Shown: positions 1 through 64,000 of the stretch, in pieces | Numbering within the stretch: the stretch's first letter is position 1 | Layout of the letters: every line of letters begins with the position of its first letter | Virus record (IMG/VR): IMGVR_UViG_3300009059_000716 | Location: 1-64,000 of that record | Length of the DNA: 64,000 nt | Source: a virus | Strand: one strand, 5' to 3' | The notes under the pieces: generated by a model | The model's input: only the letters and a program-made list of their open reading frames with translations | The model's database searches: none | Told to the model about the DNA's origin: nothing | Made by a program: the position numbers and the translations under genes

Positions 1-1521
1 TATATGTGGAAGGGTTGGTTGAACTTAGCTTCACCGGTACTTTCTAATACCGGTACAGATAAAGGATTACCAATCTCTTGTTTCGGTATAGACACCCCTG
101 ATTCTATTAGAGGTATTGGATTAACTAATGCCGAACTCATGAGATTGACATCCCTTGGAGGAGGAGTAGGAATTGGACTTTCAAGAGTAAGAGGAAGAGG
201 AGGAAAAATTGGTAAAGATGATATGGGTCAATCTGAAGGGATTGTGCCTTGGGCAAAAATTTATGATTCTACTATTATTGCTACCAATCAAGGAGCAGTA
301 AGAAGAGGAGCAGCATCTGTAAACCTAGATATTAATCACCCAGACATTAAAGAGTTCCTACAGATTAGAAGACCTAAAGGAGACCCTAATAGACAGTGTC
401 TAAACCTACATCAGTGTGTTGTAGTGGATGATAACTTTATGGAGAAACTCGACAGGAGAGTACCGGAGGCTATGGAGACATGGGTGGAAATACTTAAGTC
501 AAGAGTTGAAACAGGAGAACCTTATATTATGTTTAAGGATAACGTTAATAACGCAAATCCTCCTGCTTATACAAGAAACAACCTAGATGTAACAATGACC
601 AATATCTGTTCAGAGATTACACTACACACAGATGAGGAACATTCATTTATTTGCTGTCTATCTTCAGTAAACCTTACTAAATACCACGAGTGGAAAAACT
701 CGGATTTAATTGAAACTTCAATTTATTTCTTAGATGGTGTAATGGAAGAGTTTTTAGTAAAAACTAACGGTAAAGAATCTTTGGTTAGATCACACAGATC
801 AGCTAAAAAAGGTAGAGCGATTGGACTAGGGGTACTAGGATGGCATACATTTTTACAAAACGAAAGAATCCCTTTTAACTCTATTGCAGCTACATCTTAT
901 ACACACCAGATTTTCTCTAAAATTAAAAATGAAGCAGAGGCAGCTTCAAGAAAATTAGCAGAAGAGTACGGGGAACCGCTATGGTGTAAAGGAACTGGTA
1001 TGAGAAATACACACCTACTTGCTATTGCACCAACAGTATCTAATAGTACGATTTCAGGAGGAGTATCAGCAGGTATTGAACCAATCCCGGCTAACGTTTA
1101 TACTTTTAACTCGGCAAAAGGTACTTTTATTAGAAAGAACCCGGCCCTAGAGTCATACTTAGAGGATAAAGGACATAACACAGATGAGGTTTGGGATCAA
1201 ATTATGAAAGATAGAGGATCTGTAGCAAACCTACCAGAAGATATCATGCCAGTAGATGATAAAGAGATATTCTTAACATTTGCCGAAATAAACCAACTTG
1301 CTCTAGTAGAACAAGCTTCTGTTAGGCAGAAATATATTGATCAAACACAATCTCTAAACTTAGCGTTCGATCCAACAGATAGCCCTAAATTTATCAACTT
1401 AGTTCACCAAACTGCTTGGAAATTAGGAATAAAAACACTATATTACCTAAGAACAGATTCAGTTATAAACGGAGATATAGGTTCAAGAACTTCAGAAGAC
1501 TGTTTATCCTGTGACGGATAA
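1..1521 (+). CDS. nrdA: Ribonucleotide reductase class Ia alpha subunit (5'-truncated by window)
   Basis: TNICSEI, CCLSS, AIAPT, KTLYYLR and C-terminal CxxC; frame open from position 1. Confidence 0.95.
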   Translation, partial: YMWKGWLNLASPVLSNTGTDKGLPISCFGIDTPDSIRGIGLTNAELMRLTSLGGGVGIGLSRVRGRGGKIGKDDMGQSEGIVPWAKIYDSTIIATNQGAVRRGAASVNLDINHPDIKEFLQIRRPKGDPNRQCLNLHQCVVVDDNFMEKLDRRVPEAMETWVEILKSRVETGEPYIMFKDNVNNANPPAYTRNNLDVTMTNICSEITLHTDEEHSFICCLSSVNLTKYHEWKNSDLIETSIYFLDGVMEEFLVKTNGKESLVRSHRSAKKGRAIGLGVLGWHTFLQNERIPFNSIAATSYTHQIFSKIKNEAEAASRKLAEEYGEPLWCKGTGMRNTHLLAIAPTVSNSTISGGVSAGIEPIPANVYTFNSAKGTFIRKNPALESYLEDKGHNTDEVWDQIMKDRGSVANLPEDIMPVDDKEIFLTFAEINQLALVEQASVRQKYIDQTQSLNLAFDPTDSPKFINLVHQTAWKLGIKTLYYLRTDSVINGDIGSRTSEDCLSCDG

Positions 1522-1536
1522 AAAAGTTGAAATGTT

Positions 1537-3039
1537 ATGAATAAATTAGAAGAAATTTTTAAAGCTTGGAATATTGCCTTTAATCCAGATAATAAACAAT
1601 CTGAATTAGCATCCCAAAGAATAAAAATTTGCAATGCCTGTGAGCATAAGAAAACAGATTTAGGTATTAACAGATGTGGAGTATGTGGATGTGCACTTAA
1701 AGGTAAAGTTTTTTCTCCTGTTATTGGAGCCTGCCCAGAAGGTAAGTGGGATAAAATAGATAAAGAAATTATGCAAAAAGAAGATCCAATTACAGCAGAA
1801 GATACAATATTTGTACAAATAGCATCTTATAGAGATCCACAATTAGTTCCAACGTTGAATGATCTATTTGAGAAAGCAGATTTTCCTGATAATTTAAGAG
1901 TAACGGTAGTTTGGCAAACTTCCAAAGAAGACCAGTGGGATAATTTAGACCAATACAAAGATGATAGTAGGGTTAATGTAGTAGAGGTCCCATATCAAGA
2001 GTCTAAAGGGGCTTGTTGGGCAAGAAATTTAATACAGCAACACTACAAAGGAGAGAAGTATACTTTTCAACTAGACTCCCATCATAGATTTATTGAAGGG
2101 TGGGATAGTATCTTAATTAATATGTTGAGGTCTCTACAACAAGAAGGGTTCAAAAAACCACTTCTTACAAGTTACATATCTTCTTTTGACCCCGATAATG
2201 ACCCAGAAGGAAGAGTACAAGTTCCCTGGAAAATGGACTTCGATAGGTTTACCCCAGAAGGAGTTGTGTTCTTTCTACCTTCGACTATAGAAAATCACCA
2301 ATATCTATCTAAACCAATAAGCGCTAGATTTTACTCTGCTCACTTTGCTTTTACAGTTGGGGAATTCGCTAAAGAAGTACAGCACGATCCAGAATTCTAT
2401 TTTCATGGAGAAGAAATTAGCATAGCAGTAAGAGCGTATACACATGGGTATGATTTATTTCACCCTCACAAGGTAGTAGCATGGCATGAATATACTAGAA
2501 AAGGCCGGACTAAACACTGGGATGATAGCAAAACATGGTCACAGACTAATACGTATACACACAAAAGGGTAAGACAGTTATTAGGTACCGATGGGGAAGA
2601 AATGACTAATGATTTTGGAATATATGGATTAGGTACTGAACGTTCGTTAAGTGATTATCAAAGATACGCTGGTATCAGATTTAGAGATAGAGGAGTGCAG
2701 AAATACACTACCGGAAACTTTCTTGCCCCTAACCCTCCAGTAGACGATTATGAAAATTCATTCTTTAGTATATTTAAACATTGTATAAATGTACATAGAA
2801 ATTCTTTACCGGAGACAGATTACGATTTACTGGTAGTAGCTTTCTTAGATGAGAATGGAGCTGATCTTTATAGAAAAGACGCAGAAAAAACAGAAATGGA
2901 TCGTATTTTTAGCGCTGATGGTGAATGGTTAAATATTTGGAGAGAATACACCGGACCACTTCCTCATAAATGGTTAGTATGGCCACATTCGGTTTCTAAA
3001 GGTTGGTGTGATAGAATAGAAGGTAATTTAGGTAACTAA
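1537..3039 (+). CDS. Cys-rich N-terminal domain fused to Gnt1-like (Skp1 hydroxyproline) GlcNAc-transferase
   Basis: N-term CxxC..CxxCGC..CPxGKW; IFVQIASYRD, GACWAR, QLDSHHRF, FHGEE, AYTHGYD. Confidence 0.75.
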   Translation: MNKLEEIFKAWNIAFNPDNKQSELASQRIKICNACEHKKTDLGINRCGVCGCALKGKVFSPVIGACPEGKWDKIDKEIMQKEDPITAEDTIFVQIASYRDPQLVPTLNDLFEKADFPDNLRVTVVWQTSKEDQWDNLDQYKDDSRVNVVEVPYQESKGACWARNLIQQHYKGEKYTFQLDSHHRFIEGWDSILINMLRSLQQEGFKKPLLTSYISSFDPDNDPEGRVQVPWKMDFDRFTPEGVVFFLPSTIENHQYLSKPISARFYSAHFAFTVGEFAKEVQHDPEFYFHGEEISIAVRAYTHGYDLFHPHKVVAWHEYTRKGRTKHWDDSKTWSQTNTYTHKRVRQLLGTDGEEMTNDFGIYGLGTERSLSDYQRYAGIRFRDRGVQKYTTGNFLAPNPPVDDYENSFFSIFKHCINVHRNSLPETDYDLLVVAFLDENGADLYRKDAEKTEMDRIFSADGEWLNIWREYTGPLPHKWLVWPHSVSKGWCDRIEGNLGN

Positions 3040-3040
3040 C

Positions 3041-3952
3041 ATGAATACACTTGTAACTGCAATTTATAACCACAGCCCTCATTCAAGAATAGGTGGAAGA
3101 GGTTATAGATGGGAAGATTATGTCGCCCCGTTTGAAAACCTACTACATTTAGGTTGTAATATTGTAGTCTATACTCAAGACGACCTAGTACAGGTTATTC
3201 AAGATTACTTTACCAAAAAAGCGTTCTTTAATTACAAAGTAATACCCTATAATCTCAACAACTATAAACACTCAGACAGTATATATAAACTTAAGGAGCT
3301 TTATAACATAATTGATAAAAACGGATTAGCTGAAGGTCGTTCAATTGTGGATAATGATAGAAATTACCATTTATGTTTATCCAAAACATACTTTGTTTCT
3401 GAGGTTATAAAAAATAACTACTTCGAATCAGAAAGGTACTATTGGATAGATGGAGGTCTATTTCATCATGGTCTATTTCCGGAAAGTTTAGGAGGGATAG
3501 AAAGAAGAACAGTACCTAATCCTGACAACTATTGGCCACAGAATAAAAAAAGTTTATGTAACCCCTTATTTTTTGAAAAACTCAATACAAAAGTAAAAGA
3601 TAAACTACTGTTTATAGGAATAGACAGTTACTACAGCCGTCATTTTTCACTAATTAAGAGTAATTTAGCTGGCCCTGATAAAATTACCCATGTAGTAGGA
3701 GGATTGTTTGGAGGAGATAAAAATAAAGTCTTAGAACTATGTGAAAAGTTTGATGATAAAATTTCACAAGTTATTTCAGCAAAAATACTCACACTAGAGG
3801 AAGAGATACTATCTATAGTATATGAAGAAAACTTCTTAGACCAAGATTATATTAAATTCTCAGACTGGGGTCATGATATACCTACCGAACGAAACTATTT
3901 AGGGGTCCAACCAGGATCAAATTCTTTCTACAAAATTTTTAAAGATGAGTAA
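3041..3952 (+). CDS. HtrL/WlaTC-like glycosyltransferase
   Basis: TLVTA start, YYWIDGG, GGLFGG, EExILS. Confidence 0.6.
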   Translation: MNTLVTAIYNHSPHSRIGGRGYRWEDYVAPFENLLHLGCNIVVYTQDDLVQVIQDYFTKKAFFNYKVIPYNLNNYKHSDSIYKLKELYNIIDKNGLAEGRSIVDNDRNYHLCLSKTYFVSEVIKNNYFESERYYWIDGGLFHHGLFPESLGGIERRTVPNPDNYWPQNKKSLCNPLFFEKLNTKVKDKLLFIGIDSYYSRHFSLIKSNLAGPDKITHVVGGLFGGDKNKVLELCEKFDDKISQVISAKILTLEEEILSIVYEENFLDQDYIKFSDWGHDIPTERNYLGVQPGSNSFYKIFKDE

Positions 3953-5588
3953 AGTTACTTTAGTTACCGGATTATGGGATATCAGTAGATCCGAATTATC
4001 AGAAGGTTGGGGAAGATCGTTTGAAGACCACTATATACCTAAGTTTAAAGAACTTTTAGAGGTACCGCATAACTTAATAATATTCGGTGAAGAGTCTTTG
4101 AGAGAAACGGTGTTTAGTATTAGATCTAAAGAAAATACACAGTTTATCGTAAGAGATAAGACTTGGTTTAATAACGAATTTTTTAATAAAATTCAAGAAA
4201 TAAGAAAAAACCCGGATTGGTACAATTTAGCTGGATGGTTAAAAGAATCTACACAAGCTAGTTTAGAGTACTATAATCCGTTAGTAATGTCCAAAATGTT
4301 CTTACTCAATGACGCAAGAATAATGGATACTTTTGATTCAGATCAAATGTACTGGATTGATGCCGGACTAACAAACACTGTTCATAAAGGGTACTTTACA
4401 TCGGACTTAGTTATAGATAAAATTAGTAAACAAGTTACTAACTTTAATTTTGTTTGTTTCCCCTACCAAGCTGAAAATGAAATACATGGTTTTAAATTTA
4501 AAGAATTATGTAATTTAGCTGGTAAAAAAGTAGAATTAGTAGCTAGAGGTGGATTTTTTGGAGGACCAAAAGACTCTATAGAACAAACAGTAAATATATA
4601 CTATTCCCTACTTAGTGAAACTTTAGGAAATAGTTTAATGGGAACAGAAGAATCTCTATTTTCCATAATGGTATATAAATACCCAGATTTATTTTCATAT
4701 AGTAAAATAGAATCCAATGGGTTGATGAGTTACTTCTTTGAAAAAGTCAAAAATAGTAAAGTTATATTTGAGAACGTTAGAGGAAAAGCTCCGGTTGATT
4801 ACAAAAGGGTTGGATTATATGTCATAACTTACAATTCACCTACTCAATTTGAAACTCTTTGTAAATCTTTTGAACAATACGATCAACATTACCTGGACTT
4901 ACCTAAAAAAGTACTCCTTAACAACTCTATAGATAGAACTACAGATATAAAGTATAAGGAGCTATGTGAAAAGTACGGATTTGAGGAAATAAAAAAAGAC
5001 AACATAGGGATATGCGGCGGCCGTCAATTTGTAGCTGAACATTTTGACCAAGACACTACTACAGATTACTGTTTATTTTTTGAAGACGATATGTTCTTTT
5101 ATAACGGTCAAGATGAAAGTTGTAGAAATGGTTTTTTAAGGAAAGTATCCGGTCTATATAAAAAATCTTTAGAGATAGCCCATAAAGAAGATTTTGATTA
5201 CCTTAAGATGAACTTTACTGAATTCTACGGAGATAATACCCGTCAATGGAGCTGGTATAATGTACCGCAACATGTTAAAGATGAATTATTTTCAGACAGT
5301 AAAACAGAAGCCCCATTCTTAAAATTTAAAAACATAAAATCCTATAGAGGGCTACCTTACGCTACCGGTGATATCTACTATTGTAACTGGCCTCAAATAG
5401 TTTCTAAAAAAGGAAATAAAAAAATGTTTTTGAATACTAAATGGGACCACCCATACGAACAGACCTGGATGTCACATATATACCAAGAGACAGTCAAGGA
5501 AAATATAGAAACAGGTATACTATTGTTAACACCTACTGAACATGATAGGTTTGAATTCTACCCAAAAGAAGAAAGACGGGAAAATTAA
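3945..5588 (+). CDS. HtrL/WlaTC-like glycosyltransferase fused to GT-A/GT2-like domain
   Basis: TLVTGLWD, YWIDAG, GGFFGG, GTEES; second half GICGGR..FFEDD. Confidence 0.6.
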   Translation: MSKVTLVTGLWDISRSELSEGWGRSFEDHYIPKFKELLEVPHNLIIFGEESLRETVFSIRSKENTQFIVRDKTWFNNEFFNKIQEIRKNPDWYNLAGWLKESTQASLEYYNPLVMSKMFLLNDARIMDTFDSDQMYWIDAGLTNTVHKGYFTSDLVIDKISKQVTNFNFVCFPYQAENEIHGFKFKELCNLAGKKVELVARGGFFGGPKDSIEQTVNIYYSLLSETLGNSLMGTEESLFSIMVYKYPDLFSYSKIESNGLMSYFFEKVKNSKVIFENVRGKAPVDYKRVGLYVITYNSPTQFETLCKSFEQYDQHYLDLPKKVLLNNSIDRTTDIKYKELCEKYGFEEIKKDNIGICGGRQFVAEHFDQDTTTDYCLFFEDDMFFYNGQDESCRNGFLRKVSGLYKKSLEIAHKEDFDYLKMNFTEFYGDNTRQWSWYNVPQHVKDELFSDSKTEAPFLKFKNIKSYRGLPYATGDIYYCNWPQIVSKKGNKKMFLNTKWDHPYEQTWMSHIYQETVKENIETGILLLTPTEHDRFEFYPKEERREN

Positions 5589-5887
5589 CCCTATTTATAT
5601 TAAATAAGTTTTATACCAATCGTTTTTTAATATTTATACGCAAAACGTTTCTACAATATGAAATTTATATTATTTATAGTAGGTTTTATAGTTACTATGT
5701 CAGCTATTGGGTAGGTAAATTACCGCCCAAATTTTTTTCATCACCGATGTACGGAGATAAAACCCACTTCTCCGGTACCGTAGTCCCTTATAGGTTTTTC
5801 CAATTTTACCCCCTTTGTAGTTTATATTTCAAAAATAAGTTCATATATTAAGTTATATGTTATGTAGTATGAATTAACGAATAAATT

Positions 5888-6073
5888 ATGAATGAACAAA
5901 CATGTAATTTACCTGAAGTAGAACAATTAAAAACATTACTAAAAGAAGAAAAGAATATAGTCTGGTACATGAGATGCCCAATCGTAGAAGGATCACCAGC
6001 AGCCAAAAGATACTTAAAACAACAGATTAAAAAATTTAGATCAAAACAAAAAGAAAAATATGGAGGATTGTAG
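5888..6073 (+). CDS. Hypothetical protein
   Basis: ORF in the gene-dense sense orientation. Confidence 0.5.
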   Translation: MNEQTCNLPEVEQLKTLLKEEKNIVWYMRCPIVEGSPAAKRYLKQQIKKFRSKQKEKYGGL

Positions 6074-6104
6074 TTGGAATAACGAAAGATTCTTCTTATA
6101 TTTA
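6074..6104 (+). promoter_or_regulatory. Bacteroidota-type promoter TTG-N20-TATATTTA (representative of 22 copies)
   Basis: TTG 6074, TATATTTA 6097; same spacing recurs across the window. Confidence 0.8.
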
Positions 6105-6124
6105 TAGAAATAAAACAGTTATAT

Positions 6125-6271
6125 ATGTCAAAAACATCAGCAAAACAACGCTACACTCAGTTAATGGAATGGTTACCTACAGTTAAACAAGGTAAAGCAT
6201 CAACACCAGGATCTAAAGCTCCTGCACGTACTTTTTCAAAAGCAGACACTTATAATAGAGACAAAAGATAA
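6125..6271 (+). CDS. Small basic protein, 48 aa (not in ORF track)
   Basis: MSKTSAKQRY...YNRDKR; follows promoter; stop overlaps thioredoxin ATG. Confidence 0.65.
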   Translation: MSKTSAKQRYTQLMEWLPTVKQGKASTPGSKAPARTFSKADTYNRDKR

Positions 6272-6531
6272 TGAAAAAAATAATTAAATTTTATGCCGAT
6301 TGGTGCGGTCCTTGTAAGGTATACGGGAAGTCTTGGGATAAGGTAGCAAAAAAGTATGACGGTCAAGTAGAATTTGTTAGTATAAACATTGAAGAAGATA
6401 CTACAGGCTTAGCTGCACAATACAAAGTAAAGAGTATCCCACATACGGTCCTAATTAAAGAAGACGGAACCGAAGTTACAAAAAGTGGTAGAATATCACA
6501 AGAAGAGTTAGAAGAATTAGTTTTATCTTAA
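6271..6531 (+). CDS. trxA: Thioredoxin
   Basis: FYADWCGPC active site. Confidence 0.95.
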   Translation: MKKIIKFYADWCGPCKVYGKSWDKVAKKYDGQVEFVSINIEEDTTGLAAQYKVKSIPHTVLIKEDGTEVTKSGRISQEELEELVLS

Positions 6532-6543
6532 AAATCAAAATAA

Positions 6544-6852
6544 ATGTTACGCAAACCAGATTCAATCCCAGCAGGGGATACAGTTATTACAGACCCAGTA
6601 ATGGAACCGTTTTTTATCTCTAAATCTCAATCAGGCGGTTATACCGTTTACGAAAGAGTAATTAAAGGTAATAACGATACAGAGTATATTAAAACAGTAT
6701 CTTATCCAGCTTCATTTAATGGAGCATTAAAAAGAGTAGCAAATGAAAAACTCAATAATGGTGAAAGTAAAGTATATTCTCTTAATGAGTATGTCACTCG
6801 TTGGGAAAATATTCAAAAAGAAATGTTGTCAATAACTTCAATTGAGTTGTAG
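6544..6852 (+). CDS. Hypothetical protein
   Basis: ORF only. Confidence 0.7.
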   Translation: MLRKPDSIPAGDTVITDPVMEPFFISKSQSGGYTVYERVIKGNNDTEYIKTVSYPASFNGALKRVANEKLNNGESKVYSLNEYVTRWENIQKEMLSITSIEL

Positions 6853-6854
6853 AC

Positions 6855-6995
6855 ATGTTAGAAACGGTTATGCACGCCTTAGGAATATGTGGGGATGTTC
6901 ATCCTAAATTAGTTGACACTATCCCTTTTATTCACTATCTTAATAATTCAGCGTTTGCCTATACGCTTAAGAATACCTGGCAAAATTTAATATAA
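6855..6995 (+). CDS. Small protein, 46 aa, with HxxGxCGDxHP motif (not in ORF track)
   Basis: MLETVMHALGICGDVHPKL...WQNLI; fills gap before queC. Confidence 0.55.
   Translation: MLETVMHALGICGDVHPKLVDTIPFIHYLNNSAFAYTLKNTWQNLI
6950..6984 (+). promoter_or_regulatory. Candidate H-type pseudoknot in queC leader
   Basis: AGCGT/ACGCT stem; loop TTGCC complementary to GGCAA at 6979-6983; directly after promoter 6913-6943. Confidence 0.5.
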
Positions 6996-7000
6996 TTACA

Positions 7001-7795
7001 ATGGCAAAAAATGTTGTAGTATCCTTATCAGGAGGGATGGATTCCTCTACTCTATTATTACGTGCTCTTTCTACGTATGACACAGTAACAGCTTTATCTT
7101 TTAACTATGGTCAGAAACATAGTGTTGAACTTCAAAGAGCTCAAGCACTTGTTGACTACCTTAAGTCTAAAGGTCAAAATGTTACTTACCAATTAATTGA
7201 ACTAAATGGATTAGTTAACCTATTAGACTCAGCTTTAGTATCAGGCGGAGATGATGTACCGGAAGGTCATTATGAGCAAGATAATATGAAAGCTACTGTA
7301 GTACCTAACCGAAACAAAATCTTTAGCTCTATCACACAAGCTGTAGCTTTATCAGTAGCAAATAGAACTGGTAATAATACAGATATTGCTTTAGGTATTC
7401 ATGCCGGAGATCATGCCGTATATCCAGACTGTAGACAAGAGTTTAGAGATGCAGATGATGAGGCATTTAGACAAGGAAATTGGGATGCTGATAAGGTTGG
7501 GTTTTTTACACCATATTTATTAACTGATAAGTTCGGTATTTTACAAGATGGTTTAATTTTATGTGATCTGTTAGATTTAGACTTCGATGAAGTTTACAAA
7601 AGAACTAACACCTCATACAAACCTTATCCATCAGGTAACTCAGATTACAAATCAGCATCTTCAGTAGAACGTATTGAAGCGTTTATTAAACTTGGTCGTA
7701 AAGACCCAGTTCAATATGAAGATGAAACTGGCCCAGTAAGCTGGGAAGTAGCTAAGTCTGCAGTTGAGAAGGTATTAGCCGATCACGCAGGTTAA
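7001..7795 (+). CDS. queC: 7-cyano-7-deazaguanine synthase
   Basis: SGGMDS, FNYGQKH, VPNRN, YPDCR. Confidence 0.93.
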   Translation: MAKNVVVSLSGGMDSSTLLLRALSTYDTVTALSFNYGQKHSVELQRAQALVDYLKSKGQNVTYQLIELNGLVNLLDSALVSGGDDVPEGHYEQDNMKATVVPNRNKIFSSITQAVALSVANRTGNNTDIALGIHAGDHAVYPDCRQEFRDADDEAFRQGNWDADKVGFFTPYLLTDKFGILQDGLILCDLLDLDFDEVYKRTNTSYKPYPSGNSDYKSASSVERIEAFIKLGRKDPVQYEDETGPVSWEVAKSAVEKVLADHAG

Positions 7796-7802
7796 AAGGA
7801 TT

Positions 7803-7875
7803 GCCTCCGTAGCTCAGTTGGTAGAGCAGCTGATTTGTAATCAGCAGGTCATCGGTTCGAATCCGGTTGGAGGCT
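7803..7875 (+). tRNA. tRNA-Thr(TGT)
   Basis: Cloverleaf; GCTGA-TTTGTAA-TCAGC; GGTTCGAATCC. Confidence 0.95.
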
Positions 7876-7882
7876 CAAGATT

Positions 7883-7966
7883 GCTCGAGTGGTGGAATTG
7901 GTAGACACGTTGGACTTAAAATCCAATGGACATTAGTCCGTGCGGGTTCAAGTCCCGCCTCGAGTA
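7883..7966 (+). tRNA. tRNA-Leu(TAA)
   Basis: TTGGA-CTTAAAA-TCCAA; long variable arm. Confidence 0.95.
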
Positions 7967-7972
7967 CAAATA

Positions 7973-8057
7973 GGAAGATTGGCAGAGTGGTCGAATGCGG
8001 CAGTCTTGAAAACTGTTGACTGTAACAGGTCCGGGGGTTCGAATCCCTCATCTTCCG
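7973..8057 (+). tRNA. tRNA-Ser(TGA)
   Basis: GCAGT-CTTGAAA-ACTGT; long variable arm. Confidence 0.95.
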
Positions 8058-8064
8058 CAATATT

Positions 8065-8138
8065 GGTCTGGTAGTTCAGTTGGTTAGAATACCTGCCTGT
8101 CACGCAGGGGGTCGCGAGTTCGAGTCTCGTCCAGACCG
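8065..8138 (+). tRNA. tRNA-Asp(GTC)
   Basis: CCTGC-CTGTCAC-GCAGG. Confidence 0.95.
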
Positions 8139-8152
8139 CAAAATAAATTAAT

Positions 8153-8226
8153 GGGGGATTAGCTCAGCTGGCTAGAGCGCCTGCCTTGCACGCAGGAGGT
8201 CATCGGTTCGACTCCGATATTCTCCA
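8153..8226 (+). tRNA. tRNA-Ala(TGC)
   Basis: CCTGC-CTTGCAC-GCAGG. Confidence 0.95.
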
Positions 8227-8232
8227 CTTATT

Positions 8233-8304
8233 GGCCCGTTCGTCTAGGGGTTAGGACGCCAGGTTTTCATCCTGGTAACAGGGGTTCGATTCCCCTACGG
8301 GCTA
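8233..8304 (+). tRNA. tRNA-Glu(TTC)
   Basis: CCAGG-TTTTCAT-CCTGG. Confidence 0.95.
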
Positions 8305-8313
8305 CAAAATGAC

Positions 8314-8385
8314 TGGTCTATGGTGTAATTGGCAACACAGCTGGTTTTGGTCCAGTCGTTCTAGGTTCGAGTCCTAGTAGACCAA
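8314..8385 (+). tRNA. tRNA-Gln(TTG)
   Basis: GCTGG-TTTTGGT-CCAGT. Confidence 0.95.
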
Positions 8386-8397
8386 CTAAACACAGGT

Positions 8398-9456
8398 ATG
8401 AAAGAAAACTACATATGCTCAGTTCCGTTTACTTCGTTTGAAATTCAGGATAAAGAGAATTACCTGTGCTGTGCCTCTTGGCTTACTAAGTCTATTCCTA
8501 AAAGTGAATCTATAAAAAATTCATGGAATTCTATTGAAGCTAATGAAATAAGGGAATCTATTTTAGACGGATCCTATAAATACTGCGATGAAAATCAATG
8601 TCCTTTTTTAAATCAAGTACAGAAATTCGGTAGTATAGGAAAAGTAGAACCACTGTACTTAAAAGAACAACTACCTAGAGCACTAAAGCAGCAAATAAGT
8701 AACTTTGAGAATAAAAAATTAGAACCTCAAGTAATTCAGTTTTCTTTTGATAGAAGTTGCAACCTTGAATGCCCTACTTGCAGAATAGGAATTATTACTG
8801 CTAATAGTAAAAAAATTAAAGAAGTAGAAGCCACAATACAGGAAATAGAGGATACCTATTCAAATTCTATAACTATTCTTTACATAACCGGTTCCGGTGA
8901 TCCTTTTATATCAGTAGGATTTAGAAATTTTTTACGGAATTTTAATAAAGAGAAGTATCCTAATTTAAAACAAATACATCTACATACAAACGCTACAAAG
9001 TGGAATAAGAAAATGTGGAATTCTATGAAGAATATACATCCATATGTTAAAAGTTGTGAAATCTCTATTGATGCAGGAACAAAAGATACCTATGAAAATA
9101 TAACCCGTATAGGAGGTAAATGGAATGAATTGATAGACAATTTAAAATTTATTTCTACAATACCTACACTCAAAAGAATTAAACCTTCTTTTGTTGTGCA
9201 AAAAGGAAACTATAGGGAAATGAAAATATTTTACGAATTAATGGTAAGTGTATTTGGCAATAAAGCAAATATATTCTACGGTAAAGTTAACAATTGGGGA
9301 ACCTTTTCTGAAGAGGAGTTTAACAAAATAAAAGTATGGGACAAAAAACACCCAGAATACAATAATTTTCTAAACGAAGTAAATAATACCCTACCTGCAA
9401 AAAATGCATGGAGTAATTTACAAGAATTTATAACTCCAACTAAGTATAACATATAA
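8398..9456 (+). CDS. Radical SAM protein with N-terminal SPASM/twitch-like Cys cluster
   Basis: CNLECPTC, GSGDPF, HTNA, ISIDA; N-term CSVPF..LCC..C..CP. Confidence 0.85.
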   Translation: MKENYICSVPFTSFEIQDKENYLCCASWLTKSIPKSESIKNSWNSIEANEIRESILDGSYKYCDENQCPFLNQVQKFGSIGKVEPLYLKEQLPRALKQQISNFENKKLEPQVIQFSFDRSCNLECPTCRIGIITANSKKIKEVEATIQEIEDTYSNSITILYITGSGDPFISVGFRNFLRNFNKEKYPNLKQIHLHTNATKWNKKMWNSMKNIHPYVKSCEISIDAGTKDTYENITRIGGKWNELIDNLKFISTIPTLKRIKPSFVVQKGNYREMKIFYELMVSVFGNKANIFYGKVNNWGTFSEEEFNKIKVWDKKHPEYNNFLNEVNNTLPAKNAWSNLQEFITPTKYNI

Positions 9457-9463
9457 GAACGTT

Positions 9464-11119
9464 ATGATACAATTAGGAATAGCAGCATTCTACCACGATT
9501 CAGCAGCATGTATCGTCAAAGACGGTAAAGTAATAGCCGCAGTAGAAGAAGAAAGATTTACAGAAATTAAACACGATGCTGCATTTCCTGTAAATGCAAT
9601 AAAATGGTGTCTGAAAGAAGCAAGAATTAAAATCACAGACATAGATGAAGTATGTTGGTATGAGAATCCTGAAACTAAAAAAGATAGAGTTAATAAAATC
9701 TTTAATAAAAGACCATTTACTACTTTTTTTCTTCGGAAGAAATTCTTACGGGAGTTTAAAACAAAGAATCCGGCTACGTTATTACAAACTATTGGATACA
9801 CAGGAAGGATATCTTTCGTTGACCATCATATGTCTCATGCTGCTTTTAGTTTTCTTACTAGCCCTTACCAATCTGCCGCGATTCTAACCGTAGACGGTGT
9901 AGGAGAATGGGAAACAGTAGGAATATACAAAGGTTCAGAAAACGGTATAGAGAAGGTGTTATCCATTGATTTCCCCAACTCTCTCGGTATGTTATACTCT
10001 ACGGTAACATCTTATTTAGGGTTTAAACCTAATGAAGGAGAGTACAAGGTAATGGGTCTAGCACCGTATGGAAATGCCTCTAAATACTTCGATAAATTAG
10101 ATAAGATATTTTGTCATTCAGATAATAAATTCTGGATAGATCAAAGATACTTTACTTGGGAGTATTCAGAACGTATAATGTTCAATAAAAAGTTTTGCAA
10201 ATTACTTGGATTACCGCCAAGACTTCCGGAAGATGAATTAACACAAGACCATAAAGATTTAGCAGCAGCTTTACAAAAAATCTACGAAAGAGAATTTGTA
10301 AGACTGGTCAAAAGAGCTAAACTTATGACAAGAGAAGTAAATTTATGCCTAGGAGGCGGATGTGCCTACAACGGTGTAGCAAATTCATTAGCATATGATC
10401 ATTTTGACAGTATTCATATTCCTTTTGCACCTTCCGATGCGGGATCAGCAATAGGAGCTTGTCTATATCAGTATAGAGGAGAAAGACAAGATAATTCATC
10501 ACCATATTTAGGTCCTGAATACACTAATTTCATAGTTCAGAGTACATTACATGGGTATGAAGATAAAGTTCAATGGTTTAAATTAACAGAAGAAAAGTTA
10601 ATTAAAAAAACAGCAGAACTTTTAAGAGGTCAAAATATAATAGCTTGGTTTCAAGGTAGAATGGAGTTTGGAGCAAGAGCTTTAGGAAACCGTTCAATTT
10701 TAGCATCTCCAAAAGATCCTAAAATGAGAGAGAAGCTAAATTACGTAATAAAAAAGAGAGAAGGATTTAGACCATTCGCTCCTTCCGTAACAGAAGAACA
10801 AGCCGATAGATGGTTTTATGTTCAAGAGAATATACCTTATATGAATCAAGTTGTAAACGCCAAAGTAAGAGACTTAGAAGCTGCAACACATGTAGACGGA
10901 TCATGTAGAGTTCATACAGTAACTAAAAAACAAAATCCAAGATATCACGCACTCATTACTGAACTTGGTAGAATAGATGAAAAAGCAGTTGTACTCAACA
11001 CCTCTTTTAATCTTAAAGATCAAACAATCACTATGACTCCAAAACAAGCAATAGAAAGATTTATAAATTCAGAAATAAACTATTTAGTAATCAATAATTT
11101 TTTAATAAGAAAAATATGA
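9464..11119 (+). CDS. Carbamoyltransferase (NodU/CmcH family)
   Basis: HDSAA, EEERF, HHMSHAA, DGVGE, KVMGLAPYG, GARALGNRS, FRPFAP, LNTSFN. Confidence 0.93.
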   Translation: MIQLGIAAFYHDSAACIVKDGKVIAAVEEERFTEIKHDAAFPVNAIKWCLKEARIKITDIDEVCWYENPETKKDRVNKIFNKRPFTTFFLRKKFLREFKTKNPATLLQTIGYTGRISFVDHHMSHAAFSFLTSPYQSAAILTVDGVGEWETVGIYKGSENGIEKVLSIDFPNSLGMLYSTVTSYLGFKPNEGEYKVMGLAPYGNASKYFDKLDKIFCHSDNKFWIDQRYFTWEYSERIMFNKKFCKLLGLPPRLPEDELTQDHKDLAAALQKIYEREFVRLVKRAKLMTREVNLCLGGGCAYNGVANSLAYDHFDSIHIPFAPSDAGSAIGACLYQYRGERQDNSSPYLGPEYTNFIVQSTLHGYEDKVQWFKLTEEKLIKKTAELLRGQNIIAWFQGRMEFGARALGNRSILASPKDPKMREKLNYVIKKREGFRPFAPSVTEEQADRWFYVQENIPYMNQVVNAKVRDLEAATHVDGSCRVHTVTKKQNPRYHALITELGRIDEKAVVLNTSFNLKDQTITMTPKQAIERFINSEINYLVINNFLIRKI

Positions 11120-11232
11120 AATTAATACAGTGGATTAAAGCCAAAATTTGGGAATATAAAAAAGAAAAAGAGTATAAGAAAAAGATCGCTGAATTAAAAA
11201 AAAGAGATCCTTTTACGTATAAAAACTTCTAA
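11116..11232 (+). CDS. Small basic protein, 38 aa, ending KKRDPFTYKNF (not in ORF track)
   Basis: ATGA overlap with carbamoyltransferase stop. Confidence 0.6.
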   Translation: MKLIQWIKAKIWEYKKEKEYKKKIAELKKRDPFTYKNF

Positions 11233-11281
11233 AAAAGTTTGTAGATTAAATTTATATTCTTATCTTAAGATATAAGACGAT

Positions 11282-11309
11282 AGTGTCGTAGCACCACTTT
11301 AAAAACACC
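11282..11309 (+). promoter_or_regulatory. Candidate preQ1-I-like riboswitch aptamer
   Basis: AGUG-UCGUAGCAC-CACU-UUAAAAACAC, between promoter (11239-11268) and ATG 11313 of the queD/queE unit. Confidence 0.5.
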
Positions 11310-11312
11310 GGA

Positions 11313-11606
11313 ATGGCAATGTATAGAGCTAACCGCCCAGTAGATTTAAAAACAGGAGAAGATTTAGAACAAGATCTTAACAACCTAAGAGAGCAGATTG
11401 AAAAAGATCTGTACGAAGTCAATCAAAGACAGACTACACAAAAATTAAAGGATATACCAAATCCTAAATTACATCAAATAATCTCATTTGTAAAATCCGC
11501 CATACGAATTGTATTCTCATTTGTAGGTATAATAGGATTTTATGAATTGGGATTTTTTGGCTTACTAATAGCCGAAATAGTTGGTATTTACGAAGAATTA
11601 GTTTAA
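11313..11606 (+). CDS. Small membrane protein
   Basis: C-terminal hydrophobic segments ending EELV. Confidence 0.7.
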   Translation: MAMYRANRPVDLKTGEDLEQDLNNLREQIEKDLYEVNQRQTTQKLKDIPNPKLHQIISFVKSAIRIVFSFVGIIGFYELGFFGLLIAEIVGIYEELV

Positions 11607-11615
11607 ATTAAAGTT

Positions 11616-12083
11616 ATGGGAAAATTTCAATCAACAAAAGTCTTTGACGGATTCAGTACGGTATTTCGTCAATGGAGGGCAGATGGTACTCACTGCCAAA
11701 AATTACACGGATACGGAGTATCTTTTAAACTATGGTTTGAAGGAGATCTAGATGAAAGAAACTGGGTCTGGGATTTCGGAGGAATGAAAAGAGCTAAAGG
11801 AACAATCGATGGGATGTCTCCTAAAGATTGGATGGACTATATGTTTGACCACACTTTTATCGTAGCCGAAGATGATCCATTCAGAGATTCCTTCTTAAAG
11901 ATGGATGAGGCTGGTGTAGCACAGGTAAGAATAGTACCTGCTACCGGTGCAGAAAGGTTTGCACAATTTGTATACGACAAGGTAGGGCCTTTTATAGAGA
12001 CTGAGACTGAAGGTCGAGTAAAAGTTATAAAAGTAGAATTTAGAGAACACGGTAAAAACTCAGCTATATATGTCCCTAGGTAG
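11616..12083 (+). CDS. queD: 6-carboxy-5,6,7,8-tetrahydropterin synthase
   Basis: HCQKLHGY, WDFG, FDH, E..A, EH.KNSA. Confidence 0.9.
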   Translation: MGKFQSTKVFDGFSTVFRQWRADGTHCQKLHGYGVSFKLWFEGDLDERNWVWDFGGMKRAKGTIDGMSPKDWMDYMFDHTFIVAEDDPFRDSFLKMDEAGVAQVRIVPATGAERFAQFVYDKVGPFIETETEGRVKVIKVEFREHGKNSAIYVPR

Positions 12084-12849
12084 AATAGAAGATTTCGATA
12101 AAAATCTACCTATTGTAGAGATTTATACTGCAGTACAATCAGAAGGTTCAAGAGCCGGGTACCCAACAGTGGTTATTAGAACTACAGGGTGTACCCATAG
12201 ATGTTACTTTGGTGAAGGAGGCTGGTGTGATAGCTGGTATACTTCTATTCATCCAGAAAAAGGTAAATATTCCTTTAATGATATTATAAAAGCATATGAT
12301 GATAATCCTCACATCACTGAAATGATGTTGACAGGAGGTTCACCTTCTATGCATGGAAAATTAGTTAACGAATTAACACATTTAGCTCATGAGAGAGGCC
12401 TTTTTATTACTATGGAGAATGAAGGCTCCCATTACCTGGAAACTGACTATCCTATCAATTTATTGTCGATATCTCCTAAGTTCAGCAACTCAGTACCTGT
12501 CATCGGTGTTGCGACCCCTCAAGGTGGAATCACGGACGAAAGAATGGTAAAACAGCATAATAAGTTTAGGCTTAATTACGATGCTATTAAAAAAAGCATT
12601 GCTTATCATTCAGACTACCATTTAAAACCGGTATGGGATGGAAAAGATGAAAAGTCTTTACAAGAGATTTTAGACTGTATTAAAACTCTAGACGCACCTC
12701 AAGACAAAGTATGGTTTATGCCAGCAGGAGATACAAGAGAAGCATTACAGAAGTCTTACCCGATTTTATTTGACTGGGTGAGAGATAACGGATACAGGTT
12801 AACATGGAGACCGCATATTATTGCGTTTGAAGATCAAAGAGAAGTTTAA
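12070..12849 (+). CDS. queE: 7-carboxy-7-deazaguanine synthase (radical SAM)
   Basis: QSEG..G.P...IRTTGC..RC....WCDS, LTGGSP, SISPK. Confidence 0.9.
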   Translation: MSLGRIEDFDKNLPIVEIYTAVQSEGSRAGYPTVVIRTTGCTHRCYFGEGGWCDSWYTSIHPEKGKYSFNDIIKAYDDNPHITEMMLTGGSPSMHGKLVNELTHLAHERGLFITMENEGSHYLETDYPINLLSISPKFSNSVPVIGVATPQGGITDERMVKQHNKFRLNYDAIKKSIAYHSDYHLKPVWDGKDEKSLQEILDCIKTLDAPQDKVWFMPAGDTREALQKSYPILFDWVRDNGYRLTWRPHIIAFEDQREV

Positions 12850-12853
12850 AACT

Positions 12854-13066
12854 ATGGCACAATATCAAGTAATTAAAATGCTTCGTAAAATCACAGAAGC
12901 AGACAGAGAAAAAGCACTAATGACATTAGAGCTACTTACACAAAATCCAGCTGGAATTGGAGACCACTCTACAGAAGATTTTTACAATAATGCAATAGAA
13001 GCAATTAAAGCATTGGCTGAAGCCGATGATGTATTGGAAACTATAGAACGTTATTATCCTAACTAA
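12854..13066 (+). CDS. Hypothetical phage protein
   Basis: ORF (ATG 12854 preferred); NPAGIGDHS motif. Confidence 0.7.
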   Translation: MAQYQVIKMLRKITEADREKALMTLELLTQNPAGIGDHSTEDFYNNAIEAIKALAEADDVLETIERYYPN

Positions 13067-13069
13067 GAT

Positions 13070-13381
13070 ATGAGTTATATAATTGGATCACCTTGTGTTA
13101 GTACCTGCGATACTGCCTGTGTTGATGTCTGCCCTGTAGACTGTATTCACGGCCCTATAGACGTAACAGGTGCAGGAGCAGAAGTAGCCGGAATGACCAA
13201 AGAGGAGATAGAAGGAAAAATGCTATATATTAACCCTGACGAATGTATTGACTGCGGAGCTTGCCTACCAGAATGCCCGGTAAAAGCAATCTTTGATTCA
13301 GAACAAGATGCAATTGAAGCAGGAGAAGAAGAGTACGTTCATAAGAACTACGAGTTTTTTGGACTTAAATTTATCAACTAA
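13070..13381 (+). CDS. 4Fe-4S dicluster ferredoxin
   Basis: [14 protein letters not shown] and [12 protein letters not shown]. Confidence 0.93.
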
Positions 13382-13385
13382 CATA

Positions 13386-13970
13386 ATGAGAGTAAAACTA
13401 AGCCTAACCCTTATACTATTAATTCAGGTAGTATTCGCACAAAAAAGACATAGGGTAGAATTCCAAGTAGATGATCTATATAAAGGTATTTATTCTGAAG
13501 TTTATGAACAACCACTGTATGTGGAATATACTGTTAAATGTCCCAACGGACAAGCATCTAGATCTGGAATGGATTTTTATACCGATAAAGATATACATAC
13601 TTCTGACAATTTAGATTACGTAGATAATGTTTGGGACAAAGGACACTTAGCCCCTGCTGCCTCTTTTTCTTGTGATGTAAAGACACTTAAAAAAACATTT
13701 AGCTACCTTAATTCAGCACTCCAGCATCAAAACTTAAATAGAGGACAGTGGAGCCAATTAGAATCTTTTGAAAGAGATTTAGCAAACTTTTTTGAGGTTA
13801 AGGTTAGAATAGAAGTATTGTTTGAAGGAAAATTAACAGTTTTACCATCAGGAGCGACAGTACCATCCGGGTTCGTAAAAACTATAGAGTTTGACGGGAG
13901 AAAGGTTATTTTTAAATTTCCTAATAACGGAACGCATATTTCAAATTGGATAGAATATAGAACAAACTAA
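13386..13970 (+). CDS. DNA/RNA non-specific endonuclease with signal peptide
   Basis: DKGHLAPA, LNRGQW..LE, VPSGFVK; hydrophobic N-term from ATG 13386. Confidence 0.85.
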   Translation: MRVKLSLTLILLIQVVFAQKRHRVEFQVDDLYKGIYSEVYEQPLYVEYTVKCPNGQASRSGMDFYTDKDIHTSDNLDYVDNVWDKGHLAPAASFSCDVKTLKKTFSYLNSALQHQNLNRGQWSQLESFERDLANFFEVKVRIEVLFEGKLTVLPSGATVPSGFVKTIEFDGRKVIFKFPNNGTHISNWIEYRTN

Positions 13971-13973
13971 GAT

Positions 13974-14393
13974 ATGACAGAAAAGGTTTTTTTTAATTGG
14001 GATTGGGTTAATTTACAATTAGCTCTAATTCACCAACAGGTTTCAAAAGTAAAATACAACATCAGGCACGTAAGTGGAATTCCAAGAGGAGGTTTAATTC
14101 CGGCAGTTCTATTCTCACATAGGTATGGTTTTAAATTTATGGAGTTAGAACAGGCTAAAAATCTAACTACAGCAGCTAGAAAACAAGTCTTAGTATTTGA
14201 CGATATAGCAGATACTGGAATTACACTTTCAGAATTAGAAGGGTATGCGTTTAGAACAGCAACACTTGCTACAAGAGAGGGAAGTAAAATCATACCTACA
14301 TTCACCGGAGAATTAATTACCAACGATGATTGGTTAGTATTCCCCTGGGAAGAAAAAGATTCAAAAACAATTCAAGATTATCTTGTCAAATAG
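13974..14393 (+). CDS. Purine phosphoribosyltransferase (Gpt-like)
   Basis: GIPRGGLIPA, VFDDIADTGIT, WLVFPWE. Confidence 0.88.
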   Translation: MTEKVFFNWDWVNLQLALIHQQVSKVKYNIRHVSGIPRGGLIPAVLFSHRYGFKFMELEQAKNLTTAARKQVLVFDDIADTGITLSELEGYAFRTATLATREGSKIIPTFTGELITNDDWLVFPWEEKDSKTIQDYLVK

Positions 14394-14434
14394 AAAGATA
14401 TTTCTTATATTTAAGTATACAAAAACAGTTATAG

Positions 14435-15142
14435 ATGGCTAAAAAATTTATTAAAGGAACCGAATTGGTTCAAGCAGGTTTTGCAAATGGTATTTCTACT
14501 CAATTAGCTCAAAAGCAGGCTAAAGATGGACCCGAAGCTAGACTTACCGAAATGGAGAAAAATGAAATCATTTTAAATGCTTCTAATGCATTTGCAGATT
14601 TCTTAACAGCTTTAGGAGTAGATTACAAATCAGATCCTAACTCATCAGAAACTCCAACTAGAGTAGCTAAAGCATATGTTAACGACTTATGGGCAGGAAG
14701 GTATTCTCCTTTAGATAGAGTTACAGCTTTCCCTTCAGATGGGTATGATGGTATCGTACAAGAAAGCAGAATACCTGTTATCTCTATGTGTTCTCATCAC
14801 CATCAGCAAATTAGAGGAGAAGTAAGCATTGCTTATATTGCCTCAGAAAATGGTAAAGTAGTAGGATTATCCAAACTAAACAGAATTGTAGAACAATTTG
14901 GAAGAAGAGGAGCAATTCAAGAGCAATTAACTGTTGCAATCCATAATGCAGTAGATAAAATCTGTGAAGGAAACCAAGGAGTAGCCGTAATGATAAATGC
15001 TACACATGCTTGTGTATCCTGTAGAGGAGTTAAGCATCAAGGTGCAGCTATGCAGACTGCAAAATTAACAGGAGCATTTTTACACGAAGATTCAGCTAAA
15101 GCAGAGTTCTACAAAAATATAGAATTATCAATTAGAAACTAA
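14435..15142 (+). CDS. folE: GTP cyclohydrolase I
   Basis: ETPTRVAK, SMCSHH, GLSKLNR, QEQLT, HACVSCRG. Confidence 0.95.
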   Translation: MAKKFIKGTELVQAGFANGISTQLAQKQAKDGPEARLTEMEKNEIILNASNAFADFLTALGVDYKSDPNSSETPTRVAKAYVNDLWAGRYSPLDRVTAFPSDGYDGIVQESRIPVISMCSHHHQQIRGEVSIAYIASENGKVVGLSKLNRIVEQFGRRGAIQEQLTVAIHNAVDKICEGNQGVAVMINATHACVSCRGVKHQGAAMQTAKLTGAFLHEDSAKAEFYKNIELSIRN

Positions 15143-15152
15143 AATTAATTTT

Positions 15153-15368
15153 ATGAGCATAATACCCGCAGAATTATATTACTGGCAAGTCACAGTAGAA
15201 TTCAAAAGAGAGAACGATAGAGGTCGAATTCAAAAAGTAAAAGAAATTTACTTAGTAGATGCTATGACCGGAACAGAAGCAGAAGCTAAAACCTACAAAG
15301 AGTTAGAAGGAGAATCAGACTTTAAGGTAGTAAGCCTGACACAATCAAGAATTATAAAAGTTTATTAG
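15153..15368 (+). CDS. DUF4494-like small protein
   Basis: KVKEIYLVDAMTGTEAEA resembles Bacteroidota DUF4494. Confidence 0.6.
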   Translation: MSIIPAELYYWQVTVEFKRENDRGRIQKVKEIYLVDAMTGTEAEAKTYKELEGESDFKVVSLTQSRIIKVY

Positions 15369-15373
15369 AATTT

Positions 15374-15392
15374 GGTCCTTCGGGACCTTTTT
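15374..15392 (+). terminator. Intrinsic terminator with C(UUCG)G loop, overlapping a promoter
   Basis: GGTCC-TTCG-GGACC-TTTTT. Confidence 0.75.
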
Positions 15393-15424
15393 CTTATCTT
15401 TATATTATATAAAAAATAAAAGTT

Positions 15425-15928
15425 ATGCAATTATCATTATTTGAAGAAGAAGGGTATATACCTTTTGTATCTGAAGTAGAAACATTTAACGCAACCTTTG
15501 GTAAACCAAACAATTATGTTCCAACCATACCTGAAAAGAAAGAATGGCAGTTCGTCTATGATTTTATCCTCGAAGAACTTGAAGAATATAGACAAGCTTG
15601 TGAAAATGGAGACATCGTGGAAGTTTTGGACGCTCTTTGCGATATTACTTATGTTTCCCTTGGGAACGGTGCTATGTTACATGGTCTTAAAGCAAAGATA
15701 TGGCCAGCCTATCAAGAAGTCCAAGCAAGTAATATGTCAAAAGCTTGTAAAACTGAAGCAGAAGCCATACTTACCGTCAGCAAAAGAAGTGAAGAGCAAG
15801 GTGAGGCCTGCCATTTTGAAAAGATTGCAGAAGGAAGATATATTGTGTACCGTACTAGAGACCGAAAAGTAATGAAATCTGTTAACTACTTCAGACCAGA
15901 CTTAAAACAATTTTTTGATGGCAATTAA
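15425..15928 (+). CDS. All-alpha NTP pyrophosphohydrolase (MazG/PRA-PH-like)
   Basis: EELEEY..EVLDALCD..EVQASNMSK..KVMKS. Confidence 0.85.
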   Translation: MQLSLFEEEGYIPFVSEVETFNATFGKPNNYVPTIPEKKEWQFVYDFILEELEEYRQACENGDIVEVLDALCDITYVSLGNGAMLHGLKAKIWPAYQEVQASNMSKACKTEAEAILTVSKRSEEQGEACHFEKIAEGRYIVYRTRDRKVMKSVNYFRPDLKQFFDGN

Positions 15929-16115
15929 TTTAGAAGAACATAAAGTTTATGTAGAGAGTCATAAAATGGAAATGGTTCCCCTTTCTATTGCAATAGCAGC
16001 TATTGAACAAGCTAGCAATTTACAAGCCTATCAAGCTAAGTTAGATGAAGCAATGAAAATGATGAATGATGCTTTTAAAGATATTAATAATACAGTAGAA
16101 GAAATAGATGATTAA
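15915..16115 (+). CDS. Hypothetical protein
   Basis: ORF overlapping both neighbours. Confidence 0.7.
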   Translation: MMAINLEEHKVYVESHKMEMVPLSIAIAAIEQASNLQAYQAKLDEAMKMMNDAFKDINNTVEEIDD

Positions 16116-16908
16116 AATAGCACACGAAAGCCCTAAAAGTATATTTACAGATGTACAAAAAGTTACCGATTATGATTATGCTTTAGTACATTTATTTGAA
16201 GAAGATGAAGAGTACTTAGAACAGTTTAAAGTAGCTTTAAGAAAAGGTAGAGAGGTTATACTAGATAACTCTATCTTTGAATTAGAAGAAGCTTTTGATG
16301 CTGAAAAGTTTGCCGGATGGGTTGAAAGATTAAGACCTACCTGGTATATAGTACCAGATGCCTTAGAGAATGTTAAAAAGACTATGTCTCAAATGGCTGA
16401 ATGGAATTTTAGATATAAAGACCTGCCAGGCAAGAAGATAGGGGTAGTTCAAGGGAAGTCATATGAAGAGATAAAAGCTTGTTACATTTATATGAATGAG
16501 TTAGCTGATGTTGATATGATAGCGATATCCTTTGACTACTCGTACTATACTAAGTCTGTCCCACATCCTAACAAATATGTAAGTTGGATGCTTGGAAGGG
16601 TTAAACTCTTAGGAGACTTAATGAAAGACGGTGTAATCAATGAGAGTAAACCTCATCACCTATTAGGATGTGGTCTACCTCAAGAATTCTCCTTCTACTC
16701 ACAGTATCCCTGGATCTACTCATTAGATACTTCTAACCCAGTAGTACATGGTATAAAAGGAATCGAGTACGGAGAAGACGGCTTATGGTCTAAAGAGTCT
16801 CAAAAGTTATTTGAACTTATTAATTACGAAGTAGAAGATACAAATACGATCTTATACAATATTAATAAATTTAGATGGTTTACAAATGGCGAAAAGAAAA
16901 CGGTATAA
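16108..16908 (+). CDS. dpdA: TGT-fold 7-deazaguanine transglycosylase (DpdA-like)
   Basis: ILDNS, IVPD, GVVQG, HHLLG, SLDTS; located inside que cluster. Confidence 0.7.
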   Translation: MIKIAHESPKSIFTDVQKVTDYDYALVHLFEEDEEYLEQFKVALRKGREVILDNSIFELEEAFDAEKFAGWVERLRPTWYIVPDALENVKKTMSQMAEWNFRYKDLPGKKIGVVQGKSYEEIKACYIYMNELADVDMIAISFDYSYYTKSVPHPNKYVSWMLGRVKLLGDLMKDGVINESKPHHLLGCGLPQEFSFYSQYPWIYSLDTSNPVVHGIKGIEYGEDGLWSKESQKLFELINYEVEDTNTILYNINKFRWFTNGEKKTV

Positions 16909-17056
16909 AATAGGAGAGTTTGTAGAGTTTGCTTTTGCAGGTAGCACTGAAAAAGGAAAAGTTACACATATTAATGAAGCCGGAAGACTAACTGTCGATG
17001 ATGGAAAGTATACCTACCCTGTAGATGTTGAACAAGTAATAAATGTTATAAAATGA
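16886..17056 (+). CDS. Small SH3/KOW-like protein, 56 aa (not in ORF track)
   Basis: MAKRKRYKIGEFVEF..GKVTHI; ATGA overlap with next gene. Confidence 0.55.
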   Translation: MAKRKRYKIGEFVEFAFAGSTEKGKVTHINEAGRLTVDDGKYTYPVDVEQVINVIK

Positions 17057-17628
17057 ATAAACCTTGGATTTGTTTTTTCTCACAAACTGGAACTGAGATA
17101 GTAGATTTAGTAGAGAGACTCGGAAGACTCCCAGATAGAATTATTACTAACGAAAGACCTGAAAATCTCAGACAGATTAATAAACAGATCCTTTCTTGGG
17201 GTAACATAGAAGAGATTCTATACTATACTCCGAATAAACCTACTGTAGAAGATTATGAAAGACTTCTAAGTAAGTTTGATAATCCGGTTATAACTCTACA
17301 TGGCTGGCTAAGAGTGATACCTCCAGAACTTTGTGAAAAGTATACAATGTTTAATGGTCACCCTGGTCTCATTACAGACTATCCTGAACTTAAAGGTAAA
17401 GATCCTCAAGTAAGAACTTGGGATGGAATTAAGAAAGATATCTACCCTACAGCAGGATGTGTTATTCATAGAGTTACAGCTGGAGTAGATGAAGGAAAGG
17501 TTTTATCTTTTGAAAGATTTTCTACTTGGGATATAGCCACTCTTGATGAATTATTTGACACCTTAAGAGACAGGAGTCTCTACTTATGGGTAAATTTACT
17601 TAAGGGAATAGTTGTAGAAAAGAAATAG
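17053..17628 (+). CDS. PurN-like formyltransferase (DpdN-like)
   Basis: FFSQTGT, LHGWLRVIP, NGHPG, GCVIHRV..GVDEG. Confidence 0.85.
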   Translation: MNKPWICFFSQTGTEIVDLVERLGRLPDRIITNERPENLRQINKQILSWGNIEEILYYTPNKPTVEDYERLLSKFDNPVITLHGWLRVIPPELCEKYTMFNGHPGLITDYPELKGKDPQVRTWDGIKKDIYPTAGCVIHRVTAGVDEGKVLSFERFSTWDIATLDELFDTLRDRSLYLWVNLLKGIVVEKK

Positions 17629-17661
17629 TCTTCTTATCTTTATAGAAATAAAATAGGTTAT

Positions 17662-18180
17662 ATGATCAAAAGAATCGCATTAGTAGGAGCTAGTAGTACA
17701 GGTAAGACTACTGTTTACGAATTACTTAAAAACAAAATACCTAAATACGAATTTATAAACGAATCTACCCGTAGTGTAGCTAAATATGGTTTTCCTATAA
17801 ATGAACTAGGAACATCAGAAACACAGCTTGCTATTAGTAGTTTTCATTTAGAAGCGTTACTATCAGGTAACAATACCCTACTAGATAGATGTTATATGGA
17901 TTTAGCTGTATATTCATCATTCATGCCTAATATCTCTACAGAAGCATTTAGCTATATTATGGATACTTGGGAGAGAGTAAAAAACGAATATACCCATTAT
18001 GTTTATTTTCCTATCGAATTTCAATCAGTTGATGATGGAGTTAGAAGTGTAAATGAAGAATGGAGAAAAGATATTGACTTACAATTTCAAAATCTACTAG
18101 AAGGAGTAAGACAGCCCTACCTAACTGTAACAGGGTCACCATTGCAGAGAGTTGAACAAATATTAGAATTTATTAGTTAA
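17662..18180 (+). CDS. P-loop kinase (NadR/AAA_28, dNMP-kinase-like)
   Basis: GASSTGKTT, E..R, LDRC..D, DDGVR. Confidence 0.8.
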   Translation: MIKRIALVGASSTGKTTVYELLKNKIPKYEFINESTRSVAKYGFPINELGTSETQLAISSFHLEALLSGNNTLLDRCYMDLAVYSSFMPNISTEAFSYIMDTWERVKNEYTHYVYFPIEFQSVDDGVRSVNEEWRKDIDLQFQNLLEGVRQPYLTVTGSPLQRVEQILEFIS

Positions 18181-18182
18181 TT

Positions 18183-19091
18183 ATGTCAGACGTTAAAAAT
18201 TACGAAGAAGTAGTAAAAATTGCTGGAAAGCATTTAGGTAAAGTAGGTGGTGATGGTTATTCAGACCAGTATAACCCAGAATTGTTAGTAAAGGTACCGA
18301 GATACCTTAATCGTGAAGCATACGGCATCGATGATAACAACCTTCCATTTGTAGGTGTAGATACTTGGAATGCATATGAAGTATCAGCTATTACAACTAA
18401 AGGACAACCGGTTGCCGGAATGCTTAAAATTGTTTGTCCTGCCGATTCATCTCATCACGTTGAATCCAAATCAATTAAGTTATATTTGAATTCATTTAAT
18501 ATGACCCGCATTGGTGAATCAGCCAGAGAATGTATTTTAGGAATTGAAGCAAGAGTTAAAAGAGATTTAGATGAATTATTAGAAACTAACACAACTGTTT
18601 CTTTTTATCAATCAGAAAATGAAGTTCCAGCTATAGGATTTGTATATAAAGATTTATCTGAATATACAGACTTAGATGCAATTGACTTTACAGCTTTTAA
18701 ATCAGATTCTTCACAGTTAGAGGCAGAAGATGGAAATGGTTTTCATAAGGAGTACAGATCAAACTTATTAAGATCTAACTGTAGAGTTACAAACCAACCG
18801 GACTGGGGGGATGTATTTATTAATATTAAAGGTGAAAAAGTTCCAACAGCTGAATCATTAGCCAAATATATTGTATCTCACAGAACTGTATCCCACTTCC
18901 ATGAAGAGATTTGTGAAATGATTTATATGCACTTAAAAGAAGCTTTTGATCCTGAAGAATTAATGGTAACTTGTTTGTATACCCGTAGAGGAGGATTAGA
19001 TATTAATCCAATTAGGGCTTCACATTCAATGTTGATACCTGAATTCTTTACCTCTCCAGATTATAGAATCGCTAAAACTTTAAGACAGTAA
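18183..19091 (+). CDS. queF: NADPH-dependent preQ0 reductase, bimodular type
   Basis: WNAYEVS, VESKSIKLYLNSF, SNCRVTNQPDWG, FHEE, TRRGGLDINP. Confidence 0.93.
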   Translation: MSDVKNYEEVVKIAGKHLGKVGGDGYSDQYNPELLVKVPRYLNREAYGIDDNNLPFVGVDTWNAYEVSAITTKGQPVAGMLKIVCPADSSHHVESKSIKLYLNSFNMTRIGESARECILGIEARVKRDLDELLETNTTVSFYQSENEVPAIGFVYKDLSEYTDLDAIDFTAFKSDSSQLEAEDGNGFHKEYRSNLLRSNCRVTNQPDWGDVFINIKGEKVPTAESLAKYIVSHRTVSHFHEEICEMIYMHLKEAFDPEELMVTCLYTRRGGLDINPIRASHSMLIPEFFTSPDYRIAKTLRQ

Positions 19092-19351
19092 TGGCTGAGA
19101 AAGTAATCGAAGAACAACTAGAGTTGATTGCAACCAGAGTACCCCCTGGAGATAATTGGGAACTGACCATCGATAAAGAAAATATTATCGAAGGGTTGGT
19201 TCCAACTCTTACTACGTACTTAAGGAAAACTAAATTCAAAGGAGACTACAGATTAGCTCCATTAAGAGGAAAGTTATACGCAATCGTAGAAAAAGAAATA
19301 TTTATAGAAGAACCCGAACCAGAAAAGTTTGATCTGTACGGAGAACTATAA
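19091..19351 (+). CDS. Hypothetical protein
   Basis: ORF only. Confidence 0.7.
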   Translation: MAEKVIEEQLELIATRVPPGDNWELTIDKENIIEGLVPTLTTYLRKTKFKGDYRLAPLRGKLYAIVEKEIFIEEPEPEKFDLYGEL

Positions 19352-19936
19352 ATGTCTAGATACCTCAAGAAAATATCCCATAAGTATGAATTCCTCAAAT
19401 TAGAACTTGAAGAGACTGAAGAAGAACTCGAAAGCTACCTAAGTGAATGGAGTAAACTGTTTGGAAAATATTTTGTTCAAAAGGAATCTGAAATGTGGGT
19501 TAATGAAGAGACCGGAGAGATGAGAAAAGATCCTCCAGGCAAAGAAGAGGAAAAACCTACAAAGAAACAAAAACCGGAAAAACTTAAAAAACTGTATAAA
19601 AAGTTATCTACTTACACCCATCCTGATAAAGGAGGAAAGGTAGATGACTTTAATGCGGTAAAAGAAGCTTATCAGAAGGAGAATCTACTAGAACTACTTA
19701 AGTTTGCCGGTCTCTACGACTTGGACTTTGAACTTGAAGAGGAAGATGAAACTCTAGTTAATAAAACGTTTACAAACATTCAAGAAGAAATACAAGGTCA
19801 CAAAGGTTCAATGGCCTGGGCGTACGGCAAAGGAGATAAAGCAGCAAAATTAGCTGTAATAAAGAACCTAGAAAATCATTTAGGTATAATAATAAAAAAA
19901 GAAGATTACCCAAAAGAGTTGTTGGATCTTATATAA
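19352..19936 (+). CDS. J-domain (DnaJ-like) protein
   Basis: LKKLYKKL..THPDKGG..F..VKEAY. Confidence 0.75.
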   Translation: MSRYLKKISHKYEFLKLELEETEEELESYLSEWSKLFGKYFVQKESEMWVNEETGEMRKDPPGKEEEKPTKKQKPEKLKKLYKKLSTYTHPDKGGKVDDFNAVKEAYQKENLLELLKFAGLYDLDFELEEEDETLVNKTFTNIQEEIQGHKGSMAWAYGKGDKAAKLAVIKNLENHLGIIIKKEDYPKELLDLI

Positions 19937-19974
19937 AGTATTCGTATCTTTATATTAAATAAAAATGGTTATAA

Positions 19975-22338
19975 ATGCAGTTAGAAAAGAAGTACTACAC
20001 CGTTCAAGATAGTGAAACGTTAAAACTACTACACCAACACATCCTAGACTCAGATGTAATAGCAGTCGATACAGAGACGACTGGTCTAAACCCCAGAAAA
20101 GATAAAATTATCGGATGGTCAGTATCCGGAGATGAAGGTATTGGGTTCTATCTTCCTACTTTAGTATGGGATTATCATAGAGAAGAGTTAATCTTACAAG
20201 AGATTGATGAGACCTCTACCGAGCTTTTAAGTAGAAATTTACTTAAGCTTTTGAAAGGAAAGAAATTAGTATTTCACAATGCTTCCTTTGACGTTCAATT
20301 TATTAAAAATTACTACGGTGTTGACTTATTAGAAGACATCTGGGTAGATACTGGACTCTTAGTTCATACTGTTTATGAGGAAGGAGCTTTTGGCTTTGGT
20401 AATCCTTTTGGACTGAAATCTATAGCTATTATGAATCAGGAGGCTCTTGGCCTGAACGTAGAAGAAGCTGCTAACCAGGAGCAAATTGAACTTAAAGAAT
20501 CTATTAAGAAAAATGGTGGCTCTGTTACTAAAGAAAGCTTTGAAATCTACAAGGCTGATCTTGACATCCTTAGCAAGTATGCTAGTGCTGATACTGACCT
20601 TACCCTTCGCATTTGTAATCTATATTTGGATAAATTACGAGATGAAGGTTTGGAGAAATTCTTCTTTGAAGATGAAGTAATGCCTGTTTATAGAGAGGTA
20701 ACTGTACCGATGGAATCATACGGTGTAGAACTCGATATGGACTTAATAGAGCAAACACACAAAGAGATCTCAGAAGATCTTGAAGATAATAAAGATATTG
20801 TAATGAAATCCTTATTAGAGACCTCAGAAGCGAAATCATGGGTAGTTAAGACTGCATTAGATAACTACCCAGTATCACCAAAAGGTAACTGGGCACAGAA
20901 TATTGTTGCAAGATACTCTATTCCTTTACCTAAATCAGAAAAAACAGGTAAGTATTCACTTACCCAGAAAAATATAGAAGCATTTGAACCCTCTAGTGAA
21001 AAAGAAGAGAAAGTAAAGCAGTTCCTATTAACCGGAGACGAGACCCTTATCGATGAGGTAGAAAGATACCGAATCTCGATGGCAATGTGGAGGGAATCAA
21101 ACGACGGAGATCTTATTAATATCCAGTCTAAAAAACACTTGGGTGAGATCGTCTTCGGTTATATGGGAATTGAACCTCTTAAAGCAGCAGGGCAGACTAA
21201 ATCAGGTAGAGCTCAATTCGATATGGATATGATCGAAGAGTTATCTAAAACTTATACTTGGGCTGAAAACCTAAGAGTATATAACAAGTTACTTAAAATT
21301 AAATCTACCTACGTAGACAGGTTCAGAGACAGAGCCGAAGACGGTAAATACTATTTCTACTTCAAACAGAATGGTACTGTATCAGGACGCTATGGATCAG
21401 ATGCACAGCAGCTTCCTAAACCCAAAGAGGAAGGAGAAGATGCTCCGATTATTGTTAAGTATACCAATATCGTGAGAAAGTTTATGATTGCCGGAGAAGG
21501 TAGAAAAGTAATCGATGCCGATTACGAATCATTAGAACCTCATTGCTTTGCATCTGTAACAGGCGATACTGCTTTACAGGAAATCTTTAACAAAGGCTGG
21601 GACTTCTACTCTACAGTTGCTATTAAAACTGAAAGATTAGATCAGGATCGTAAAAGATTCCCTAACGGAGTCTCAGCAGACAAGAAAGCACCCAACTACC
21701 TTAAGAACTTAGATGCTCCTGCTCGTAATAAAGCAAAAGCTTATTCATTAGGTATTGCATACGGTATGGAAGCTTATGCTCTTAAAATGACTTTAGGTAT
21801 TGATCAGAAGAAAGCTGAAGAATTAGTTCAAGGTTATTTAGATGGATTTCCTCAGCTTAAAGAATGGAGAGAGAATTCTAGACTTCAAGTCAAAGCTCAC
21901 GGTTACATTAAAAACTATGTAGGACGAGTTAGACACTTACCTAAAGTTCAGAAGACTTATATGAAGTTTCAAGACCGTATGATGGATTGGAGATTTAGAA
22001 AAGAGTTAGAAGCTAAATACGGTAAAGAAGTAGTAATACAAGCTTATAGAGATTACCGAAACGGACTTAATAACTGCCTTAACTTCCAACTTCAATCATT
22101 AGCAGCTGCAGTAGTAAACCGTGCAGCGGTACAGATTAATAGAAAAGCTATAGAGTTAGGAATAGATGCTAAATGTCAGGCACAGGTCCATGATCAACTT
22201 ATTGTGAATGTATCAGAAAAAGATGCAGAAATGTTTGCACCTCATGTACAGCATATAATGGAAACTACGACTGTACTACCAGGAGTAACCCTAAAAGCAC
22301 CACCAGAAATTGCAAATAACTGGGCGGATGGACATTAA
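19975..22338 (+). CDS. polA: Family A DNA polymerase with 3'-5' exonuclease
   Basis: AVDTETTG, FHNASFD, YASAD, TVSGRY, DADYESLE, K..SLGIAYG, QVHDQ. Confidence 0.93.
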   Translation: MQLEKKYYTVQDSETLKLLHQHILDSDVIAVDTETTGLNPRKDKIIGWSVSGDEGIGFYLPTLVWDYHREELILQEIDETSTELLSRNLLKLLKGKKLVFHNASFDVQFIKNYYGVDLLEDIWVDTGLLVHTVYEEGAFGFGNPFGLKSIAIMNQEALGLNVEEAANQEQIELKESIKKNGGSVTKESFEIYKADLDILSKYASADTDLTLRICNLYLDKLRDEGLEKFFFEDEVMPVYREVTVPMESYGVELDMDLIEQTHKEISEDLEDNKDIVMKSLLETSEAKSWVVKTALDNYPVSPKGNWAQNIVARYSIPLPKSEKTGKYSLTQKNIEAFEPSSEKEEKVKQFLLTGDETLIDEVERYRISMAMWRESNDGDLINIQSKKHLGEIVFGYMGIEPLKAAGQTKSGRAQFDMDMIEELSKTYTWAENLRVYNKLLKIKSTYVDRFRDRAEDGKYYFYFKQNGTVSGRYGSDAQQLPKPKEEGEDAPIIVKYTNIVRKFMIAGEGRKVIDADYESLEPHCFASVTGDTALQEIFNKGWDFYSTVAIKTERLDQDRKRFPNGVSADKKAPNYLKNLDAPARNKAKAYSLGIAYGMEAYALKMTLGIDQKKAEELVQGYLDGFPQLKEWRENSRLQVKAHGYIKNYVGRVRHLPKVQKTYMKFQDRMMDWRFRKELEAKYGKEVVIQAYRDYRNGLNNCLNFQLQSLAAAVVNRAAVQINRKAIELGIDAKCQAQVHDQLIVNVSEKDAEMFAPHVQHIMETTTVLPGVTLKAPPEIANNWADGH

Positions 22339-22367
22339 AAATTAAAATCAAGTATATTTATATTAAA

Positions 22368-22879
22368 GAAGATTGACCCTAGAGCTTTCAACTTTTAAAT
22401 TAACCGGAGATCTTAGGACTCCACAAATTACATCATTATGAGTAACATTTTTTTACATGAACGAAATCCGTTCGACATTTTAGTCCGCAATTTTTTGCAA
22501 ACAGCCAATGGTTACGCACCACTAGCAGAATCCAAACTTCCTCACCCAGTAGACATTTACGAGACAGAGACACATCTAGTGTTCGACATCGCTTGTACAG
22601 GAGTTTCTCAAGAAGAGCTCGAGGTACAGACTCAAAATAATACATTACGGGTAAATTACAATAAAGTAGATAAAGACGACGAGGCAAAATATATCCACAG
22701 AGGTATAGCCAAACGTTCGTTTAATTTAGGATGGAAAATCGATAGTAAATTTGATTTAAGTAAAGCTGATGCTGAATTTAAATACGGATTACTAAAGATT
22801 GCAATTCCATACGCTAAAGGGTCAGAAGTAAAGACTCTTAAAATAAAATAGATTAATTCCGCTCTAGGGTTTGATCTTT
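22368..22879 (+). repeat. Inverted repeat flanking hsp20
   Basis: ACCCTAGAGC (22376-85) and GCTCTAGGGT (22861-70), extendable by G-U pairs. Confidence 0.65.
22438..22851 (+). CDS. Small heat shock protein (Hsp20)
   Basis: PVDIYE, YIHRGIAKRSF, A.FKYGLLKI.IP. Confidence 0.92.
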   Translation: MSNIFLHERNPFDILVRNFLQTANGYAPLAESKLPHPVDIYETETHLVFDIACTGVSQEELEVQTQNNTLRVNYNKVDKDDEAKYIHRGIAKRSFNLGWKIDSKFDLSKADAEFKYGLLKIAIPYAKGSEVKTLKIK

Positions 22880-22904
22880 AAATAAATCTTCATATATTAA
22901 TATA

Positions 22905-23099
22905 ATGAACAAAGAGGTTATAGAAGTTCGAGGAAACTTGTATCAAGTAGTTAGAAAAATTAAAGAGTCTCAAGTTAACGGTAACGTAGACGGATTAAAG
23001 GCTTGGAGAGAACTTCTTCACTGTGATACAATGTTTAACTCGAATGGAGTATACTACCTAGTAAAAGAAATAACAGACGTAAATATAAACAATGAGTAA
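22905..23099 (+). CDS. Hypothetical protein
   Basis: ORF after promoter 22871-22900. Confidence 0.65.
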   Translation: MNKEVIEVRGNLYQVVRKIKESQVNGNVDGLKAWRELLHCDTMFNSNGVYYLVKEITDVNINNE

Positions 23100-23400
23100 A
23101 AAGTTACAACCAACAAACGACAGAATCCTCATCAAACCTATTGATGAAGGAGAACAGACTTACGGTTCAATCGTAATTCCAGATTTAGGAAAAGAGAAAC
23201 CAGAAATGGGAGAAGTATTAGCAGTAGGTCCAGGGCGTCAGTCGGAACTTGACCCTTCTAAACTTATTACAGTTAGATCCTGTAAAGTAGGAGATGTAGT
23301 CCTTGTACCTAAAATCGGAACATTAAGAATTGATTTCGAAGGTGAAGAGTATTATATCGCACAAGATAGAGAAATTTTAGCAGTTGTAAAAGAAGCATAG
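23092..23400 (+). CDS. groES: Co-chaperonin GroES
   Basis: PTNDRILI, IVIPD, GEVLAVGPG, KVGDVV, EILAV. Confidence 0.95.
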   Translation: MSKKLQPTNDRILIKPIDEGEQTYGSIVIPDLGKEKPEMGEVLAVGPGRQSELDPSKLITVRSCKVGDVVLVPKIGTLRIDFEGEEYYIAQDREILAVVKEA

Positions 23401-23402
23401 AT

Positions 23403-25049
23403 ATGAGTAAGAAAATTACATTTTCAAATGACGCTAGAAATAAACTAGCTGACGGAGTAGATAAATTAGCAAATGCAGTTACAGCAACATTAGGTCCATC
23501 AGGCCGTAATGTTATCATCGAACAAGATATGGGTAATCCAGTATCTACGAAAGATGGTGTAACAGTAGCTAAATCTATTGTACTAAAAGATAAAGTAGAG
23601 AATTTAGGAGCACAGATTGTTAAACAAGCTTCTATTAAGACGGCAGAACAGGCAGGTGATGGTACAACAACATCTACCTTACTTGCACAAACTATTCTTA
23701 ATGACGGTATTGATTCTTTAGATGCAGGATCAAATGCAGTAGACGTTAAGAGAGGTATTGATAAAGCAGTAAAAGAAGTAGTTAAGTTTTTAGAAACTGA
23801 TTACTCAAAAGAAATAACGGATGAAGAACAGCTAAAACAAGTCGCTACAATTTCAGCCAACAACGATACAGAAGTTGGAGAATTGATCTCTACTGCTATG
23901 GATAAAGTAGGAAGAGATGGTGTTGTTACAATCGAAGAATCCAAAACAGGAGAAACATATCTCGAAACAGTCGAAGGTATGCAATTCAATCGCGGTTATA
24001 AGTCTCCATACTTCGTTACGGATAACTCTACCATGACTGCTGTTCTTCAAAAACCGTTGATTTTAATTACCGACAAGAGGTTAAATGCAATCAAAGAGTT
24101 ACTTCCAATCCTAGAAAGTGTCTCACAGCAGAACAGATCTTTATTAATAATTGCTGAAGACCTAGATGGAGAAGCTTTATCGACACTAGTAGTTAACAAA
24201 ATGAGAGGAATCTTATCTGTAGCTGCAGTTAAAGCTCCTGACTTTGGAGATAGAAGAAAAGCAGTCCTAGAAGATATCGCAATCTTAACCGGGGGTCAAG
24301 TAATCTCATCAGAGAAAGGAATGAGATTTGAGAAGTTTGACACTAATTGGTTAGGTTCAGCTAATAAAGTTACAGTAGGTAAAGATACTACTACCATCAT
24401 TGACGCTAAAGGAGATGAAGAGAAGATTACCCAAAGAGTAGAAGAGATTAAAAATCAAATTGATGATACTAAATCTCCATACGAAAAAGAAAATCTTCAA
24501 GATAGATTAGCTAAATTCATCGGCGGTATTGCAATCGTTCACGTAGGAGGAATGACAGAAGTAGAGATGAAAGAGAAGAAAGATAGAGTTGACGATGCAC
24601 TACATGCAACCAAAGCAGCTTTAGAAGAAGGAATCTTACCTGGAGGAGGAATTGCATTACTAAATGCAGCCACAATGCTAGAAAGTAGATTAGACTCAAT
24701 TGAATCTAAAGATGAATACAAAGGATATCAAATTGTATTGAATGCATGCGAAGCTCCTTTCAGAAAAATCTTATTAAACGCAGGTTTTACTTCAGATAAG
24801 ATAGGAGAAATTGATACAGAGTTACAAAACTCTAAAGATAAATGGTTAGGTTTTAACCCAAGAGCTGACAAAACAGTTAATATGTTTGAAGCAGGAATTA
24901 TTGATCCAACCAAAGTTACAAGATTAGCACTAGAAAATGCAGCATCGGTTGCTGGTACGATGTTGATTACAGAGGCAGTAGTCTCTAACTTACCAGAGAA
25001 AAACAAAAAAGAAAGTAATGGTATGGATCCAAACATGCTATTAGGATAA
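23403..25049 (+). CDS. groEL: Chaperonin GroEL
   Basis: [42 protein letters not shown]. Confidence 0.97.
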
Positions 25050-25071
25050 ATTAAATTTTAAAATTAAGATT

Positions 25072-25242
25072 ATGTCAAAAAAACAAGAATTATTCGAAGC
25101 AATTGAAGCTAACTTTACAGAGTTAGCAGAAAACAATGCAGGAACTACTAAAGCATCTCAACAGAGAGCTCGTAAGGCAGCAGGAGAGATCAAGAAATTG
25201 ATTACCGACTACCGTAAAGCTTCCGTAGAAGAGTCTAAGTAA
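25072..25242 (+). CDS. Histone H1-like (Hc1-type) protein, 56 aa (not in ORF track)
   Basis: KASQQRARKAAGEIKKLITDYRKASV. Confidence 0.7.
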   Translation: MSKKQELFEAIEANFTELAENNAGTTKASQQRARKAAGEIKKLITDYRKASVEESK

Positions 25243-25243
25243 T

Positions 25244-25296
25244 CCGAGGGGCGGGGGCGTTTCTCTCTCCCGCACCGAAGGTGCCACGCGCATTTT
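25244..25296. other. GC-rich structured intergenic element
   Basis: GCGGGGG/CTCCCGC and GCACC-GAA-GGTGC stems in an AT-rich genome. Confidence 0.45.
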
Positions 25297-25301
25297 TAAC
25301 T

Positions 25302-25330
25302 AACCCTACCCTCAACCGGTGGGGTTTTTT
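25302..25330 (+). terminator. Intrinsic terminator
   Basis: AACCCTACC-loop-GGTGGGGTT-TTTT. Confidence 0.7.
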
Positions 25331-25440
25331 ATTGCCATATAGTTGCCATCCTGCTAAAATTGTGTTATCTTAGTTTAAGAGAAGTTCAAGAGAAGTTCAA
25401 TTTTGGACTATTTATTAACATAACCCCTAAACACCGGCAT

Positions 25441-25746
25441 ATGAAAAAGATCTTATTTGCATTAGCAATGCTTGTATCTGCCATAGGACTTGCACAGGAA
25501 AAGACCTATAAAGTAGTAAATGAAAATACCGTAGCAGTCACCATTAAATTTGATGGAGCACCGACACAAAAAGGTATCTATACAAAGGTAGATGGAGTGT
25601 TTAAACCCCACGGTATATGGACACAATATGACGAGAATAATCGCGTTACCCTGCGGGTGATGTATCTGGAAGGTAAAAAAGTCTGGGTCGAGAAAGATTT
25701 TGGTGCAACACAGGTTGTAATAAATTATAAAGAAGGGGCTATTTAG
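25441..25746 (+). CDS. Secreted protein (signal peptide, beta-rich)
   Basis: MKKILFALAMLVSAIGLAQ from ATG 25441; PHGIWTQYD. Confidence 0.7.
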   Translation: MKKILFALAMLVSAIGLAQEKTYKVVNENTVAVTIKFDGAPTQKGIYTKVDGVFKPHGIWTQYDENNRVTLRVMYLEGKKVWVEKDFGATQVVINYKEGAI

Positions 25747-25759
25747 CCTCTTTTTTTTT
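25734..25759 (+). terminator. Intrinsic terminator
   Basis: AGGGGCT-ATTT-AGCCTCT-T8. Confidence 0.7.
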
Positions 25760-25792
25760 GTTTAGAAGAAAAGATTTCTTATATTTATTAAT

Positions 25793-25969
25793 ATGCAAGA
25801 CTTTATATTTTTCGAGGAATCGTGGAATGATAACCAAAACATAAATCAAATGAGTTCTAAATTTTTTGGCAACAGCCTAACACCCAGTACAAGTAAAAGT
25901 AAAGTTAAAAACAGCAAAGGAAAAAATGTTGTTAAACAAGTTGTAAAAAAAGCCGGAAGAGGTAAATAA
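25793..25969 (+). CDS. Small basic protein, 58 aa (not in ORF track)
   Basis: Ends VVKKAGRGK; follows promoter; abuts apt. Confidence 0.5.
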   Translation: MQDFIFFEESWNDNQNINQMSSKFFGNSLTPSTSKSKVKNSKGKNVVKQVVKKAGRGK

Positions 25970-26461
25970 ATGGATTTTAAAAGTTATATCAAAGAGGTTC
26001 CAAACTTTCCTAAAGAAGGTATTTTATACCGAGACATCCAACCCCTATTACAAGATTCAGTAGCATTCTATGATGCAATATATGCGATGGGAGAACTCAT
26101 TGATATGGATAAAGTAGATTACTTTGTTGGAATCGAATCAAGAGGATTTATATTTGCAGCTGCTTTAGCAGCAATCAACCTGAAAGGATTTAAAATGATT
26201 CGTAAAGCAGGTAAACTTCCCGATAGAGGAGCAGCCCTATGTAGAACTGAATATGATCTTGAATACGGTTCAGATATAATTGAAATGGAAAGCGGCTGGG
26301 GTAATGTTGTCTTAGTAGATGATGTTTACGCTACAGGAGGGACAATGAAAGCAGCAGAAGAACTAGCAGATTTTGCCGGATATCAAGTAATCGATTCTCT
26401 ATGTTTATTGGATATAGGAATCGTAAAAGACCATAAAACAAAATGCGTAATATCTTATTAG
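25970..26461 (+). CDS. apt: Adenine phosphoribosyltransferase
   Basis: FPKEGILYRDI, GIESRGF, RKAGKLP, LEYG, VDDVYATGGT. Confidence 0.93.
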   Translation: MDFKSYIKEVPNFPKEGILYRDIQPLLQDSVAFYDAIYAMGELIDMDKVDYFVGIESRGFIFAAALAAINLKGFKMIRKAGKLPDRGAALCRTEYDLEYGSDIIEMESGWGNVVLVDDVYATGGTMKAAEELADFAGYQVIDSLCLLDIGIVKDHKTKCVISY

Positions 26462-26997
26462 TATCAGCAACCAAACTCGAACATCATGATAGAGAGTTAT
26501 TTGGTATTCCAATTCATATTATAGGAGTTGGAAAAGTAGAAGCAGCTTTAAATACAAAAAAGCTTATAGAGAATCATAAACTGGCCCACGGTGGTGGAAA
26601 ACCTTCCCGTGTAATTAATTTCGGTTCTTGCGGTAATCTTAAAAATCATAAAAGAGGTGAAGTTCTAGAAATAGGAACCGTATATGATGACTTCTATGGA
26701 TGTGTAGTTCCTGAACACGACCCTATAGAGATTACAAATTCACCTTACAAACTTTTCACTACAGATACTTTCTATGATACATCAGAAGTCTACAGTAAAA
26801 GTTATGTAGAAAATATAAAAAAATGTGATGTTGTAGATATGGAAGGATATTCCATAGCAAAAGTTTGTCAGAACGAAAGAATTTCCTTATCTTTGTATAA
26901 GTGGGTTAGTGATGATGGCTCAACAGAAGACTGGCAAGCAAACGCAGCAGCAGGTTATAACAACTTTAAAAAGTTATTCAAAGAAAAGTATTTATGA
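26443..26997 (+). CDS. Nucleoside phosphorylase / MTA-SAH nucleosidase family
   Basis: GVGKVEAA, NFGSCG, T.DTF, VDMEG, KWVSD. Confidence 0.82.
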   Translation: MRNILLVSATKLEHHDRELFGIPIHIIGVGKVEAALNTKKLIENHKLAHGGGKPSRVINFGSCGNLKNHKRGEVLEIGTVYDDFYGCVVPEHDPIEITNSPYKLFTTDTFYDTSEVYSKSYVENIKKCDVVDMEGYSIAKVCQNERISLSLYKWVSDDGSTEDWQANAAAGYNNFKKLFKEKYL

Positions 26998-27950
26998 AAA
27001 TTAGAACAGCAGAATTCGTATCACCAAGACACCCAGACAAATTATGTGATGGAGTATCAGACGCAATCTTAGACGCTTATTTAGCCGGTGATCCAGATTC
27101 TAGATGTGCAATCGAAACCATGGGAGGTCATGGTAAAGTATTTATTACAGGAGAGGTTACATCTAAAACTAAAGTAAATGACTCTACTATTAAAGCTTAT
27201 GTAGCTAACCTAACAGGTATCACAGACGTAACTATTAACCTAGTTATTCAATCACCAGAAATAGCCCAAGGGGTAGATACCGGAGGAGCTGGTGATCAGG
27301 GTATTATGATAGGTTATGCTTGTAACGATAACAACGAACAGGTACCTCAAGAGTACTACCTTGCTAGAAAATTAAACAGAGAGATATACAGAAAGTATCC
27401 ATTCGATGGAAAGACACAAGTTACATTAAGCGGTAAGAGTGTTAGGGTTGTAGCGTCATTTCAAAATGCTCCAAAAGCAGACTTAGAAACTATGTGTACA
27501 GATTTTTTCAAAAGAGAAAAATACACAATTAAAGAACTTCACTGTAATCCAGCCGGAGATTGGAAACAAGGAGGTTTTGATGCAGATGCAGGAGTTACTG
27601 GAAGAAAATTAGCCGTTGATAATTACGGACCTAGAGTGCCAATCGGAGGAGGAGCTTTCTCAGGTAAAGATGCAACTAAAGTAGATAGATCGGCAGCCTA
27701 TATGGCAAGACGTGTTGCTGTAGACTACCTCAAAAAGTATAAAGCAAGTGAAGTTATCGTTCAGCTATCTTATGCTATTGGGTATGATCAACCTTTACAG
27801 GCATTAGCACAGGTAGACGGTAAAGATATACAAATTAAAGATTACGATTTATCTCCAAAAGGAATCATAGAGTTTCTAGATTTAAAGAAACCAATGTTCT
27901 TTGAAACTTCAAAATGGGGAGCGATGGGTAACAATTTTAACTGGAAATAA
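26994..27950 (+). CDS. metK: S-adenosylmethionine synthetase
   Basis: HPDKLCD, GAGDQG, DGKTQV, DAGVTGRK, GGGAFSGKD.TKVDRSAAY. Confidence 0.95.
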   Translation: MKIRTAEFVSPRHPDKLCDGVSDAILDAYLAGDPDSRCAIETMGGHGKVFITGEVTSKTKVNDSTIKAYVANLTGITDVTINLVIQSPEIAQGVDTGGAGDQGIMIGYACNDNNEQVPQEYYLARKLNREIYRKYPFDGKTQVTLSGKSVRVVASFQNAPKADLETMCTDFFKREKYTIKELHCNPAGDWKQGGFDADAGVTGRKLAVDNYGPRVPIGGGAFSGKDATKVDRSAAYMARRVAVDYLKKYKASEVIVQLSYAIGYDQPLQALAQVDGKDIQIKDYDLSPKGIIEFLDLKKPMFFETSKWGAMGNNFNWK

Positions 27951-27964
27951 ATAAAATAAATGTT

Positions 27965-28231
27965 ATGAGTGATTCAATTAAAAAGTACGAAGAGTTAGTA
28001 GAAGAAGGTAGAATATCAACCACTGGTCCAAAAACAACCTATATCTATGAATCTCCAGATAAAGGAGAAACTGTCACTAGAAGACCTTTTCTAGGTGACA
28101 TCTCAGATAGAGAGCTAATTAAAAAACCTATCTTAAGTGAAGGAGATAAAAAACTAGCTTACAATATTTTAATTGAATACTCAGAAGCATCTATATTAGA
28201 AGCAGCTAGAATTTTACAGAGTGGAAGATAA
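27965..28231 (+). CDS. Hypothetical phage protein
   Basis: YIYESPDKGETV.RR motif. Confidence 0.7.
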   Translation: MSDSIKKYEELVEEGRISTTGPKTTYIYESPDKGETVTRRPFLGDISDRELIKKPILSEGDKKLAYNILIEYSEASILEAARILQSGR

Positions 28232-28658
28232 AATTTGGTACAGTATTGAAAATAGAATGCCGTACGGGGAGGTAAAAGGAGTCGTACAGGTAACCAATTC
28301 TAATTCTTTCAAATTTATTAAGGAAATACAAGAAAGTATAGAAGCTTTCAATAGAGAAATAGAATGGGATCAAATGTGGGATTTAAAAGAAACCCAAAAA
28401 CGGTTCTCTAATAATGAAGTTTTATTTTTACTTCGTGATAAAAAAGGAGCTTTAGGGCATGTATGGTTTGATGAAGACTATCTTTATAATATGTTTGTTA
28501 GTGATAGAAGAGAAGCTGGGATGCCAGTAAAATTTATCCTACATTGCTTCAACTATACACCGTATAAAGAAATCAGACTTTATTGTGATAAGTGGAACTA
28601 TAGGGCACAGAAATTCTTTGAAAAAGTTGGAGCTAAAGAAATTTCTTCTTATCTTTAA
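28221..28658 (+). CDS. GNAT-family acetyltransferase-like
   Basis: NMFVS..R..G; N.RAQKFFEKVG. Confidence 0.65.
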   Translation: MEDKIWYSIENRMPYGEVKGVVQVTNSNSFKFIKEIQESIEAFNREIEWDQMWDLKETQKRFSNNEVLFLLRDKKGALGHVWFDEDYLYNMFVSDRREAGMPVKFILHCFNYTPYKEIRLYCDKWNYRAQKFFEKVGAKEISSYL

Positions 28659-28660
28659 GT

Positions 28661-29167
28661 ATGAATATAAATCTACCCTATAGTCCGACTACTAGTCTAG
28701 AAGAATTAGAAGATCACCTAACTACTAACTACTTCAAAAAACCTTACGATAGGTTTATGTGGTGGAGAAGTTATACGTTAAAGAATAAACCTCTTACTTC
28801 TAGACATCCATTTAAGGATAGAATACTTAACGGTGATTTCGATATAGGTTCGTTTAAGTATGAAGCCCAAGTTGTAGAACATAGAATGAACGACAAATGG
28901 AGAGAGCTTTATAGGGATACCGGAAGGTATGTAGAAGAGACTTCTTTAGATAGAGCTAGACGTAAAAGACTATTAGAAGACTTTGAAAAGGACGAAGCTA
29001 ATAAACTTCAGGAACTTGAAAGAGGATTCTTACAGACGTTTAAACTTACTAAGGAACAGTACGAAGAAGAGGTAATGAATACCGACTTAGAGCTAATAGA
29101 ATTATACTTTTATATTGAAGAAAAATACGGGACATATTGGAAACCCGCTAAGATTCCTTTAAAATAG
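28661..29167 (+). CDS. Hypothetical protein
   Basis: ORF after promoter 28627-28657. Confidence 0.75.
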   Translation: MNINLPYSPTTSLEELEDHLTTNYFKKPYDRFMWWRSYTLKNKPLTSRHPFKDRILNGDFDIGSFKYEAQVVEHRMNDKWRELYRDTGRYVEETSLDRARRKRLLEDFEKDEANKLQELERGFLQTFKLTKEQYEEEVMNTDLELIELYFYIEEKYGTYWKPAKIPLK

Positions 29168-29197
29168 TATATTTATAATAAATACAAATAATCATTT

Positions 29198-29500
29198 ATG
29201 AAAACAATTGGAATAATCCTTTTAATTTTAGTAGTAGTTGCCGGTGGTATTTTCGTAGCAACAAAATTCTTCAAAAAATTTAAAGACGAAGATAATGACG
29301 GTATTCCTGATGCTGTAGAGGATGCAGTAGAAGACGGGAAAGAAATCATTCAAGATGTTAAAGAAAGAGCAAAAAGAGTTAAAGAAGAACTCGGAGATGT
29401 TAAAGATGCAGCTAAAGAGGTAATCAATCAGGCTGGAGATGTAGTAGACGCTGCAAAGAAAAAACCAAGAAGAGGAAGAAAACCAAAACAAACCAAATAA
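29198..29500 (+). CDS. Membrane-anchored protein with DxDNDGIPD motif and basic tail
   Basis: N-term TM; DEDNDGIPD; KKKPRRGRKPK. Confidence 0.7.
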   Translation: MKTIGIILLILVVVAGGIFVATKFFKKFKDEDNDGIPDAVEDAVEDGKEIIQDVKERAKRVKEELGDVKDAAKEVINQAGDVVDAAKKKPRRGRKPKQTK

Positions 29501-29501
29501 T

Positions 29502-29726
29502 ATGAAATTTATTTTAATCGCCGTAGCTTTAGCAGCAGCAGCATTTTTTATTGCAAAGAAACTTAAAGCTAAAAAAGAAGAAGTAGTAGCGCCTGCTAAA
29601 AAGGTAACACCAAAAGCACCTACTAAAAAGAAAACTAACACTGTTAAACCAGCAGGAGGAGCATCTTTATCAGAATCAAATTCTAATGGAGATTATTATA
29701 GAAAGCCACGTAAGGCAAAGAAATAA
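29502..29726 (+). CDS. Membrane-anchored Lys-rich protein
   Basis: N-term hydrophobic helix, basic tail. Confidence 0.65.
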   Translation: MKFILIAVALAAAAFFIAKKLKAKKEEVVAPAKKVTPKAPTKKKTNTVKPAGGASLSESNSNGDYYRKPRKAKK

Positions 29727-29731
29727 TTAAT

Positions 29732-29959
29732 ATGCAACAAAATTTAAATGTCGACATCAATCAAACGACAGGGGTTACATGTGACGAGTGCGGAAACGGA
29801 TATTTCGAACAACAGCTCGTACTTAGAAAAGCATCAGGACTCCTTACAGGAACAGGTCAACCGGCCTACATCCCAATACCCGTTTTCGCTTGTACAAAAT
29901 GCGGATCCGTCAACGGAGAGTTCTTACCAAAGGAAATTAAAAGCCTCGATGGGAAATAA
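29732..29959 (+). CDS. Zn-ribbon protein
   Basis: CDECG..CTKCG. Confidence 0.75.
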   Translation: MQQNLNVDINQTTGVTCDECGNGYFEQQLVLRKASGLLTGTGQPAYIPIPVFACTKCGSVNGEFLPKEIKSLDGK

Positions 29960-30102
29960 TTACTCCGGATTACAGGAGGATATATACAATACGGAGGACG
30001 ATCTCTAGTAATAGATTTCGTTGTAGGAAGCGAGAGGGGGTGTAGGAACCCCCTTCCGCGTACAAAAAAGACTATTTATATAAAAGGAATGTTACACTTA
30101 AA

Positions 30103-30366
30103 ATGTTATTTATGTTAAATTATTTAAAACGTAAATGGATGGCTTTTAGAGATATGTTTAAGGATGAAAACGACATCAACGAAAAAAACGTAGTAGGTTT
30201 TGCATCATTTGCAGTGATGGTTGTATTTGCAATTGCAGATATAGTCTCAGGATTTCTGGGTAAAGATTTAGTAGTAAACGAATTTATTTATAATTCATTT
30301 GTCATAATTACTTTAGGATCATTTGGTATCGCTGAAGCAGGTAAGATATTTGGAAAAAAAGAATAA
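30103..30366 (+). CDS. Two-TM membrane protein, holin candidate
   Basis: Two hydrophobic helices, near endolysin candidate. Confidence 0.55.
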   Translation: MLFMLNYLKRKWMAFRDMFKDENDINEKNVVGFASFAVMVVFAIADIVSGFLGKDLVVNEFIYNSFVIITLGSFGIAEAGKIFGKKE

Positions 30367-30379
30367 ACAGTAACTACTA

Positions 30380-30586
30380 TTGAAAGACAGGATTGTAAAT
30401 ATACTAGCAATAGGTATTCTAATACTATTAGGTTTTATAGTAGTAGGAGATTTTGCAGTTGCATTAGAGGAAAATAGACCTATTGATGATTCTGTAATAC
30501 ACCTATTACAAATAACAATTACAGGACTTATAGGAATAATAGGAACATACTTCGGTATGAATAATAGTAATAATAATAAAAATTAA
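30380..30586 (+). CDS. Two-TM membrane protein, holin candidate
   Basis: Two helices, GIIGTYFG. Confidence 0.55.
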   Translation: MKDRIVNILAIGILILLGFIVVGDFAVALEENRPIDDSVIHLLQITITGLIGIIGTYFGMNNSNNNKN

Positions 30587-30600
30587 AAAAAAGAAAGATT

Positions 30601-31422
30601 ATGTCAAATTGGTTTAAAAAAGCTGCAAATAGTATTAAAAAAGAAACTACTAAAGCTGCTAACACGGTTGCAAAAGAAACTACTAAAGCTGCTAACACGG
30701 TTGCAAAAGAAACTACTGATGCAGCTAACACGGTTGCAAAAGAAACTACTAAAGTAGCCAATCAAGTAGCAAAGACAACTACAAACATCTATACTGATTC
30801 TAAAAAAGCAATAGTTCATACAACTAATGTAGTAGCTAAAAATACTGAAGAAGCAGCCAAACAAGGATTAGATGTAGCTTCTGATACCTGGAAAGAAGGA
30901 AGCAAACAGGCAATCGAATTTGCTAAAGATGGACTAGAAGTAGTAGAAGATGTGGCAGAAGATATTAAAGACGCAGCAGAAGATGCTGTTGAATGGTTAG
31001 ACCAAAATGCTTGTTACATTGGATTAAATATGGCATTAACAACTGGATGTGTAATGTATTTCACTCCTAAACCAGCACCAGCTGACCCTGGAACGGTAAC
31101 ATCAACAACTATCAGTGCAACAATGATAACAGCAATGTCCACCATGGGTCAAAAAGCAGCAATGGCGGCAGTATCAACAGTAATTGGTAACCTTTTAGCC
31201 GATGGAATATTCTTAATCCCAGGAGTAAAAGGAGCTTGCAATAAAAAATTACTTACAAAGGTACTTACGAATGTAGTAGGACAAGCAAACCCAATATATG
31301 CAACAGCAGCTTTATCCACACCGGCAGGTGTAGGTTTATTTGTAGGCTCAGTAGTATCTCCAATAGTAGCAACACTTATTTGTGAAGGAGTAGTACCAAA
31401 TGGATTTTCAAAACTAGACTAG
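30601..31422 (+). CDS. Protein with 11-mer amphipathic repeats and hydrophobic C-terminal domain
   Basis: (AANTVAKETTK)n, then Ala/Gly/Val-rich Cys-containing domain. Confidence 0.75.
   Translation: MSNWFKKAANSIKKETTKAANTVAKETTKAANTVAKETTDAANTVAKETTKVANQVAKTTTNIYTDSKKAIVHTTNVVAKNTEEAAKQGLDVASDTWKEGSKQAIEFAKDGLEVVEDVAEDIKDAAEDAVEWLDQNACYIGLNMALTTGCVMYFTPKPAPADPGTVTSTTISATMITAMSTMGQKAAMAAVSTVIGNLLADGIFLIPGVKGACNKKLLTKVLTNVVGQANPIYATAALSTPAGVGLFVGSVVSPIVATLICEGVVPNGFSKLD
30640..30760 (+). repeat. 33-bp coding tandem repeat, ~3.7 copies
   Basis: AAAGAAACTACTAAAGCTGCTAACACGGTTGCA units. Confidence 0.9.
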
Positions 31423-31434
31423 TAAAAGCAGATT

Positions 31435-32040
31435 ATGAAGTTTTCAGCAGAGAAAATAAAAAAAGCAGTTGAATCAAAAGGATATAAATTCTTCGAAGGA
31501 GGAAACTACAACCTTAATATTATAGGAGTTAGAAACTCAGACACTAAAGGTAAAGTTACTAATAGATTTGATGACTTAATTACAGTATCTTACCAAGTAG
31601 ACGGAGTACAGAAGTATCATGAATTCGATGCAACTACCGATCCAGGTTCTCATTGGGAAAGGAATTTACTTAATGAAGACGGAGTAGCAATACTATGCCC
31701 AGGTCAGTATAGAGGTTCCCATACTATTGGAATGCATCAAGGTAAATACGAGGCTCTAAAACAACAGAAACCTGTCAAAGTTTACCGAGATAATAACAAA
31801 GACGGTGATTATGATATGTTAGAAGAAAATATCAAAGAAGGTATTTTTGGAATCAACATTCATAGAGCTACAGCTAAAGAAGGAGGAAAGTCCACTCAAG
31901 TTGACAAATGGTCTGCAGGGTGTCAGGTAATAGCAGCAAATAGTGATTTTAAACTACTTATGGAATTAGCTCACAAAGCAGCAGACTTGTACGGTAAATC
32001 ATTTACCTATACGTTAATTGAATCAAAAGACATCTTATAG
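31435..32040 (+). CDS. Probable endolysin, L,D-transpeptidase-like His/Cys motif
   Basis: NIIGVR, TTDPG, GINIHRA..WSAGCQV; flanked by membrane genes. Confidence 0.6.
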   Translation: MKFSAEKIKKAVESKGYKFFEGGNYNLNIIGVRNSDTKGKVTNRFDDLITVSYQVDGVQKYHEFDATTDPGSHWERNLLNEDGVAILCPGQYRGSHTIGMHQGKYEALKQQKPVKVYRDNNKDGDYDMLEENIKEGIFGINIHRATAKEGGKSTQVDKWSAGCQVIAANSDFKLLMELAHKAADLYGKSFTYTLIESKDIL

Positions 32041-32075
32041 TTGTCTAATAGGAAATAAATACCTATCTTAAAGTT

Positions 32076-32462
32076 ATGAGCACAAGAAATACATTAATAT
32101 TAGGTCTAGCAGGTGTCGCTATATTCTATTTGTTATATAAACAAAAAGAGTTCGATACCTCTTCCTATCTTAATAAGATAGTAGATCTTGAGAAAAAAGT
32201 AGATTCGCTTCATAGTCAAAATAAAACACTTAATGTAGAACTAAAAACTTTAGAAGATGCATTAGCTAGGTATGACAAAGAAGTAGATAGTCTAGAAAAT
32301 AGTATAGTAATAATAAAAAGAAGAACGGATGAAAAACTACGTAATGTTAGTAGTCTTACTCTGTCTGAGCTTCAAAGCTTTTTCACAGAAAGATACAATT
32401 CAAGTAGTACGCCTACAGGAACCAATAGCCCGACTAGTGGTGAAGGATCTGATAATAGGTGA
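32076..32462 (+). CDS. TM + coiled-coil protein, spanin-like
   Basis: N-term TM, heptad region, overlaps next ORF. Confidence 0.5.
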   Translation: MSTRNTLILGLAGVAIFYLLYKQKEFDTSSYLNKIVDLEKKVDSLHSQNKTLNVELKTLEDALARYDKEVDSLENSIVIIKRRTDEKLRNVSSLTLSELQSFFTERYNSSSTPTGTNSPTSGEGSDNR

Positions 32463-32727
32463 TGGCTTACAGAAAGAACTTGCTGTATCTAGATTAGTTA
32501 TAGAAACACTAAAAACTAAATCCATTACTCAAGACAGCATTATATTTAATTTTAAATCTCAAGTACTTAATTTAAATTCAATATTAATTACTAAAGATGA
32601 GCAATTTAAGATACAAGAAAAACTTTCTAAAGACTTACAACAAGCTCTTAAGAAAGAGAAGTTTAAAAATAAGTTATTCTCAATAGGTACACCAGTCTTA
32701 ATTTTAGGCGCATTACTTTTGAAATAA
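32329..32727 (+). CDS. Exported coiled-coil protein with C-terminal TM, spanin-like partner
   Basis: Signal-like N-term, coiled coil, GTPVLILGALLLK; overlaps upstream gene in a different frame. Confidence 0.5.
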   Translation: MKNYVMLVVLLCLSFKAFSQKDTIQVVRLQEPIARLVVKDLIIGDGLQKELAVSRLVIETLKTKSITQDSIIFNFKSQVLNLNSILITKDEQFKIQEKLSKDLQQALKKEKFKNKLFSIGTPVLILGALLLK

Positions 32728-33899
32728 TGATTGAAACTATAAAAAGAAATACACTACCTACCATAATTGCGTTAGCAGCACTTTCAGTATCAGCATCAGC
32801 AGCATTTTATTCTGTTAGTGGACTAAGTAAATTATTTGCAGGAGCAGCATTAGAGGTAACAATAATGGCTGGTTCATTAGAGGTAGCTAAGCTTGTTATC
32901 GCTTCACTTCTTTACCAATACTGGGATACATTAAATAAGTACCTTAGAACCTATCTCTCCATTGCAGCCTTTGTACTAGTATTGATTACTAGTATGGGTA
33001 TATATGGATTTTTAAGTGCGGCATATCAAGACACATACAGGCAATTAACAGTTAAAGAGAATCAAACTGCATTCCTAACCCAAAAGAAAGATTTCTATGA
33101 AAAAGATGTTATCAGATATGATGGCGAACTTGAAAGAATCTCTAGCAATATTTCTACTCTCAGTAACGCAAAATCTACCGCAATCCAAATTAAGGACACA
33201 TCGGTGGTTGGAGGCGTTAGAACCACCATCTCTACTGCAGAGCTTAGACTTGCCCAGCAGCGTATCGGAGTTGAAGAGGAGAATAGAAAACAAGTACAAG
33301 CTAAAAGAGAAATAGCAGCAGATAGCTTACAAAAATACCAACTTCAGATATTAGATTTAGATAACAATACAGAAGTAGCCGGAGAATTAGGACCATTACA
33401 GTACCTTTCCGGACTTACAGGAGCTCCGATGGATAAGATTATAAACATCTTACTCCTTGTAATCATATTTGTATTTGATCCTTTAGCTATATCACTTGTA
33501 ATAGCAGCTAACTTCGCTTTTGATCAGGCCAAACCTAAATGGAACCTTTATGGAGAAATAGAAGATGATTTTAGTGAATGGGATGATTTAGATGAAGAAG
33601 AACCTAACGGAGATCTTAAAAGAGCTGCTGAAAAATATAAAGAAATTAGTAGAGATGAATTAGTATCCGAAGAAGAGATAATGGAAGACCTTGACCCTAA
33701 AGAAATAGAAGTCATAGATCCAGAAACCGTTACAGGAGAAGAAGAATGGAGAACATTGAATGAGGACGATACTGAAATAAAAGAAAAAAAAGTAACCCGT
33801 ATACTTCAAAAAACTCCTTCTAAAAGAAGAGTAGAATTCTCTGATGGCACCCAAGGATGGGTTGATAAAGGAGATGAGGATAAGATAATCTATATGTAA
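32727..33899 (+). CDS. Multi-TM membrane protein with coiled coil and acidic tail
   Basis: 3 N-term TMs, ELGPL.Y, IFVFDPLA. Confidence 0.75.
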   Translation: MIETIKRNTLPTIIALAALSVSASAAFYSVSGLSKLFAGAALEVTIMAGSLEVAKLVIASLLYQYWDTLNKYLRTYLSIAAFVLVLITSMGIYGFLSAAYQDTYRQLTVKENQTAFLTQKKDFYEKDVIRYDGELERISSNISTLSNAKSTAIQIKDTSVVGGVRTTISTAELRLAQQRIGVEEENRKQVQAKREIAADSLQKYQLQILDLDNNTEVAGELGPLQYLSGLTGAPMDKIINILLLVIIFVFDPLAISLVIAANFAFDQAKPKWNLYGEIEDDFSEWDDLDEEEPNGDLKRAAEKYKEISRDELVSEEEIMEDLDPKEIEVIDPETVTGEEEWRTLNEDDTEIKEKKVTRILQKTPSKRRVEFSDGTQGWVDKGDEDKIIYM

Positions 33900-33944
33900 T
33901 ATAACTTTACCAATATTTATTAATAAACATAAAACAATATAACA

Positions 33945-34208
33945 ATGAGTGAAGAATTAAACTTTGAAGAGCAGCCAATCTTTGTACCTCAAGAAGAAGT
34001 ACAGGAAATAGCTGAACAAACTCCTGAAGAAGCTCCTGCACCAGTAGAAGTTAAAAAAGTTAAAGAAGTAAAAAAATCAAACGAGGTGAAGGTAGTTAGA
34101 ATAGTTCAACACTTACCTAGTGGATATAGATTACTTTTAGAAGGAGGAGAAATTGTTAAAGTAAGAAAATCTCAGTTCATACAAGGACAGAAGACAGTAA
34201 AACTTTAA
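33945..34208 (+). CDS. Hypothetical protein
   Basis: ORF; C-terminal part resembles the C-terminus of the upstream gene (KVxRIxQ..PS). Confidence 0.7.
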   Translation: MSEELNFEEQPIFVPQEEVQEIAEQTPEEAPAPVEVKKVKEVKKSNEVKVVRIVQHLPSGYRLLLEGGEIVKVRKSQFIQGQKTVKL

Positions 34209-34231
34209 AACTTTTTTTAAACAAAATATGT

Positions 34232-34260
34232 AAAAGAGTTGTCTAACGACGACTCTTTTC
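34232..34260 (+). terminator. Terminator-like hairpin overlapping promoter
   Basis: AAAAGAGTTGTC-TAAC-GACGACTCTTTT. Confidence 0.65.
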
Positions 34261-34291
34261 TTATATTTATAGTATAGATAATTAATTAGTT

Positions 34292-34600
34292 ATGAGTAAA
34301 AATAGCGATATTTACGGAACATGGACAATGGACAGTACAGCAGGGACTGTAAAAACAGATAAGTATGTCCAATCAGTAAAAAAAGCATTTGAACAAAGAT
34401 CTCAAACTGGGATCAAAAAGTACAATACTACTTTAGAAAGAGAAGATCTAAACTTCCTTGATTGGTTACAGCATCTACAAGAAGAATTGATGGATGCTAC
34501 ATTGTATGTTGAACGATTAAAAACAAGTTATGCCGAAGAAGTTACCAAAGTTAGTAAAGGAAGTATGGGAAAGCAAACTAAAGCAGAGCCCAAAGAGTAA
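34292..34600 (+). CDS. MazG-like/all-alpha NTP-PPase-like small protein
   Basis: G.KKY.TTL.R.DL...WLQHLQEELMDA.LY. Confidence 0.6.
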   Translation: MSKNSDIYGTWTMDSTAGTVKTDKYVQSVKKAFEQRSQTGIKKYNTTLEREDLNFLDWLQHLQEELMDATLYVERLKTSYAEEVTKVSKGSMGKQTKAEPKE

Positions 34601-35468
34601 CAAACACATTTCCTACTCACAGTTAAATTCTTTCGCTTCTTGTCAAAAACAATGGTACTTACAGTACGTTAAGAAATTAGCTCCTTATGAAGGTTCCATT
34701 CATGCTATGTTTGGAACTGCAATGCATGAAACTATTCAGACTTGGTTGACAACTTTGTATTACGATAAAGTTAAAACTGCTAATGAGATGGACTTAGATG
34801 CTTTACTGTATGAGAATATGGTTAAAGCATATAAATCTACTAAAGCACAGAATAGCTTTCAGGAATTTACTTCATTAGAGGAAATGAATATGTTTTACTT
34901 AGACGGCAAACACATCTTAAACTTTTTAAAGAAAAAAAGAGGTGGGTACTTTAGTACTAAGGGAACTTATTTGGCCGGTGTAGAGACGCTACTATACCAA
35001 GAATTACGCCCTGGAGTACAGTTTAAAGGCTTCATCGATTTAGTATTTTATAGTGAAGTATTAGATGAATGGACAATCATTGATATTAAAACCTCCACTT
35101 CAGGATGGAATGATTACGCTAAGAAGGACGATAACAAGATTGCACAAATTCTACTCTATAAAGAGTTCTTTTCCAAGCAGTTTGATATTCCAATTGATAA
35201 AATAAATGTAGAGTACTTTATACTGAAACGTAAGGTACCAAAAGATGCTGAGTTTGCTGCAATGGAACGTAGAGTACAGCAATTTAGACCTCCGTCCGGA
35301 AAGATTAAAAGAGGTCAAGCAGTATCACTAATGAATAATTTTGTAGAGACAGCAGTCGATATAGATGGTGAGTATATTGATAAAGACTATCCAACTTCTC
35401 CTTCGAAAAGTACATGTATGTTTTGTGCTTTTAAGAAAATGAGGATATGTCCTGATGCTGTTTTATAA
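34530..35468 (+). CDS. PD-(D/E)XK nuclease (RecB/Cas4-like)
   Basis: SYSQ..C, FGTAMHE, GFIDLV, IDIKTS, Q..LY, CxxC..C. Confidence 0.88.
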   Translation: MPKKLPKLVKEVWESKLKQSPKSNKHISYSQLNSFASCQKQWYLQYVKKLAPYEGSIHAMFGTAMHETIQTWLTTLYYDKVKTANEMDLDALLYENMVKAYKSTKAQNSFQEFTSLEEMNMFYLDGKHILNFLKKKRGGYFSTKGTYLAGVETLLYQELRPGVQFKGFIDLVFYSEVLDEWTIIDIKTSTSGWNDYAKKDDNKIAQILLYKEFFSKQFDIPIDKINVEYFILKRKVPKDAEFAAMERRVQQFRPPSGKIKRGQAVSLMNNFVETAVDIDGEYIDKDYPTSPSKSTCMFCAFKKMRICPDAVL

Positions 35469-35501
35469 TTTATATATATTTATATATAGAACAATTTAGT
35501 T

Positions 35502-35684
35502 ATGAAACAAGACGAAAAACTTACCTCGGTAAAAATCACACAGCCATTATTTGATGAATTCAAGATGGCATCATTACAAAACAACTTTTCATTTAAAAAG
35601 CTTGCAGATCGTGCAATTTATCTTTATCTTACTGATAGAGACTTCCGTGAAAAAGTACACAAACAGAATAACATTAAACTTTAA
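35502..35684 (+). CDS. Small ribbon-helix-helix-like protein
   Basis: LTSVKI..LF.EFK..SF.KL.DRAI.LYL. Confidence 0.55.
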   Translation: MKQDEKLTSVKITQPLFDEFKMASLQNNFSFKKLADRAIYLYLTDRDFREKVHKQNNIKL

Positions 35685-35686
35685 TA

Positions 35687-37135
35687 ATGACTGACAAATT
35701 TGGTTATATCCCAAAAGACGAAAGAAAAAACGTCTTACTTTTATGTGATGATATTCGAATGCATTCCGGTATTGCTACTATGGCAAGAGAGTTTGTAGTT
35801 GGAACAGCACAACATTTTAATTGGTTTCAAGTAGGAGCAGCTTTACAGCATCCAGACGCAGGAAAGGTGTTTGACCTGTCAGAAGACATAAATAACCGTA
35901 CCGGTATAAAGGATGCTTCTGTAAAAGTAATGCCTAATAACGGCTATGGAGATGCTACATTGATTAGAAGGTTACTTAAACAAGAAAAACCAGATGCTAT
36001 CTTTATCTTTACGGATCCAAGATACTGGACATGGCTGTTTGAAATCGAAAGAGAGATTAGATCTCAAATTCCAATTATGTGGTTAAACATCTGGGATGAC
36101 TATCCTGCACCGATGTATAATAAAAGCTATTACGACTCAGTAGATGTCTTAATGGCAATCTCTAAACAAACTAAAAATATTAACGAATTAGTTTTAGGAG
36201 AAGAAGCTAAAAATAAACTCATTAAGTATGTACCTCATGGTATTAACAGTAACGACTTCTTTCCTATCACAAAAGATCATAAATTATATCCAGACTTAGT
36301 TAAGTTTAAACAAGATACTATTCCAAATAAGGATGTAGAGTTTGTAGTTTACTTTAACTCAAGAAACATTAACAGAAAGAGACCAGGAGACGTAATTCTA
36401 TCTTATAAATTCTTCTGTGACAGAATAGGAAAAGAAGCAGCTAAGAAATGTGCTTTAGTGATGCATACAGCAGCAGTAGATCAAAATGGAACTGATCTAA
36501 GAGCTGTAAAAGAAGCATTAACAGATCCAGAATATGTTAACATTTATTTCTCTCAGGCTAAGATTAATACAGCCCAGATGAATATGATGTACAACATGGC
36601 TGATGTTACTATGTTAATCTCATCTAATGAAGGATGGGGATTATCTTTGACAGAATCTATGATGGCAGGTACAATGATAGTTGGTGCTGTTACAGGAGGA
36701 ATGCAAGATCAAATGAGATTCGAAGACGGTAATGGTAACTGGGTTGATTTTAGTTCTGACTTTCCTTCCAATCATAGAGGTACAATTAAACAATGCGGAG
36801 ATTGGGTTGAACCAGTCTTCCCATCAAACATCTCATTAACAGGTTCACCTTCTACTCCATATATTTTTGACGACAGAGTTTCATCAGAAGATGTAGCCAT
36901 AGCTTTAGAGAAAGTATATAACTTATCTACAGAAGAGAGAATCAAAAACGGACTGAAAGGTAGAGAATGGGTTACTTCAGACGAATCTCAAATGTCAGCC
37001 GATACAATGTGTAAGAACATTATAGAGGTTATGGATGAAGGATTCAAAACATTTAAACCTAGACCAAGTTTTGAAATTCATAAAGCTGGTCCAAGACCAT
37101 TAAAGAAAGTTACACATAAATTAACAGGTTATTAA
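35687..37135 (+). CDS. Glycosyltransferase family 4 (GT-B)
   Basis: PHG, RN..RK, SSNEGWGLSLTE. Confidence 0.85.
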   Translation: MTDKFGYIPKDERKNVLLLCDDIRMHSGIATMAREFVVGTAQHFNWFQVGAALQHPDAGKVFDLSEDINNRTGIKDASVKVMPNNGYGDATLIRRLLKQEKPDAIFIFTDPRYWTWLFEIEREIRSQIPIMWLNIWDDYPAPMYNKSYYDSVDVLMAISKQTKNINELVLGEEAKNKLIKYVPHGINSNDFFPITKDHKLYPDLVKFKQDTIPNKDVEFVVYFNSRNINRKRPGDVILSYKFFCDRIGKEAAKKCALVMHTAAVDQNGTDLRAVKEALTDPEYVNIYFSQAKINTAQMNMMYNMADVTMLISSNEGWGLSLTESMMAGTMIVGAVTGGMQDQMRFEDGNGNWVDFSSDFPSNHRGTIKQCGDWVEPVFPSNISLTGSPSTPYIFDDRVSSEDVAIALEKVYNLSTEERIKNGLKGREWVTSDESQMSADTMCKNIIEVMDEGFKTFKPRPSFEIHKAGPRPLKKVTHKLTGY

Positions 37136-37136
37136 G

Positions 37137-38396
37137 ATGAGTAAACCATTAGCAGTAGTAAGCTGCCCTATAGACACATATTCAGGATACGGAGCAAGAG
37201 CAAGAGACTTTGTAAAAGCTTTGATCGATTTAGATAAGTACGACGTAAAGGTTTTATCTCAAAGATGGGGTAACACTAGATTTGGTTATTTAGAAGATCA
37301 TAATGAAGATGATTTAAGTTCTAGAATTATACCTAACATGACTGTTAAACCAGACTTATGGGTACAGATTACAGTACCGAATGAGTTTCAAAAAGTAGGT
37401 AAGTTTAACCTAGGAGTTACCGCTGGAATGGAAACTACATTAGTTCATAATACTTGGATTGAAGGATGTAATAGAATGGATCTAAACCTAGTATCATCAG
37501 AACATAGTAAAAAGACTTTTTTAGATACTGTGTATATTAAAGAGGATACTAAAACAAAACAACCTACTGGAGAATTAAGATTAACATCTCCTATGGAGGT
37601 TTTATTAGAAGGAGCTGATTTAACTAAATACTTTCCGACTACAAGTTCATTAGACTTATCTCCTATAAAAGAATCATTTTGTTTCTTATTTGTAGGTCAT
37701 TGGTTAAATGGTGACTTTGGTCAAGATAGAAAAAATGTAGGGTATATGATTAAATCTTTCTTAGAGACATTTAAGAATAAAAAAGATGCACCTGCTTTGA
37801 TTCTAAAGACTAGTCAAGTTACTACTTCTATTACGGATAGAGAAGCAGTATTAGATAAGATAGAACAAATTAGACAATCAGTTAAAGGTACCTTACCAAA
37901 CATCTATCTCTTCCATGGAGATGTAAGTGATTCGGAAATGAATGAACTTTACAATCATCCAAAAGTAAAAGCGATGATTTCGTTTACTAAAGGAGAAGGA
38001 TTTGGAAGACCGTTATTGGAATTCAGCCTTGTTAATAAACCTATCATAGCTTCAGGTTGGTCTGGACATGTAGACTTTTTAGATAAAGAATTTACAAACC
38101 TAGTAAGCGGGGAGTTAACACCAGTACATCCATCAGCAGCATCTAAGGATATGATACTTACCGAAGCTAAATGGTTTAGTGCAGATGAAGCAGCAGTAGG
38201 AAGAATTTTAAAAACAGTACACAAAGACTACAAAAAGTTCTTATCTTTATCTAAGAGACAAGGACATAAAAGTAGAACAGAGTTTAGTTACGAAAAGATG
38301 GTAGAAGTATTAGGTAGAACATTAGACCAATACGTTCCAGAATTTACTAAACAGATAGAATTAAATTTACCAAAATTAGATTTACCAAAATTATAG
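37137..38396 (+). CDS. Glycosyltransferase family 4 (GT-B)
   Basis: SGYG, RKN, GEGFGRPLLE, SGH.DF. Confidence 0.85.
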   Translation: MSKPLAVVSCPIDTYSGYGARARDFVKALIDLDKYDVKVLSQRWGNTRFGYLEDHNEDDLSSRIIPNMTVKPDLWVQITVPNEFQKVGKFNLGVTAGMETTLVHNTWIEGCNRMDLNLVSSEHSKKTFLDTVYIKEDTKTKQPTGELRLTSPMEVLLEGADLTKYFPTTSSLDLSPIKESFCFLFVGHWLNGDFGQDRKNVGYMIKSFLETFKNKKDAPALILKTSQVTTSITDREAVLDKIEQIRQSVKGTLPNIYLFHGDVSDSEMNELYNHPKVKAMISFTKGEGFGRPLLEFSLVNKPIIASGWSGHVDFLDKEFTNLVSGELTPVHPSAASKDMILTEAKWFSADEAAVGRILKTVHKDYKKFLSLSKRQGHKSRTEFSYEKMVEVLGRTLDQYVPEFTKQIELNLPKLDLPKL

Positions 38397-38398
38397 TT

Positions 38399-38851
38399 AT
38401 GAAAGATCAATTAGTAGACTGTAAACGATGCGGAGGAAACGCATGTTACGAACAGCACATAGACGAATCAACAACTACCTGGTTATGTATGGGGTGCGGG
38501 TTTACAACCTCAACTCTAATGAATGAAGGAGGAAAAGTAGTAGGGGACTTAATAGAAACTTCTCCAACTCTTTACAAAGATCTACTCTTCACAGACGATA
38601 CTAAAAAAGTATGGGCTCCAGCAACAATGACATTACCAGAAAAAGGAATGGTATTCTTAGATGGTACATCAGAAAAGGAATGGAAATGGGCTGCAGTAAA
38701 AGCTATTAAGATTACAGAGGAGGAAAGAAAAGTAAAAAACTTCCCTAACGATCAGACATATAAAATGGATATGGCTGGCATTAAACATTACGGTCAAAGA
38801 GAGTTTATGGATGCTTTAGAGTTAATTGGTTTCTACGAAATAGGAGAGTAA
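38399..38851 (+). CDS. Zn-ribbon hypothetical protein
   Basis: CKRCGG..CMGCG. Confidence 0.7.
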   Translation: MKDQLVDCKRCGGNACYEQHIDESTTTWLCMGCGFTTSTLMNEGGKVVGDLIETSPTLYKDLLFTDDTKKVWAPATMTLPEKGMVFLDGTSEKEWKWAAVKAIKITEEERKVKNFPNDQTYKMDMAGIKHYGQREFMDALELIGFYEIGE

Positions 38852-39475
38852 ATGAAAATTAGTTACGCAATAACAGTATGTAATGAGTTTGTAGAAATAC
38901 AAAAGCTTGTTAACTTTCTTAGAGAGAATAAAAGAACTCAAGATGAGATTGTTATACTCTTTGATCAGAAGAACGGTGACCAAGAAGTAGCCAACTGGTT
39001 AACTAAACAAAGTAAATACCCAAATGTTCAGTTCTGGAGAGGATTCTTTGATGGCCATTTCGCTGATTGGAAAAATAAATTGACAGAATACTGTGAAGGA
39101 GATTATATCTTTCAGATTGATGCCGATGAATTGCCTAATAAAATTCTCATTGATAACCTACCTAATATACTAGAGGCTAACCCTACAGTTGATATGTTAA
39201 GAGTTTCTAGAATTAATACTGTTGAAGGATTAACAGAAGAGCATATTAAGAAATGGGGATGGACGGTAAATGAAAAAGGTTGGGTTAACTGGGCAGACTG
39301 GCAAATGAGAATCTATAGAAGACATCCTGATATTAAGTGGAAAAATAAAGTTCATGAAGTATTGGATGGATTTAAAATACACGGGATGTTACCAATGGAG
39401 GAAGAGTATGCTCTATACCATCCAAAAGATATAGAAAGACAAGAAAAACAAAACGCATACTACGATACATTATGA
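38852..39475 (+). CDS. Glycosyltransferase family 2
   Basis: ISYAITVCNE, IFQIDADE, W..KVHE. Confidence 0.85.
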   Translation: MKISYAITVCNEFVEIQKLVNFLRENKRTQDEIVILFDQKNGDQEVANWLTKQSKYPNVQFWRGFFDGHFADWKNKLTEYCEGDYIFQIDADELPNKILIDNLPNILEANPTVDMLRVSRINTVEGLTEEHIKKWGWTVNEKGWVNWADWQMRIYRRHPDIKWKNKVHEVLDGFKIHGMLPMEEEYALYHPKDIERQEKQNAYYDTL

Positions 39476-39786
39476 AACCAAAAAGTAATATATACGTAGA
39501 TATAGATGAAACTATCTGTGATTATGAGTACAGAGAAGATAAGTTTAACTACAACTTAGCAAGACCTATACAAATTAATATAGATAAAATTAATAGACTC
39601 TATATTCAGGGACATTTAATTACATACTGGACTGCTAGAGGTTCAAGAACTGGGGAAGACTGGTACGAAGTTACTAAAAATCAATTAGAGGAATGGGGAT
39701 GTAAGTACCACTTCTTAAGTGTAGGAGAAAAACCTGCATATGATTTACTGATATGTGATAAATCTAGAAGGATAGAGGAGATATGA
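39472..39786 (+). CDS. HAD-superfamily phosphatase (capsule-biosynthesis type)
   Basis: DIDET, WTARG, KP..D..ICDK. Confidence 0.8.
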   Translation: MKPKSNIYVDIDETICDYEYREDKFNYNLARPIQINIDKINRLYIQGHLITYWTARGSRTGEDWYEVTKNQLEEWGCKYHFLSVGEKPAYDLLICDKSRRIEEI

Positions 39787-40634
39787 AAAAAACCTATATA
39801 ATAGCTGAAATCGGAATTAACCATCAGGGTGATATTAATATTGCAAAACGGTTAATAGATATTGCAGCAGCAGCTGGATGTGATGCAGTAAAGTTTCAAA
39901 AACGTAACCCCGATATAGCAGTCCCTGCAGCACAAAAAAATAAACCTCGTAGATGGCAAGGTCAAGATATGACCTATCTTGAATATAAGTATAAGGTTGA
40001 ATTCGGTAAAGAAGAATACGACGAAATCGATCGATACTGTAAGCAGCAAAACATTACTTGGTCAGCTTCACCATGGGATTATGATTCGGTTGAATTTTTA
40101 AAACAGTATGATTTACCGTTTATAAAAGTACCTTCTGCTATGTTAACAAATCATAAACTGCTTACTTCATGTATGAAGAGTAGTATGAGAGTAATACTTT
40201 CAACAGGAATGTCCACTGAAGAAGAAATAGATGAAGCAGTTAATGTATTAAGAAAAGCTAAACATTTTTTTAGAAACCCTCATCCAATAGGATTACTACA
40301 TTGTAATTCTTCCTACCCTGCTCCTGTAGAAGAACTTAACTTATCCGCTATAAAGACCTTAACCGAAAAATACCCTGATTGTGAAATAGGATACTCAGGA
40401 CATGAGATATTACTAGGTACGACAGTAGCGTCAGTACTACTAGGAGCGTCAATTGTAGAGAGACATGTTACACTAGATAGGAATATGGAGGGATCGGATC
40501 ATGCATGCTCTGTTACTCCACATGGTCTTTTTAAACTAGTTTCAGGAATAAGAGATTTAGAAAAAGCATATGGGGATGGACAAATCAAAGTAACTGAAAC
40601 TGAAAAAGCTGTTAAAGAAAAACTTAGAGGATGA
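39783..40634 (+). CDS. neuB: N-acetylneuraminate/nonulosonate synthase (no AFL domain)
   Basis: IAEIGINHQG, DAVKFQK, LSTGMS, HCNSSYP, GYSGHE, ERHVTLDR. Confidence 0.92.
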   Translation: MKKTYIIAEIGINHQGDINIAKRLIDIAAAAGCDAVKFQKRNPDIAVPAAQKNKPRRWQGQDMTYLEYKYKVEFGKEEYDEIDRYCKQQNITWSASPWDYDSVEFLKQYDLPFIKVPSAMLTNHKLLTSCMKSSMRVILSTGMSTEEEIDEAVNVLRKAKHFFRNPHPIGLLHCNSSYPAPVEELNLSAIKTLTEKYPDCEIGYSGHEILLGTTVASVLLGASIVERHVTLDRNMEGSDHACSVTPHGLFKLVSGIRDLEKAYGDGQIKVTETEKAVKEKLRG

Positions 40635-41314
40635 AAAACTTAAATGAAATAGCATTTGTAGTTCAGGCAAGACTTAATAGTAAAAGGGTACCTCAAAAGA
40701 TGATTCGTCCATTTGCTGGTGATACGTTATTTGGTATAGTATTAGACAAGCTATTGGACTGCAAAAATATACCTAACGAAAATATATTTGCTTCTATATA
40801 CGAAGACGAGCTTATAGAGATTGTAGATAATAAACCAATCAGTTATTTTGTTAGAAGTAAAGAATCAGCCGAAGAAGAGGACAATTTACAATTAATATAC
40901 GAATGGCATGATAAGCTTCCAGCTAAGTACAAGTACGTAGTTCTAATTTCTGGTTGTAATCCATTACTTCAAATAAATACGATTGATAGGTTTATAGAAA
41001 AGTTCGTAAACCAACAGGAAGAAAATCTATTTGCAGTCATAGAAAAAAGACAGTACTTCTGGAATAAACAAGGTAAGATGATTAATGATTGGCCGGTAGG
41101 TGAAACAATAATGAATACGAAAGTCATTGAACCTACATATGAAGCAGCACATTGTCTCTACGCTTCTAGATTAGATACTATAAAAAATAATAAATTTATG
41201 GTAGATTTTTCAAAAGAAAACCTTACCTTATATACTATACCAGAACTAGAGTCATTTGATATCGATTACGAATGGCAATTTAAAACAGCTGAACTGTTGT
41301 ATGAAAAAATTTAA
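40631..41314 (+). CDS. neuA: CMP-nonulosonate synthetase (NeuA-like cytidylyltransferase)
   Basis: QARLNSKRVPQK, CNPLL, DIDYEWQF. Confidence 0.8.
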   Translation: MKNLNEIAFVVQARLNSKRVPQKMIRPFAGDTLFGIVLDKLLDCKNIPNENIFASIYEDELIEIVDNKPISYFVRSKESAEEEDNLQLIYEWHDKLPAKYKYVVLISGCNPLLQINTIDRFIEKFVNQQEENLFAVIEKRQYFWNKQGKMINDWPVGETIMNTKVIEPTYEAAHCLYASRLDTIKNNKFMVDFSKENLTLYTIPELESFDIDYEWQFKTAELLYEKI

Positions 41315-42128
41315 AGTAGGAGTATTAGGAAACGGATTCGTAGGAGAGAGTCAAGCATTTGCTTTCTCACCAACTACCGATTTAAGAATTTATGATGTAG
41401 ATCCATTAAAAGCTACTCATACAAAAGAACAAGTAGACGAATGTGATTTTATATTTGTTTGTGTTCCAACACCAATGTATAAAGATGGTTCACAAGATCT
41501 ATCTTATATTGAAAAAGTATTTGAAGAGGCAGTAGAAGGGCCAATCTATATTATCAAATCTACAGTGCTACCCGGTACCACAAAAGAACTCTCTGAGAAA
41601 TATAATAAGATTAATATAGTATTTAGTCCTGAGTTTTTAACTGAGAGAACCGCTAAGTTAGATATGTTAACACAAGCAAGAATTATCTTTGGAGGACCAA
41701 GACAGCATACTAGAAAAGTAAGAGATTTGTTTGAGCAAAGATTCATGAATAGAAATATAATTGAAACAGACTCTACAACTGCTGAGTTAATCAAATATAT
41801 GAACAATACTTTCTTTGCAACCAAAGTATCTATCATGAATGAATTCAAAAGACTTTCAGATGCAATAGGAACTGATTGGGAGACAGCTTTATATGGATTT
41901 GCTTCTGACGGAAGGATAGGAGATAGCCACTTACATGTCCCTGGACCAGACGGTAGAATGGGATACGGAGGAACTTGTTTTCCTAAAGATGTTAACGCTA
42001 TTATAAAATACGGAGAAAAATATGGAACTCCTATGAATACTATAGCTGCAGGTTGGAAGACCAACCTAGAGGTTAGACCAGAAAAAGATTGGGAAAAAGA
42101 TAAAGGTAGAGCAGTAAGCGATGATTAA
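41301..42128 (+). CDS. UDP-glucose/GDP-mannose dehydrogenase family, short form
   Basis: GNGFVG, CVPTP, IKSTVLPG, SPEFL, AELIKY, GYGGTCFPKD. Confidence 0.88.
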   Translation: MKKFKVGVLGNGFVGESQAFAFSPTTDLRIYDVDPLKATHTKEQVDECDFIFVCVPTPMYKDGSQDLSYIEKVFEEAVEGPIYIIKSTVLPGTTKELSEKYNKINIVFSPEFLTERTAKLDMLTQARIIFGGPRQHTRKVRDLFEQRFMNRNIIETDSTTAELIKYMNNTFFATKVSIMNEFKRLSDAIGTDWETALYGFASDGRIGDSHLHVPGPDGRMGYGGTCFPKDVNAIIKYGEKYGTPMNTIAAGWKTNLEVRPEKDWEKDKGRAVSDD

Positions 42129-42807
42129 AAATAGTTTTAGGGAAGATATAGAGTTCATTTTTACTAAACTAAAAAATAAAGAGAAGTTTAGTTTTAGTAA
42201 ATACGCTGATGGAGAGTTCGCAATACTAGCTAACCAACGTATAACCAATATCGATAATTGGACTTTTGATCCAACAAAACATTCTGAGATTAGGAATGAA
42301 TTAATAAGATCGTTCCAATTTAAAGATCCTGAATACTACGTAGGAGTTAGCTGTAAGTGCTGCCAACCTGAACAAATAGTAAACTGGATGAGACAAGAAT
42401 CAAAACAAGATGTTCTTACTTGGGCTAACATATTTGTTAATAGTAACTACCCTTACTTCCAAGAGAATTTTATTCCGGAATTTAGTAACCATAAAGTAGT
42501 TTTATTTGCAAGAGAAGATGCTCGTACAAATGAATTACCATTTGAAGTAGAACATATACCTATAACTTCGGAAGCTTTTATAGATAATTTTGATATGGTA
42601 GAAAATTTTCCTATAGAAGAATATAAAGACAAGTTATTTTTATTCTGTGCTGGACCATTAGGTAACATGTTAGCAGCTAAATTTTGGGAAAAGAATAAAG
42701 AGAATACATATCTTGATATAGGTTCAACATTAAACGGATACTTAACTGAAACTAATAGAGGGTACCTTAAAGGAGGTAACACAGCACTAAAAACTTGTAT
42801 ATGGTAA
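42121..42807 (+). CDS. GT-D-fold (DUF1792-like) glycosyltransferase
   Basis: FSKYADGE, CAGP, YLDIGS. Confidence 0.6.
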   Translation: MIKNSFREDIEFIFTKLKNKEKFSFSKYADGEFAILANQRITNIDNWTFDPTKHSEIRNELIRSFQFKDPEYYVGVSCKCCQPEQIVNWMRQESKQDVLTWANIFVNSNYPYFQENFIPEFSNHKVVLFAREDARTNELPFEVEHIPITSEAFIDNFDMVENFPIEEYKDKLFLFCAGPLGNMLAAKFWEKNKENTYLDIGSTLNGYLTETNRGYLKGGNTALKTCIW

Positions 42808-43781
42808 ATAAAGTCTTAATTTGTTTTGGAACAAGACCTGAATGGTTGAAAGTAAAACCTTTAGTTGAGACTTTAGATAACTGTCAACTACTCTTTACCG
42901 GTCAACATAAAGACTTACTTGCTGATATAAAAGTAGACTATAGAATAGAAATAGGAGATCAAACAAATAGACTTGATCAAATCATAAGTGACTGCTTACT
43001 TCAATTCCCAGAAGGAGACTTCGATACAGTCTTAGTTCACGGCGATACAGTTTCAGCTCTTGCTTGTGCTCTAGCAGCATTTAGTAGAAAGAAAAAAATC
43101 ATTCACCTTGAAGCAGGTTTAAGATCTCATGATTTGACTCAACCTTACCCGGAAGAAGGGTACAGACAAATGATATCTAGAATAGCAGATATAAACTTTG
43201 CTCCAACTGAACTGTCAGCTGAGAATTTAAAACAAGAAAGAGTTTTAGGAACAACACACATTGTAGGTAATTCAGTTTTAGATAACTTACTGCCATTAAA
43301 AGATGAAGCAGTATATGGAGACAAAGTTCTAGTCACCTTACATAGATGGGAGAATCATATTTGGATGGATAAATGGTTTAAAGAAGTAAACCAACTAGCG
43401 ATTGATAACCCTACCTTAGAGTTTATCATTCCTCTACACCATCATCCCGAAGTACAAAAACATAGAGAATTACTAACACATGTTAATGTAGTTCCGTCTT
43501 TACCTCATACTGAACTTTTAGATATAATGTTACAATCTAAACTCATCATATCAGATAGCGGAGGACTTCAGGAAGAAGGAACATTCTTTAATAAGAAAGT
43601 AATTGTATGTAGAGATGTAACTGAAAGACCAGAAGGTATAGAAACAGGACATTTACATTTATGTCATTACCCAGAACAGATATCTGATATCTTTTATAAG
43701 ATTTTAAATAATTACGAAATAGATACAAAATGTCCATACGGTGAAGGTAATACAGCCAAACTAGTTAAAGATTTACTATGA
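42801..43781 (+). CDS. wecB: UDP-N-acetylglucosamine 2-epimerase
   Basis: GTRPE, TGQH, HGDT, HLEAGLRS, PEE, TLHR, DSGGLQEE, TERPE. Confidence 0.92.
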   Translation: MVNKVLICFGTRPEWLKVKPLVETLDNCQLLFTGQHKDLLADIKVDYRIEIGDQTNRLDQIISDCLLQFPEGDFDTVLVHGDTVSALACALAAFSRKKKIIHLEAGLRSHDLTQPYPEEGYRQMISRIADINFAPTELSAENLKQERVLGTTHIVGNSVLDNLLPLKDEAVYGDKVLVTLHRWENHIWMDKWFKEVNQLAIDNPTLEFIIPLHHHPEVQKHRELLTHVNVVPSLPHTELLDIMLQSKLIISDSGGLQEEGTFFNKKVIVCRDVTERPEGIETGHLHLCHYPEQISDIFYKILNNYEIDTKCPYGEGNTAKLVKDLL

Positions 43782-44494
43782 TAACAGTTGTACTAAATAG
43801 CTACAAAAGAGCACAATACCTACCTGAACAGATAAAAGCCATTAGGGAACAATCTATTCCTGTAGACGAAATAATGGTATGGTCAAACAAACCAGAAGAA
43901 GGGTTACAGTACAATATAGATAATTTAGGAGTTAAGGTAGCTTATGCAAATCATAATTTCAAGTTTCATGGTAGATTTGCTTTTGGTTTATTAGCTAGAA
44001 GCGAGTATGTAGCTTTTTTTGATGACGATACAATACCTGGACCTAAATGGTTTGAATCTTGTTTAAAATACTCAGAGGAAAATATTATACTAGGTTCAAC
44101 AGGAGTTAAGTATTTAGGAGATGCTTATGACCCGCATGAAAAGTATGGCTGGAATGGAATAAAAAGTAATAAACTAGAAGATGTTGACTTAGTTGGACAT
44201 TCATGGTTTATGAAAAGATCTACTTTAAAGTACTTATGGGAAGAAGATCCCATCTCTTGGGAGAACGGAGAAGATATTCAACTGTCTGGTTTTGCTTATA
44301 AATACGGAAACATAAGAACAGCAGTACCCCCTCACACTCTAGATAATAGAGAGGAATGGGGAAGTATAAAAGGAGACGTATACGGAAATGATGAAAATGC
44401 TTCTCATTGGAAAGGTAATCATTCACCGTTACGTAATCAGATTTCTAAAACATTAATGGAACAAGGATACAAAAAAGTAATAGATAGAATATGA
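43778..44494 (+). CDS. GT-A fold glycosyltransferase
   Basis: LNSYKR, GRF, FFDDD, GEDI. Confidence 0.75.
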   Translation: MITVVLNSYKRAQYLPEQIKAIREQSIPVDEIMVWSNKPEEGLQYNIDNLGVKVAYANHNFKFHGRFAFGLLARSEYVAFFDDDTIPGPKWFESCLKYSEENIILGSTGVKYLGDAYDPHEKYGWNGIKSNKLEDVDLVGHSWFMKRSTLKYLWEEDPISWENGEDIQLSGFAYKYGNIRTAVPPHTLDNREEWGSIKGDVYGNDENASHWKGNHSPLRNQISKTLMEQGYKKVIDRI

Positions 44495-45339
44495 AAGTAC
44501 TAGTAACAGGCGGAGCTGGTTTTATCGGAACAAATATTGTTAATAAACTTCTTAAAGAGGGGCATGAAGTTATGTCTTTAGATAATTACGATAGTGGCCT
44601 TAAAGAGAATGAACTACCTGGATGTATATACAAAGAAGGAGAGTTAGAGTTCTTAAAGTACTTTAATGGAAACGGATTTGATATAGTTTACCATCTAGCA
44701 GCTTTATCTAGAATACAGCCTTCATTTGAAAATCCATTAGAAACTTTCAGAGTAAATACCGAAGGAAGTTTAATTGTAGCTGATTGGGCTAAAAAGTACA
44801 ACGTAAAGGTTGTTTATGCCGGTTCATCTTCAAGATGGCATGATCCATTACAATCACCTTACGCAGCTTTTAAACATATGGGAGAAGAAATCTTTAAAAT
44901 GTATAGAAAGGTATACGGGTTAAATGTAGAAATAGCTAGATTCTATAATGTATATGGACCGAAAGAAATAGTAGATGGAGATTGGGCAGCAGTTATAGGA
45001 ATATGGAGACGTCAAGTTAGAGATGGAGAACGTATTACAATAGTAGGTGATGGAGAACAGAGAAGAGACTTTACTCATGTTCACGACATAGTAGACGCTT
45101 TATATAAAATTGGTATTGGAAAAGAATCACACGAAGATGCTTGGGAATTAGGAACAGGAGTCAACTACTCTATCAACGAAGTATTTGATATGTTTAAAAG
45201 TAGGTTTAATGTTGAAGCAGTATACTTACCAGACCAGAAAGGAAACTATAGAAAGACTTTAAGAGAGAATGATGATAGTTTATTACGTTTAGGTTGGAAA
45301 CCTGAAGATCAATTACTATCTTATATAAACAGCTTATGA
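44491..45339 (+). CDS. NAD-dependent epimerase/dehydratase
   Basis: GGAGFIG, HLAA, YxxxK, RFYNVYGP, RDFTHV. Confidence 0.92.
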   Translation: MKVLVTGGAGFIGTNIVNKLLKEGHEVMSLDNYDSGLKENELPGCIYKEGELEFLKYFNGNGFDIVYHLAALSRIQPSFENPLETFRVNTEGSLIVADWAKKYNVKVVYAGSSSRWHDPLQSPYAAFKHMGEEIFKMYRKVYGLNVEIARFYNVYGPKEIVDGDWAAVIGIWRRQVRDGERITIVGDGEQRRDFTHVHDIVDALYKIGIGKESHEDAWELGTGVNYSINEVFDMFKSRFNVEAVYLPDQKGNYRKTLRENDDSLLRLGWKPEDQLLSYINSL

Positions 45340-46085
45340 AATTAGTAGTATATACAGCCCTATTTGCAGACGAATCTCTACCTTTAGAAGATGTAGGAAG
45401 GTTTTTTCCATTCACTCATGACAAAGGAGGTGTAGAGTACATAGCGTTTACAAATAGAGAAGACCTAAAATCAGACTTTTGGGATGTAAGAGGTATAGAA
45501 AAAGAAGGGGATAAGTCATTTAGAATGATGTCTAGGTTCTTAAAATGGAACCCAACAAAAGCTAATCTTCCGGAACATACTCATTCATTATGGATGGACT
45601 CACAATGTTATTTCCAATACGAACCTACAGCTATTGTTGATGGATACTTGAAAGACAAATACCATACAGCTATGCATCATCATACAGACCTACAAAGTAT
45701 CTATGTAGAAGGAATGGTAACATCGTATGTTTACTTTAATGACAAACCTTCTATTGTTAATAGACAATTAGAAAGATACTTCGAAGAAGGGCATCCTTAT
45801 CAATATGATCATTACGAAACTGGAATACTTATTAGAAAGAACTGTAAGGAAGCTAATGAACTTGGAGAGACTGTTTATAATGAACTCTCCAACGGAAGTA
45901 TTAGAGATCAACTATGTACACCATATGTAGTTAAAAAGAGGAGAGACAAAGGAGATGAAGGTATACTAACAATACAAGAATCTTTCACAGGACATAGAGG
46001 ACAGCTACCTCTACCTAAATCAAAAATATTTTTTACAGAACCAAAACCAAGCGAAAAGCTTAAAGAAGATTTAACAAAGAGATGA
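45336..46085 (+). CDS. DUF616/TOD1-like glycosyltransferase
   Basis: VVYTA, AFT, R..K..P, SLWMD, RDQL. Confidence 0.7.
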   Translation: MKLVVYTALFADESLPLEDVGRFFPFTHDKGGVEYIAFTNREDLKSDFWDVRGIEKEGDKSFRMMSRFLKWNPTKANLPEHTHSLWMDSQCYFQYEPTAIVDGYLKDKYHTAMHHHTDLQSIYVEGMVTSYVYFNDKPSIVNRQLERYFEEGHPYQYDHYETGILIRKNCKEANELGETVYNELSNGSIRDQLCTPYVVKKRRDKGDEGILTIQESFTGHRGQLPLPKSKIFFTEPKPSEKLKEDLTKR

Positions 46086-46255
46086 AAAAGTACATTGTAG
46101 AGTTTACGTATCTAGACGGAACAAAAGAAGAAGTAGAGTTTTTAACCGATAGAATTGATTGGACTATAAACCAATACTGCCGTAATAGAATGATAGCTAA
46201 TTCACAAGTTTTAACAGAAGGATCATCAAATAGTAAAAAAATGTTATTAGGTTAA
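46082..46255 (+). CDS. Small hypothetical protein, 57 aa (not in ORF track)
   Basis: MKKYIVEF..QYCRNR..KKMLLG; ATGA overlap. Confidence 0.6.
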   Translation: MKKYIVEFTYLDGTKEEVEFLTDRIDWTINQYCRNRMIANSQVLTEGSSNSKKMLLG

Positions 46256-46298
46256 CTATTTATTTGTATACCCGAAAAAGATTTCTTATATTTAAGAT

Positions 46299-46676
46299 AT
46301 GAAACAATTAGAAAAATTAGTAAAAGAAGTTATAACTGAAGCAGCTAAAATTAACTTTGCTGGACATTCATTTATGCTTAAGGTTGACACTAATGAGGAT
46401 CCTCAGAAGAAAGGTGTAAAGGTTCAATTTATTCCAACACAGTTTGGACAAATGACTCCAACCGAACAAAATGATATTGCAATCGAATTGGAAACTAGAC
46501 TTGAAAAAGGATTAGGTCAGTTTGATATGAGAGTAGAAAGAGACAGAAACTTAAAGGATAAAACTATTATAGGTTTCTTTATCTATATTGAATATTTCGA
46601 TAGAATTATTCGTAAGGCTCTAGCAGGAGAGAATCCTGATCAAGGAGACGCTGGTGCAGAACCAGAACAAGTGTAA
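46299..46676 (+). CDS. Hypothetical protein
   Basis: ORF after promoter 46264-46294. Confidence 0.75.
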   Translation: MKQLEKLVKEVITEAAKINFAGHSFMLKVDTNEDPQKKGVKVQFIPTQFGQMTPTEQNDIAIELETRLEKGLGQFDMRVERDRNLKDKTIIGFFIYIEYFDRIIRKALAGENPDQGDAGAEPEQV

Positions 46677-46694
46677 CTTAAAACCAGTTTACAG

Positions 46695-46853
46695 ATGAAT
46701 GGGTATCGATTTTACAGTAAAGAAGACCCTGAAAAAGAAACTATTATGGCCTGGCCTTCTAGTTCTTTTGAAACGGCAGTAGAAAGATTTGCACAAATTA
46801 AGAATCTTCCAGTAGAAGATTTTACTAAACTATTTGAAGTAGAAAGATTATGA
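46695..46853 (+). CDS. Small hypothetical protein, 52 aa (not in ORF track)
   Basis: MNGYRFYSK..FAQIKNL..LFEVERL; ATGA overlap. Confidence 0.6.
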   Translation: MNGYRFYSKEDPEKETIMAWPSSSFETAVERFAQIKNLPVEDFTKLFEVERL

Positions 46854-47257
46854 TTGAACCTAGAAAAAAAGTCAGACAAGTCCTATTTTCTATTCATCAA
46901 TTATCTTACCGCATCAAAGAAAAATCCCCAAGTAACGAGCATATGAATAAAAAAATATTCATAGAGGTTTTAGAACAATTAAAGTTAATCGAAGAGCGTA
47001 GGGATTTTATGGAAGAAGAAATAGGAATGGATATGACACAGTACGAAGATCAATTCTTCTCAGTCATTGAGAACCTATTTAAATTAGCTTTCAATAAACA
47101 GCAACTTGGACTCATTCAATTATACCTCTATCAGTTAGTACCGGACAAAGAATGGGACGGAACAATCACAATAGAATTAGGTAAAGAAGAAAAGGTAGTA
47201 AATTTTAAAACACCTGAAGATGTTTGGAATACTATAAACTTATTTACAAATGGTTAA
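46850..47257 (+). CDS. Hypothetical protein
   Basis: ORF only. Confidence 0.75.
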   Translation: MIEPRKKVRQVLFSIHQLSYRIKEKSPSNEHMNKKIFIEVLEQLKLIEERRDFMEEEIGMDMTQYEDQFFSVIENLFKLAFNKQQLGLIQLYLYQLVPDKEWDGTITIELGKEEKVVNFKTPEDVWNTINLFTNG

Positions 47258-47579
47258 CGTAAGTGATACAGCAGCACAGCAGCTACTAAATATATTTATA
47301 GAAGAGAATAAAGACCCAAAAGAAAACTACGTAAGAGTAGGAGTTAAATCAGGAGGATGTTCCGGTTTATCTTACATATTAGACTTTGAGGATAAAGCTT
47401 CGGAAGACGATAAAGTAGTAGAATCAAATGGAGTAAATCTTCTTATAGATAAAAAGAGTCTTTTATACCTTATCGGGACTACATTAGAATATTCTTCCGG
47501 ACTAAACGGTAAAGGATTTCATTGGACTAATCCAAACGCACAAAGAAGTTGCGGATGTGGAGAAAGTTTTTCACTATAA
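47250..47579 (+). CDS. iscA: Fe-S cluster assembly A-type carrier (IscA/HesB)
   Basis: GGCSGLSY, NPNA..CGCGESF. Confidence 0.93.
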   Translation: MVNVSDTAAQQLLNIFIEENKDPKENYVRVGVKSGGCSGLSYILDFEDKASEDDKVVESNGVNLLIDKKSLLYLIGTTLEYSSGLNGKGFHWTNPNAQRSCGCGESFSL

Positions 47580-47639
47580 AGTTGCTAGATTAAATTATTA
47601 TTCTTATATTTAGTATTATTAATTAACTAAAGGTTATAT

Positions 47640-48023
47640 ATGCAATTAGAAATGATTGAGTGCCCTAAATGCGGCAACGACTTCCCATTAAAAAGAAAAG
47701 AGTTAGGTTACCATGTATGTGTTAACTGTTCGACAACTAAAGCAGTAGTAGGCGTTACTACAGTAGAAGGAAGTGGAGACCATACTTACAATGATCTTAT
47801 TATTATGGATCAAGATCAATACCTTTCTATTAAAAGAAAAGAAGCTGAACTATCAGGTAAGAAATCAGACTTATTAGAAATTCTAGACTTAGACAGAGAC
47901 GAAAACGAAGTAAGCCAATCAGTAAAAGAACAAGTCAACGTAATATTAGATGACGACTTGGAAGCAGAGGAAGACGAACAAGACGTTGACAGAACAGGTC
48001 AAATAGAAGGAATAGATTACTAG
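47640..48023 (+). CDS. Zn-finger protein (DksA/TraR-like C4) with acidic tail
   Basis: CPKCG..P.KR..LG..CVNC. Confidence 0.6.
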   Translation: MQLEMIECPKCGNDFPLKRKELGYHVCVNCSTTKAVVGVTTVEGSGDHTYNDLIIMDQDQYLSIKRKEAELSGKKSDLLEILDLDRDENEVSQSVKEQVNVILDDDLEAEEDEQDVDRTGQIEGIDY

Positions 48024-48024
48024 T

Positions 48025-49020
48025 ATGGATTTTGAAAATTACTTTAGAGACATAGGAAGGAAAGTTATATACAAAGCTGTAAACGGTGAGTACGACAAAG
48101 GTATAGATATGTTTAGTTATAATGCTAAAGGAATAGATAACCATAAAAATCTCTATAAGTCTATACCTAATTTTAAAACTCAAGAGGATTTATGGGAGTT
48201 CTTATTAACTCACTTACCGGATGGGTATAAAGTTGGCACTTTTAACTTACCTCCTGAAGATATATACTCTGTATTTAGCCCAATCGACCTAGTACATCAA
48301 GCTATTGAGTTTTTGGAACTATACAAGGAAGGTAGTGATTGGAAAGCTTTGATTAGCGATCTAGAATTTAAAAATGGTAAAACACTACTCTTACCTGTAT
48401 ACACACACTATTTTAAATTATCTCAATTAGCACGTATCTACATAAAGGCTGGTCTAAATTTTACATACCCTCCAACTGCAAATAAAATTTTAAACTTACC
48501 TAAATACTTCTTACACCCAGGAGGTTTTAGACAGTTAATCTACCAAGTATTTTCACCTGATAAAAATATAGAAGTGCTTGGGCTAGCAGCTAAAGATGTT
48601 GAAGTAGTTAAAGAATTTAACAGTACTGAGAGTATATTAGAGTATTTTAAACTTAATACAGAAACAGCAGAATTAGATATTACCTTACATGGTTTCGAAA
48701 ATTTACTCCTGCCTCAATTTGCTTTCGGCTATACAGACTACCACAAAGGACTAAAATCAGAGTTTATAAACTTTCTCAAATTTTTTGATTCTGTAAACAT
48801 ATTTACCAACTTTATGTTTACTCATAAGAGTATAGATCAAAGTAAAGTAAAAACTGATTACTTTATAGAATTAGAAGATAAGGAAGATCCAATAATAATA
48901 CTAAAAGTATTTCTTCTACTACCTTTTTTAGAAACTAAAGATAGACACTATTTTGAGGAAATCCCAGGTGTAGTAGTAAGAGAATTAAAACCGATTAAGA
49001 TTACTAAAACTAACAACTAA
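48025..49020 (+). CDS. Hypothetical protein
   Basis: 331-aa ORF; HPGGFR motif. Confidence 0.75.
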   Translation: MDFENYFRDIGRKVIYKAVNGEYDKGIDMFSYNAKGIDNHKNLYKSIPNFKTQEDLWEFLLTHLPDGYKVGTFNLPPEDIYSVFSPIDLVHQAIEFLELYKEGSDWKALISDLEFKNGKTLLLPVYTHYFKLSQLARIYIKAGLNFTYPPTANKILNLPKYFLHPGGFRQLIYQVFSPDKNIEVLGLAAKDVEVVKEFNSTESILEYFKLNTETAELDITLHGFENLLLPQFAFGYTDYHKGLKSEFINFLKFFDSVNIFTNFMFTHKSIDQSKVKTDYFIELEDKEDPIIILKVFLLLPFLETKDRHYFEEIPGVVVRELKPIKITKTNN

Positions 49021-49023
49021 AAA

Positions 49024-49656
49024 TTGCCTAGAGCTCCAAAAATATTAACCAAAGAAGATATACAAAGAGCACAATTAAGAACTCGTTCTAATTTAGCAGC
49101 AGCAAGATATCTTCATGTTTCCTACCCACACTATAGGAAGTATGCTTTGTTATTTAAAAACGAAGACGGAGTTACTTTATTTGAAGCTCATAAAAATCAA
49201 GAGGGTAAAGGTATAGCCAAATTTAATCCTAACGGAATAAATGAACCTCCTCTATTAGATATCTTAGAAGGTAGAGTACCTTTAGAACATTTTGACTCAA
49301 AAAGAATCAAAGAGAGAATAATCTTTGAAGCTCTAATAGAAGAGAAATGTGCCCATTGCGGATTCTCAGAGAAGAGAGTACATGATACTAAAGTACCTAT
49401 CATCTTAAACCATAAGGACGGTAATAGGAAGAACTGGCTTGTCGAGAATTTAGAATTCTTATGTTACAATTGTGCATTTTTGTACGCTACTTCTCCTATT
49501 ACCGACAATCAGGTAGATAGAATGGAAGATTATGTAGATAAATCTGATGAAGAGTTTACTTGGGAGATGGATGAAGCTACAGTAGAACATCTTAAGAACT
49601 TAGGACTGTACGAAGAAGAGAAGAGACCTGGAGATGAGTACATCTCTAGACTTTAA
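49024..49656 (+). CDS. HTH + HNH-like protein
   Basis: AARYLHVS; CAHCG..HKDGN..N..NL..LCYNC. Confidence 0.7.
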   Translation: MPRAPKILTKEDIQRAQLRTRSNLAAARYLHVSYPHYRKYALLFKNEDGVTLFEAHKNQEGKGIAKFNPNGINEPPLLDILEGRVPLEHFDSKRIKERIIFEALIEEKCAHCGFSEKRVHDTKVPIILNHKDGNRKNWLVENLEFLCYNCAFLYATSPITDNQVDRMEDYVDKSDEEFTWEMDEATVEHLKNLGLYEEEKRPGDEYISRL

Positions 49657-49669
49657 TCTATTTATTATT

Positions 49670-49819
49670 ATGACAAAGAAGAAAACTAGTAAGCTTTCTA
49701 CCTTTAAAAAGAATAAACCTCTCGAAAGAAAAGTAGCCGATGACTTAGTAAGGCTACATGAACGTAATGAAAAGTTACGTGAAAAAGAGATAGGAACTTC
49801 CTTTTTAGACCTATTTTAG
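49670..49819 (+). CDS. Small basic hypothetical protein
   Basis: ORF from ATG 49670. Confidence 0.55.
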   Translation: MTKKKTSKLSTFKKNKPLERKVADDLVRLHERNEKLREKEIGTSFLDLF

Positions 49820-49870
49820 TTGGTCGTTATCTTTTTTTTCCTTATCTTTAATTAACTTAAAAAACCTATT

Positions 49871-50434
49871 ATGATGTATAGATATGACAGAGTAACTTTG
49901 GAATTTAAAAAAATTAAGTATAGTGAAATTTTCTTTAAAACTATATTAGCAACTGTAGTTCTATTTACTCTTTTTAGTTTAACCTATAAATTAGATAGAA
50001 CTAAAATAGATCAACTCACCGACGAAGAGAAACTAATAATTATCTCAGACTATAATGAATTTTCGGAAGAAAAACTTGTTGCTAAGATTAAGGAATTGAA
50101 CTTTAGATACCCACATATTGTATTAGCACAAGCAAAACTAGAAACAGGTTACTTTAAATCAGAAAGTTTTACTTACGCTAATAACTTATTTGGTATGAAA
50201 CAAGCTAAAGCAAGAGCAAATACTGCTGTTGGAACTTCAAGAGGTCATGCTCGTTACGATAGTTGGATTGAAAGTCTATATGACTATGCTCTTTTCCATA
50301 ACGCTTATTTAAATAAGTTAAGAACTGAAGCACTCTACTACGCCTACTTAGGTCAAAATTATGCTGAAGATCCTAAATATGTCGATAAATTAAAAGCTAT
50401 AGTAGAAAAACAAGAATTAAAAAATAAATTCTAA
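49871..50434 (+). CDS. Membrane-anchored glucosaminidase (GH73-like)
   Basis: AQAKLETG, NNLFGMK, YAEDPKY; N-term TM. Confidence 0.85.
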   Translation: MMYRYDRVTLEFKKIKYSEIFFKTILATVVLFTLFSLTYKLDRTKIDQLTDEEKLIIISDYNEFSEEKLVAKIKELNFRYPHIVLAQAKLETGYFKSESFTYANNLFGMKQAKARANTAVGTSRGHARYDSWIESLYDYALFHNAYLNKLRTEALYYAYLGQNYAEDPKYVDKLKAIVEKQELKNKF

Positions 50435-50440
50435 AAAGTT

Positions 50441-50809
50441 ATGAATTTACTATTTCCAAAGTATAAATTATCAGACAAAGAAATACAAATTAAACATATT
50501 ATTGAAAACCTAATTAATGACCCTGTTACTGTTAAGTTAATGGATCCAATTACATCTCATTATTACTTAGATAACAAAAAGTTGGGATACTTTATTCTCA
50601 TTAGTTACAGTATTATAAAAATTACAAATCATAAATTCTACTATACAGAAAATATTAGCAGTAGATTTAGCAGTGAAATTGAAAAATCAATCCAGGTAGC
50701 AATAAGTAAAGATAGAAGAAGAATTGAAGACGAAATGTTTAAAAACGAATCTGATCTTTTGACAAATATTCTTAAAAAAGTCACAGTTCCTAGTTTGAAA
50801 TCTGAATAA
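50441..50809 (+). CDS. Hypothetical protein
   Basis: ORF only. Confidence 0.7.
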   Translation: MNLLFPKYKLSDKEIQIKHIIENLINDPVTVKLMDPITSHYYLDNKKLGYFILISYSIIKITNHKFYYTENISSRFSSEIEKSIQVAISKDRRRIEDEMFKNESDLLTNILKKVTVPSLKSE

Positions 50810-50843
50810 TATTTCTTATCTTTATGTATATAAAAAATAGGTT

Positions 50844-51161
50844 ATGGCAGAAAAGAGGGGTGAAATTGAGAAAATTATAAATGATTTCAACACAGCTGGT
50901 AGTTTAGAGATAAACCATCCTGTAGTAGGTTGGCATAGAGTTACAGCTAAAGACTTCAGATCATTTGATGGCGAAAGAAGAATTACCGAGCCTGAATATA
51001 CCAGACTTAGTACGGTTGAAGTTCCTATGAAGACAGTAGAGTACTTTGGCCCTGTATACTATTGGGGAACTAATAAAGAAGTACGTCCTACTAATTCAGG
51101 AAAGATAATTGATAGCCCTATACAGGCAAAGTTAAACAGAATCTCAGGAAGTAAAGGTTAA
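50844..51161 (+). CDS. Hypothetical protein
   Basis: ORF after promoter; WHRVT..FRSF.G.RRI. Confidence 0.7.
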   Translation: MAEKRGEIEKIINDFNTAGSLEINHPVVGWHRVTAKDFRSFDGERRITEPEYTRLSTVEVPMKTVEYFGPVYYWGTNKEVRPTNSGKIIDSPIQAKLNRISGSKG

Positions 51162-51165
51162 TATA

Positions 51166-51459
51166 GTGAAGTTACATTTCGAAAATACACACGAGTTTGA
51201 AGTCCTATTCAAAAATAAATCAATAGAAGTTACAAATGCTATCTACTTAGGTATTGAAAAAGCAATGCAGGATGGTAAAAAGACTGCTATGTTATTTGAG
51301 ATTACTTTCGAAGAAGCAGAAAGAGCATTTGAAATATCTCTTCCCCGATCTCAATGGGTACAGGCATTAGAGTCCTGTCTTAAACATTTTCACGAACTTG
51401 AAATGTCAAATGAAGCAATAGATTGCTGGAAACTATTAGAAGCAGCAAAAGTCTGGTAA
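51166..51459 (+). CDS. Hypothetical protein
   Basis: ORF only. Confidence 0.7.
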   Translation: MKLHFENTHEFEVLFKNKSIEVTNAIYLGIEKAMQDGKKTAMLFEITFEEAERAFEISLPRSQWVQALESCLKHFHELEMSNEAIDCWKLLEAAKVW

Positions 51460-51476
51460 AAATAAAAAGTAAAGTT

Positions 51477-51737
51477 ATGCCAATAAAAAAAGTATCAGTT
51501 ACAAAGACATCACAGTATTATGTAGATGGGGAAGGTACAGTAGATAGAGATCGAATAGTTACTCTATCTCATGATTGGACTGAAAGAGACATAACCCTCT
51601 TTAAGAAACTAGCCAAACAAGGCGGTACCTGTAGACTTCAGGGGCTTAAGTATACAATCATACCAGGAGAAAAAATAACAACATCCAAAGGATGGGCGGA
51701 TGCTGGAGCAGCTCCAATGCCTGGACCAGAAAATTAA
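51477..51737 (+). CDS. Hypothetical protein
   Basis: ORF from GTT-ATG 51477. Confidence 0.65.
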   Translation: MPIKKVSVTKTSQYYVDGEGTVDRDRIVTLSHDWTERDITLFKKLAKQGGTCRLQGLKYTIIPGEKITTSKGWADAGAAPMPGPEN

Positions 51738-51742
51738 TAGTT

Positions 51743-51991
51743 ATGAAAGAACAAGACTTAATTGATCTAGGATTTATAAAGAATGATGTATCAGCAGAAG
51801 AATCAGGAGATATTTCATTCTACTACTATACTTATGATATTACAGATGAGTTGTGTTTGATATCAAGTGATGATGGAGAGGCTAAAAAAGATGGATGGTC
51901 TGTAGAGATGTTTGATTACGATGGTATTAAGTTTACTAATGTAGAAGACTTAAAAACTCTTATTGATGTTATAGAAAGGAATAAGTTATGA
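51743..51991 (+). CDS. Hypothetical protein
   Basis: ORF from GTT-ATG 51743. Confidence 0.65.
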   Translation: MKEQDLIDLGFIKNDVSAEESGDISFYYYTYDITDELCLISSDDGEAKKDGWSVEMFDYDGIKFTNVEDLKTLIDVIERNKL

Positions 51992-52635
51992 AAAATAGGT
52001 TCGAACTAAAAGATACCCGAACATTTGGACAAAAGGTAAAATCCTTTCTTCAATCACTTTTATTTTGGAAAGGTAGAAAGAAAGGAATGATTCACACTCG
52101 TAATTTAGAGTGGGGTGATTTTCGTTATATCTTTTTTCCTAAAAAGTTAGAAAAGTTTGGGTATTTAGGAATCACATTCTACAAAGAAGATAGTCCTTAC
52201 TTTAAAGCAATCTATCCATTAGTTCTTGCAATGGATTATGAAGCAAAACCAAAATGGTGTCCAAGATGGTTTCTTCGTTTTCTTCATGTCTTCGGTGATG
52301 ATAAAAGTTTGGTAAGAGTTAGAAACCATAAGTTGAGTAATCTACATAGAAGATTAACCAAAGGAATTCAGTTCTGGGATTGGAAAACAAAATGGACTGA
52401 TTATGACCTTCGTATTTCCATAAGTGGACCAGAACATCTACAAAATCTTGCTGATAATATAGAACGAGGGTATTATAGTAGAGGTAGACAAAAAGAGTTG
52501 GTAGAACAGATTAAAAAATTTGACCCGAGTGCAGGTATTATTTGGGGTAGTGTTAGTAGGTTAGAAGAACAACTTGAAGAACTAGAAAATAAAGAAGATG
52601 AAAGCAATACTAGAATTTCAACTCCCGGAAGATAA
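51988..52635 (+). CDS. Hypothetical protein
   Basis: ORF only. Confidence 0.7.
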   Translation: MKNRFELKDTRTFGQKVKSFLQSLLFWKGRKKGMIHTRNLEWGDFRYIFFPKKLEKFGYLGITFYKEDSPYFKAIYPLVLAMDYEAKPKWCPRWFLRFLHVFGDDKSLVRVRNHKLSNLHRRLTKGIQFWDWKTKWTDYDLRISISGPEHLQNLADNIERGYYSRGRQKELVEQIKKFDPSAGIIWGSVSRLEEQLEELENKEDESNTRISTPGR

Positions 52636-52831
52636 ACAAGATTTTGATTTCGCAACTCAAGGTTCGGATTGGTGGAATGTTTGTTGGGAAATGGACCAAT
52701 GGCTCAGAGGAGAAATGAAACATCCAGCTGGCGATATGAGCGATGATACTTACGAGGCATTACAAAAATGTAGAGAGAAACTAAGAGAACTGATTGACGA
52801 TAGTAACCTTAATTTAGATAACGTATTATGA
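52598..52831 (+). CDS. Hypothetical phage protein
   Basis: MKAILEF.LPED start. Confidence 0.7.
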   Translation: MKAILEFQLPEDKQDFDFATQGSDWWNVCWEMDQWLRGEMKHPAGDMSDDTYEALQKCREKLRELIDDSNLNLDNVL

Positions 52832-53157
52832 GTAAAGTAGAACAAAGAAAGATACTAATTGATATAATGAAAGCAGACGAAGCTTCTGGTCTATATGAAG
52901 AGTTAAATTGGAAGCTTGTTAGAGAAAGAGATGGACTTACTAAAGAATCAGAAAAGGTTCTATGGATTGAATTTAATGAAGATGGTAGATTTAAAGAGAA
53001 GTTTGATGAGGTAGCAGTAGGAAGATCTCTTCTTATGTCTCCATTCAATCAGTTCTTTACATGGCAGACTACTTCTATAACAGAGATAGTAGAGCAGAAA
53101 GAGGATTACATTAAATTCAAAACACAAAATTCAAACTACGAATTATTTAAGTTATGA
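52828..53157 (+). CDS. Hypothetical protein
   Basis: ORF; FKTQNSNYEL end. Confidence 0.7.
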   Translation: MSKVEQRKILIDIMKADEASGLYEELNWKLVRERDGLTKESEKVLWIEFNEDGRFKEKFDEVAVGRSLLMSPFNQFFTWQTTSITEIVEQKEDYIKFKTQNSNYELFKL

Positions 53158-53567
53158 AAGCATATAAAATGACAAACCGATATGGAGATAAATTTACATT
53201 TACTCCTCAAGAAGACGGAACCATATTATGGGAAGGTAATTTTGAATATTGTAGATTTGGTTGGCCTAATGACTACACAAAAGCCTTCTTTGAATATACA
53301 AGAGATACCGGAGGAGGTATTTCATTAGAACAGTTTAGAGAATTAGTTCACGCTTATGATGAGGTAAAAGAATCATATGTATTAGAAGACAATAAATATA
53401 GAGAACTTGTTACATCTAATAAAGCTATTATTAATATGGTAGATCCATCTGGCGGACCATACTTAACTTCCGGAATGGCAGTAGAAAGTATATCTAAAGA
53501 ATTAACTGATATGGAAATAGAGAGATTTGAATCGGTTAAAGAGGGTTGGAAAATATATTTAAGATAG
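53154..53567 (+). CDS. Hypothetical protein
   Basis: NRYGD, VDPSGGPY motifs. Confidence 0.7.
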   Translation: MKAYKMTNRYGDKFTFTPQEDGTILWEGNFEYCRFGWPNDYTKAFFEYTRDTGGGISLEQFRELVHAYDEVKESYVLEDNKYRELVTSNKAIINMVDPSGGPYLTSGMAVESISKELTDMEIERFESVKEGWKIYLR

Positions 53568-53627
53568 TTGTTTATTTGAATTATTCTTCTTATATTAAGG
53601 TATAATTAAAAAATGATAATAAAGGTT

Positions 53628-54845
53628 ATGAAAAAAATTATTTTAAGTCTAAGCATTCTTTTTATAGTTAGCTGTACAAAAGATTCATTTACAGATACTG
53701 AACTTGAAAAAGTAATTGACACAGTACCTATCGCAGATAACCCATTTAGTGTAACCTATACACCCGATTATACGAAACCTTCTTACTATACCAGATTGCC
53801 ATTTCCAGAAAATGTAAAAAATGGTACATATAGAGAGTTTAGCAATTGGCACCCTCCTCTAGAAGCTGTAGTTTTAGACTACGATAAAGATGGTTACTTA
53901 GACATTATAGACAATCAATCAGACTACGGGGTATTTAGAAGAAACAGTATACTATTTCTAAAAGGTAATTCTTCTGGTAAGTTAGATATTGATAGGGAGA
54001 ACTCATATAAACATACTGGTCTCATTCATGGGCGGAAAGGTCTTGTAGGTGATTACAATGGAGATGGATGGCCAGATGTATTTTTTATTGGACATGGATA
54101 CGATGTAGTAGACGGAAATCCAAGAGATGAATACCCCATAATGCTCCTTAATAATCAGGGGAAAGATTTTGAATATAGAGCTTTTGAATCAGTAGTTGGT
54201 TTTTTTCATACGGGTGCTAGTGGAGATATAGATAACGATGGAGATTTAGATATACTAGTAATTGACGGTACTAAAGGAGTTAGTAATTCTTATATCTTTA
54301 TCAACGACGGAAGTGGTAACTTTGAAAAGAAAACTTTAGATCAATATTCGTCTATACCTAATAATCTCTATGATTCATTTTTCCAAAAATGGACTGTGGA
54401 ACTAAAAGATATAGACAACAACGGGTACTTAGATATTATAATAGCTGGTGCACCGGATATGTATGATAGTACACCGCCTACTATAATGTTGAATTCTGCA
54501 AATGGATTTACCAGTAAAATTGAACTACCAAGAGAACCTGTATATAAATTAGTTGTAGATATAGACTTTTATGATTTTGATGGTGACGGGATAGATGAGT
54601 TAATACTAAACAGAACACCTTTAAATTATATATCTTATAAAGTTACTATTCATAGTTTAACTAGTGACGAGTACTTAACCACTACCTACTTCAATAACAG
54701 TGAGTATACAGGTCAGACTTCAGATAAATGGATGTATTGGATTTCTATCATTGAAAAAGATGGGGAACTATATTTAAAGGGAGACGATATGTATACTCCA
54801 CATGAATGGATTTTTGAAGATGGAAAGTTTAAAAAAATAAAATAA
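53628..54845 (+). CDS. Lipoprotein with FG-GAP/VCBS repeats
   Basis: Lipobox IVSC; repeated DxDxDGxxD (DYDKDGYLD, DYNGDGWPD, DIDNDGDLD, DIDNNGYLD, DFDGDGIDE). Confidence 0.85.
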   Translation: MKKIILSLSILFIVSCTKDSFTDTELEKVIDTVPIADNPFSVTYTPDYTKPSYYTRLPFPENVKNGTYREFSNWHPPLEAVVLDYDKDGYLDIIDNQSDYGVFRRNSILFLKGNSSGKLDIDRENSYKHTGLIHGRKGLVGDYNGDGWPDVFFIGHGYDVVDGNPRDEYPIMLLNNQGKDFEYRAFESVVGFFHTGASGDIDNDGDLDILVIDGTKGVSNSYIFINDGSGNFEKKTLDQYSSIPNNLYDSFFQKWTVELKDIDNNGYLDIIIAGAPDMYDSTPPTIMLNSANGFTSKIELPREPVYKLVVDIDFYDFDGDGIDELILNRTPLNYISYKVTIHSLTSDEYLTTTYFNNSEYTGQTSDKWMYWISIIEKDGELYLKGDDMYTPHEWIFEDGKFKKIK

Positions 54846-55244
54846 ATGATAAAAGGAGTAATTGCCGGAAACTTTGACGTAATGCATCCAGGCTACATAA
54901 AGATGTTTAAAGAAGCAGCAGCAAATTGCGACTGTTTAGTAGTCTTACTTCATACTGACCCTTCTATTGAACGCCCACATAAGCTTAAACCTATTCTATC
55001 TATAGAAGAACGTAAAGAGATGTTGTTTGAATTAAAATCAATATGTGGCATACTTACGTATACTTATGAAGAACAGCTCTTAGACTTACTAAAAATGGGG
55101 GAGTTTGATGTAAGGTTCCTTGGAGATGATTATAAAGGTAAGCCTTTTACTGGAGACTATCTAAACATTCCTATTTATTATTTGAATAGGGATCACGGGT
55201 GGTCTACTACAAAGTTTAAAAAAATGATAGCTAAAACTGTATGA
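54846..55244 (+). CDS. Cytidylyltransferase family (TagD/RfaE-like)
   Basis: GNFDVMHPG, ER.E, GDDY, R.H.WSTT. Confidence 0.85.
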   Translation: MIKGVIAGNFDVMHPGYIKMFKEAAANCDCLVVLLHTDPSIERPHKLKPILSIEERKEMLFELKSICGILTYTYEEQLLDLLKMGEFDVRFLGDDYKGKPFTGDYLNIPIYYLNRDHGWSTTKFKKMIAKTV

Positions 55245-55365
55245 TAATACAGGAAAAGATTTTAACCCCTCACCTAGCTACAGAAGTTACTTCCGGAAAA
55301 CGTTTAGTACTCGTATAATGTTCTTAAGACAAGAAAACTTACAAATTAAAAGTGGATTAATTTGA
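55241..55365 (+). pseudogene. Internally deleted, frameshifted 2OG-Fe(II) oxygenase remnant
   Basis: MIIQEKILTP-HLATEVTSGKRLVLV, then shifted frame MFLRQENLQIKSGLI*; matches termini of downstream oxygenases. Confidence 0.6.
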
Positions 55366-55430
55366 ATCTTCTTATTAGATTACAAAACATACCTATATTT
55401 ATATTAAATAAAGCTTTATAACTTATAATC

Positions 55431-57635
55431 ATGAAAGGAACCCTTTTTTCAACAGATTTTGTTAAAGACTCTAATGGAAACTTAAGATTGCTTGAAATCA
55501 ATACAGATACTGCTATTGTTTCTTCTGCAATCAAACAATTAGACTTTACAGGATTTAAACAAGTATTAGAAAGTAATTCTATTACAAAAGTAAAGACAAT
55601 CCATAAACTATATCAAGAAGATATCGTAGAAGCATTAAAAGCATACTTAGATGCAAATGTACCTTCAGTAAACTCTTTTGAAAGTATAGTTGAAGATAGC
55701 AACACTATTTATCCTACATCTGTAGAAGATGCAGCAGATACCTTTATCTTAAGGTTAGCTTATGATGAAGCTGCATTATTAGATAGTGAATATGCTAAAA
55801 ACACACACAATATTCTAAAACTATTCAGCGACAATGGGCAAATTAGTTCAACAGTTGGGTATTATTATGCTGGAGGCGGTAGTATAGAAGACCACCTTAC
55901 AAGAGATTTTAATGCTGAAAACGTTCCTGATATTTTAGTTAAAAACTTGAACACTACTTTAGGAGAGCCGATTGAGTTCTTTAAAATAGGTCAATCAAGT
56001 AAGACAGCTGAAGATAGATTTGCTGATGTATTCGATATGTTAGATGATACTAAAATTGCTATGAACTTCTACAACGATGAAGCAGCAGCAAAAGTAGAAT
56101 CTTTTAGAACATTACACATAGTATACGGAAGCGACCTAAACGTTATCGATGTAGCAGGATTTAAATCTTCAGCTATATTAGATAAACCAGCTTCTCTATC
56201 AGTAGTAGATGAAGATATAGTAACGAAAGTAGATGTAAAGCACTACCATGAATTAACTACTACATTACCTAGATTTGGAGTAGGTTCTAACTACGGAGGT
56301 ATCTTTGAAGAAGAGTTTATTGTAAAAGCAGACGGTACGTTAGTACCTATTAAAGACGCTACAGTAGGAGATTCCTTTAAATCATACTTTATTTCAGGTT
56401 CACCCGATACAGACATTGAATCAGAATATCTAGCATGGACTTACCCAGGATCTGAATTACCTAGTGGTTCTTACGCTACAACTTCTACTTTAGTAAACAA
56501 CTTAGAAGTAGGTTTATTCTATAATATGATCTTCCACGTAACTTTACAAGACGGAAGTGATTTTAGAGCAACAGGAAACTCTCACGTATTAGTTTACGAT
56601 GTACAGGCAGACTTATTAAAGTATGTTGCAGTAAACTATCTATCATCAGATAAACATAAATTAATATCTGCAGGAAATGGATTAGTAGATATTACAGGAG
56701 TTGTTTGTGAGATATTAGATGGGGAGTATTCTTCTCATATTCTAGATATGGAAATAGCCGATACATTCTTCATCGGTGATGGACAATTAAGCGTTAAGAT
56801 TGTTGCCCACAACTGCTTCCCAGCTGGTACTAAAATTACAATGGCTGATGGTTCAGTCAAAAACATTGAAGACGTTAAGGCAGGAGATAAACTATTAACT
56901 ATCAACGAAAATACTTTAGAACAATCAGAAGGTAGAGTTGGAGATGTATTAGTTAAGAAAGATAGATTGTTATTCGAATTCAAATTAGAAGACGGAGGAG
57001 TAATCAAATCTACATCTCATCACAGATATTTCGTAAAAGAAAAGTCATGGTTAACTGCTCAAGATATTCAAGTAGGAGACGTATTAGTTAGATCAAACGG
57101 AGATGATGTCAAAGTAGAATCAATTGAACAGCACGAAGGTGAGTTTGAAGTATTCCATATTATTGATGTAAAAGATAACCATACTTACTACGCAGAAGAT
57201 ATTTTAGTTCATAACTATAAAGCTTGTTTCATCGCTGGAACAGAGATTACTTTAGCGAATGGAGATGTTAAAAATATCGAAGATGTAGCAGTAGGAGAAG
57301 AAGTTCTTACTTACAACGAAGATAAAAAAGAAACAGAAGCAGGAGTAGTAGGAGACTTGAAGAAACATGAAGTTCAATCTGTAATCAGATTAACTCTTGA
57401 TAATGAGAATGTAATCGTAACAACTGAAGAACATCCTTTCTATGTAGTAGATGCAGGATGGGTAAAAGCAGGAGAATTACAACCATTAGATGTTTGTTTA
57501 AAAGAAGACGGTAAAGAATCTCTAATCTCTTCAGTAGAGGTATTAGAAGAGAAACATGAAGTATTTAACTTACTAAGCGTTTCTGAAAACCATAACTTCT
57601 TCGCTAACGGAATATTAGTTCACAATAAAAAATAA
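55431..57635 (+). CDS. Circularly permuted ATP-grasp-like domain fused to three tandem Hint domains
   Basis: DFVKD..G.LRLLEINTDT; Hint1 G290..VAHN, Hint2 C462FPAGT..LVHN, Hint3 C599FIAGT..LVHN. Confidence 0.8.
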   Translation: MKGTLFSTDFVKDSNGNLRLLEINTDTAIVSSAIKQLDFTGFKQVLESNSITKVKTIHKLYQEDIVEALKAYLDANVPSVNSFESIVEDSNTIYPTSVEDAADTFILRLAYDEAALLDSEYAKNTHNILKLFSDNGQISSTVGYYYAGGGSIEDHLTRDFNAENVPDILVKNLNTTLGEPIEFFKIGQSSKTAEDRFADVFDMLDDTKIAMNFYNDEAAAKVESFRTLHIVYGSDLNVIDVAGFKSSAILDKPASLSVVDEDIVTKVDVKHYHELTTTLPRFGVGSNYGGIFEEEFIVKADGTLVPIKDATVGDSFKSYFISGSPDTDIESEYLAWTYPGSELPSGSYATTSTLVNNLEVGLFYNMIFHVTLQDGSDFRATGNSHVLVYDVQADLLKYVAVNYLSSDKHKLISAGNGLVDITGVVCEILDGEYSSHILDMEIADTFFIGDGQLSVKIVAHNCFPAGTKITMADGSVKNIEDVKAGDKLLTINENTLEQSEGRVGDVLVKKDRLLFEFKLEDGGVIKSTSHHRYFVKEKSWLTAQDIQVGDVLVRSNGDDVKVESIEQHEGEFEVFHIIDVKDNHTYYAEDILVHNYKACFIAGTEITLANGDVKNIEDVAVGEEVLTYNEDKKETEAGVVGDLKKHEVQSVIRLTLDNENVIVTTEEHPFYVVDAGWVKAGELQPLDVCLKEDGKESLISSVEVLEEKHEVFNLLSVSENHNFFANGILVHNKK

Positions 57636-57640
57636 GAATC

Positions 57641-57781
57641 ATGCCAGTAGTATATAAATCATTTGATTACCAAACAGAAGCAAGAGACAAAGCAGTAGAA
57701 GCAGCAGATGTAACTACAAAACAGCAAATGAATGACATCGTTGCAAGCTTTGTAAATTTATTTAAAGCTAAACACCTATAG
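57641..57781 (+). CDS. Small protein, 46 aa (not in ORF track)
   Basis: MPVVYKSFDYQTEARDK...LFKAKHL; 5 nt after Hint gene, 14 nt before next. Confidence 0.65.
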   Translation: MPVVYKSFDYQTEARDKAVEAADVTTKQQMNDIVASFVNLFKAKHL

Positions 57782-57795
57782 TATACAGCTTTAAA

Positions 57796-58323
57796 ATGGT
57801 TACTGAAAAAACGTTATTCTCACAACAAGATTGCGAATACATTAAATCATTTTATGATGTAGCAATTGAGAAGAACGAAAAAGGTTTCAAAATAAACTCA
57901 GACAAATACCCACAAGGTATAGCAATAAAAGACGGTTCAGCAGTATCATGGAATGAAATCCAAAACGATACTCTGGACCGTTTCTTGTTAAGTAAGCTTA
58001 TAGAGTTAGAAATAACTTCACTCCCTTATCTTAAGCTAATGAAGTACGGAGTCGGAAATGAAATGAAACCTCATAGAGATTTTCAGGCATATGATACAAG
58101 TACAATCTATAGATCAACAACAATACAGCTAACCAGTCCGGAAGATTATAAAGGAGGAGAGTTATATGTAGAAGGAGTAAAAGCTAGTAATATACAAGGA
58201 ACTGCAATTATGTTTAACCCCTATCAAACACATTGGGTTACAGAGATTACTGAAGGAGAAAGATGGGTTATAGTAGCTTTTTTAGAAGAGTTTCATTTTA
58301 ATACTAAGAAAAGTTTATTATGA
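57796..58323 (+). CDS. 2OG-Fe(II) oxygenase (prolyl-hydroxylase-like)
   Basis: KY..G..PHRD, YKGGEL, H.VTEITEGER. Confidence 0.88.
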   Translation: MVTEKTLFSQQDCEYIKSFYDVAIEKNEKGFKINSDKYPQGIAIKDGSAVSWNEIQNDTLDRFLLSKLIELEITSLPYLKLMKYGVGNEMKPHRDFQAYDTSTIYRSTTIQLTSPEDYKGGELYVEGVKASNIQGTAIMFNPYQTHWVTEITEGERWVIVAFLEEFHFNTKKSLL

Positions 58324-58829
58324 TTGATCAAAAAGTATTATTTACAGCAGAAGAATGTGAGTGGTTGAAATCCGCACAATCAACTATATACCCACCAGTA
58401 GAAGATACTAAATGGTGGGAGTCACATCGTATAAATTATAGATTTAAAAATATACAAGAAAGAGAAGTATTTGAACAGTCACGTTTAGATTTTGTTGCTA
58501 GTAGAGTTAAACAATTAGGAGTGAAATCTGTTCCTACATATAAAATTATACATTACGGTAAAGGTGGATTCTTCGCCCCTCACATAGATTCAGGGAGAAA
58601 CCATCCAATTAGAAGAAAAACATTATTAGTGCAGCTATCCTCTAAAGAAGATTATTCTGGAGGTGATATGTATGTTAAGGGTGTACTTTTTGAAAAGACA
58701 ATAGGCAATACAATATTATTTGATTCGTCATTAACTCATGAACTAAAATTAATAGAAGGAGGAAATAGATTAGTTATGGTCACATGGTTATCTATTTATA
58801 ACCTTGAGAATCCTAAAACTTTACTATGA
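58320..58829 (+). CDS. 2OG-Fe(II) oxygenase (prolyl-hydroxylase-like)
   Basis: HY.KG.FF.PHID, YSGGDM, HEL..I.GG.R. Confidence 0.88.
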   Translation: MIDQKVLFTAEECEWLKSAQSTIYPPVEDTKWWESHRINYRFKNIQEREVFEQSRLDFVASRVKQLGVKSVPTYKIIHYGKGGFFAPHIDSGRNHPIRRKTLLVQLSSKEDYSGGDMYVKGVLFEKTIGNTILFDSSLTHELKLIEGGNRLVMVTWLSIYNLENPKTLL

Positions 58830-59350
58830 TAACAGTTAAACATAACGTACTGTCGGATAGAGAGGTAAACAAGCTACTCACTTTATGGTATGATACAAAA
58901 CCTAACCATATTATAACAGACGGCTATAAGTATAATATTGAAGCAGTAGAGATTTTAGACTACATAGATAAATTAAAACTTTCGTATTCTTTTCCAAAAG
59001 AACACTATAGGGACTTTATACTACAGACAATAGATGAAACACATAGCAAAGCTCCTAATCATGACAAATATCACCGACATGAAAATGAATGGACATATGT
59101 TATGTACTTAAATGATAACTATCAAGGAGGAGAAATAGAGTTTACTAATGGAACTATCATTAAACCACAAGTAGGAGATGTTATATACTTTTCACCTGAA
59201 GAAGGACATAGAGTTAAACCCCCATATGATTTTACCGAACAGTATTTTAAACACAACGGTAAGAGTATTCTTATGAATAAAAGATGGTCACTTGTCGGAT
59301 TCATGAATTCTGACATTATAAACGAGAATAAAAAAACATGCTTAATTTAA
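58826..59350 (+). CDS. 2OG-Fe(II) oxygenase (divergent)
   Basis: HRH, YLNDNYQGGE, HRV, RWSLV. Confidence 0.8.
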   Translation: MITVKHNVLSDREVNKLLTLWYDTKPNHIITDGYKYNIEAVEILDYIDKLKLSYSFPKEHYRDFILQTIDETHSKAPNHDKYHRHENEWTYVMYLNDNYQGGEIEFTNGTIIKPQVGDVIYFSPEEGHRVKPPYDFTEQYFKHNGKSILMNKRWSLVGFMNSDIINENKKTCLI

Positions 59351-60042
59351 TTTATACCTATTCAATCAAACTTAGCGGTAACAGTATAGAAAAATACGTT
59401 AAACTCCTAAATAAAGCATACCTACATAACAGTAAGTACCATTCTATAGTACTATATACCGATAGGGAGACATTACCGTATGTAGAAGATATTTTTCCGG
59501 AGATAAGATTAGTAGAAATAGACAATCTTCAATTTATGGATGATATAAAAATGAAGATTATAGATAAACTTGAAAGCAATAGTATACTTACAGATTACGA
59601 TATCTTTTTAAACTCACCTTTAATACTTCCAGACAATTTTGATGTGTATGTAGATAGAAGAGGTAAGGTAAAAGAGTTAGTACTGTACAGCCATTTGTTT
59701 GAACATTTAAGACATGAAGGTTATGGTATTTTTACTAAAGATGTAAATACCTATTTGAATGTAGGTATATTAAAAATCAACAGTGAACATAAAATAAAAG
59801 CTATTAAAGACGCATATTACGCTTTAAGAAATTGGTATGTGGATAATAAAATAGAAGAAAGAACTCAATTTACATACCATACAGGAGTATGCCCTTCTAT
59901 AGCAGCTTTACAGTACAATTTAGATAAAATAGCTACTATAAGTAACTGGAAAGTATGTGAGATGAAAAAATACAACAACTACCATCATTTAGTTGGAGAA
60001 GATAAATTTAAAGAAATAAGCACAAAAAATACTGTGATTTAG
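59338..60042 (+). CDS. Nucleotide-diphospho-sugar transferase-like protein
   Basis: LYTD, K, DYDIFL, NVGI, HLVG. Confidence 0.55.
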   Translation: MLNLIYTYSIKLSGNSIEKYVKLLNKAYLHNSKYHSIVLYTDRETLPYVEDIFPEIRLVEIDNLQFMDDIKMKIIDKLESNSILTDYDIFLNSPLILPDNFDVYVDRRGKVKELVLYSHLFEHLRHEGYGIFTKDVNTYLNVGILKINSEHKIKAIKDAYYALRNWYVDNKIEERTQFTYHTGVCPSIAALQYNLDKIATISNWKVCEMKKYNNYHHLVGEDKFKEISTKNTVI

Positions 60043-60102
60043 TTGTCAAAACAGTATATTTTTCATATATTTAGATATATTAATCTATTAAAGACAAATG
60101 TT

Positions 60103-60291
60103 ATGAACAAATTATTTTTTGTACCTTCAACCAAAATTAACGCAAGAATTGCCGACACTGTTGTTACAGGACAGCATATTACAGTAGAAGGGTTAACTTA
60201 CCAAATGGTATCAAAAAGACCACTTGGAAGAAGAGTACTAAGACGTCTAATTAACGAATCTACAAATACAAAAATTGTAATCTATTCATAA
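60103..60291 (+). CDS. Small hypothetical protein
   Basis: ORF from GTT-ATG 60103 after promoter. Confidence 0.55.
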   Translation: MNKLFFVPSTKINARIADTVVTGQHITVEGLTYQMVSKRPLGRRVLRRLINESTNTKIVIYS

Positions 60292-60295
60292 CCAA

Positions 60296-61084
60296 ATGAA
60301 AGCAATATATAGCTACAAAATATTCTCAGACCAACGTAAACCTTTAGATAAAACGTTTTGGAAACTAGCTGCATATAGTGTTAAGTCTGCTTCTAAGTAT
60401 TATAGAACAGTTCTGTACTCCGATGAAGAAAGTGGAAAGCTATTTGATAGACACGGAATTTATTTTGATGAGTATCATATTCTTCCTGAAATAGAAAATT
60501 ATAAAGGAAGGGTTTATAGTGTACCAAAAATATATGCAATGATTGCTGAGAAAGAGCCATATATTCATTTAGACTTTGACTCTGTAATACTGGAAGAGAT
60601 TATATCTACACACACTATTACATACGCATATACAGAAGTTGATTTAATAAATCTAGCAGGGTATGCTAGAATAGATTACGTATTTGGAGGATATGTAAGA
60701 CCTTATCGAGACTTGTTGGTTGATATATTTAAGGATGATATAATATATCCTGATTTTAATATAGTACCTAACCATTCTTTTCTGATGGTAAAAAATCCAA
60801 CTATTGTTAGAGAGATTTACAAAAGAATACTCAGTAAAATACCAGCGGACATATTAGAAGAAGTAAGCCCTACATTATTAGAGCAATGTCTACTTTACCT
60901 ATACTTAAAAGAAAATCAAACAGATATAGGATACTTAAGTTGGTATTCAGCAGAGAAGTTTTTAGAACGTGAGTTCGGTTCTTATAAATTTATACATTTA
61001 CCATTTTACAACGAACCGGAAAAGAAAGAAGAAGTAGAGTTTGTTCTTAAAAAACTTGAAGAACAATTCGGCCCAATCGAATAA
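60296..61084 (+). CDS. Nucleotide-diphospho-sugar transferase-like protein (DUF6734-like)
   Basis: LYSD, PKIYA, PYIHLDFD, EQ..L, FIHL. Confidence 0.6.
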   Translation: MKAIYSYKIFSDQRKPLDKTFWKLAAYSVKSASKYYRTVLYSDEESGKLFDRHGIYFDEYHILPEIENYKGRVYSVPKIYAMIAEKEPYIHLDFDSVILEEIISTHTITYAYTEVDLINLAGYARIDYVFGGYVRPYRDLLVDIFKDDIIYPDFNIVPNHSFLMVKNPTIVREIYKRILSKIPADILEEVSPTLLEQCLLYLYLKENQTDIGYLSWYSAEKFLEREFGSYKFIHLPFYNEPEKKEEVEFVLKKLEEQFGPIE

Positions 61085-61099
61085 CAGTTATACCTTATT

Positions 61100-61450
61100 A
61101 TGAAAATTAAAGAGCTACTTTTAGGAGCCGTGTTATTTACTCTCGGACAGAGCATAGCCTGGTACCAGACTAATGGGCAATTTATAAGTAGTTGGATAAA
61201 AGAACATCCGTTACTTATGTCGGCAATAGTTGGAGTACCTGTTGGGATGTGTTATATTTACGGAACAACGTACACAGTAAGTGCTTTTGAAGGAGAATTA
61301 TGGCCGGCAAGAATTATAGGATTTACAACTGGTATATTTTCCTTTACAGTTCTTACTACACTACACTTAAATCAGACAATCGACCTTAAGACAGGTGTCA
61401 TACTTAGTCTTGCAATTATAATTATTTTACTACAAGCTTTTTGGAAATGA
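61100..61450 (+). CDS. Four-TM membrane protein
   Basis: Four hydrophobic helices, SMR/DMT-like size. Confidence 0.7.
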   Translation: MKIKELLLGAVLFTLGQSIAWYQTNGQFISSWIKEHPLLMSAIVGVPVGMCYIYGTTYTVSAFEGELWPARIIGFTTGIFSFTVLTTLHLNQTIDLKTGVILSLAIIIILLQAFWK

Positions 61451-62331
61451 ATTTTTTAGATAGTCAATATCAAGACCTCCTCAAATACATTATTGAGAAA
61501 GGTCAAATAAAAGAAGATAGAACCGGAACCGGAACATTATCAGTATTTGGTAGACAATTTAGACATGAGATGTCATTAGGCTTTCCTCTCCTAACAACAA
61601 AGAAGATAGCAGTCAAAACTATGATGACTGAACTGAAATGGTTTCTAAAAGGAGATACTAATATCAAGTATTTAGTTGATAACGGTTGTAATATTTGGAA
61701 TGGTGATGCTTATAAGAATTATAGAAATAAGTTTGAACCAGCCCCTTATCAATTTACTCCAGATACAATGGAAGAGTTCATCAACAAAATCAAAACCGAT
61801 GATGAGTTCGCAGAGGAGTGGGGTGAGTTAGGTCCAATATATGGAAAGCAATGGACTGATTGGAATGGTATAGACCAGATATTAAATCTTCTTAACTCAA
61901 TAAAGAAGAACCCAAATAGTAGAAGATTGATGGTATCGGCTTGGAATGTAGGTGAATTACATGAGATGACATTACCTCCTTGTCATTACGGATTCCAGAT
62001 AAATGTTAGAGGAGAGTATTTAGACCTAATGTGGAATCAAAGAAGTGTAGATACATTTTTAGGAGTACCTTTTAATATAGCCTCATATGGTCTGCTACTT
62101 AGTCTAATAGCGTATGAGACAGGTTATAAGCCTGGTTCTCTCATAGGATCTCTAGGAGATACACATCTATACACAAACCATATAGAACAGGCGAAGGAAC
62201 AGATAAAAAGAACTTCATTTGATCTTCCTACTCTTAAGATTATTTCATCTGATATTCTAAATGGAGAGTTTGAAGTAGAGTTTGAGAACTATATTTCACA
62301 TCCTGCAATAAAAGCACCTTTATCAAATTAA
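61447..62331 (+). CDS. thyA: Thymidylate synthase
   Basis: DRTGTGT, FPLLTTK, LGPIYGKQW, LPPCH, QRSVD, PFNIASY, HLY.NH. Confidence 0.96.
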   Translation: MNFLDSQYQDLLKYIIEKGQIKEDRTGTGTLSVFGRQFRHEMSLGFPLLTTKKIAVKTMMTELKWFLKGDTNIKYLVDNGCNIWNGDAYKNYRNKFEPAPYQFTPDTMEEFINKIKTDDEFAEEWGELGPIYGKQWTDWNGIDQILNLLNSIKKNPNSRRLMVSAWNVGELHEMTLPPCHYGFQINVRGEYLDLMWNQRSVDTFLGVPFNIASYGLLLSLIAYETGYKPGSLIGSLGDTHLYTNHIEQAKEQIKRTSFDLPTLKIISSDILNGEFEVEFENYISHPAIKAPLSN

Positions 62332-62387
62332 AGTTTGTAGTCTGAATTATTCTTCTTATATTAAGGTAGTTAAAAAAAGAAAAGGTT

Positions 62388-62753
62388 ATGCATTTAAGAA
62401 CTACAAGAAGATTAGCTGAGAAGTATTTAAACAATTGTGAGAAAGTTTACGGATTAAGTAAGTTTCATGATAGCACTCCTTACATAGAGTTTCAACCTTA
62501 TGTTCATTCTGTTTACACAGAAGATGATAATCCAATTGCAGAGTATATCTTTGACTATAATACTATTGTAATATACTATAAGAATATTCACAGTGCAGAA
62601 GATTTAGCTCAAACTATCGTTCATGAATACCAACACTACTTACAATCACCAAGCTGGATGACTAGATACTATAATATGGGCTTCTGTTATTCAGACCATC
62701 CATATGAAATAGCAGCATTTAATGAAGAGAAAAATTGGAAATTAGTTGCTTAG
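62388..62753 (+). CDS. Zincin-like metalloprotein
   Basis: IVHEYQHYLQ..HPYEIAA. Confidence 0.7.
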   Translation: MHLRTTRRLAEKYLNNCEKVYGLSKFHDSTPYIEFQPYVHSVYTEDDNPIAEYIFDYNTIVIYYKNIHSAEDLAQTIVHEYQHYLQSPSWMTRYYNMGFCYSDHPYEIAAFNEEKNWKLVA

Positions 62754-62801
62754 TTAAAGTACATTTCACTATTTATTAAGAACTAAACTAAACTAGAATA
62801 T

Positions 62802-63614
62802 ATGGCATGTGGTTGTGGAAGATCTCCAGACGGATGTAGAGGCTGGCACTCTTTAACAGAAGAAGAATTCAAAGTAGAATATGATGCGTTTCTAAAAGAA
62901 AAAGATGGTATCTTAAGAGTAAAAGAGGTAGAACATTATACCGATACTCTATTCAAATTCAAGTTAACTAAAACAGACGAATATAAATTTAAGGCCGGAC
63001 AGTTTACAATGTTAAATGTAGACGGTGCACCAAAAAGAGCTTATAGCTATACAAGTGGTCCGGAAGATGATTTTATAGAGTTCTATAGTATAAAGGTACC
63101 AAATGGACCTCTTACAAGTAAGCTTCAGAAGATACAAGTAGGAGACTTTGTAAATGTTTCTCCAAAAGCTACTGGAACACTCATAGTAGATAATCTTACA
63201 GAAGGAGACGATTTATGGTTACTTGCTACAGGAACTGGAATTGCACCATTCATTAGTATGTTATGTGATCCTTTAACTTACGACAGATTTAAAAACATTC
63301 ATGTTGTATGGTCGGTAAGAGTAAAAGAAGAACTAGACGCTTTTCATGATTGGTTAGGAAGTATAGGAATAGATTATATTCCAATTGTTACTCGAGATGA
63401 TAGATGGGAAGGAGAGAAAGAAAGAATAACAACTCTTATTCAAAGAGGAGACATAATGAAAGATAGTACTCCAGATAATGATAAAGTAATGCTATGCGGT
63501 AATATGGACTTCAACAAAGAGATAAAAAATCTACTTGTTGACGAAAGAGGATGGGTAGAAGGTAATAGTAGACAAGCAGGATCATTTGCTTTAGAGAAAG
63601 CTTTTGTTGGATAA
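62802..63614 (+). CDS. fpr: Ferredoxin-NADP reductase with N-terminal CDGSH-like Cys/His motif
   Basis: GQF, RAYS, GPLT..L, ATGTGIAPF, MLCGN; N-term CGCGRSP..C.GWH. Confidence 0.9.
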   Translation: MACGCGRSPDGCRGWHSLTEEEFKVEYDAFLKEKDGILRVKEVEHYTDTLFKFKLTKTDEYKFKAGQFTMLNVDGAPKRAYSYTSGPEDDFIEFYSIKVPNGPLTSKLQKIQVGDFVNVSPKATGTLIVDNLTEGDDLWLLATGTGIAPFISMLCDPLTYDRFKNIHVVWSVRVKEELDAFHDWLGSIGIDYIPIVTRDDRWEGEKERITTLIQRGDIMKDSTPDNDKVMLCGNMDFNKEIKNLLVDERGWVEGNSRQAGSFALEKAFVG

Positions 63615-63674
63615 AAAGTTGCTGCAATGGACTATTATTCTTATATTAAGGTATAATTAAAAATAGTAAGAGTT

Positions 63675-64000
63675 ATGACAACAGCAAAACTTTATTTAGT
63701 TACTTTTGAGTATGAAGGTACAAAATTTTTCAAAGTAGGTATTACAGAAAAAGGAGATGTAATGGATAGGTTTAAGTACTCTATACTTAAATATAAACTA
63801 ATGAACTTTAAAATACATAAGTCCTCTTGGTTTAAATCTTTGGAAGCAGCAGAGAAAGCTGAACAAAAATGCTTTGCAGACATTAAACAAACCTTTCCAG
63901 AAAATAACTATGTTGATGCTCAAGGGAACCACTACTTCCATAATAAGTGGTTAGATGAAAAGATAAATGGTATAACTGAAATCAGAGTATACAATGGAGA
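63675..64000 (+). CDS. GIY-YIG/T5orf172-like nuclease (3'-truncated, not in ORF track)
   Basis: LYLV..FFKVGIT...DRF..AE..EQ..GITE. Confidence 0.65.
   Translation, partial: MTTAKLYLVTFEYEGTKFFKVGITEKGDVMDRFKYSILKYKLMNFKIHKSSWFKSLEAAEKAEQKCFADIKQTFPENNYVDAQGNHYFHNKWLDEKINGITEIRVYNG

Follow-up and report, generated by a model that had tools for sequence, protein, structure and literature searches.

A lysine-containing hydrophobic C-terminal tail on unrelated enzymes of a phage ATP-grasp/Hint module: a candidate recognition tag

The DNA examined derives from an uncultured marine phage, and the window (i.e. the whole stretch analysed, 64,000 nt) belongs to a record of 94.8 kb that is 58% complete. 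The module of interest and its neighbours were laid out as follows.

54846..55244, plus strand: cytidylyltransferase-like gene (PF01467), a module neighbour without the tail (C-terminus AKTV)
55241..55365, plus strand: 2OG-Fe(II) oxygenase pseudogene, once tailed (from alignment to the intact copy in related locus L012)
55431..57635, plus strand: 734-aa ATP-grasp/Hint protein (Pfam Hint families, AF2 and Foldseek)
57641..57781, plus strand: 46-aa conserved partner protein without the tail (C-terminus FKAKHL)
57796..58323, plus strand: 2OG-Fe(II) oxygenase 1 (PF13640, E 1e-9), tail TKKSLL at 58303-58320
58320..58829, plus strand: 2OG-Fe(II) oxygenase 2 (PF13640), tail NPKTLL at 58809-58826
58826..59350, plus strand: 2OG-Fe(II) oxygenase 3 (PF13640, E 2e-8), tail KKTCLI at 59330-59347
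59338..60042, plus strand: 234-aa protein of a non-oxygenase family, tail TKNTVI at 60022-60039
60296..61084, plus strand: 262-aa protein, weakly matching DUF6734; belongs to the array but has no tail (C-terminus FGPIE)

Four successive products (i.e. three 2OG-Fe(II) oxygenases and the unrelated 234-aa protein) end in K-x-x-[LIV][LI]-COOH, and the four tails that an initial annotation had reported for these genes were all present. The window oxygenases matched PF13640 with 39.5, 39.4 and 35.3 bits (cut-off 27) and contain the HxD...H triad and 2OG-binding arginine, with H93, D95, H146 and R156 invariant in 27 sequences. Oxygenase 3 formed a separate BLAST cluster and was found in L012 and L007 but was missing from L004. 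The 234-aa protein showed neither a Pfam match nor a BLAST link to the window oxygenases, in keeping with its earlier description as a different fold; its family comprises proteins of 233-249 aa, and two hydrophobic terminal residues were present in 13/13 members from relatives. No PHROGs match was obtained for the 234-aa, 262-aa or 46-aa proteins or for the N-terminal domain of the 734-aa protein, and the array had no blastn match among cultured phages. The cytidylyltransferase-like gene also adjoins the module in L004, L012, L029 and L039.

Among 11 orthologues of oxygenase 1 (65-98% identity), K172 was invariant and the last two residues were always aliphatic. The core of an AF2 model of this enzyme stopped at residue 163, the terminal 7 residues being coil with a pLDDT of about 54, and the length of the linker to the tail differed among oxygenase paralogues. 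A structural terminal strand was excluded by these two observations, and the prediction for the tail is that of a disordered, flexible extension beyond the catalytic fold. The orthologue of oxygenase 2 in L004 ends in IKKDFI, encoded by non-homologous codons, and the former tail-coding 12-mer was found 3' of its stop codon.

The remnant noted at 55241 with the sequence IKSGLI is a genuine oxygenase pseudogene. Window positions 55241-55365 aligned to an intact 175-aa oxygenase (L012:350-877, C-terminus QIKSGLI), relative to which the window copy carries a ~400-nt internal deletion and a 2-nt insertion, so that IKSGLI (55345-55362) is now out of frame; the intact copy in L004 ends in HIKSGLI.

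Further occurrences were found elsewhere in the same genome.

8398..9456, plus strand: radical SAM enzyme (PF04055), away from the array, degenerate tail TKYNI
66614-67144, outside the window: GNAT, tail SPKSIL
67141-67662, outside the window: fourth oxygenase, tail KDSTLI
76616-77041, minus strand, outside the window: weak fifth oxygenase, tail STISII

Two weaker matches had been put forward. The first, PTKYNI of the radical SAM enzyme, is a degenerate copy of the tail. The gene clusters with tailed radical SAM genes found in L013, L018 and L024, and its homologues in relatives have the C-termini NKKSLI, TEKTLI and SKDII. The second, KAKHL, was rejected as a copy of the tail: it belongs to a separate motif, F-K-x-K-H-[LSM], conserved at the C-terminus of a 38-46-aa partner protein, which follows the ATP-grasp gene in 14/14 loci with the C-terminus F/I-K-x-K-H-[LSM] and has two hydrophobic terminal residues in 0/14 copies. 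The 46-aa partner had no Pfam match. A loose-motif match in a UDP-GlcNAc 2-epimerase (42795-43781, LVKDLL) was put down to chance, because the Pfam domain extends through the final residue.

The pattern K..[ST]..hydrophobic-hydrophobic-COOH was observed 6 times, where hexamers internal to the proteins of this AT-rich proteome would lead one to expect 0.3-0.5; as this motif was defined post hoc, related loci served as the independent test. Genes directly after the ATP-grasp/Hint gene and the 38-46-aa partner were compared with other genes in 14 non-redundant loci. The tail was present in 63/88 of the former and 23/352 of the latter (P about 4e-36) or, counted per family, in 14/26 as compared to 6/209 other families (P = 2e-11). 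Two hydrophobic terminal residues were found at the first to sixth genes after the partner in 14/14, 12/14, 11/14, 9/13, 8/11 and 8/11 loci, respectively, as compared to about 12% of genes elsewhere. Tailed families include oxygenases (PF13640 and PF13759), two SET groups, radical SAM enzymes (the SPASM type included), GNAT and unnamed families of 233-249, 194-211 and 406-417 aa. The tail occurs on at least 10 unrelated families, and paralogy was excluded on this ground; the initial annotation had likewise extended it beyond oxygenase paralogues. Enzyme cassettes are gained and lost between close relatives, which fits the 'plug-in' enzymes envisaged earlier. Some array genes lack the tail (i.e. 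the 262-aa protein in the window; a GNAT and an FkbM methyltransferase in L013), and some tailed genes are distant from the module.

A family-weighted logo had its conserved positions at -1 (I/L; I 0.61, L 0.19), -2 (L/I in 84%) and -4 (K), with S 0.20, N 0.16, K 0.15 and T 0.13 at -3. Lysine occurs at each of -4, -5 and -6 in 30-43% of tails and about a quarter have none, the consensus being hydrophobic(-8)-x-K-K/N-K-[S/N/T/K]-[L/I]-[I/L]-COOH. Two hydrophobic residues also end 132 of the best 150 oxygenase clusters (mutually <=50% identical).

Such a tail could in principle have no function in the protein and be a by-product of AT-rich codons, paralogy, start overlap with translational coupling or a DNA recombination linker. 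The commonest residues are K, L and I, 45/84 tailed genes overlap the following start by 4 or 1 nt, and the tail-coding DNA coincides with cassette boundaries, a common 12-mer (TAAAACTTTACT) lying at one junction. However, the motif directly abuts the stop codon in every tailed gene, always in frame and at the exact end, and about 38 tailed genes have no overlap with the next gene. Gaps in the L018 array are 2-60 nt, and distances from a tailed gene to the next start ranged from -41 to +1148 nt. The codons vary while the residue class is retained: across 176 homologous pairs, the -2 codon differed in 85% and both residues were hydrophobic in 96%. This codon turnover, together with the variable spacing, excludes start-codon overlap or a DNA motif. 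AT-rich composition, the reservation attached to the original observation, was excluded by the hexamer expectation and by AT-rich control genomes, which showed no enrichment; tail codons match genome usage. The by-product explanation is already largely refuted, and an absence of any protein function is hardly credible. The tail is selected at the protein level and has been appended to numerous unrelated folds.

An ATP-grasp/Hint gene heads every tailed array. The 734-aa product comprises an ATP-grasp-like part (~1-300), a Hint-like part without Cys1 (~300-461) and two full Hint domains (C462-N595 and C599-N732), after which it ends in HNKK. AF2 and Foldseek gave the N-terminal part a likeness to YjfC, YgiC, GspS and glutathione synthetase, with E 7e-6 to 7uk6 (YjfC), 3o98 (GspS) and 2hgs for residues 1-300, at TM-scores of ~0.3 and a model pLDDT of 69; the middle part resembled inteins/BIL. 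Residues 1-300 had no Pfam match. A Mg/ATP-binding E-x-N motif is present, R19-L20-x-E22-x-N24-T25 being invariant in 12 homologues, and its N-terminal place suggests a permuted order. Searches of cultured phages with tblastn matched the intein/Hint parts and never the N-terminal domain. In the L039 relative, a 49-aa Cys-rich peptide follows ...LVQHN, 3' of Hint, and the window protein has none.

Presence of the tail was compared with presence of the ATP-grasp gene. SET homologues from other phages (40-66% identical) lack the tail, as do the oxygenases of L005, and those of cultured cyanophage S-8S53 stop at the fold. An ATP-grasp domain was found in 4/4 larger records with tailed SET (25-100% complete) and in 0/4 complete or near-complete jumbo genomes with untailed SET. 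Across whole genomes, G003, which has the ATP-grasp gene, contained 21 tailed genes as compared to 9 expected (P = 3e-4), whereas G030, which lacks it, contained 13 as compared to 8.6 expected, a non-significant difference. The tail is tied to genomes with the ATP-grasp gene, on a comparison of few complete genomes and of related phages in which shared descent could mimic dependence on that gene. An association of tail and ATP-grasp/Hint gene had been raised as a point of interest in the initial annotation, and it held for the gene counts of the related loci, for the SET records and for G003 as compared to G030.

These distributions bear on whether a host factor reads the tail, as a ClpX-type degron, a tail-specific protease signal limiting enzyme lifetime or a host localisation signal. 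The C-terminal tail of MuA (RRKKAI), in which nonpolar residues come after a basic cluster, is recognised by ClpX. The basic cluster and nonpolar extreme C-terminus recall this motif, and the tail is predicted to be disordered and accessible. Host proteases are universal, yet homologues in phages without ATP-grasp have no tail, and the tail is restricted to a single functional module and is not general among early genes; recognition by the host is rather improbable. Packaging would be another use, with enzymes loaded into a compartment built by the phage, the capsid or another, in the manner of encapsulin cargo. The cargo peptides of encapsulins, short C-terminal sequences with hydrophobic residues and lysine, bind an HK97-fold shell. 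The number of unrelated enzymes with the tail agrees with such loading, but the motif is unlike the GSLxIGSLK type and the arrays adjoin genes for ATP-grasp/Hint and nucleotide metabolism (thymidylate synthase among them) rather than structural genes, making packaging very unlikely.

Alternatively, the tail might be a substrate, its terminal carboxylate being activated by the GspS/YjfC-like ATP-grasp domain and ligated to an amine (i.e. an amino acid, a polyamine or a lysine side chain). RimK ligates onto S6 and tubulin-tyrosine ligase onto tubulin, and the known protein-tail ATP-grasp ligases use acidic tails. The N-terminal domain resembles ligases of peptide C-terminal carboxylates (i.e. 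glutathionylspermidine synthetase, glutathione synthetase and YjfC/YgiC), and the tail co-occurs with the ATP-grasp gene and is always at the exact C-terminus. The fold match is modest, however, the tails here are basic and hydrophobic, and covalent modification of every enzyme would have no obvious purpose, so that a substrate role appears unlikely. A more elaborate version, in which the ATP-grasp/Hint protein is a ubiquitin-E1-like ligase with carboxylate activation, a thioester on the Hint cysteine and amine transfer, is highly improbable in our estimation; if it were true, the tailed enzymes or a released peptide would be covalently joined to a target and the tail would serve for recognition in a new system of protein conjugation.

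The reading that we favour, and to which we give about an even chance, is that the tail is a protein-level recognition tag of the ATP-grasp/Hint module, read by a partner that the module encodes. Docking as the mode of action, and the identity of the reader, are what we infer. The tag would mark the variable tailoring-enzyme set of one phage module (i.e. the ATP-grasp/Hint protein plus the 38-46-aa partner). The ATP-grasp/Hint protein is strongly acidic (pI 4.3-4.6) and the tag lysine-rich, and this protein would be the most likely candidate for reader or hub. A reader would grip the tag by its free carboxylate, its pair of aliphatic side chains and the lysine upstream of them, and interchangeable enzymes might thereby be gathered at one scaffold or substrate.

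Tailoring enzymes, among them 2OG-Fe(II) oxygenases, SET and radical SAM enzymes, are encoded as arrays in large phages of marine and freshwater origin. The tag could act as a simple sequence rule that lists the enzymes of one system; the oxygenase profile alone gave about 13,000 matches (E up to 0.001) among representative proteins. Tag peptides used as bait might provide an experimental handle on the hub or substrate, and the tag is possibly portable, allowing recruitment of arbitrary enzymes to one scaffold.

Among known systems, the peroxisomal signal PTS1 (S-K-L-COOH, read by the TPR protein Pex5) is likewise a 3-6-residue tag at the extreme C-terminus that needs a free carboxylate, is appended to many unrelated complete folds and is degenerate yet conserved in class. 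The phage tag differs in having lysine at -4 and an aliphatic final pair, and identity with PTS1 was rejected since tails with lysine at -4 to -6 and L/I at -2 do not conform to [SAC]-[KRH]-[LM]-COOH; its setting is also a phage and bacterial host that has no peroxisome, and a TPR reader was not found. PDZ ligands end in S/T-x-hydrophobic-COOH (class I) or hydrophobic-x-hydrophobic-COOH (class II). The likeness to PDZ ligands proposed initially holds for the hydrophobic final residue, free carboxylate and flexible tail. It fails at -3, where S/T is present in 3/4 window tails (the exception being KKTCLI) and in only about a third of tag families, the phage tag being best kept at -1, -2 and -4; furthermore, searches of the 94.8-kb record (58% complete) with PF13180, PF00595 and PF17820 found no PDZ domain at E <= 1, controls being detected, although a PDZ protein of the host might still act as reader. 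The 'C-motif 2' by which ClpX recognises MuA is similar at the sequence level only, in that a phage protein has a basic cluster and then nonpolar residues at its extreme C-terminus; MuA is one protein addressed by a host unfoldase, whereas here many enzymes track a phage-encoded ATP-grasp gene. Encapsulin cargo peptides share the short C-terminal format on unrelated enzymes, and the HK97 fold of their shell links them to phage capsids, but they are longer (about 10 residues), Gly/Ser-rich and encoded by shell-adjacent genes; the phage tails lack the Gly/Ser pattern and their arrays do not adjoin capsid genes.

The tandem arrays of cyanophages (the Syn9 gp49 cluster) likewise contain a variety of 2OG-Fe(II) dioxygenases in marine phages; these enzymes were predicted to be peptide modifiers, and no common tail was described for them (Iyer et al. 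2010, PMC2938197). The present arrays differ from these in that the S-8S53 oxygenases carry no tag and that the ATP-grasp domain was not found in cultured phages by tblastn. A literature search retrieved no account of either the tag or the module, and the tail has the look of a recognition tag that is new to the literature. Clusters for RiPPs use RRE domains of tailoring enzymes for recognition of a leader peptide. They resemble the phage module in combining one precursor with a changing set of radical SAM enzymes, oxygenases, methyltransferases and acetyltransferases, and the Cys-rich peptide of L039 extends the likeness, although the window version has no such peptide. The polarity would be reversed, with the recognition element on the enzymes. 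If the ATP-grasp/Hint protein is the reader, the module would represent a new logic of peptide or protein tailoring, in which the enzymes and not the substrate carry the element that is recognised.

The source is a single 94.8-kb virus record (58% complete by CheckV estimate; GC ~33%), of which the window covers the initial 64 kb; its genes lie almost entirely on the + strand. Ribonucleotide reductase, GroEL, DNA polymerase, glycosyltransferases and a baseplate wedge protein are encoded, indicating that this is a large tailed phage; the GroEL-like chaperonin gene (23403-25049) is full-length (phrog_5725, E 8e-165). The C-terminal tails of the 161 ORFs called in the genome were scanned. The tails TKKSLL, NPKTLL, KKTCLI and TKNTVI, as quoted in the initial annotation, were found exactly at the ends of oxygenases 1-3 and the 234-aa protein, respectively, and three further tailed genes were detected outside the window.

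Genes of the ATP-grasp/Hint region and tailed genes outside the window
54846-55244, +, cytidylyltransferase-like gene
between this gene and the 734-aa gene, short stretch, non-coding in appearance
55431-57635, +, 734-aa protein with Hint domains
57641-57781, +, 46-aa ORF
57796-58323, +, 2OG-Fe(II) oxygenase 1 (PF13640)
58320-58829, +, 2OG-Fe(II) oxygenase 2 (PF13640)
58826-59350, +, 2OG-Fe(II) oxygenase 3 (PF13640)
59338-60042, +, 234-aa protein without family match
66614-67144, outside window, GNAT, tail SPKSIL
67141-67662, outside window, oxygenase overlapping the GNAT stop, tail KDSTLI
76616-77041, minus strand, outside window, fifth oxygenase (weak), tail STISII

Just 5' of the module lies a gene for a predicted 410-aa lipoprotein (53613-54845; LSILFIVSC) with FG-GAP repeats. 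A conserved, untagged 62-aa ORF without family match (60103-60291; MNKLFFVPSTK...ITIYS) directly precedes a thymidylate-synthase-like gene in the window and in contigs L004, L007, L012, L023, L029 and L039.

A motif, defined post hoc as K at -6 to -3, [ST] at -4 to -3 and two final aliphatic residues, was observed six times as compared to 0.3-0.5 expected from internal hexamers of the same proteome. As this definition was post hoc, independent data were sought in relatives. The supposed oxygenase remnant at 55241 proved real: a near-perfect alignment was obtained between 55241-55365 and the two ends of an intact 175-aa oxygenase of contig L012, with an internal loss of ~400 nt and a 2-nt insertion that puts ...QENLQIKSGLI out of frame. 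KAKHL, listed as a weaker match, is instead a conserved feature of the small partner protein, which ends F-K-x-K-H-L/S/M. PTKYNI of the radical SAM enzyme was upheld in part, TKYNI being a degenerate copy of the tag found in homologues as NKKSLI, TEKTLI or SKDII. This enzyme adjoins a NodU/CmcH-like carbamoyltransferase in a second conserved cluster (8398-11119), present with an additional DUF6734-like gene at L013:817-5034, where the radical SAM tail is SKDII; only the degenerate TKYNI occurs in the window. A 201-aa protein without Pfam match (31435-32040), far from the module, has an end (ESKDIL) that fits the loose pattern and could be either another tagged enzyme or a chance match.

Fourteen non-redundant loci, on contigs as long as 245 kb, were recovered from scans of metagenome and viral sequences. 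Wherever the ATP-grasp/Hint gene was full-length, it and its 45/46-aa partner were followed by 2-8 genes, nearly all ending K-x-x-[LIVMF][LIMF]-COOH. Ends with two hydrophobic residues were present in 14/14, 12/14, 11/14, 9/13, 8/11 and 8/11 genes at successive positions after the small ORF and at background levels beyond. In these relatives the enrichment was significant for both genes and families.

Tagged genes and families in arrays and elsewhere
Genes: array 63/88; elsewhere 23/352; Fisher p 4e-36
BLAST families: array 14/26; elsewhere 6/209; Fisher p 2e-11

Tagged families comprised PF13640 and PF13759 oxygenases, two groups of SET-domain proteins, several groups of radical SAM enzymes (one with a SPASM domain), GNAT, a family of 233-249 aa that includes the 234-aa protein of the window (13/13 members tagged), families of 194-211 aa and 406-417 aa, and weakly GDSL-like proteins. 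The occurrence of the tag on SET, radical SAM, GNAT and other families indicates that it is not restricted to oxygenase paralogues, the restriction that the initial annotation named as a refutation, and that it has been appended to many unrelated tailoring enzymes. Among orthologues of oxygenase 1 (65-98% identity), the last eight residues were variable, with an invariant Lys at -4 and two aliphatic residues always final. In the consensus, position -1 is I/L and -2 is L/I, preceded by a small polar residue (-3) and Lys (-4), with Lys frequent at -5 and -6 too.

An oxygenase-family HMM search of 1.84 billion representative proteins gave 13,188 matches at E up to 0.001. Among the best 150 of these (clusters at <=50% identity), 132 ended in two hydrophobic residues, 109 of them with an upstream K/R; the few exceptions ended W-x-x-G-P-x-F-K and thereby resemble classical enzymes, in which the chain stops with the fold. 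SET homologues from 73 other viral loci (40-66% identity) ended ...GRSHIEVK, ...HQEVKM and the like, with neighbours at background, and tagged SET proteins were confined to ATP-grasp loci and one 10-kb fragment. A profile of the N-terminal 450 residues of the ATP-grasp/Hint protein was searched against 37 SET-bearing records. The co-occurrence proposed for testing was supported, with matches in 4/4 larger tagged-SET records (25-100% complete) as compared to 0/4 jumbo genomes, complete or nearly so, whose SET was untagged; none of the 29 fragments matched. One of the four positives, L039, carries a divergent ATP-grasp/Hint copy directly beside the SET gene. Oxygenase arrays of an unrelated viral contig (L005) and of cultured cyanophage S-8S53 lacked the tag, and the N-terminal domain was found in no cultured phage of the collection searched. 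The tag is thus linked to genomes with the module; as evidence for dependence this is suggestive and not proof, because the tag-bearing phages are mutually related and complete genomes are few.

AT-rich composition did not account for the tails, being contradicted by the internal-hexamer controls and by whole-genome comparison. A complete 245-kb phage with the ATP-grasp gene (G003) had 21 tagged genes versus 9.0 expected (p 3e-4), including a run of six directly behind the ATP-grasp gene. In a complete 271-kb phage lacking this gene, the count was 13 versus 8.6, which was not significant, and there were no runs. The dispersed tagged proteins of G003 include at least six paralogues with starts ...FGDS(F/W)T.G or ...GCSF (e.g. 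L107:2437-3210, L109:2950-4532, L109:15110-15826, L114:15751-16428 and L114:18345-19127), whose GDSL/SGNH-like Pfam matches were weak and below cut-off in those scanned, and a radical SAM-SPASM enzyme (L114:2734-3966).

Overlapping starts were likewise rejected as a cause: the next start was overlapped by 4 or 1 nt in 45/84 tagged genes, ~38 lacked any overlap, and intergenic gaps in the L018 array were 2-60 nt. A structural element of the fold was also discounted. In the AF2 model of oxygenase 1 (pLDDT 87), the final strand stops at residue 163, and coil is predicted for the seven C-terminal residues (pLDDT ~54). Among paralogues, the stretch after the last core strand varied in length from ~7 to 13 residues.

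A by-product of a DNA motif is largely excluded. Tail codons track genomic codon usage, and among 176 homologous pairs the codon differed in 85% at -2 and 66% at -1, whereas both residues were hydrophobic in 96% and 89%, respectively. Some DNA-level contribution is favoured by cassette boundaries between close relatives, which fall within tail-coding DNA, and by a leftover 12-mer. Turnover occurs exactly at the tails (58809-58829 and 60022-60060 versus L004:7400-7440), oxygenase 3 and the 234-aa gene being inserted in the window, relative to L004, between AAAACTTTACT and GT(A/G)A..TAGTTGT. The oxygenase 2 orthologue of L004 has a new stop with the old tail-coding 12-mer 3' of it; its end, IKKDFI, is non-homologous to the window tail yet fits the tag, which argues for protein-level selection. 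The tail is a flexible C-terminal tag under such selection.

Residues 1-450 of the ATP-grasp/Hint protein were modelled with AF2 from 12 homologues (pLDDT 69). In this model, residues ~1-300 resemble YjfC, YgiC, glutathionylspermidine synthetase and glutathione synthetase (E from 7e-6, TM-score ~0.3), and residues ~300-450 resemble inteins, BIL domains and Hedgehog Hint. At the N-terminus, the invariant sequence R-L-x-E-x-N-T resembles the Mg/ATP motif known from ATP-grasp enzymes, but at a permuted position. The first 27 residues (55431-55510; GTLFSxDFxKDxxGNLRLLExNTDT) resemble the C-terminal Mg/ATP-binding strand pair of these enzymes, suggesting that the domain is circularly permuted. The protein ends in two complete Hint domains (C462-N595, YKA, C599-N732, KK), neither with a +1 nucleophile (no Cys/Ser/Thr next). 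The L039 homologue (2273-3823) lacks the two extra Hints and has, after ...LVQHN, a 49-aa peptide with ~nine Cys, which the Hints seem to have replaced in the window lineage.

A component of the module, most probably the acidic ATP-grasp/Hint protein (pI 4.3-4.6), may read the tag, which would bring interchangeable enzymes to a single scaffold or substrate. Alternatively, the tag could itself be the substrate of the ATP-grasp ligase, be read by a host factor (e.g. as a MuA-like ClpX degron) or act as a packaging signal. The literature search found no published description of the tag or module. The initial analogy to PDZ ligands is weak: these carry S/T at the third-last position, whereas S/T there is not the conserved feature of the phage tag, and searches of the 94.8-kb record (58% of the genome) found no PDZ domain. 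Cyanophage dioxygenase arrays are known from Iyer et al. 2010 (PMC2938197), where no common tail is described.

Follow-up and report, generated by a model that had tools for sequence, protein, structure and literature searches.

The window analyzed in this study is a stretch of 64,000 nucleotides (positions 1 to 64,000 of IMG/VR record IMGVR_UViG_3300009059_000716) from an uncultured marine-type phage. Gene M, an open reading frame on the plus strand (positions 55431 to 57635), was translated and encodes a 734-residue protein in which an ATP-grasp ligase domain is followed by one half-disabled Hint domain (Hint1) and two intact Hint domains (Hint2 and Hint3). Downstream on the same strand lie a gene for a 46-residue partner protein, s, three genes for 2OG-Fe(II) oxygenases, and a gene for a 234-residue protein with no family assigned. 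The residues of M that a preliminary description of this DNA had named (the N-terminal motif and the starts and ends of the Hint domains) were all found in place when the translation was checked, and the architecture and domain folds given here are almost certainly correct. A literature search returned no description of an ATP-grasp/Hint fusion, nor of the end-tag carried by the neighboring enzymes, and the module of M, s, and tagged enzymes is new in the sense that no matching description was found in the literature. A megablast search of cultured and deposited phages with positions 50000 to 64000 gave no match, and a promoter and terminator scan of positions 54800 to 61500 gave 31 sites against 33.9 expected from shuffled sequence. 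PADLOC found no defense-system match for M, s, or the neighbors beyond generic Hint and 2OG matches.

Residues 1 to 289 of M (positions 55431 to 56297, plus strand) were assigned by AF2 modeling, Foldseek, VIA-align, and conservation. The AF2 model (pLDDT, 95.0; pTM, 0.90) matched only permuted ATP-grasp ligases at the top of the Foldseek list (2hgs, 3o98, 7uk6, and 7uk8), with an E value of 2e-6 and a probability of 1.00 for 2hgs. VIA-align Z scores against permuted ATP-grasp ligases ranged from 8.8 to 10.6; glutathione synthetase 2hgs aligned over residues 1 to 281 (Z, 10.6; rmsd, 4.7 Å; 226 residues) and YjfC from residue 1 to approximately 281 (Z, 9.8; rmsd, 4.1 Å; 212 residues), whereas alignments with the unpermuted RimK, Ddl, LysX, and TTL began only at about residue 50 of M. 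The N-terminal motif reads D9-F-V-K-D-S-N-G-N-L-R-L-L-E22-I-N24-T-D-T. D9, E22, T25, and D118 were invariant in the family, and K2, N24, R108, K171, and R226 were nearly so; E22 in all members and Asn at position 24 in 99% fit the expected Mg-binding E-x-N motif. The models place residues 1 to 289 among circularly permuted ATP-grasp domains, those of the glutathione synthetase/GspS/YgiC-YjfC type. A GspS-type permuted ATP-grasp domain had been proposed in the preliminary description, with the fold as the point to be checked, and the fold prediction and both kinds of structure comparison agree with it. The domain nevertheless gave no Pfam match even at an E value of 10 and no NCBIfam match, the curated models GSP_synth, GSH_synth_ATP, and CP_ATPgrasp included, and ESM Atlas leads scored just 0.80 to 0.83. 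Because no ATP-grasp family sequence model matches the domain, the type of substrate is not transferable from its relatives.

Hint1 (residues 290 to 461; positions 56298 to 56813, plus strand) was assigned by hhalign, Foldseek, and conservation; by itself it gave no Pfam match. It opens with NYGG, with G290 at the position of Cys1, carries TGNS (residues 381 to 384) in place of TxxH, and ends in VAHN (residues 458 to 461). Among 111 sequences, position 290 was Gly in 90%, H460 was retained in 98%, and N461 was retained in 100%, and family proteins without further Hint domains still finish in His-Asn plus 1 to 12 residues. The Hint1 family profile matched the Hint2/Hint3 profile with a probability of 94.5% (hhalign; E value, 7e-8; 124 columns). 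In an AF2 model of the core, residues 1 to 466 (pLDDT, 92.4; pTM, 0.87), Hint1 matched the bacterial intein-like (BIL) domains 6y75 (TM score, 0.77 to 0.79) and 2lwy (0.83), its best fold matches, and also inteins, at E values of about 1e-8; the strand bearing H460 and N461, together with the tail, had a pLDDT below 50. The models strongly support a Hint fold packed rigidly on the ATP-grasp domain as a permanent part of M, and the earlier proposal that Hint1 has lost Cys1 and stays on the ATP-grasp domain is borne out by conservation, hhalign, and Foldseek alike. Since Cys1 and the block-B His are lost and the invariant His-Asn is kept, the sole Hint chemistry that would remain to Hint1 is Asn cyclization, and it could cut only the bond after N461. 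Hint1 also has a conserved insertion, and no correlation was found between this insertion and the presence of the end-tag.

Hint2 (residues 462 to 595; positions 56814 to 57215, plus strand; PT-HINT, 2.5e-15; PDB 2lwy, 1e-14) begins with C462, has TSHH at 528, and ends in LVHN (592 to 595), and Hint3 (residues 599 to 732; positions 57225 to 57626, plus strand; assigned by Pfam and by an identity jump at C599) begins with C599, has TEEH at 665, and ends in LVHN (729 to 732). PT-HINT (PF07591) was the best Pfam match for both, with 101.9 bits over the whole of M and 57.4 and 59.2 bits for Hint2 and Hint3 alone (cutoff, 27.7); Intein_splicing gave 38.9 and 57.0 bits, respectively (cutoff, 35.8). 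At 134 residues each, both are too short to hold an endonuclease, and the Pfam Hom_end_hint match was confined to their first 28 to 31 residues. The catalytic residues had been described as intact, and they proved so across the family: in 398 distinct active Hint domains, Cys1 was present in 398, His-Asn in 397, and TxxH in 396. The residue after Hint2 is Y596 and that after Hint3 is K733; thus no Cys, Ser, or Thr follows the Asn, and only 2 to 3 residues follow. Across the family this position is mostly K, F, R, or Y. Profile matches of the active Hint domains were strongest to 6tmm (BIL2 of the BUBL1 locus; E value, 9e-26) and 2lwy (9e-24). By their residues and closest sequence relatives, Hint2 and Hint3 are classed as A-type BIL domains; canonical inteins were considered and rejected in view of Y596 and K733 after the Asn and the missing homing endonuclease domain.

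The two active Hint domains differ in their history. The identity of Hint2 to its relatives tracks that of Hint1, so that it diverges with the core. Hint3 was 94% identical to the last Hint domain of the homologue P0100, while outside Hint3 the two proteins were 39% (ATP-grasp domain), 30% (Hint1), and 38% (Hint2) identical, and the jump in identity falls precisely at C599. This comparison makes it highly probable that Hint3 moves horizontally as a cassette with exact boundaries and reached M recently, where it appears to have been inserted in front of the terminal Lys. The number of active Hint domains per family protein varied from 0 to 3, with none in 21 proteins of the set; the 94.8-kb genome record of the phage, which is about 58% complete, contained no further Hint copy.

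Between and after the active Hint domains of M lie YKA (residues 596 to 598; positions 57216 to 57224, plus strand), a linker of a kind that varies in relatives, and KK (residues 733 and 734) with the stop codon (positions 57627 to 57635, plus strand), assigned by tail conservation. In most relatives the inter-Hint linkers are 0 to 14 residues long, with rare Cys-rich exceptions that are far longer, and they have no sequence in common beyond Lys or Arg. When the pieces between and after the Hint domains were joined, tails such as YKAKK, FKYGGGSK, and APRK resulted. Lys or Arg occupied the first or second residue after the His-Asn of an active Hint domain in 392 of 408 cases, and Lys was present in every one of 163 distinct reconstructed tails of up to 20 residues, 117 of which end in K, although Lys accounts for only 5.7% of residues in M-family proteins. 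A distant clade has a Cys-rich peptide of 30 to 80 residues after Hint1 in place of the Lys tail. Judged by these alignments, the conserved element after the His-Asn of Hint1 is a short Lys-bearing tail, of which YKA and KK would be the first and last pieces, interrupted by Hint domains in M.

The gene for s (positions 57641 to 57781, plus strand) was recognized by adjacency in the loci, conservation, and complex prediction: a homologue lies 0 to 100 nucleotides downstream of M in 81 of 81 loci, with Y5 invariant and K6 nearly invariant. The predicted M-s complex reached an ipSAE of 0.85, against 0.02 for the best of three controls; 58 of 80 solved complexes and 2 of 110 mismatched pairs reached the 0.85 mark, counts that calibrate the M-s value only roughly because own alignments were used and ATP and Mg were included. 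At least 96% of contacts were the same across three runs, in which s had a pLDDT of 91. In the model, the N-terminal strand of s (VVYK) adds to a β-strand of Hint1, and the C-terminal helix of s lies over a hydrophobic patch that is conserved on the ATP-grasp domain. It is therefore likely, as far as the model goes, that s is a bound, stoichiometric subunit of M that clamps the ATP-grasp domain to Hint1, and the buried position in the model makes a free carrier or precursor peptide less likely. One homologue, P0237, apparently has the s helix joined to its ATP-grasp domain (hhalign E value, 2e-4), possibly as a Hint-less fusion; this is a single sequence on a 4.8-kb contig and was not found in IMG/VR or JGI metagenome contigs. 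Together, the predictions strongly support the view that M would be the large subunit of an ATP-dependent amide ligase made up of two proteins and specific to phages.

The oxygenase genes follow s with 14-nucleotide gaps or 4-nucleotide overlaps, all on the plus strand: oxygenase 1 (positions 57796 to 58323; 175 residues; Pfam 2OG-FeII_Oxy_3, 1.2e-9), oxygenase 2 (58320 to 58829; 169 residues; Pfam, 1.2e-9), and oxygenase 3 (58826 to 59350; 174 residues; Pfam, 2.4e-8). They end in NTKKSLL, NPKTLL, and the variant NKKTCLI, respectively. The 234-residue protein (59338 to 60042, plus strand), whose family occurs in 19 related loci and had no match in Pfam, PHROGs, NCBIfam, or PADLOC, ends in STKNTVI. 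These ends belong to a C-terminal tag with the consensus K-x-[LI]-[IL]-COOH, found in 189 of 349 genes at positions +2 to +8 relative to M versus 19 of 275 distant genes (Fisher P value = 1.6e-39). The tagged families are unrelated (2OG oxygenase, radical SAM, SET, and families of unknown type, for which NCBIfam gave nothing), and apart from M and s no untagged gene is shared by all loci. The tags do not use the same codons or stop codons, and only two of the four tags in the window overlap ATGA; a by-product of overlapping start codons was therefore rejected as their origin. The cultured cyanophage S-8S53 has untagged homologues of the 2OG oxygenases, and it probably lacks M, since no homologue of the ATP-grasp domain was found in the phage collection holding its record. 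The chances that the tag is read by M-s seem to us about even. The small gene and the oxygenases had been expected to persist beside M: s did so in every locus examined and an oxygenase lies near most loci, but 5 of 62 dereplicated M loci had no nearby 2OG oxygenase. Few or no tagged genes occurred in loci L057, L040, and L083, the last of which had neither an oxygenase nor tagged neighbors. Since M homologues without oxygenase neighbors exist, the enzyme array is accessory. A survey of jumbo phages reported cyanophage clusters of carbamoyltransferases and 2OG oxygenases, and gene M was not described there (PMC7824862).

At least 649 full-length homologues of M were found (242 representatives at 50% identity), and the architecture is therefore not a product of chance. 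They come from contigs of uncultured phages, which reach 326 kb in length, and hardly ever from cellular genomes, where the one match was on a 2.8-kb contig in a Cyanobium MAG, too small for a host to be named. In tblastn searches of cultured and deposited phages, only the Hint part of M was matched and never the ATP-grasp domain. Because it is this common on uncultured phage contigs, the M family is probably of consequence for the biology of phages in aquatic systems.

The best reading of M, in our view and at a probability of roughly 0.4, is a ligase hub that processes itself and works on the Lys tail it carries. Hint2 and Hint3 would remove themselves by BIL-type splicing or cleavage; the M-s pair would form the hub, on which co-encoded enzymes would dock through their K-x-[LI]-[IL]-COOH end-tags; the ligase and the docked enzymes would work on the Lys tail or, in the distant clade, on the Cys-rich peptide; and Asn cyclization by Hint1 would then free the tail. 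That the Lys tail is a substrate that gets released is a doubtful part of this scheme. A tail with a single Lys would be an odd product, only one product would be made per 734-residue protein, and if Hint1 sheds everything downstream, the intactness of Hint2 and Hint3 needs another explanation. More speculative still, and rather unlikely, is the extension in which the tail is a genetically encoded work-piece that is modified on M by the tag-docked enzymes and the ligase before its release by Hint1; the product of these hydroxylases, methyltransferases, and radical SAM enzymes, together with the ligase, would be a modified lysine or small peptide.

Other explanations assign the ligase, the tags, and the Hint domains different roles. 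The end-tags may be substrates of M-s instead of docking handles, the C-terminal carboxylate being activated and joined to an amine (by analogy with YgiC/YjfC a polyamine, or else the Lys in the tail of M or one on a virion or host protein), so that the enzymes end up covalently capped or tethered. The closest folds (glutathione synthetase, GspS, and YgiC/YjfC) all activate a peptide C-terminal carboxylate, and the tag is a free C terminus with two hydrophobic residues that is confined to genes around M; this explanation gives no role to the invariant His-Asn of Hint1 or to the conserved Lys tail, however, and at some loci the M-s pair has no tagged gene near it, and we regard this explanation as improbable. 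An ordinary ligase acting in trans on a host or phage protein or a metabolite, like RimK or TTL, carries about the same low likelihood. In that case all three Hint domains would be selfish or fossil elements, with Hint1 a structural domain that has been domesticated and whose His-Asn does no more than shed insertions that came later, and the end-tag would be an address label with its reader outside the module. The clear mobility of Hint3, the range of 0 to 3 active Hint domains, and neighbors that are typical protein modifiers (SET-domain proteins and P4H-like 2OG oxygenases) are in keeping with it. Against it, N461 is as invariant as the catalytic residues of the ATP-grasp domain even where only 1 to 12 residues follow, Lys is always kept in the tail, and the tags occur only beside M-s and are absent from the oxygenase homologues of S-8S53, where no M homologue was found.

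Two further explanations center on the active Hint domains themselves. By analogy with BUBL loci, a Hint2 thioester at the N461-C462 junction could be attacked by a Lys amine without ATP, so that the ATP-grasp-Hint1 core, or the part preceding an active Hint domain, would become isopeptide joined to a target protein. The formation of Lys isopeptide bonds is reported for Tetrahymena BIL2 (PMC8616854), BUBL1 BIL2 and the Clostridium thermocellum BIL are the closest profile relatives of the active Hint domains (9e-26 and 9e-24), and Lys or Arg follows nearly every one of them. Yet these domains are optional, being absent from 21 family proteins of the set, and therefore cannot carry the core function, and Hint3 is a recent arrival in M; we rate such self-conjugation as quite unlikely. 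The preliminary description had held that Hint2 and Hint3 excise and thereby release YKA and KK, or activate them as thioesters, for ligation by the ATP-grasp domain. Cleavage at these junctions is chemically plausible because the catalytic residues of both domains are intact, but the linkers vary freely (0 to 14 residues in most relatives, nothing shared beyond Lys or Arg), the number of active Hint domains is not constant, and Hint3, the mobile cassette, was inserted with exact boundaries ahead of the terminal Lys. Of that description, the ATP-grasp domain, the states of the three Hint domains, and the conserved neighbors have stood, while YKA and KK as peptide products have become very improbable.

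If the hub reading is true, M would represent a new way of organizing a multienzyme pathway, in which unrelated enzymes gather on one ligase hub, a four-residue C-terminal tag serves as the plug, and a half-disabled relative of inteins serves as the built-in release step. If the tail is in addition a work-piece, phages would possess a self-cleaving, protein-templated biosynthetic hub with a four-residue C-terminal docking code common to unrelated enzymes. Two features stand without the hub idea: a 289-residue ATP-grasp domain is conserved together with a 46-residue clamp, and a Hint domain that has no endonuclease is mobile with exact boundaries. Possible tools include a cleavage-only Hint domain, a minimal docking tag, and compact, mobile BIL-type mini-Hint domains that tolerate Lys after the Asn.

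Among known systems, the characterized permuted ATP-grasp ligases (glutathione synthetase, GspS, and YgiC/YjfC) activate a peptide C-terminal carboxylate and ligate it to an amine. YgiC and YjfC are peptide-spermidine ligases according to a reference cited in PMC12568646. M shares with glutathione synthetase 2hgs, GspS 3o98/2io7, and YgiC/YjfC 7uk8/7uk6 the same fold and permutation and the N-terminal E-x-N strand, but it is only 8 to 13% identical to known permuted ligases, and its domain of 289 residues is much smaller than the known enzymes (370 to 600 residues). Unlike them, it is fused to Hint domains and, on the predicted complex, would need a separate 46-residue clamp. In the Hedgehog C-terminal autoprocessing domain (1at0; TM score to Hint1, 0.76), a Hint fold likewise lies C-terminal to a functional domain, as Hint1 does, and processes the end of that domain; Hedgehog uses Cys1 and a thioester without a terminal Asn reaction, whereas Hint1 keeps the opposite half of the machinery.

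Like the A-type BILs (2lwy of C. thermocellum; 6y75 and 6tmm, BIL2 of Tetrahymena BUBL1), Hint2 and Hint3 have Cys1, TxxH, and His-Asn, lack both an endonuclease and a Cys, Ser, or Thr after the Asn, and occur in tandem. The BILs described so far come from bacterial secreted proteins and from polyubiquitin loci of ciliates, and real protein domains lie on either side of them. Hint2 and Hint3 instead sit in the 1- to 14-residue tail of a phage ligase beside a permanent copy, Hint1, that has no Cys1; Pfam detected no ubiquitin-like flanking domains of the BUBL type in M, whose linkers are 0 to 3 residues long. In pretoxin-HINT toxin modules, a Hint domain releases the downstream part, an arrangement that fits the distant clade with its Cys-rich peptide after Hint1. 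M differs in having KK and no toxin domain downstream, an enzyme and not a delivery or repeat region upstream, and a phage enzyme module as its setting.

In comparison with graspetides and microviridins, the fold of M is permuted and not of the MdnB/C type, s is buried as a clamp in the predicted complex, and no core motif was found. LysW functions with the ATP-grasp enzymes LysX/ArgX in carrier pathways, and RiPP pathways use leader-guided tailoring enzymes. Both resemble the M module in combining an ATP-grasp ligase, a protein of about 50 residues, and several tailoring enzymes in a row that work on a tethered group, and M aligned with ArgX in its structure with LysW (3vpb) at a VIA-align Z score of 6.5. 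Unlike the LysW carrier, s is predicted to be an almost fully buried clamp; in RiPP pathways the substrates carry a leader, whereas in the M module the enzymes carry the recognition tag, and release in M would fall to its own built-in Hint domain and not to a protease.

The 734-residue protein M, which combines an ATP-grasp domain with three Hint domains, is encoded on the plus strand at positions 55431 to 57635, as judged by open reading frame and translation. The 46-codon ORF of its small partner, s, lies on the same strand at 57641 to 57781, with its start six bases past the M stop codon. The virus record from which the window comes is 94.8 kb long and about 58% complete, has about 33% G+C, and carries all of its genes on a single strand. 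All of the motifs named in the preliminary description were recovered at their positions in the translation of M: G290 at the Cys1 position, TGNS at 381, and VAHN ending at N461 in Hint1; C462, TSHH, and N595 in Hint2; YKA at residues 596 to 598; and C599, TEEH, and N732 in Hint3, with KK after it. Hint2 and Hint3, each run singly, scored above the Pfam PT-HINT and Intein_splicing cutoffs, and there was no Pfam match for Hint1 alone or for the N-terminal 289 residues alone.

An AlphaFold2 model of M residues 1 to 294, built from an alignment of 120 family members, had a mean pLDDT of 95.0 and a pTM of 0.90, and its best Foldseek matches were human and yeast glutathione synthetase, Escherichia coli glutathionylspermidine synthetase, YjfC, and YgiC (E values of 2e-6 to 2e-5). 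In VIA-align comparisons, glutathione synthetase 2hgs (Z = 10.6; rmsd = 4.7 Å; 226 residues aligned) and YjfC (Z = 9.8; rmsd = 4.1 Å; 212 residues aligned) matched over M residues 1 to about 281, whereas the unpermuted enzymes TTL, ArgX, RimK, and Ddl gave Z scores of 5.6 to 6.7 and alignments that began only at about residue 50. Because the permuted enzymes align from residue 1 and the unpermuted ones do not, the modeled N-terminal domain is a circularly permuted ATP-grasp; the ATP-grasp assignment that had been guessed from DF...LRLLEINTDT was thus borne out by the model, Foldseek, and VIA-align. Across diverse relatives of M, D9, E22, T25, and D118 were invariant and K2, N24, R108, K171, and R226 were nearly so, which is the conservation that a working Mg-ATP site would require. 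None of the curated ATP-grasp family models in Pfam or NCBIfam matched M, and the kinship is therefore at the level of fold only.

The kinship of Hint1 (residues 290 to 461) was evident when its family profile was compared with that of Hint2 and Hint3 (hhalign, 94.5%; E = 7e-8; 124 columns). In an AlphaFold2 model of M residues 1 to 466 (pLDDT = 92.4; pTM = 0.87), Hint1 superposed on Tetrahymena BIL2, the Clostridium thermocellum bacterial intein-like (BIL) domain, the DnaB intein, and Hedgehog with TM scores of 0.76 to 0.83. Gly occupied the Cys1 position of Hint1 in 90% of 111 diverse relatives, H460 was conserved in 98%, and N461 was conserved in 100%; relatives of M with no further Hint still ended in His-Asn plus 1 to 12 residues. 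Because Cys1 is replaced while His-Asn is kept, even where no Hint follows, Hint1 has lost the thioester half of its machinery and has retained the Asn-cyclization half, on which selection is as strong as on the ligase site. Hint1 also has a conserved insertion at residues 318 to 352 (56382 to 56486; G.PDTD.......W...GS.LPSGS..TSS), in which G340 is Gly in 93%; it made no contact with s in the predicted complex and is a candidate binding surface in the model.

At least 649 homologues of M were found in one search, 242 representatives were counted at 50% identity, and in nearly all of the representatives listed the ATP-grasp domain began at residue 1. What is constant in the family is the ATP-grasp domain with Hint1; behind this core, the number of intact Hints varies from 0 to 3. 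Of 398 distinct active Hints, all had Cys1, 397 had His-Asn, and 396 had TxxH. Hint2 identity to relatives tracked that of the core, but Hint3 identity did not. The homologue P0100 was 39%, 30%, and 38% identical to M in the ATP-grasp domain, Hint1, and Hint2, respectively, yet 94% identical in Hint3. Since this jump occurs exactly at C599 and the preceding linkers differ (HNYKA|C in the window; HN-R|C in P0100), Hint3 bears the sequence signature of an intein-like cassette, free of endonuclease, that moves between diverged host genes. Compared with L001, the closest locus, over 55431 to 58323, DNA identity rose from 86% in the ATP-grasp domain to 93% in Hint1 and 96% in Hint2 and was 100% over Hint3, the small ORF, and the first oxygenase, a gradient that points to a recombination junction within the M gene.

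The preliminary description had proposed that YKA and KK are peptide products, and this proposal was not supported. For each protein, the segments that separate the Hints and the one behind the last Hint were joined (YKA plus KK in the window), which gave 163 distinct tails of ≤20 residues; every one contained Lys, a residue that makes up only 5.7% of these proteins, and Lys was the final residue in 117. The joined tails resembled those of Hint-free members, e.g., YKLKPQF, AKSY, and K, and Lys or Arg was first or second after the His-Asn of active Hints in 392 of 408 cases; neither the tail counts nor these post-Hint counts are phylogenetically independent. Because the inter-Hint linkers themselves were not conserved while the joined tails keep Lys, YKA and KK are better read as fragments of one Lys-bearing tail that is interrupted by Hints.

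Two variants depart from this arrangement. In a distant clade, 27 to 29% identical (L081:7001-8536 and L082:7001-8536; proteins P0229, P0232, P0243, P0246, P0249, P0251, and P0252), a Cys-rich peptide of 30 to 80 residues directly follows the His-Asn of Hint1 and ends near a Lys; a 38-residue small ORF and tagged neighbors are present as well, and the protein looks like a self-releasing peptide precursor. The other variant lacks His-Asn at the end of its last Hint; a conserved extension, SGLGDN..LN..F.RQ...., takes its place in the last approximately 35 residues of the main protein (loci L007, L008, L020, L025, L026, L028, L029, and L045; proteins P0088, P0091, P0092, P0128, P0136, and others). 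Several of these end in ...KHL, like the C terminus of s.

A homologue of s (43 to 53 residues) was found 0 to 100 nucleotides downstream of M in 81 of 81 loci, and four further loci had likely counterparts after M as judged by eye (38 to 50 residues, one divergent). Y5 of s was invariant and K6 nearly invariant. Prediction of the M core with s, ATP, and Mg gave an ipSAE of 0.85, compared to 0.02 for the best of three controls; among solved complexes, 58 of 80 came up to this mark, as did 2 of 110 mismatched pairs, a calibration that is only rough here because we supplied our own alignments and included small molecules. At least 96% of contacts agreed between runs, and s had a pLDDT of 91. In the predicted complex, s residues 3 to 6 pair with Hint1 strand 427 to 430 and the C-terminal helix of s lies on M residues F10, L20, Y121, L131, F132, and L236. 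The model supports binding of s to the M core and, because nearly all s residues contact that core, s would seem to be a subunit that clamps it and not a free substrate. P0237, a 302-residue homologue on one 4.8-kb contig, has an ATP-grasp domain and no Hint, and the C-terminal helix of s aligns along its whole length with the final 26 residues of P0237 (hhalign E = 2e-4). It may represent a fused, Hint-less form of M plus the s helix; searches of IMG/VR and the JGI metagenomes did not recover its locus.

Neighboring families were counted in 62 dereplicated loci. Paralogues of 2OG-Fe(II) oxygenases occurred in 57, radical SAM proteins in 26, and SET-domain proteins in 16, almost always right behind s; several families without assignment were also recurrent. 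Many of these neighbors end in a short C-terminal motif, the end-tag, whose consensus has K at -3 and closes with L or I at -1 and a final I or L. With the search pattern [KRNQ]-x-[LIVFM]-[LIVF], the end-tag was found in 189 of 349 genes at positions +2 to +8 versus 19 of 275 distant genes (Fisher P = 1.6e-39), counts that are too low because the pattern overlooks variants such as KKTCLI. The end-tags in the window are KSLL, KTLL, TCLI, and NTVI, carried by the four genes that follow s, and the pattern occurred in only 2 of 81 other plus-strand genes. The codons of the tag and the stop codons differ, and the signal therefore lies in the protein. No gene other than M and s is both untagged and common to all loci, and the reader of the end-tag, if locally encoded, would therefore be M and s together. 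The 2OG oxygenase homologues of the cultured cyanophage S-8S53 have no end-tag, and this phage probably lacks M, because the phage collection containing its record yielded no homologue of the ATP-grasp domain. Directly upstream of M are two genes without the tag, an FG-GAP-repeat protein with a lipoprotein-like signal (MKKIILSLSILFIVSC; 53613 to 54845) and a small cytidylyltransferase-like protein (54846 to 55244). Downstream, 60043 to 60291 encodes a small conserved protein, of 62 residues from an internal ATG that is the likely true start; its cluster occurs in 14 related loci, usually just 5' of thymidylate synthase, its C terminus reads ...I-[IL]-[IL]-[YF]-[SGN], and a search for a family match gave none.

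The evidence shows or strongly supports the folds, a Hint1 with half of its machinery disabled, BIL-type Hints that are intact and in part mobile, an obligatory s, the Lys tail, and the end-tag. A mechanism joining them would run as follows. Hint2 and Hint3 would have to remove themselves from M; splicing or cleavage by A-type BIL domains reportedly proceeds in the absence of a nucleophile after Asn, and BIL2 is reported to form Lys isopeptides (PMC8616854). M and s could then serve as a hub for end-tagged enzymes, which would act on the Lys tail or on the Cys-rich peptide, and Asn cyclization by Hint1 would free the tail. Because the catalytic residues of the inserted Hints are strictly conserved, the sequences suggest that the state of the M C terminus matters to the phage. 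Weak points of this mechanism are the poor modeling of the tail strand in the AlphaFold2 model of M residues 1 to 466 and the product itself, since a single Lys, one per M molecule, would be odd.

By analogy with YgiC and YjfC, listed as peptide-spermidine ligases in work cited in PMC12568646, the end-tags could instead be the carboxylate substrates of the ligase, an explanation that we consider unlikely. We hold it to be just as doubtful that the ligase acts in trans and that the Hints are merely selfish or fossil elements. Thioester conjugation resembling that of BUBL, again an analogy, seems more improbable still.

Members of the M family occur almost exclusively on contigs of uncultured phages. 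The sole match among 185,579 species genomes was a 2.8-kb contig of an uncultured Cyanobium MAG (CAYNGR010000277.1; L087), which is probably phage DNA and gives only a weak hint of the host. The window also encodes a GroEL-type chaperonin (23403 to 25049; PHROG 5725; E = 8e-165), as well as a Nol-like carbamoyltransferase and three glycosyltransferase-like genes (9464 to 11119, 1537 to 3039, and 35687 to 38396); carbamoyltransferases recur upstream of the M module in 18 related loci. This set resembles the sugar and amino acid modification clusters of cyanophages, and the jumbo-phage survey that reports related cyanophage enzyme clusters describes them without an M gene (PMC7824862). No description of an ATP-grasp/Hint fusion, the clamp, or the end-tag was found in the literature searched. 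When compared with known systems, M proved to be neither a canonical intein host nor a PT-HINT toxin, its locus differed from a BUBL locus, and it fell outside every curated ATP-grasp family; its parts all come from known superfamilies.
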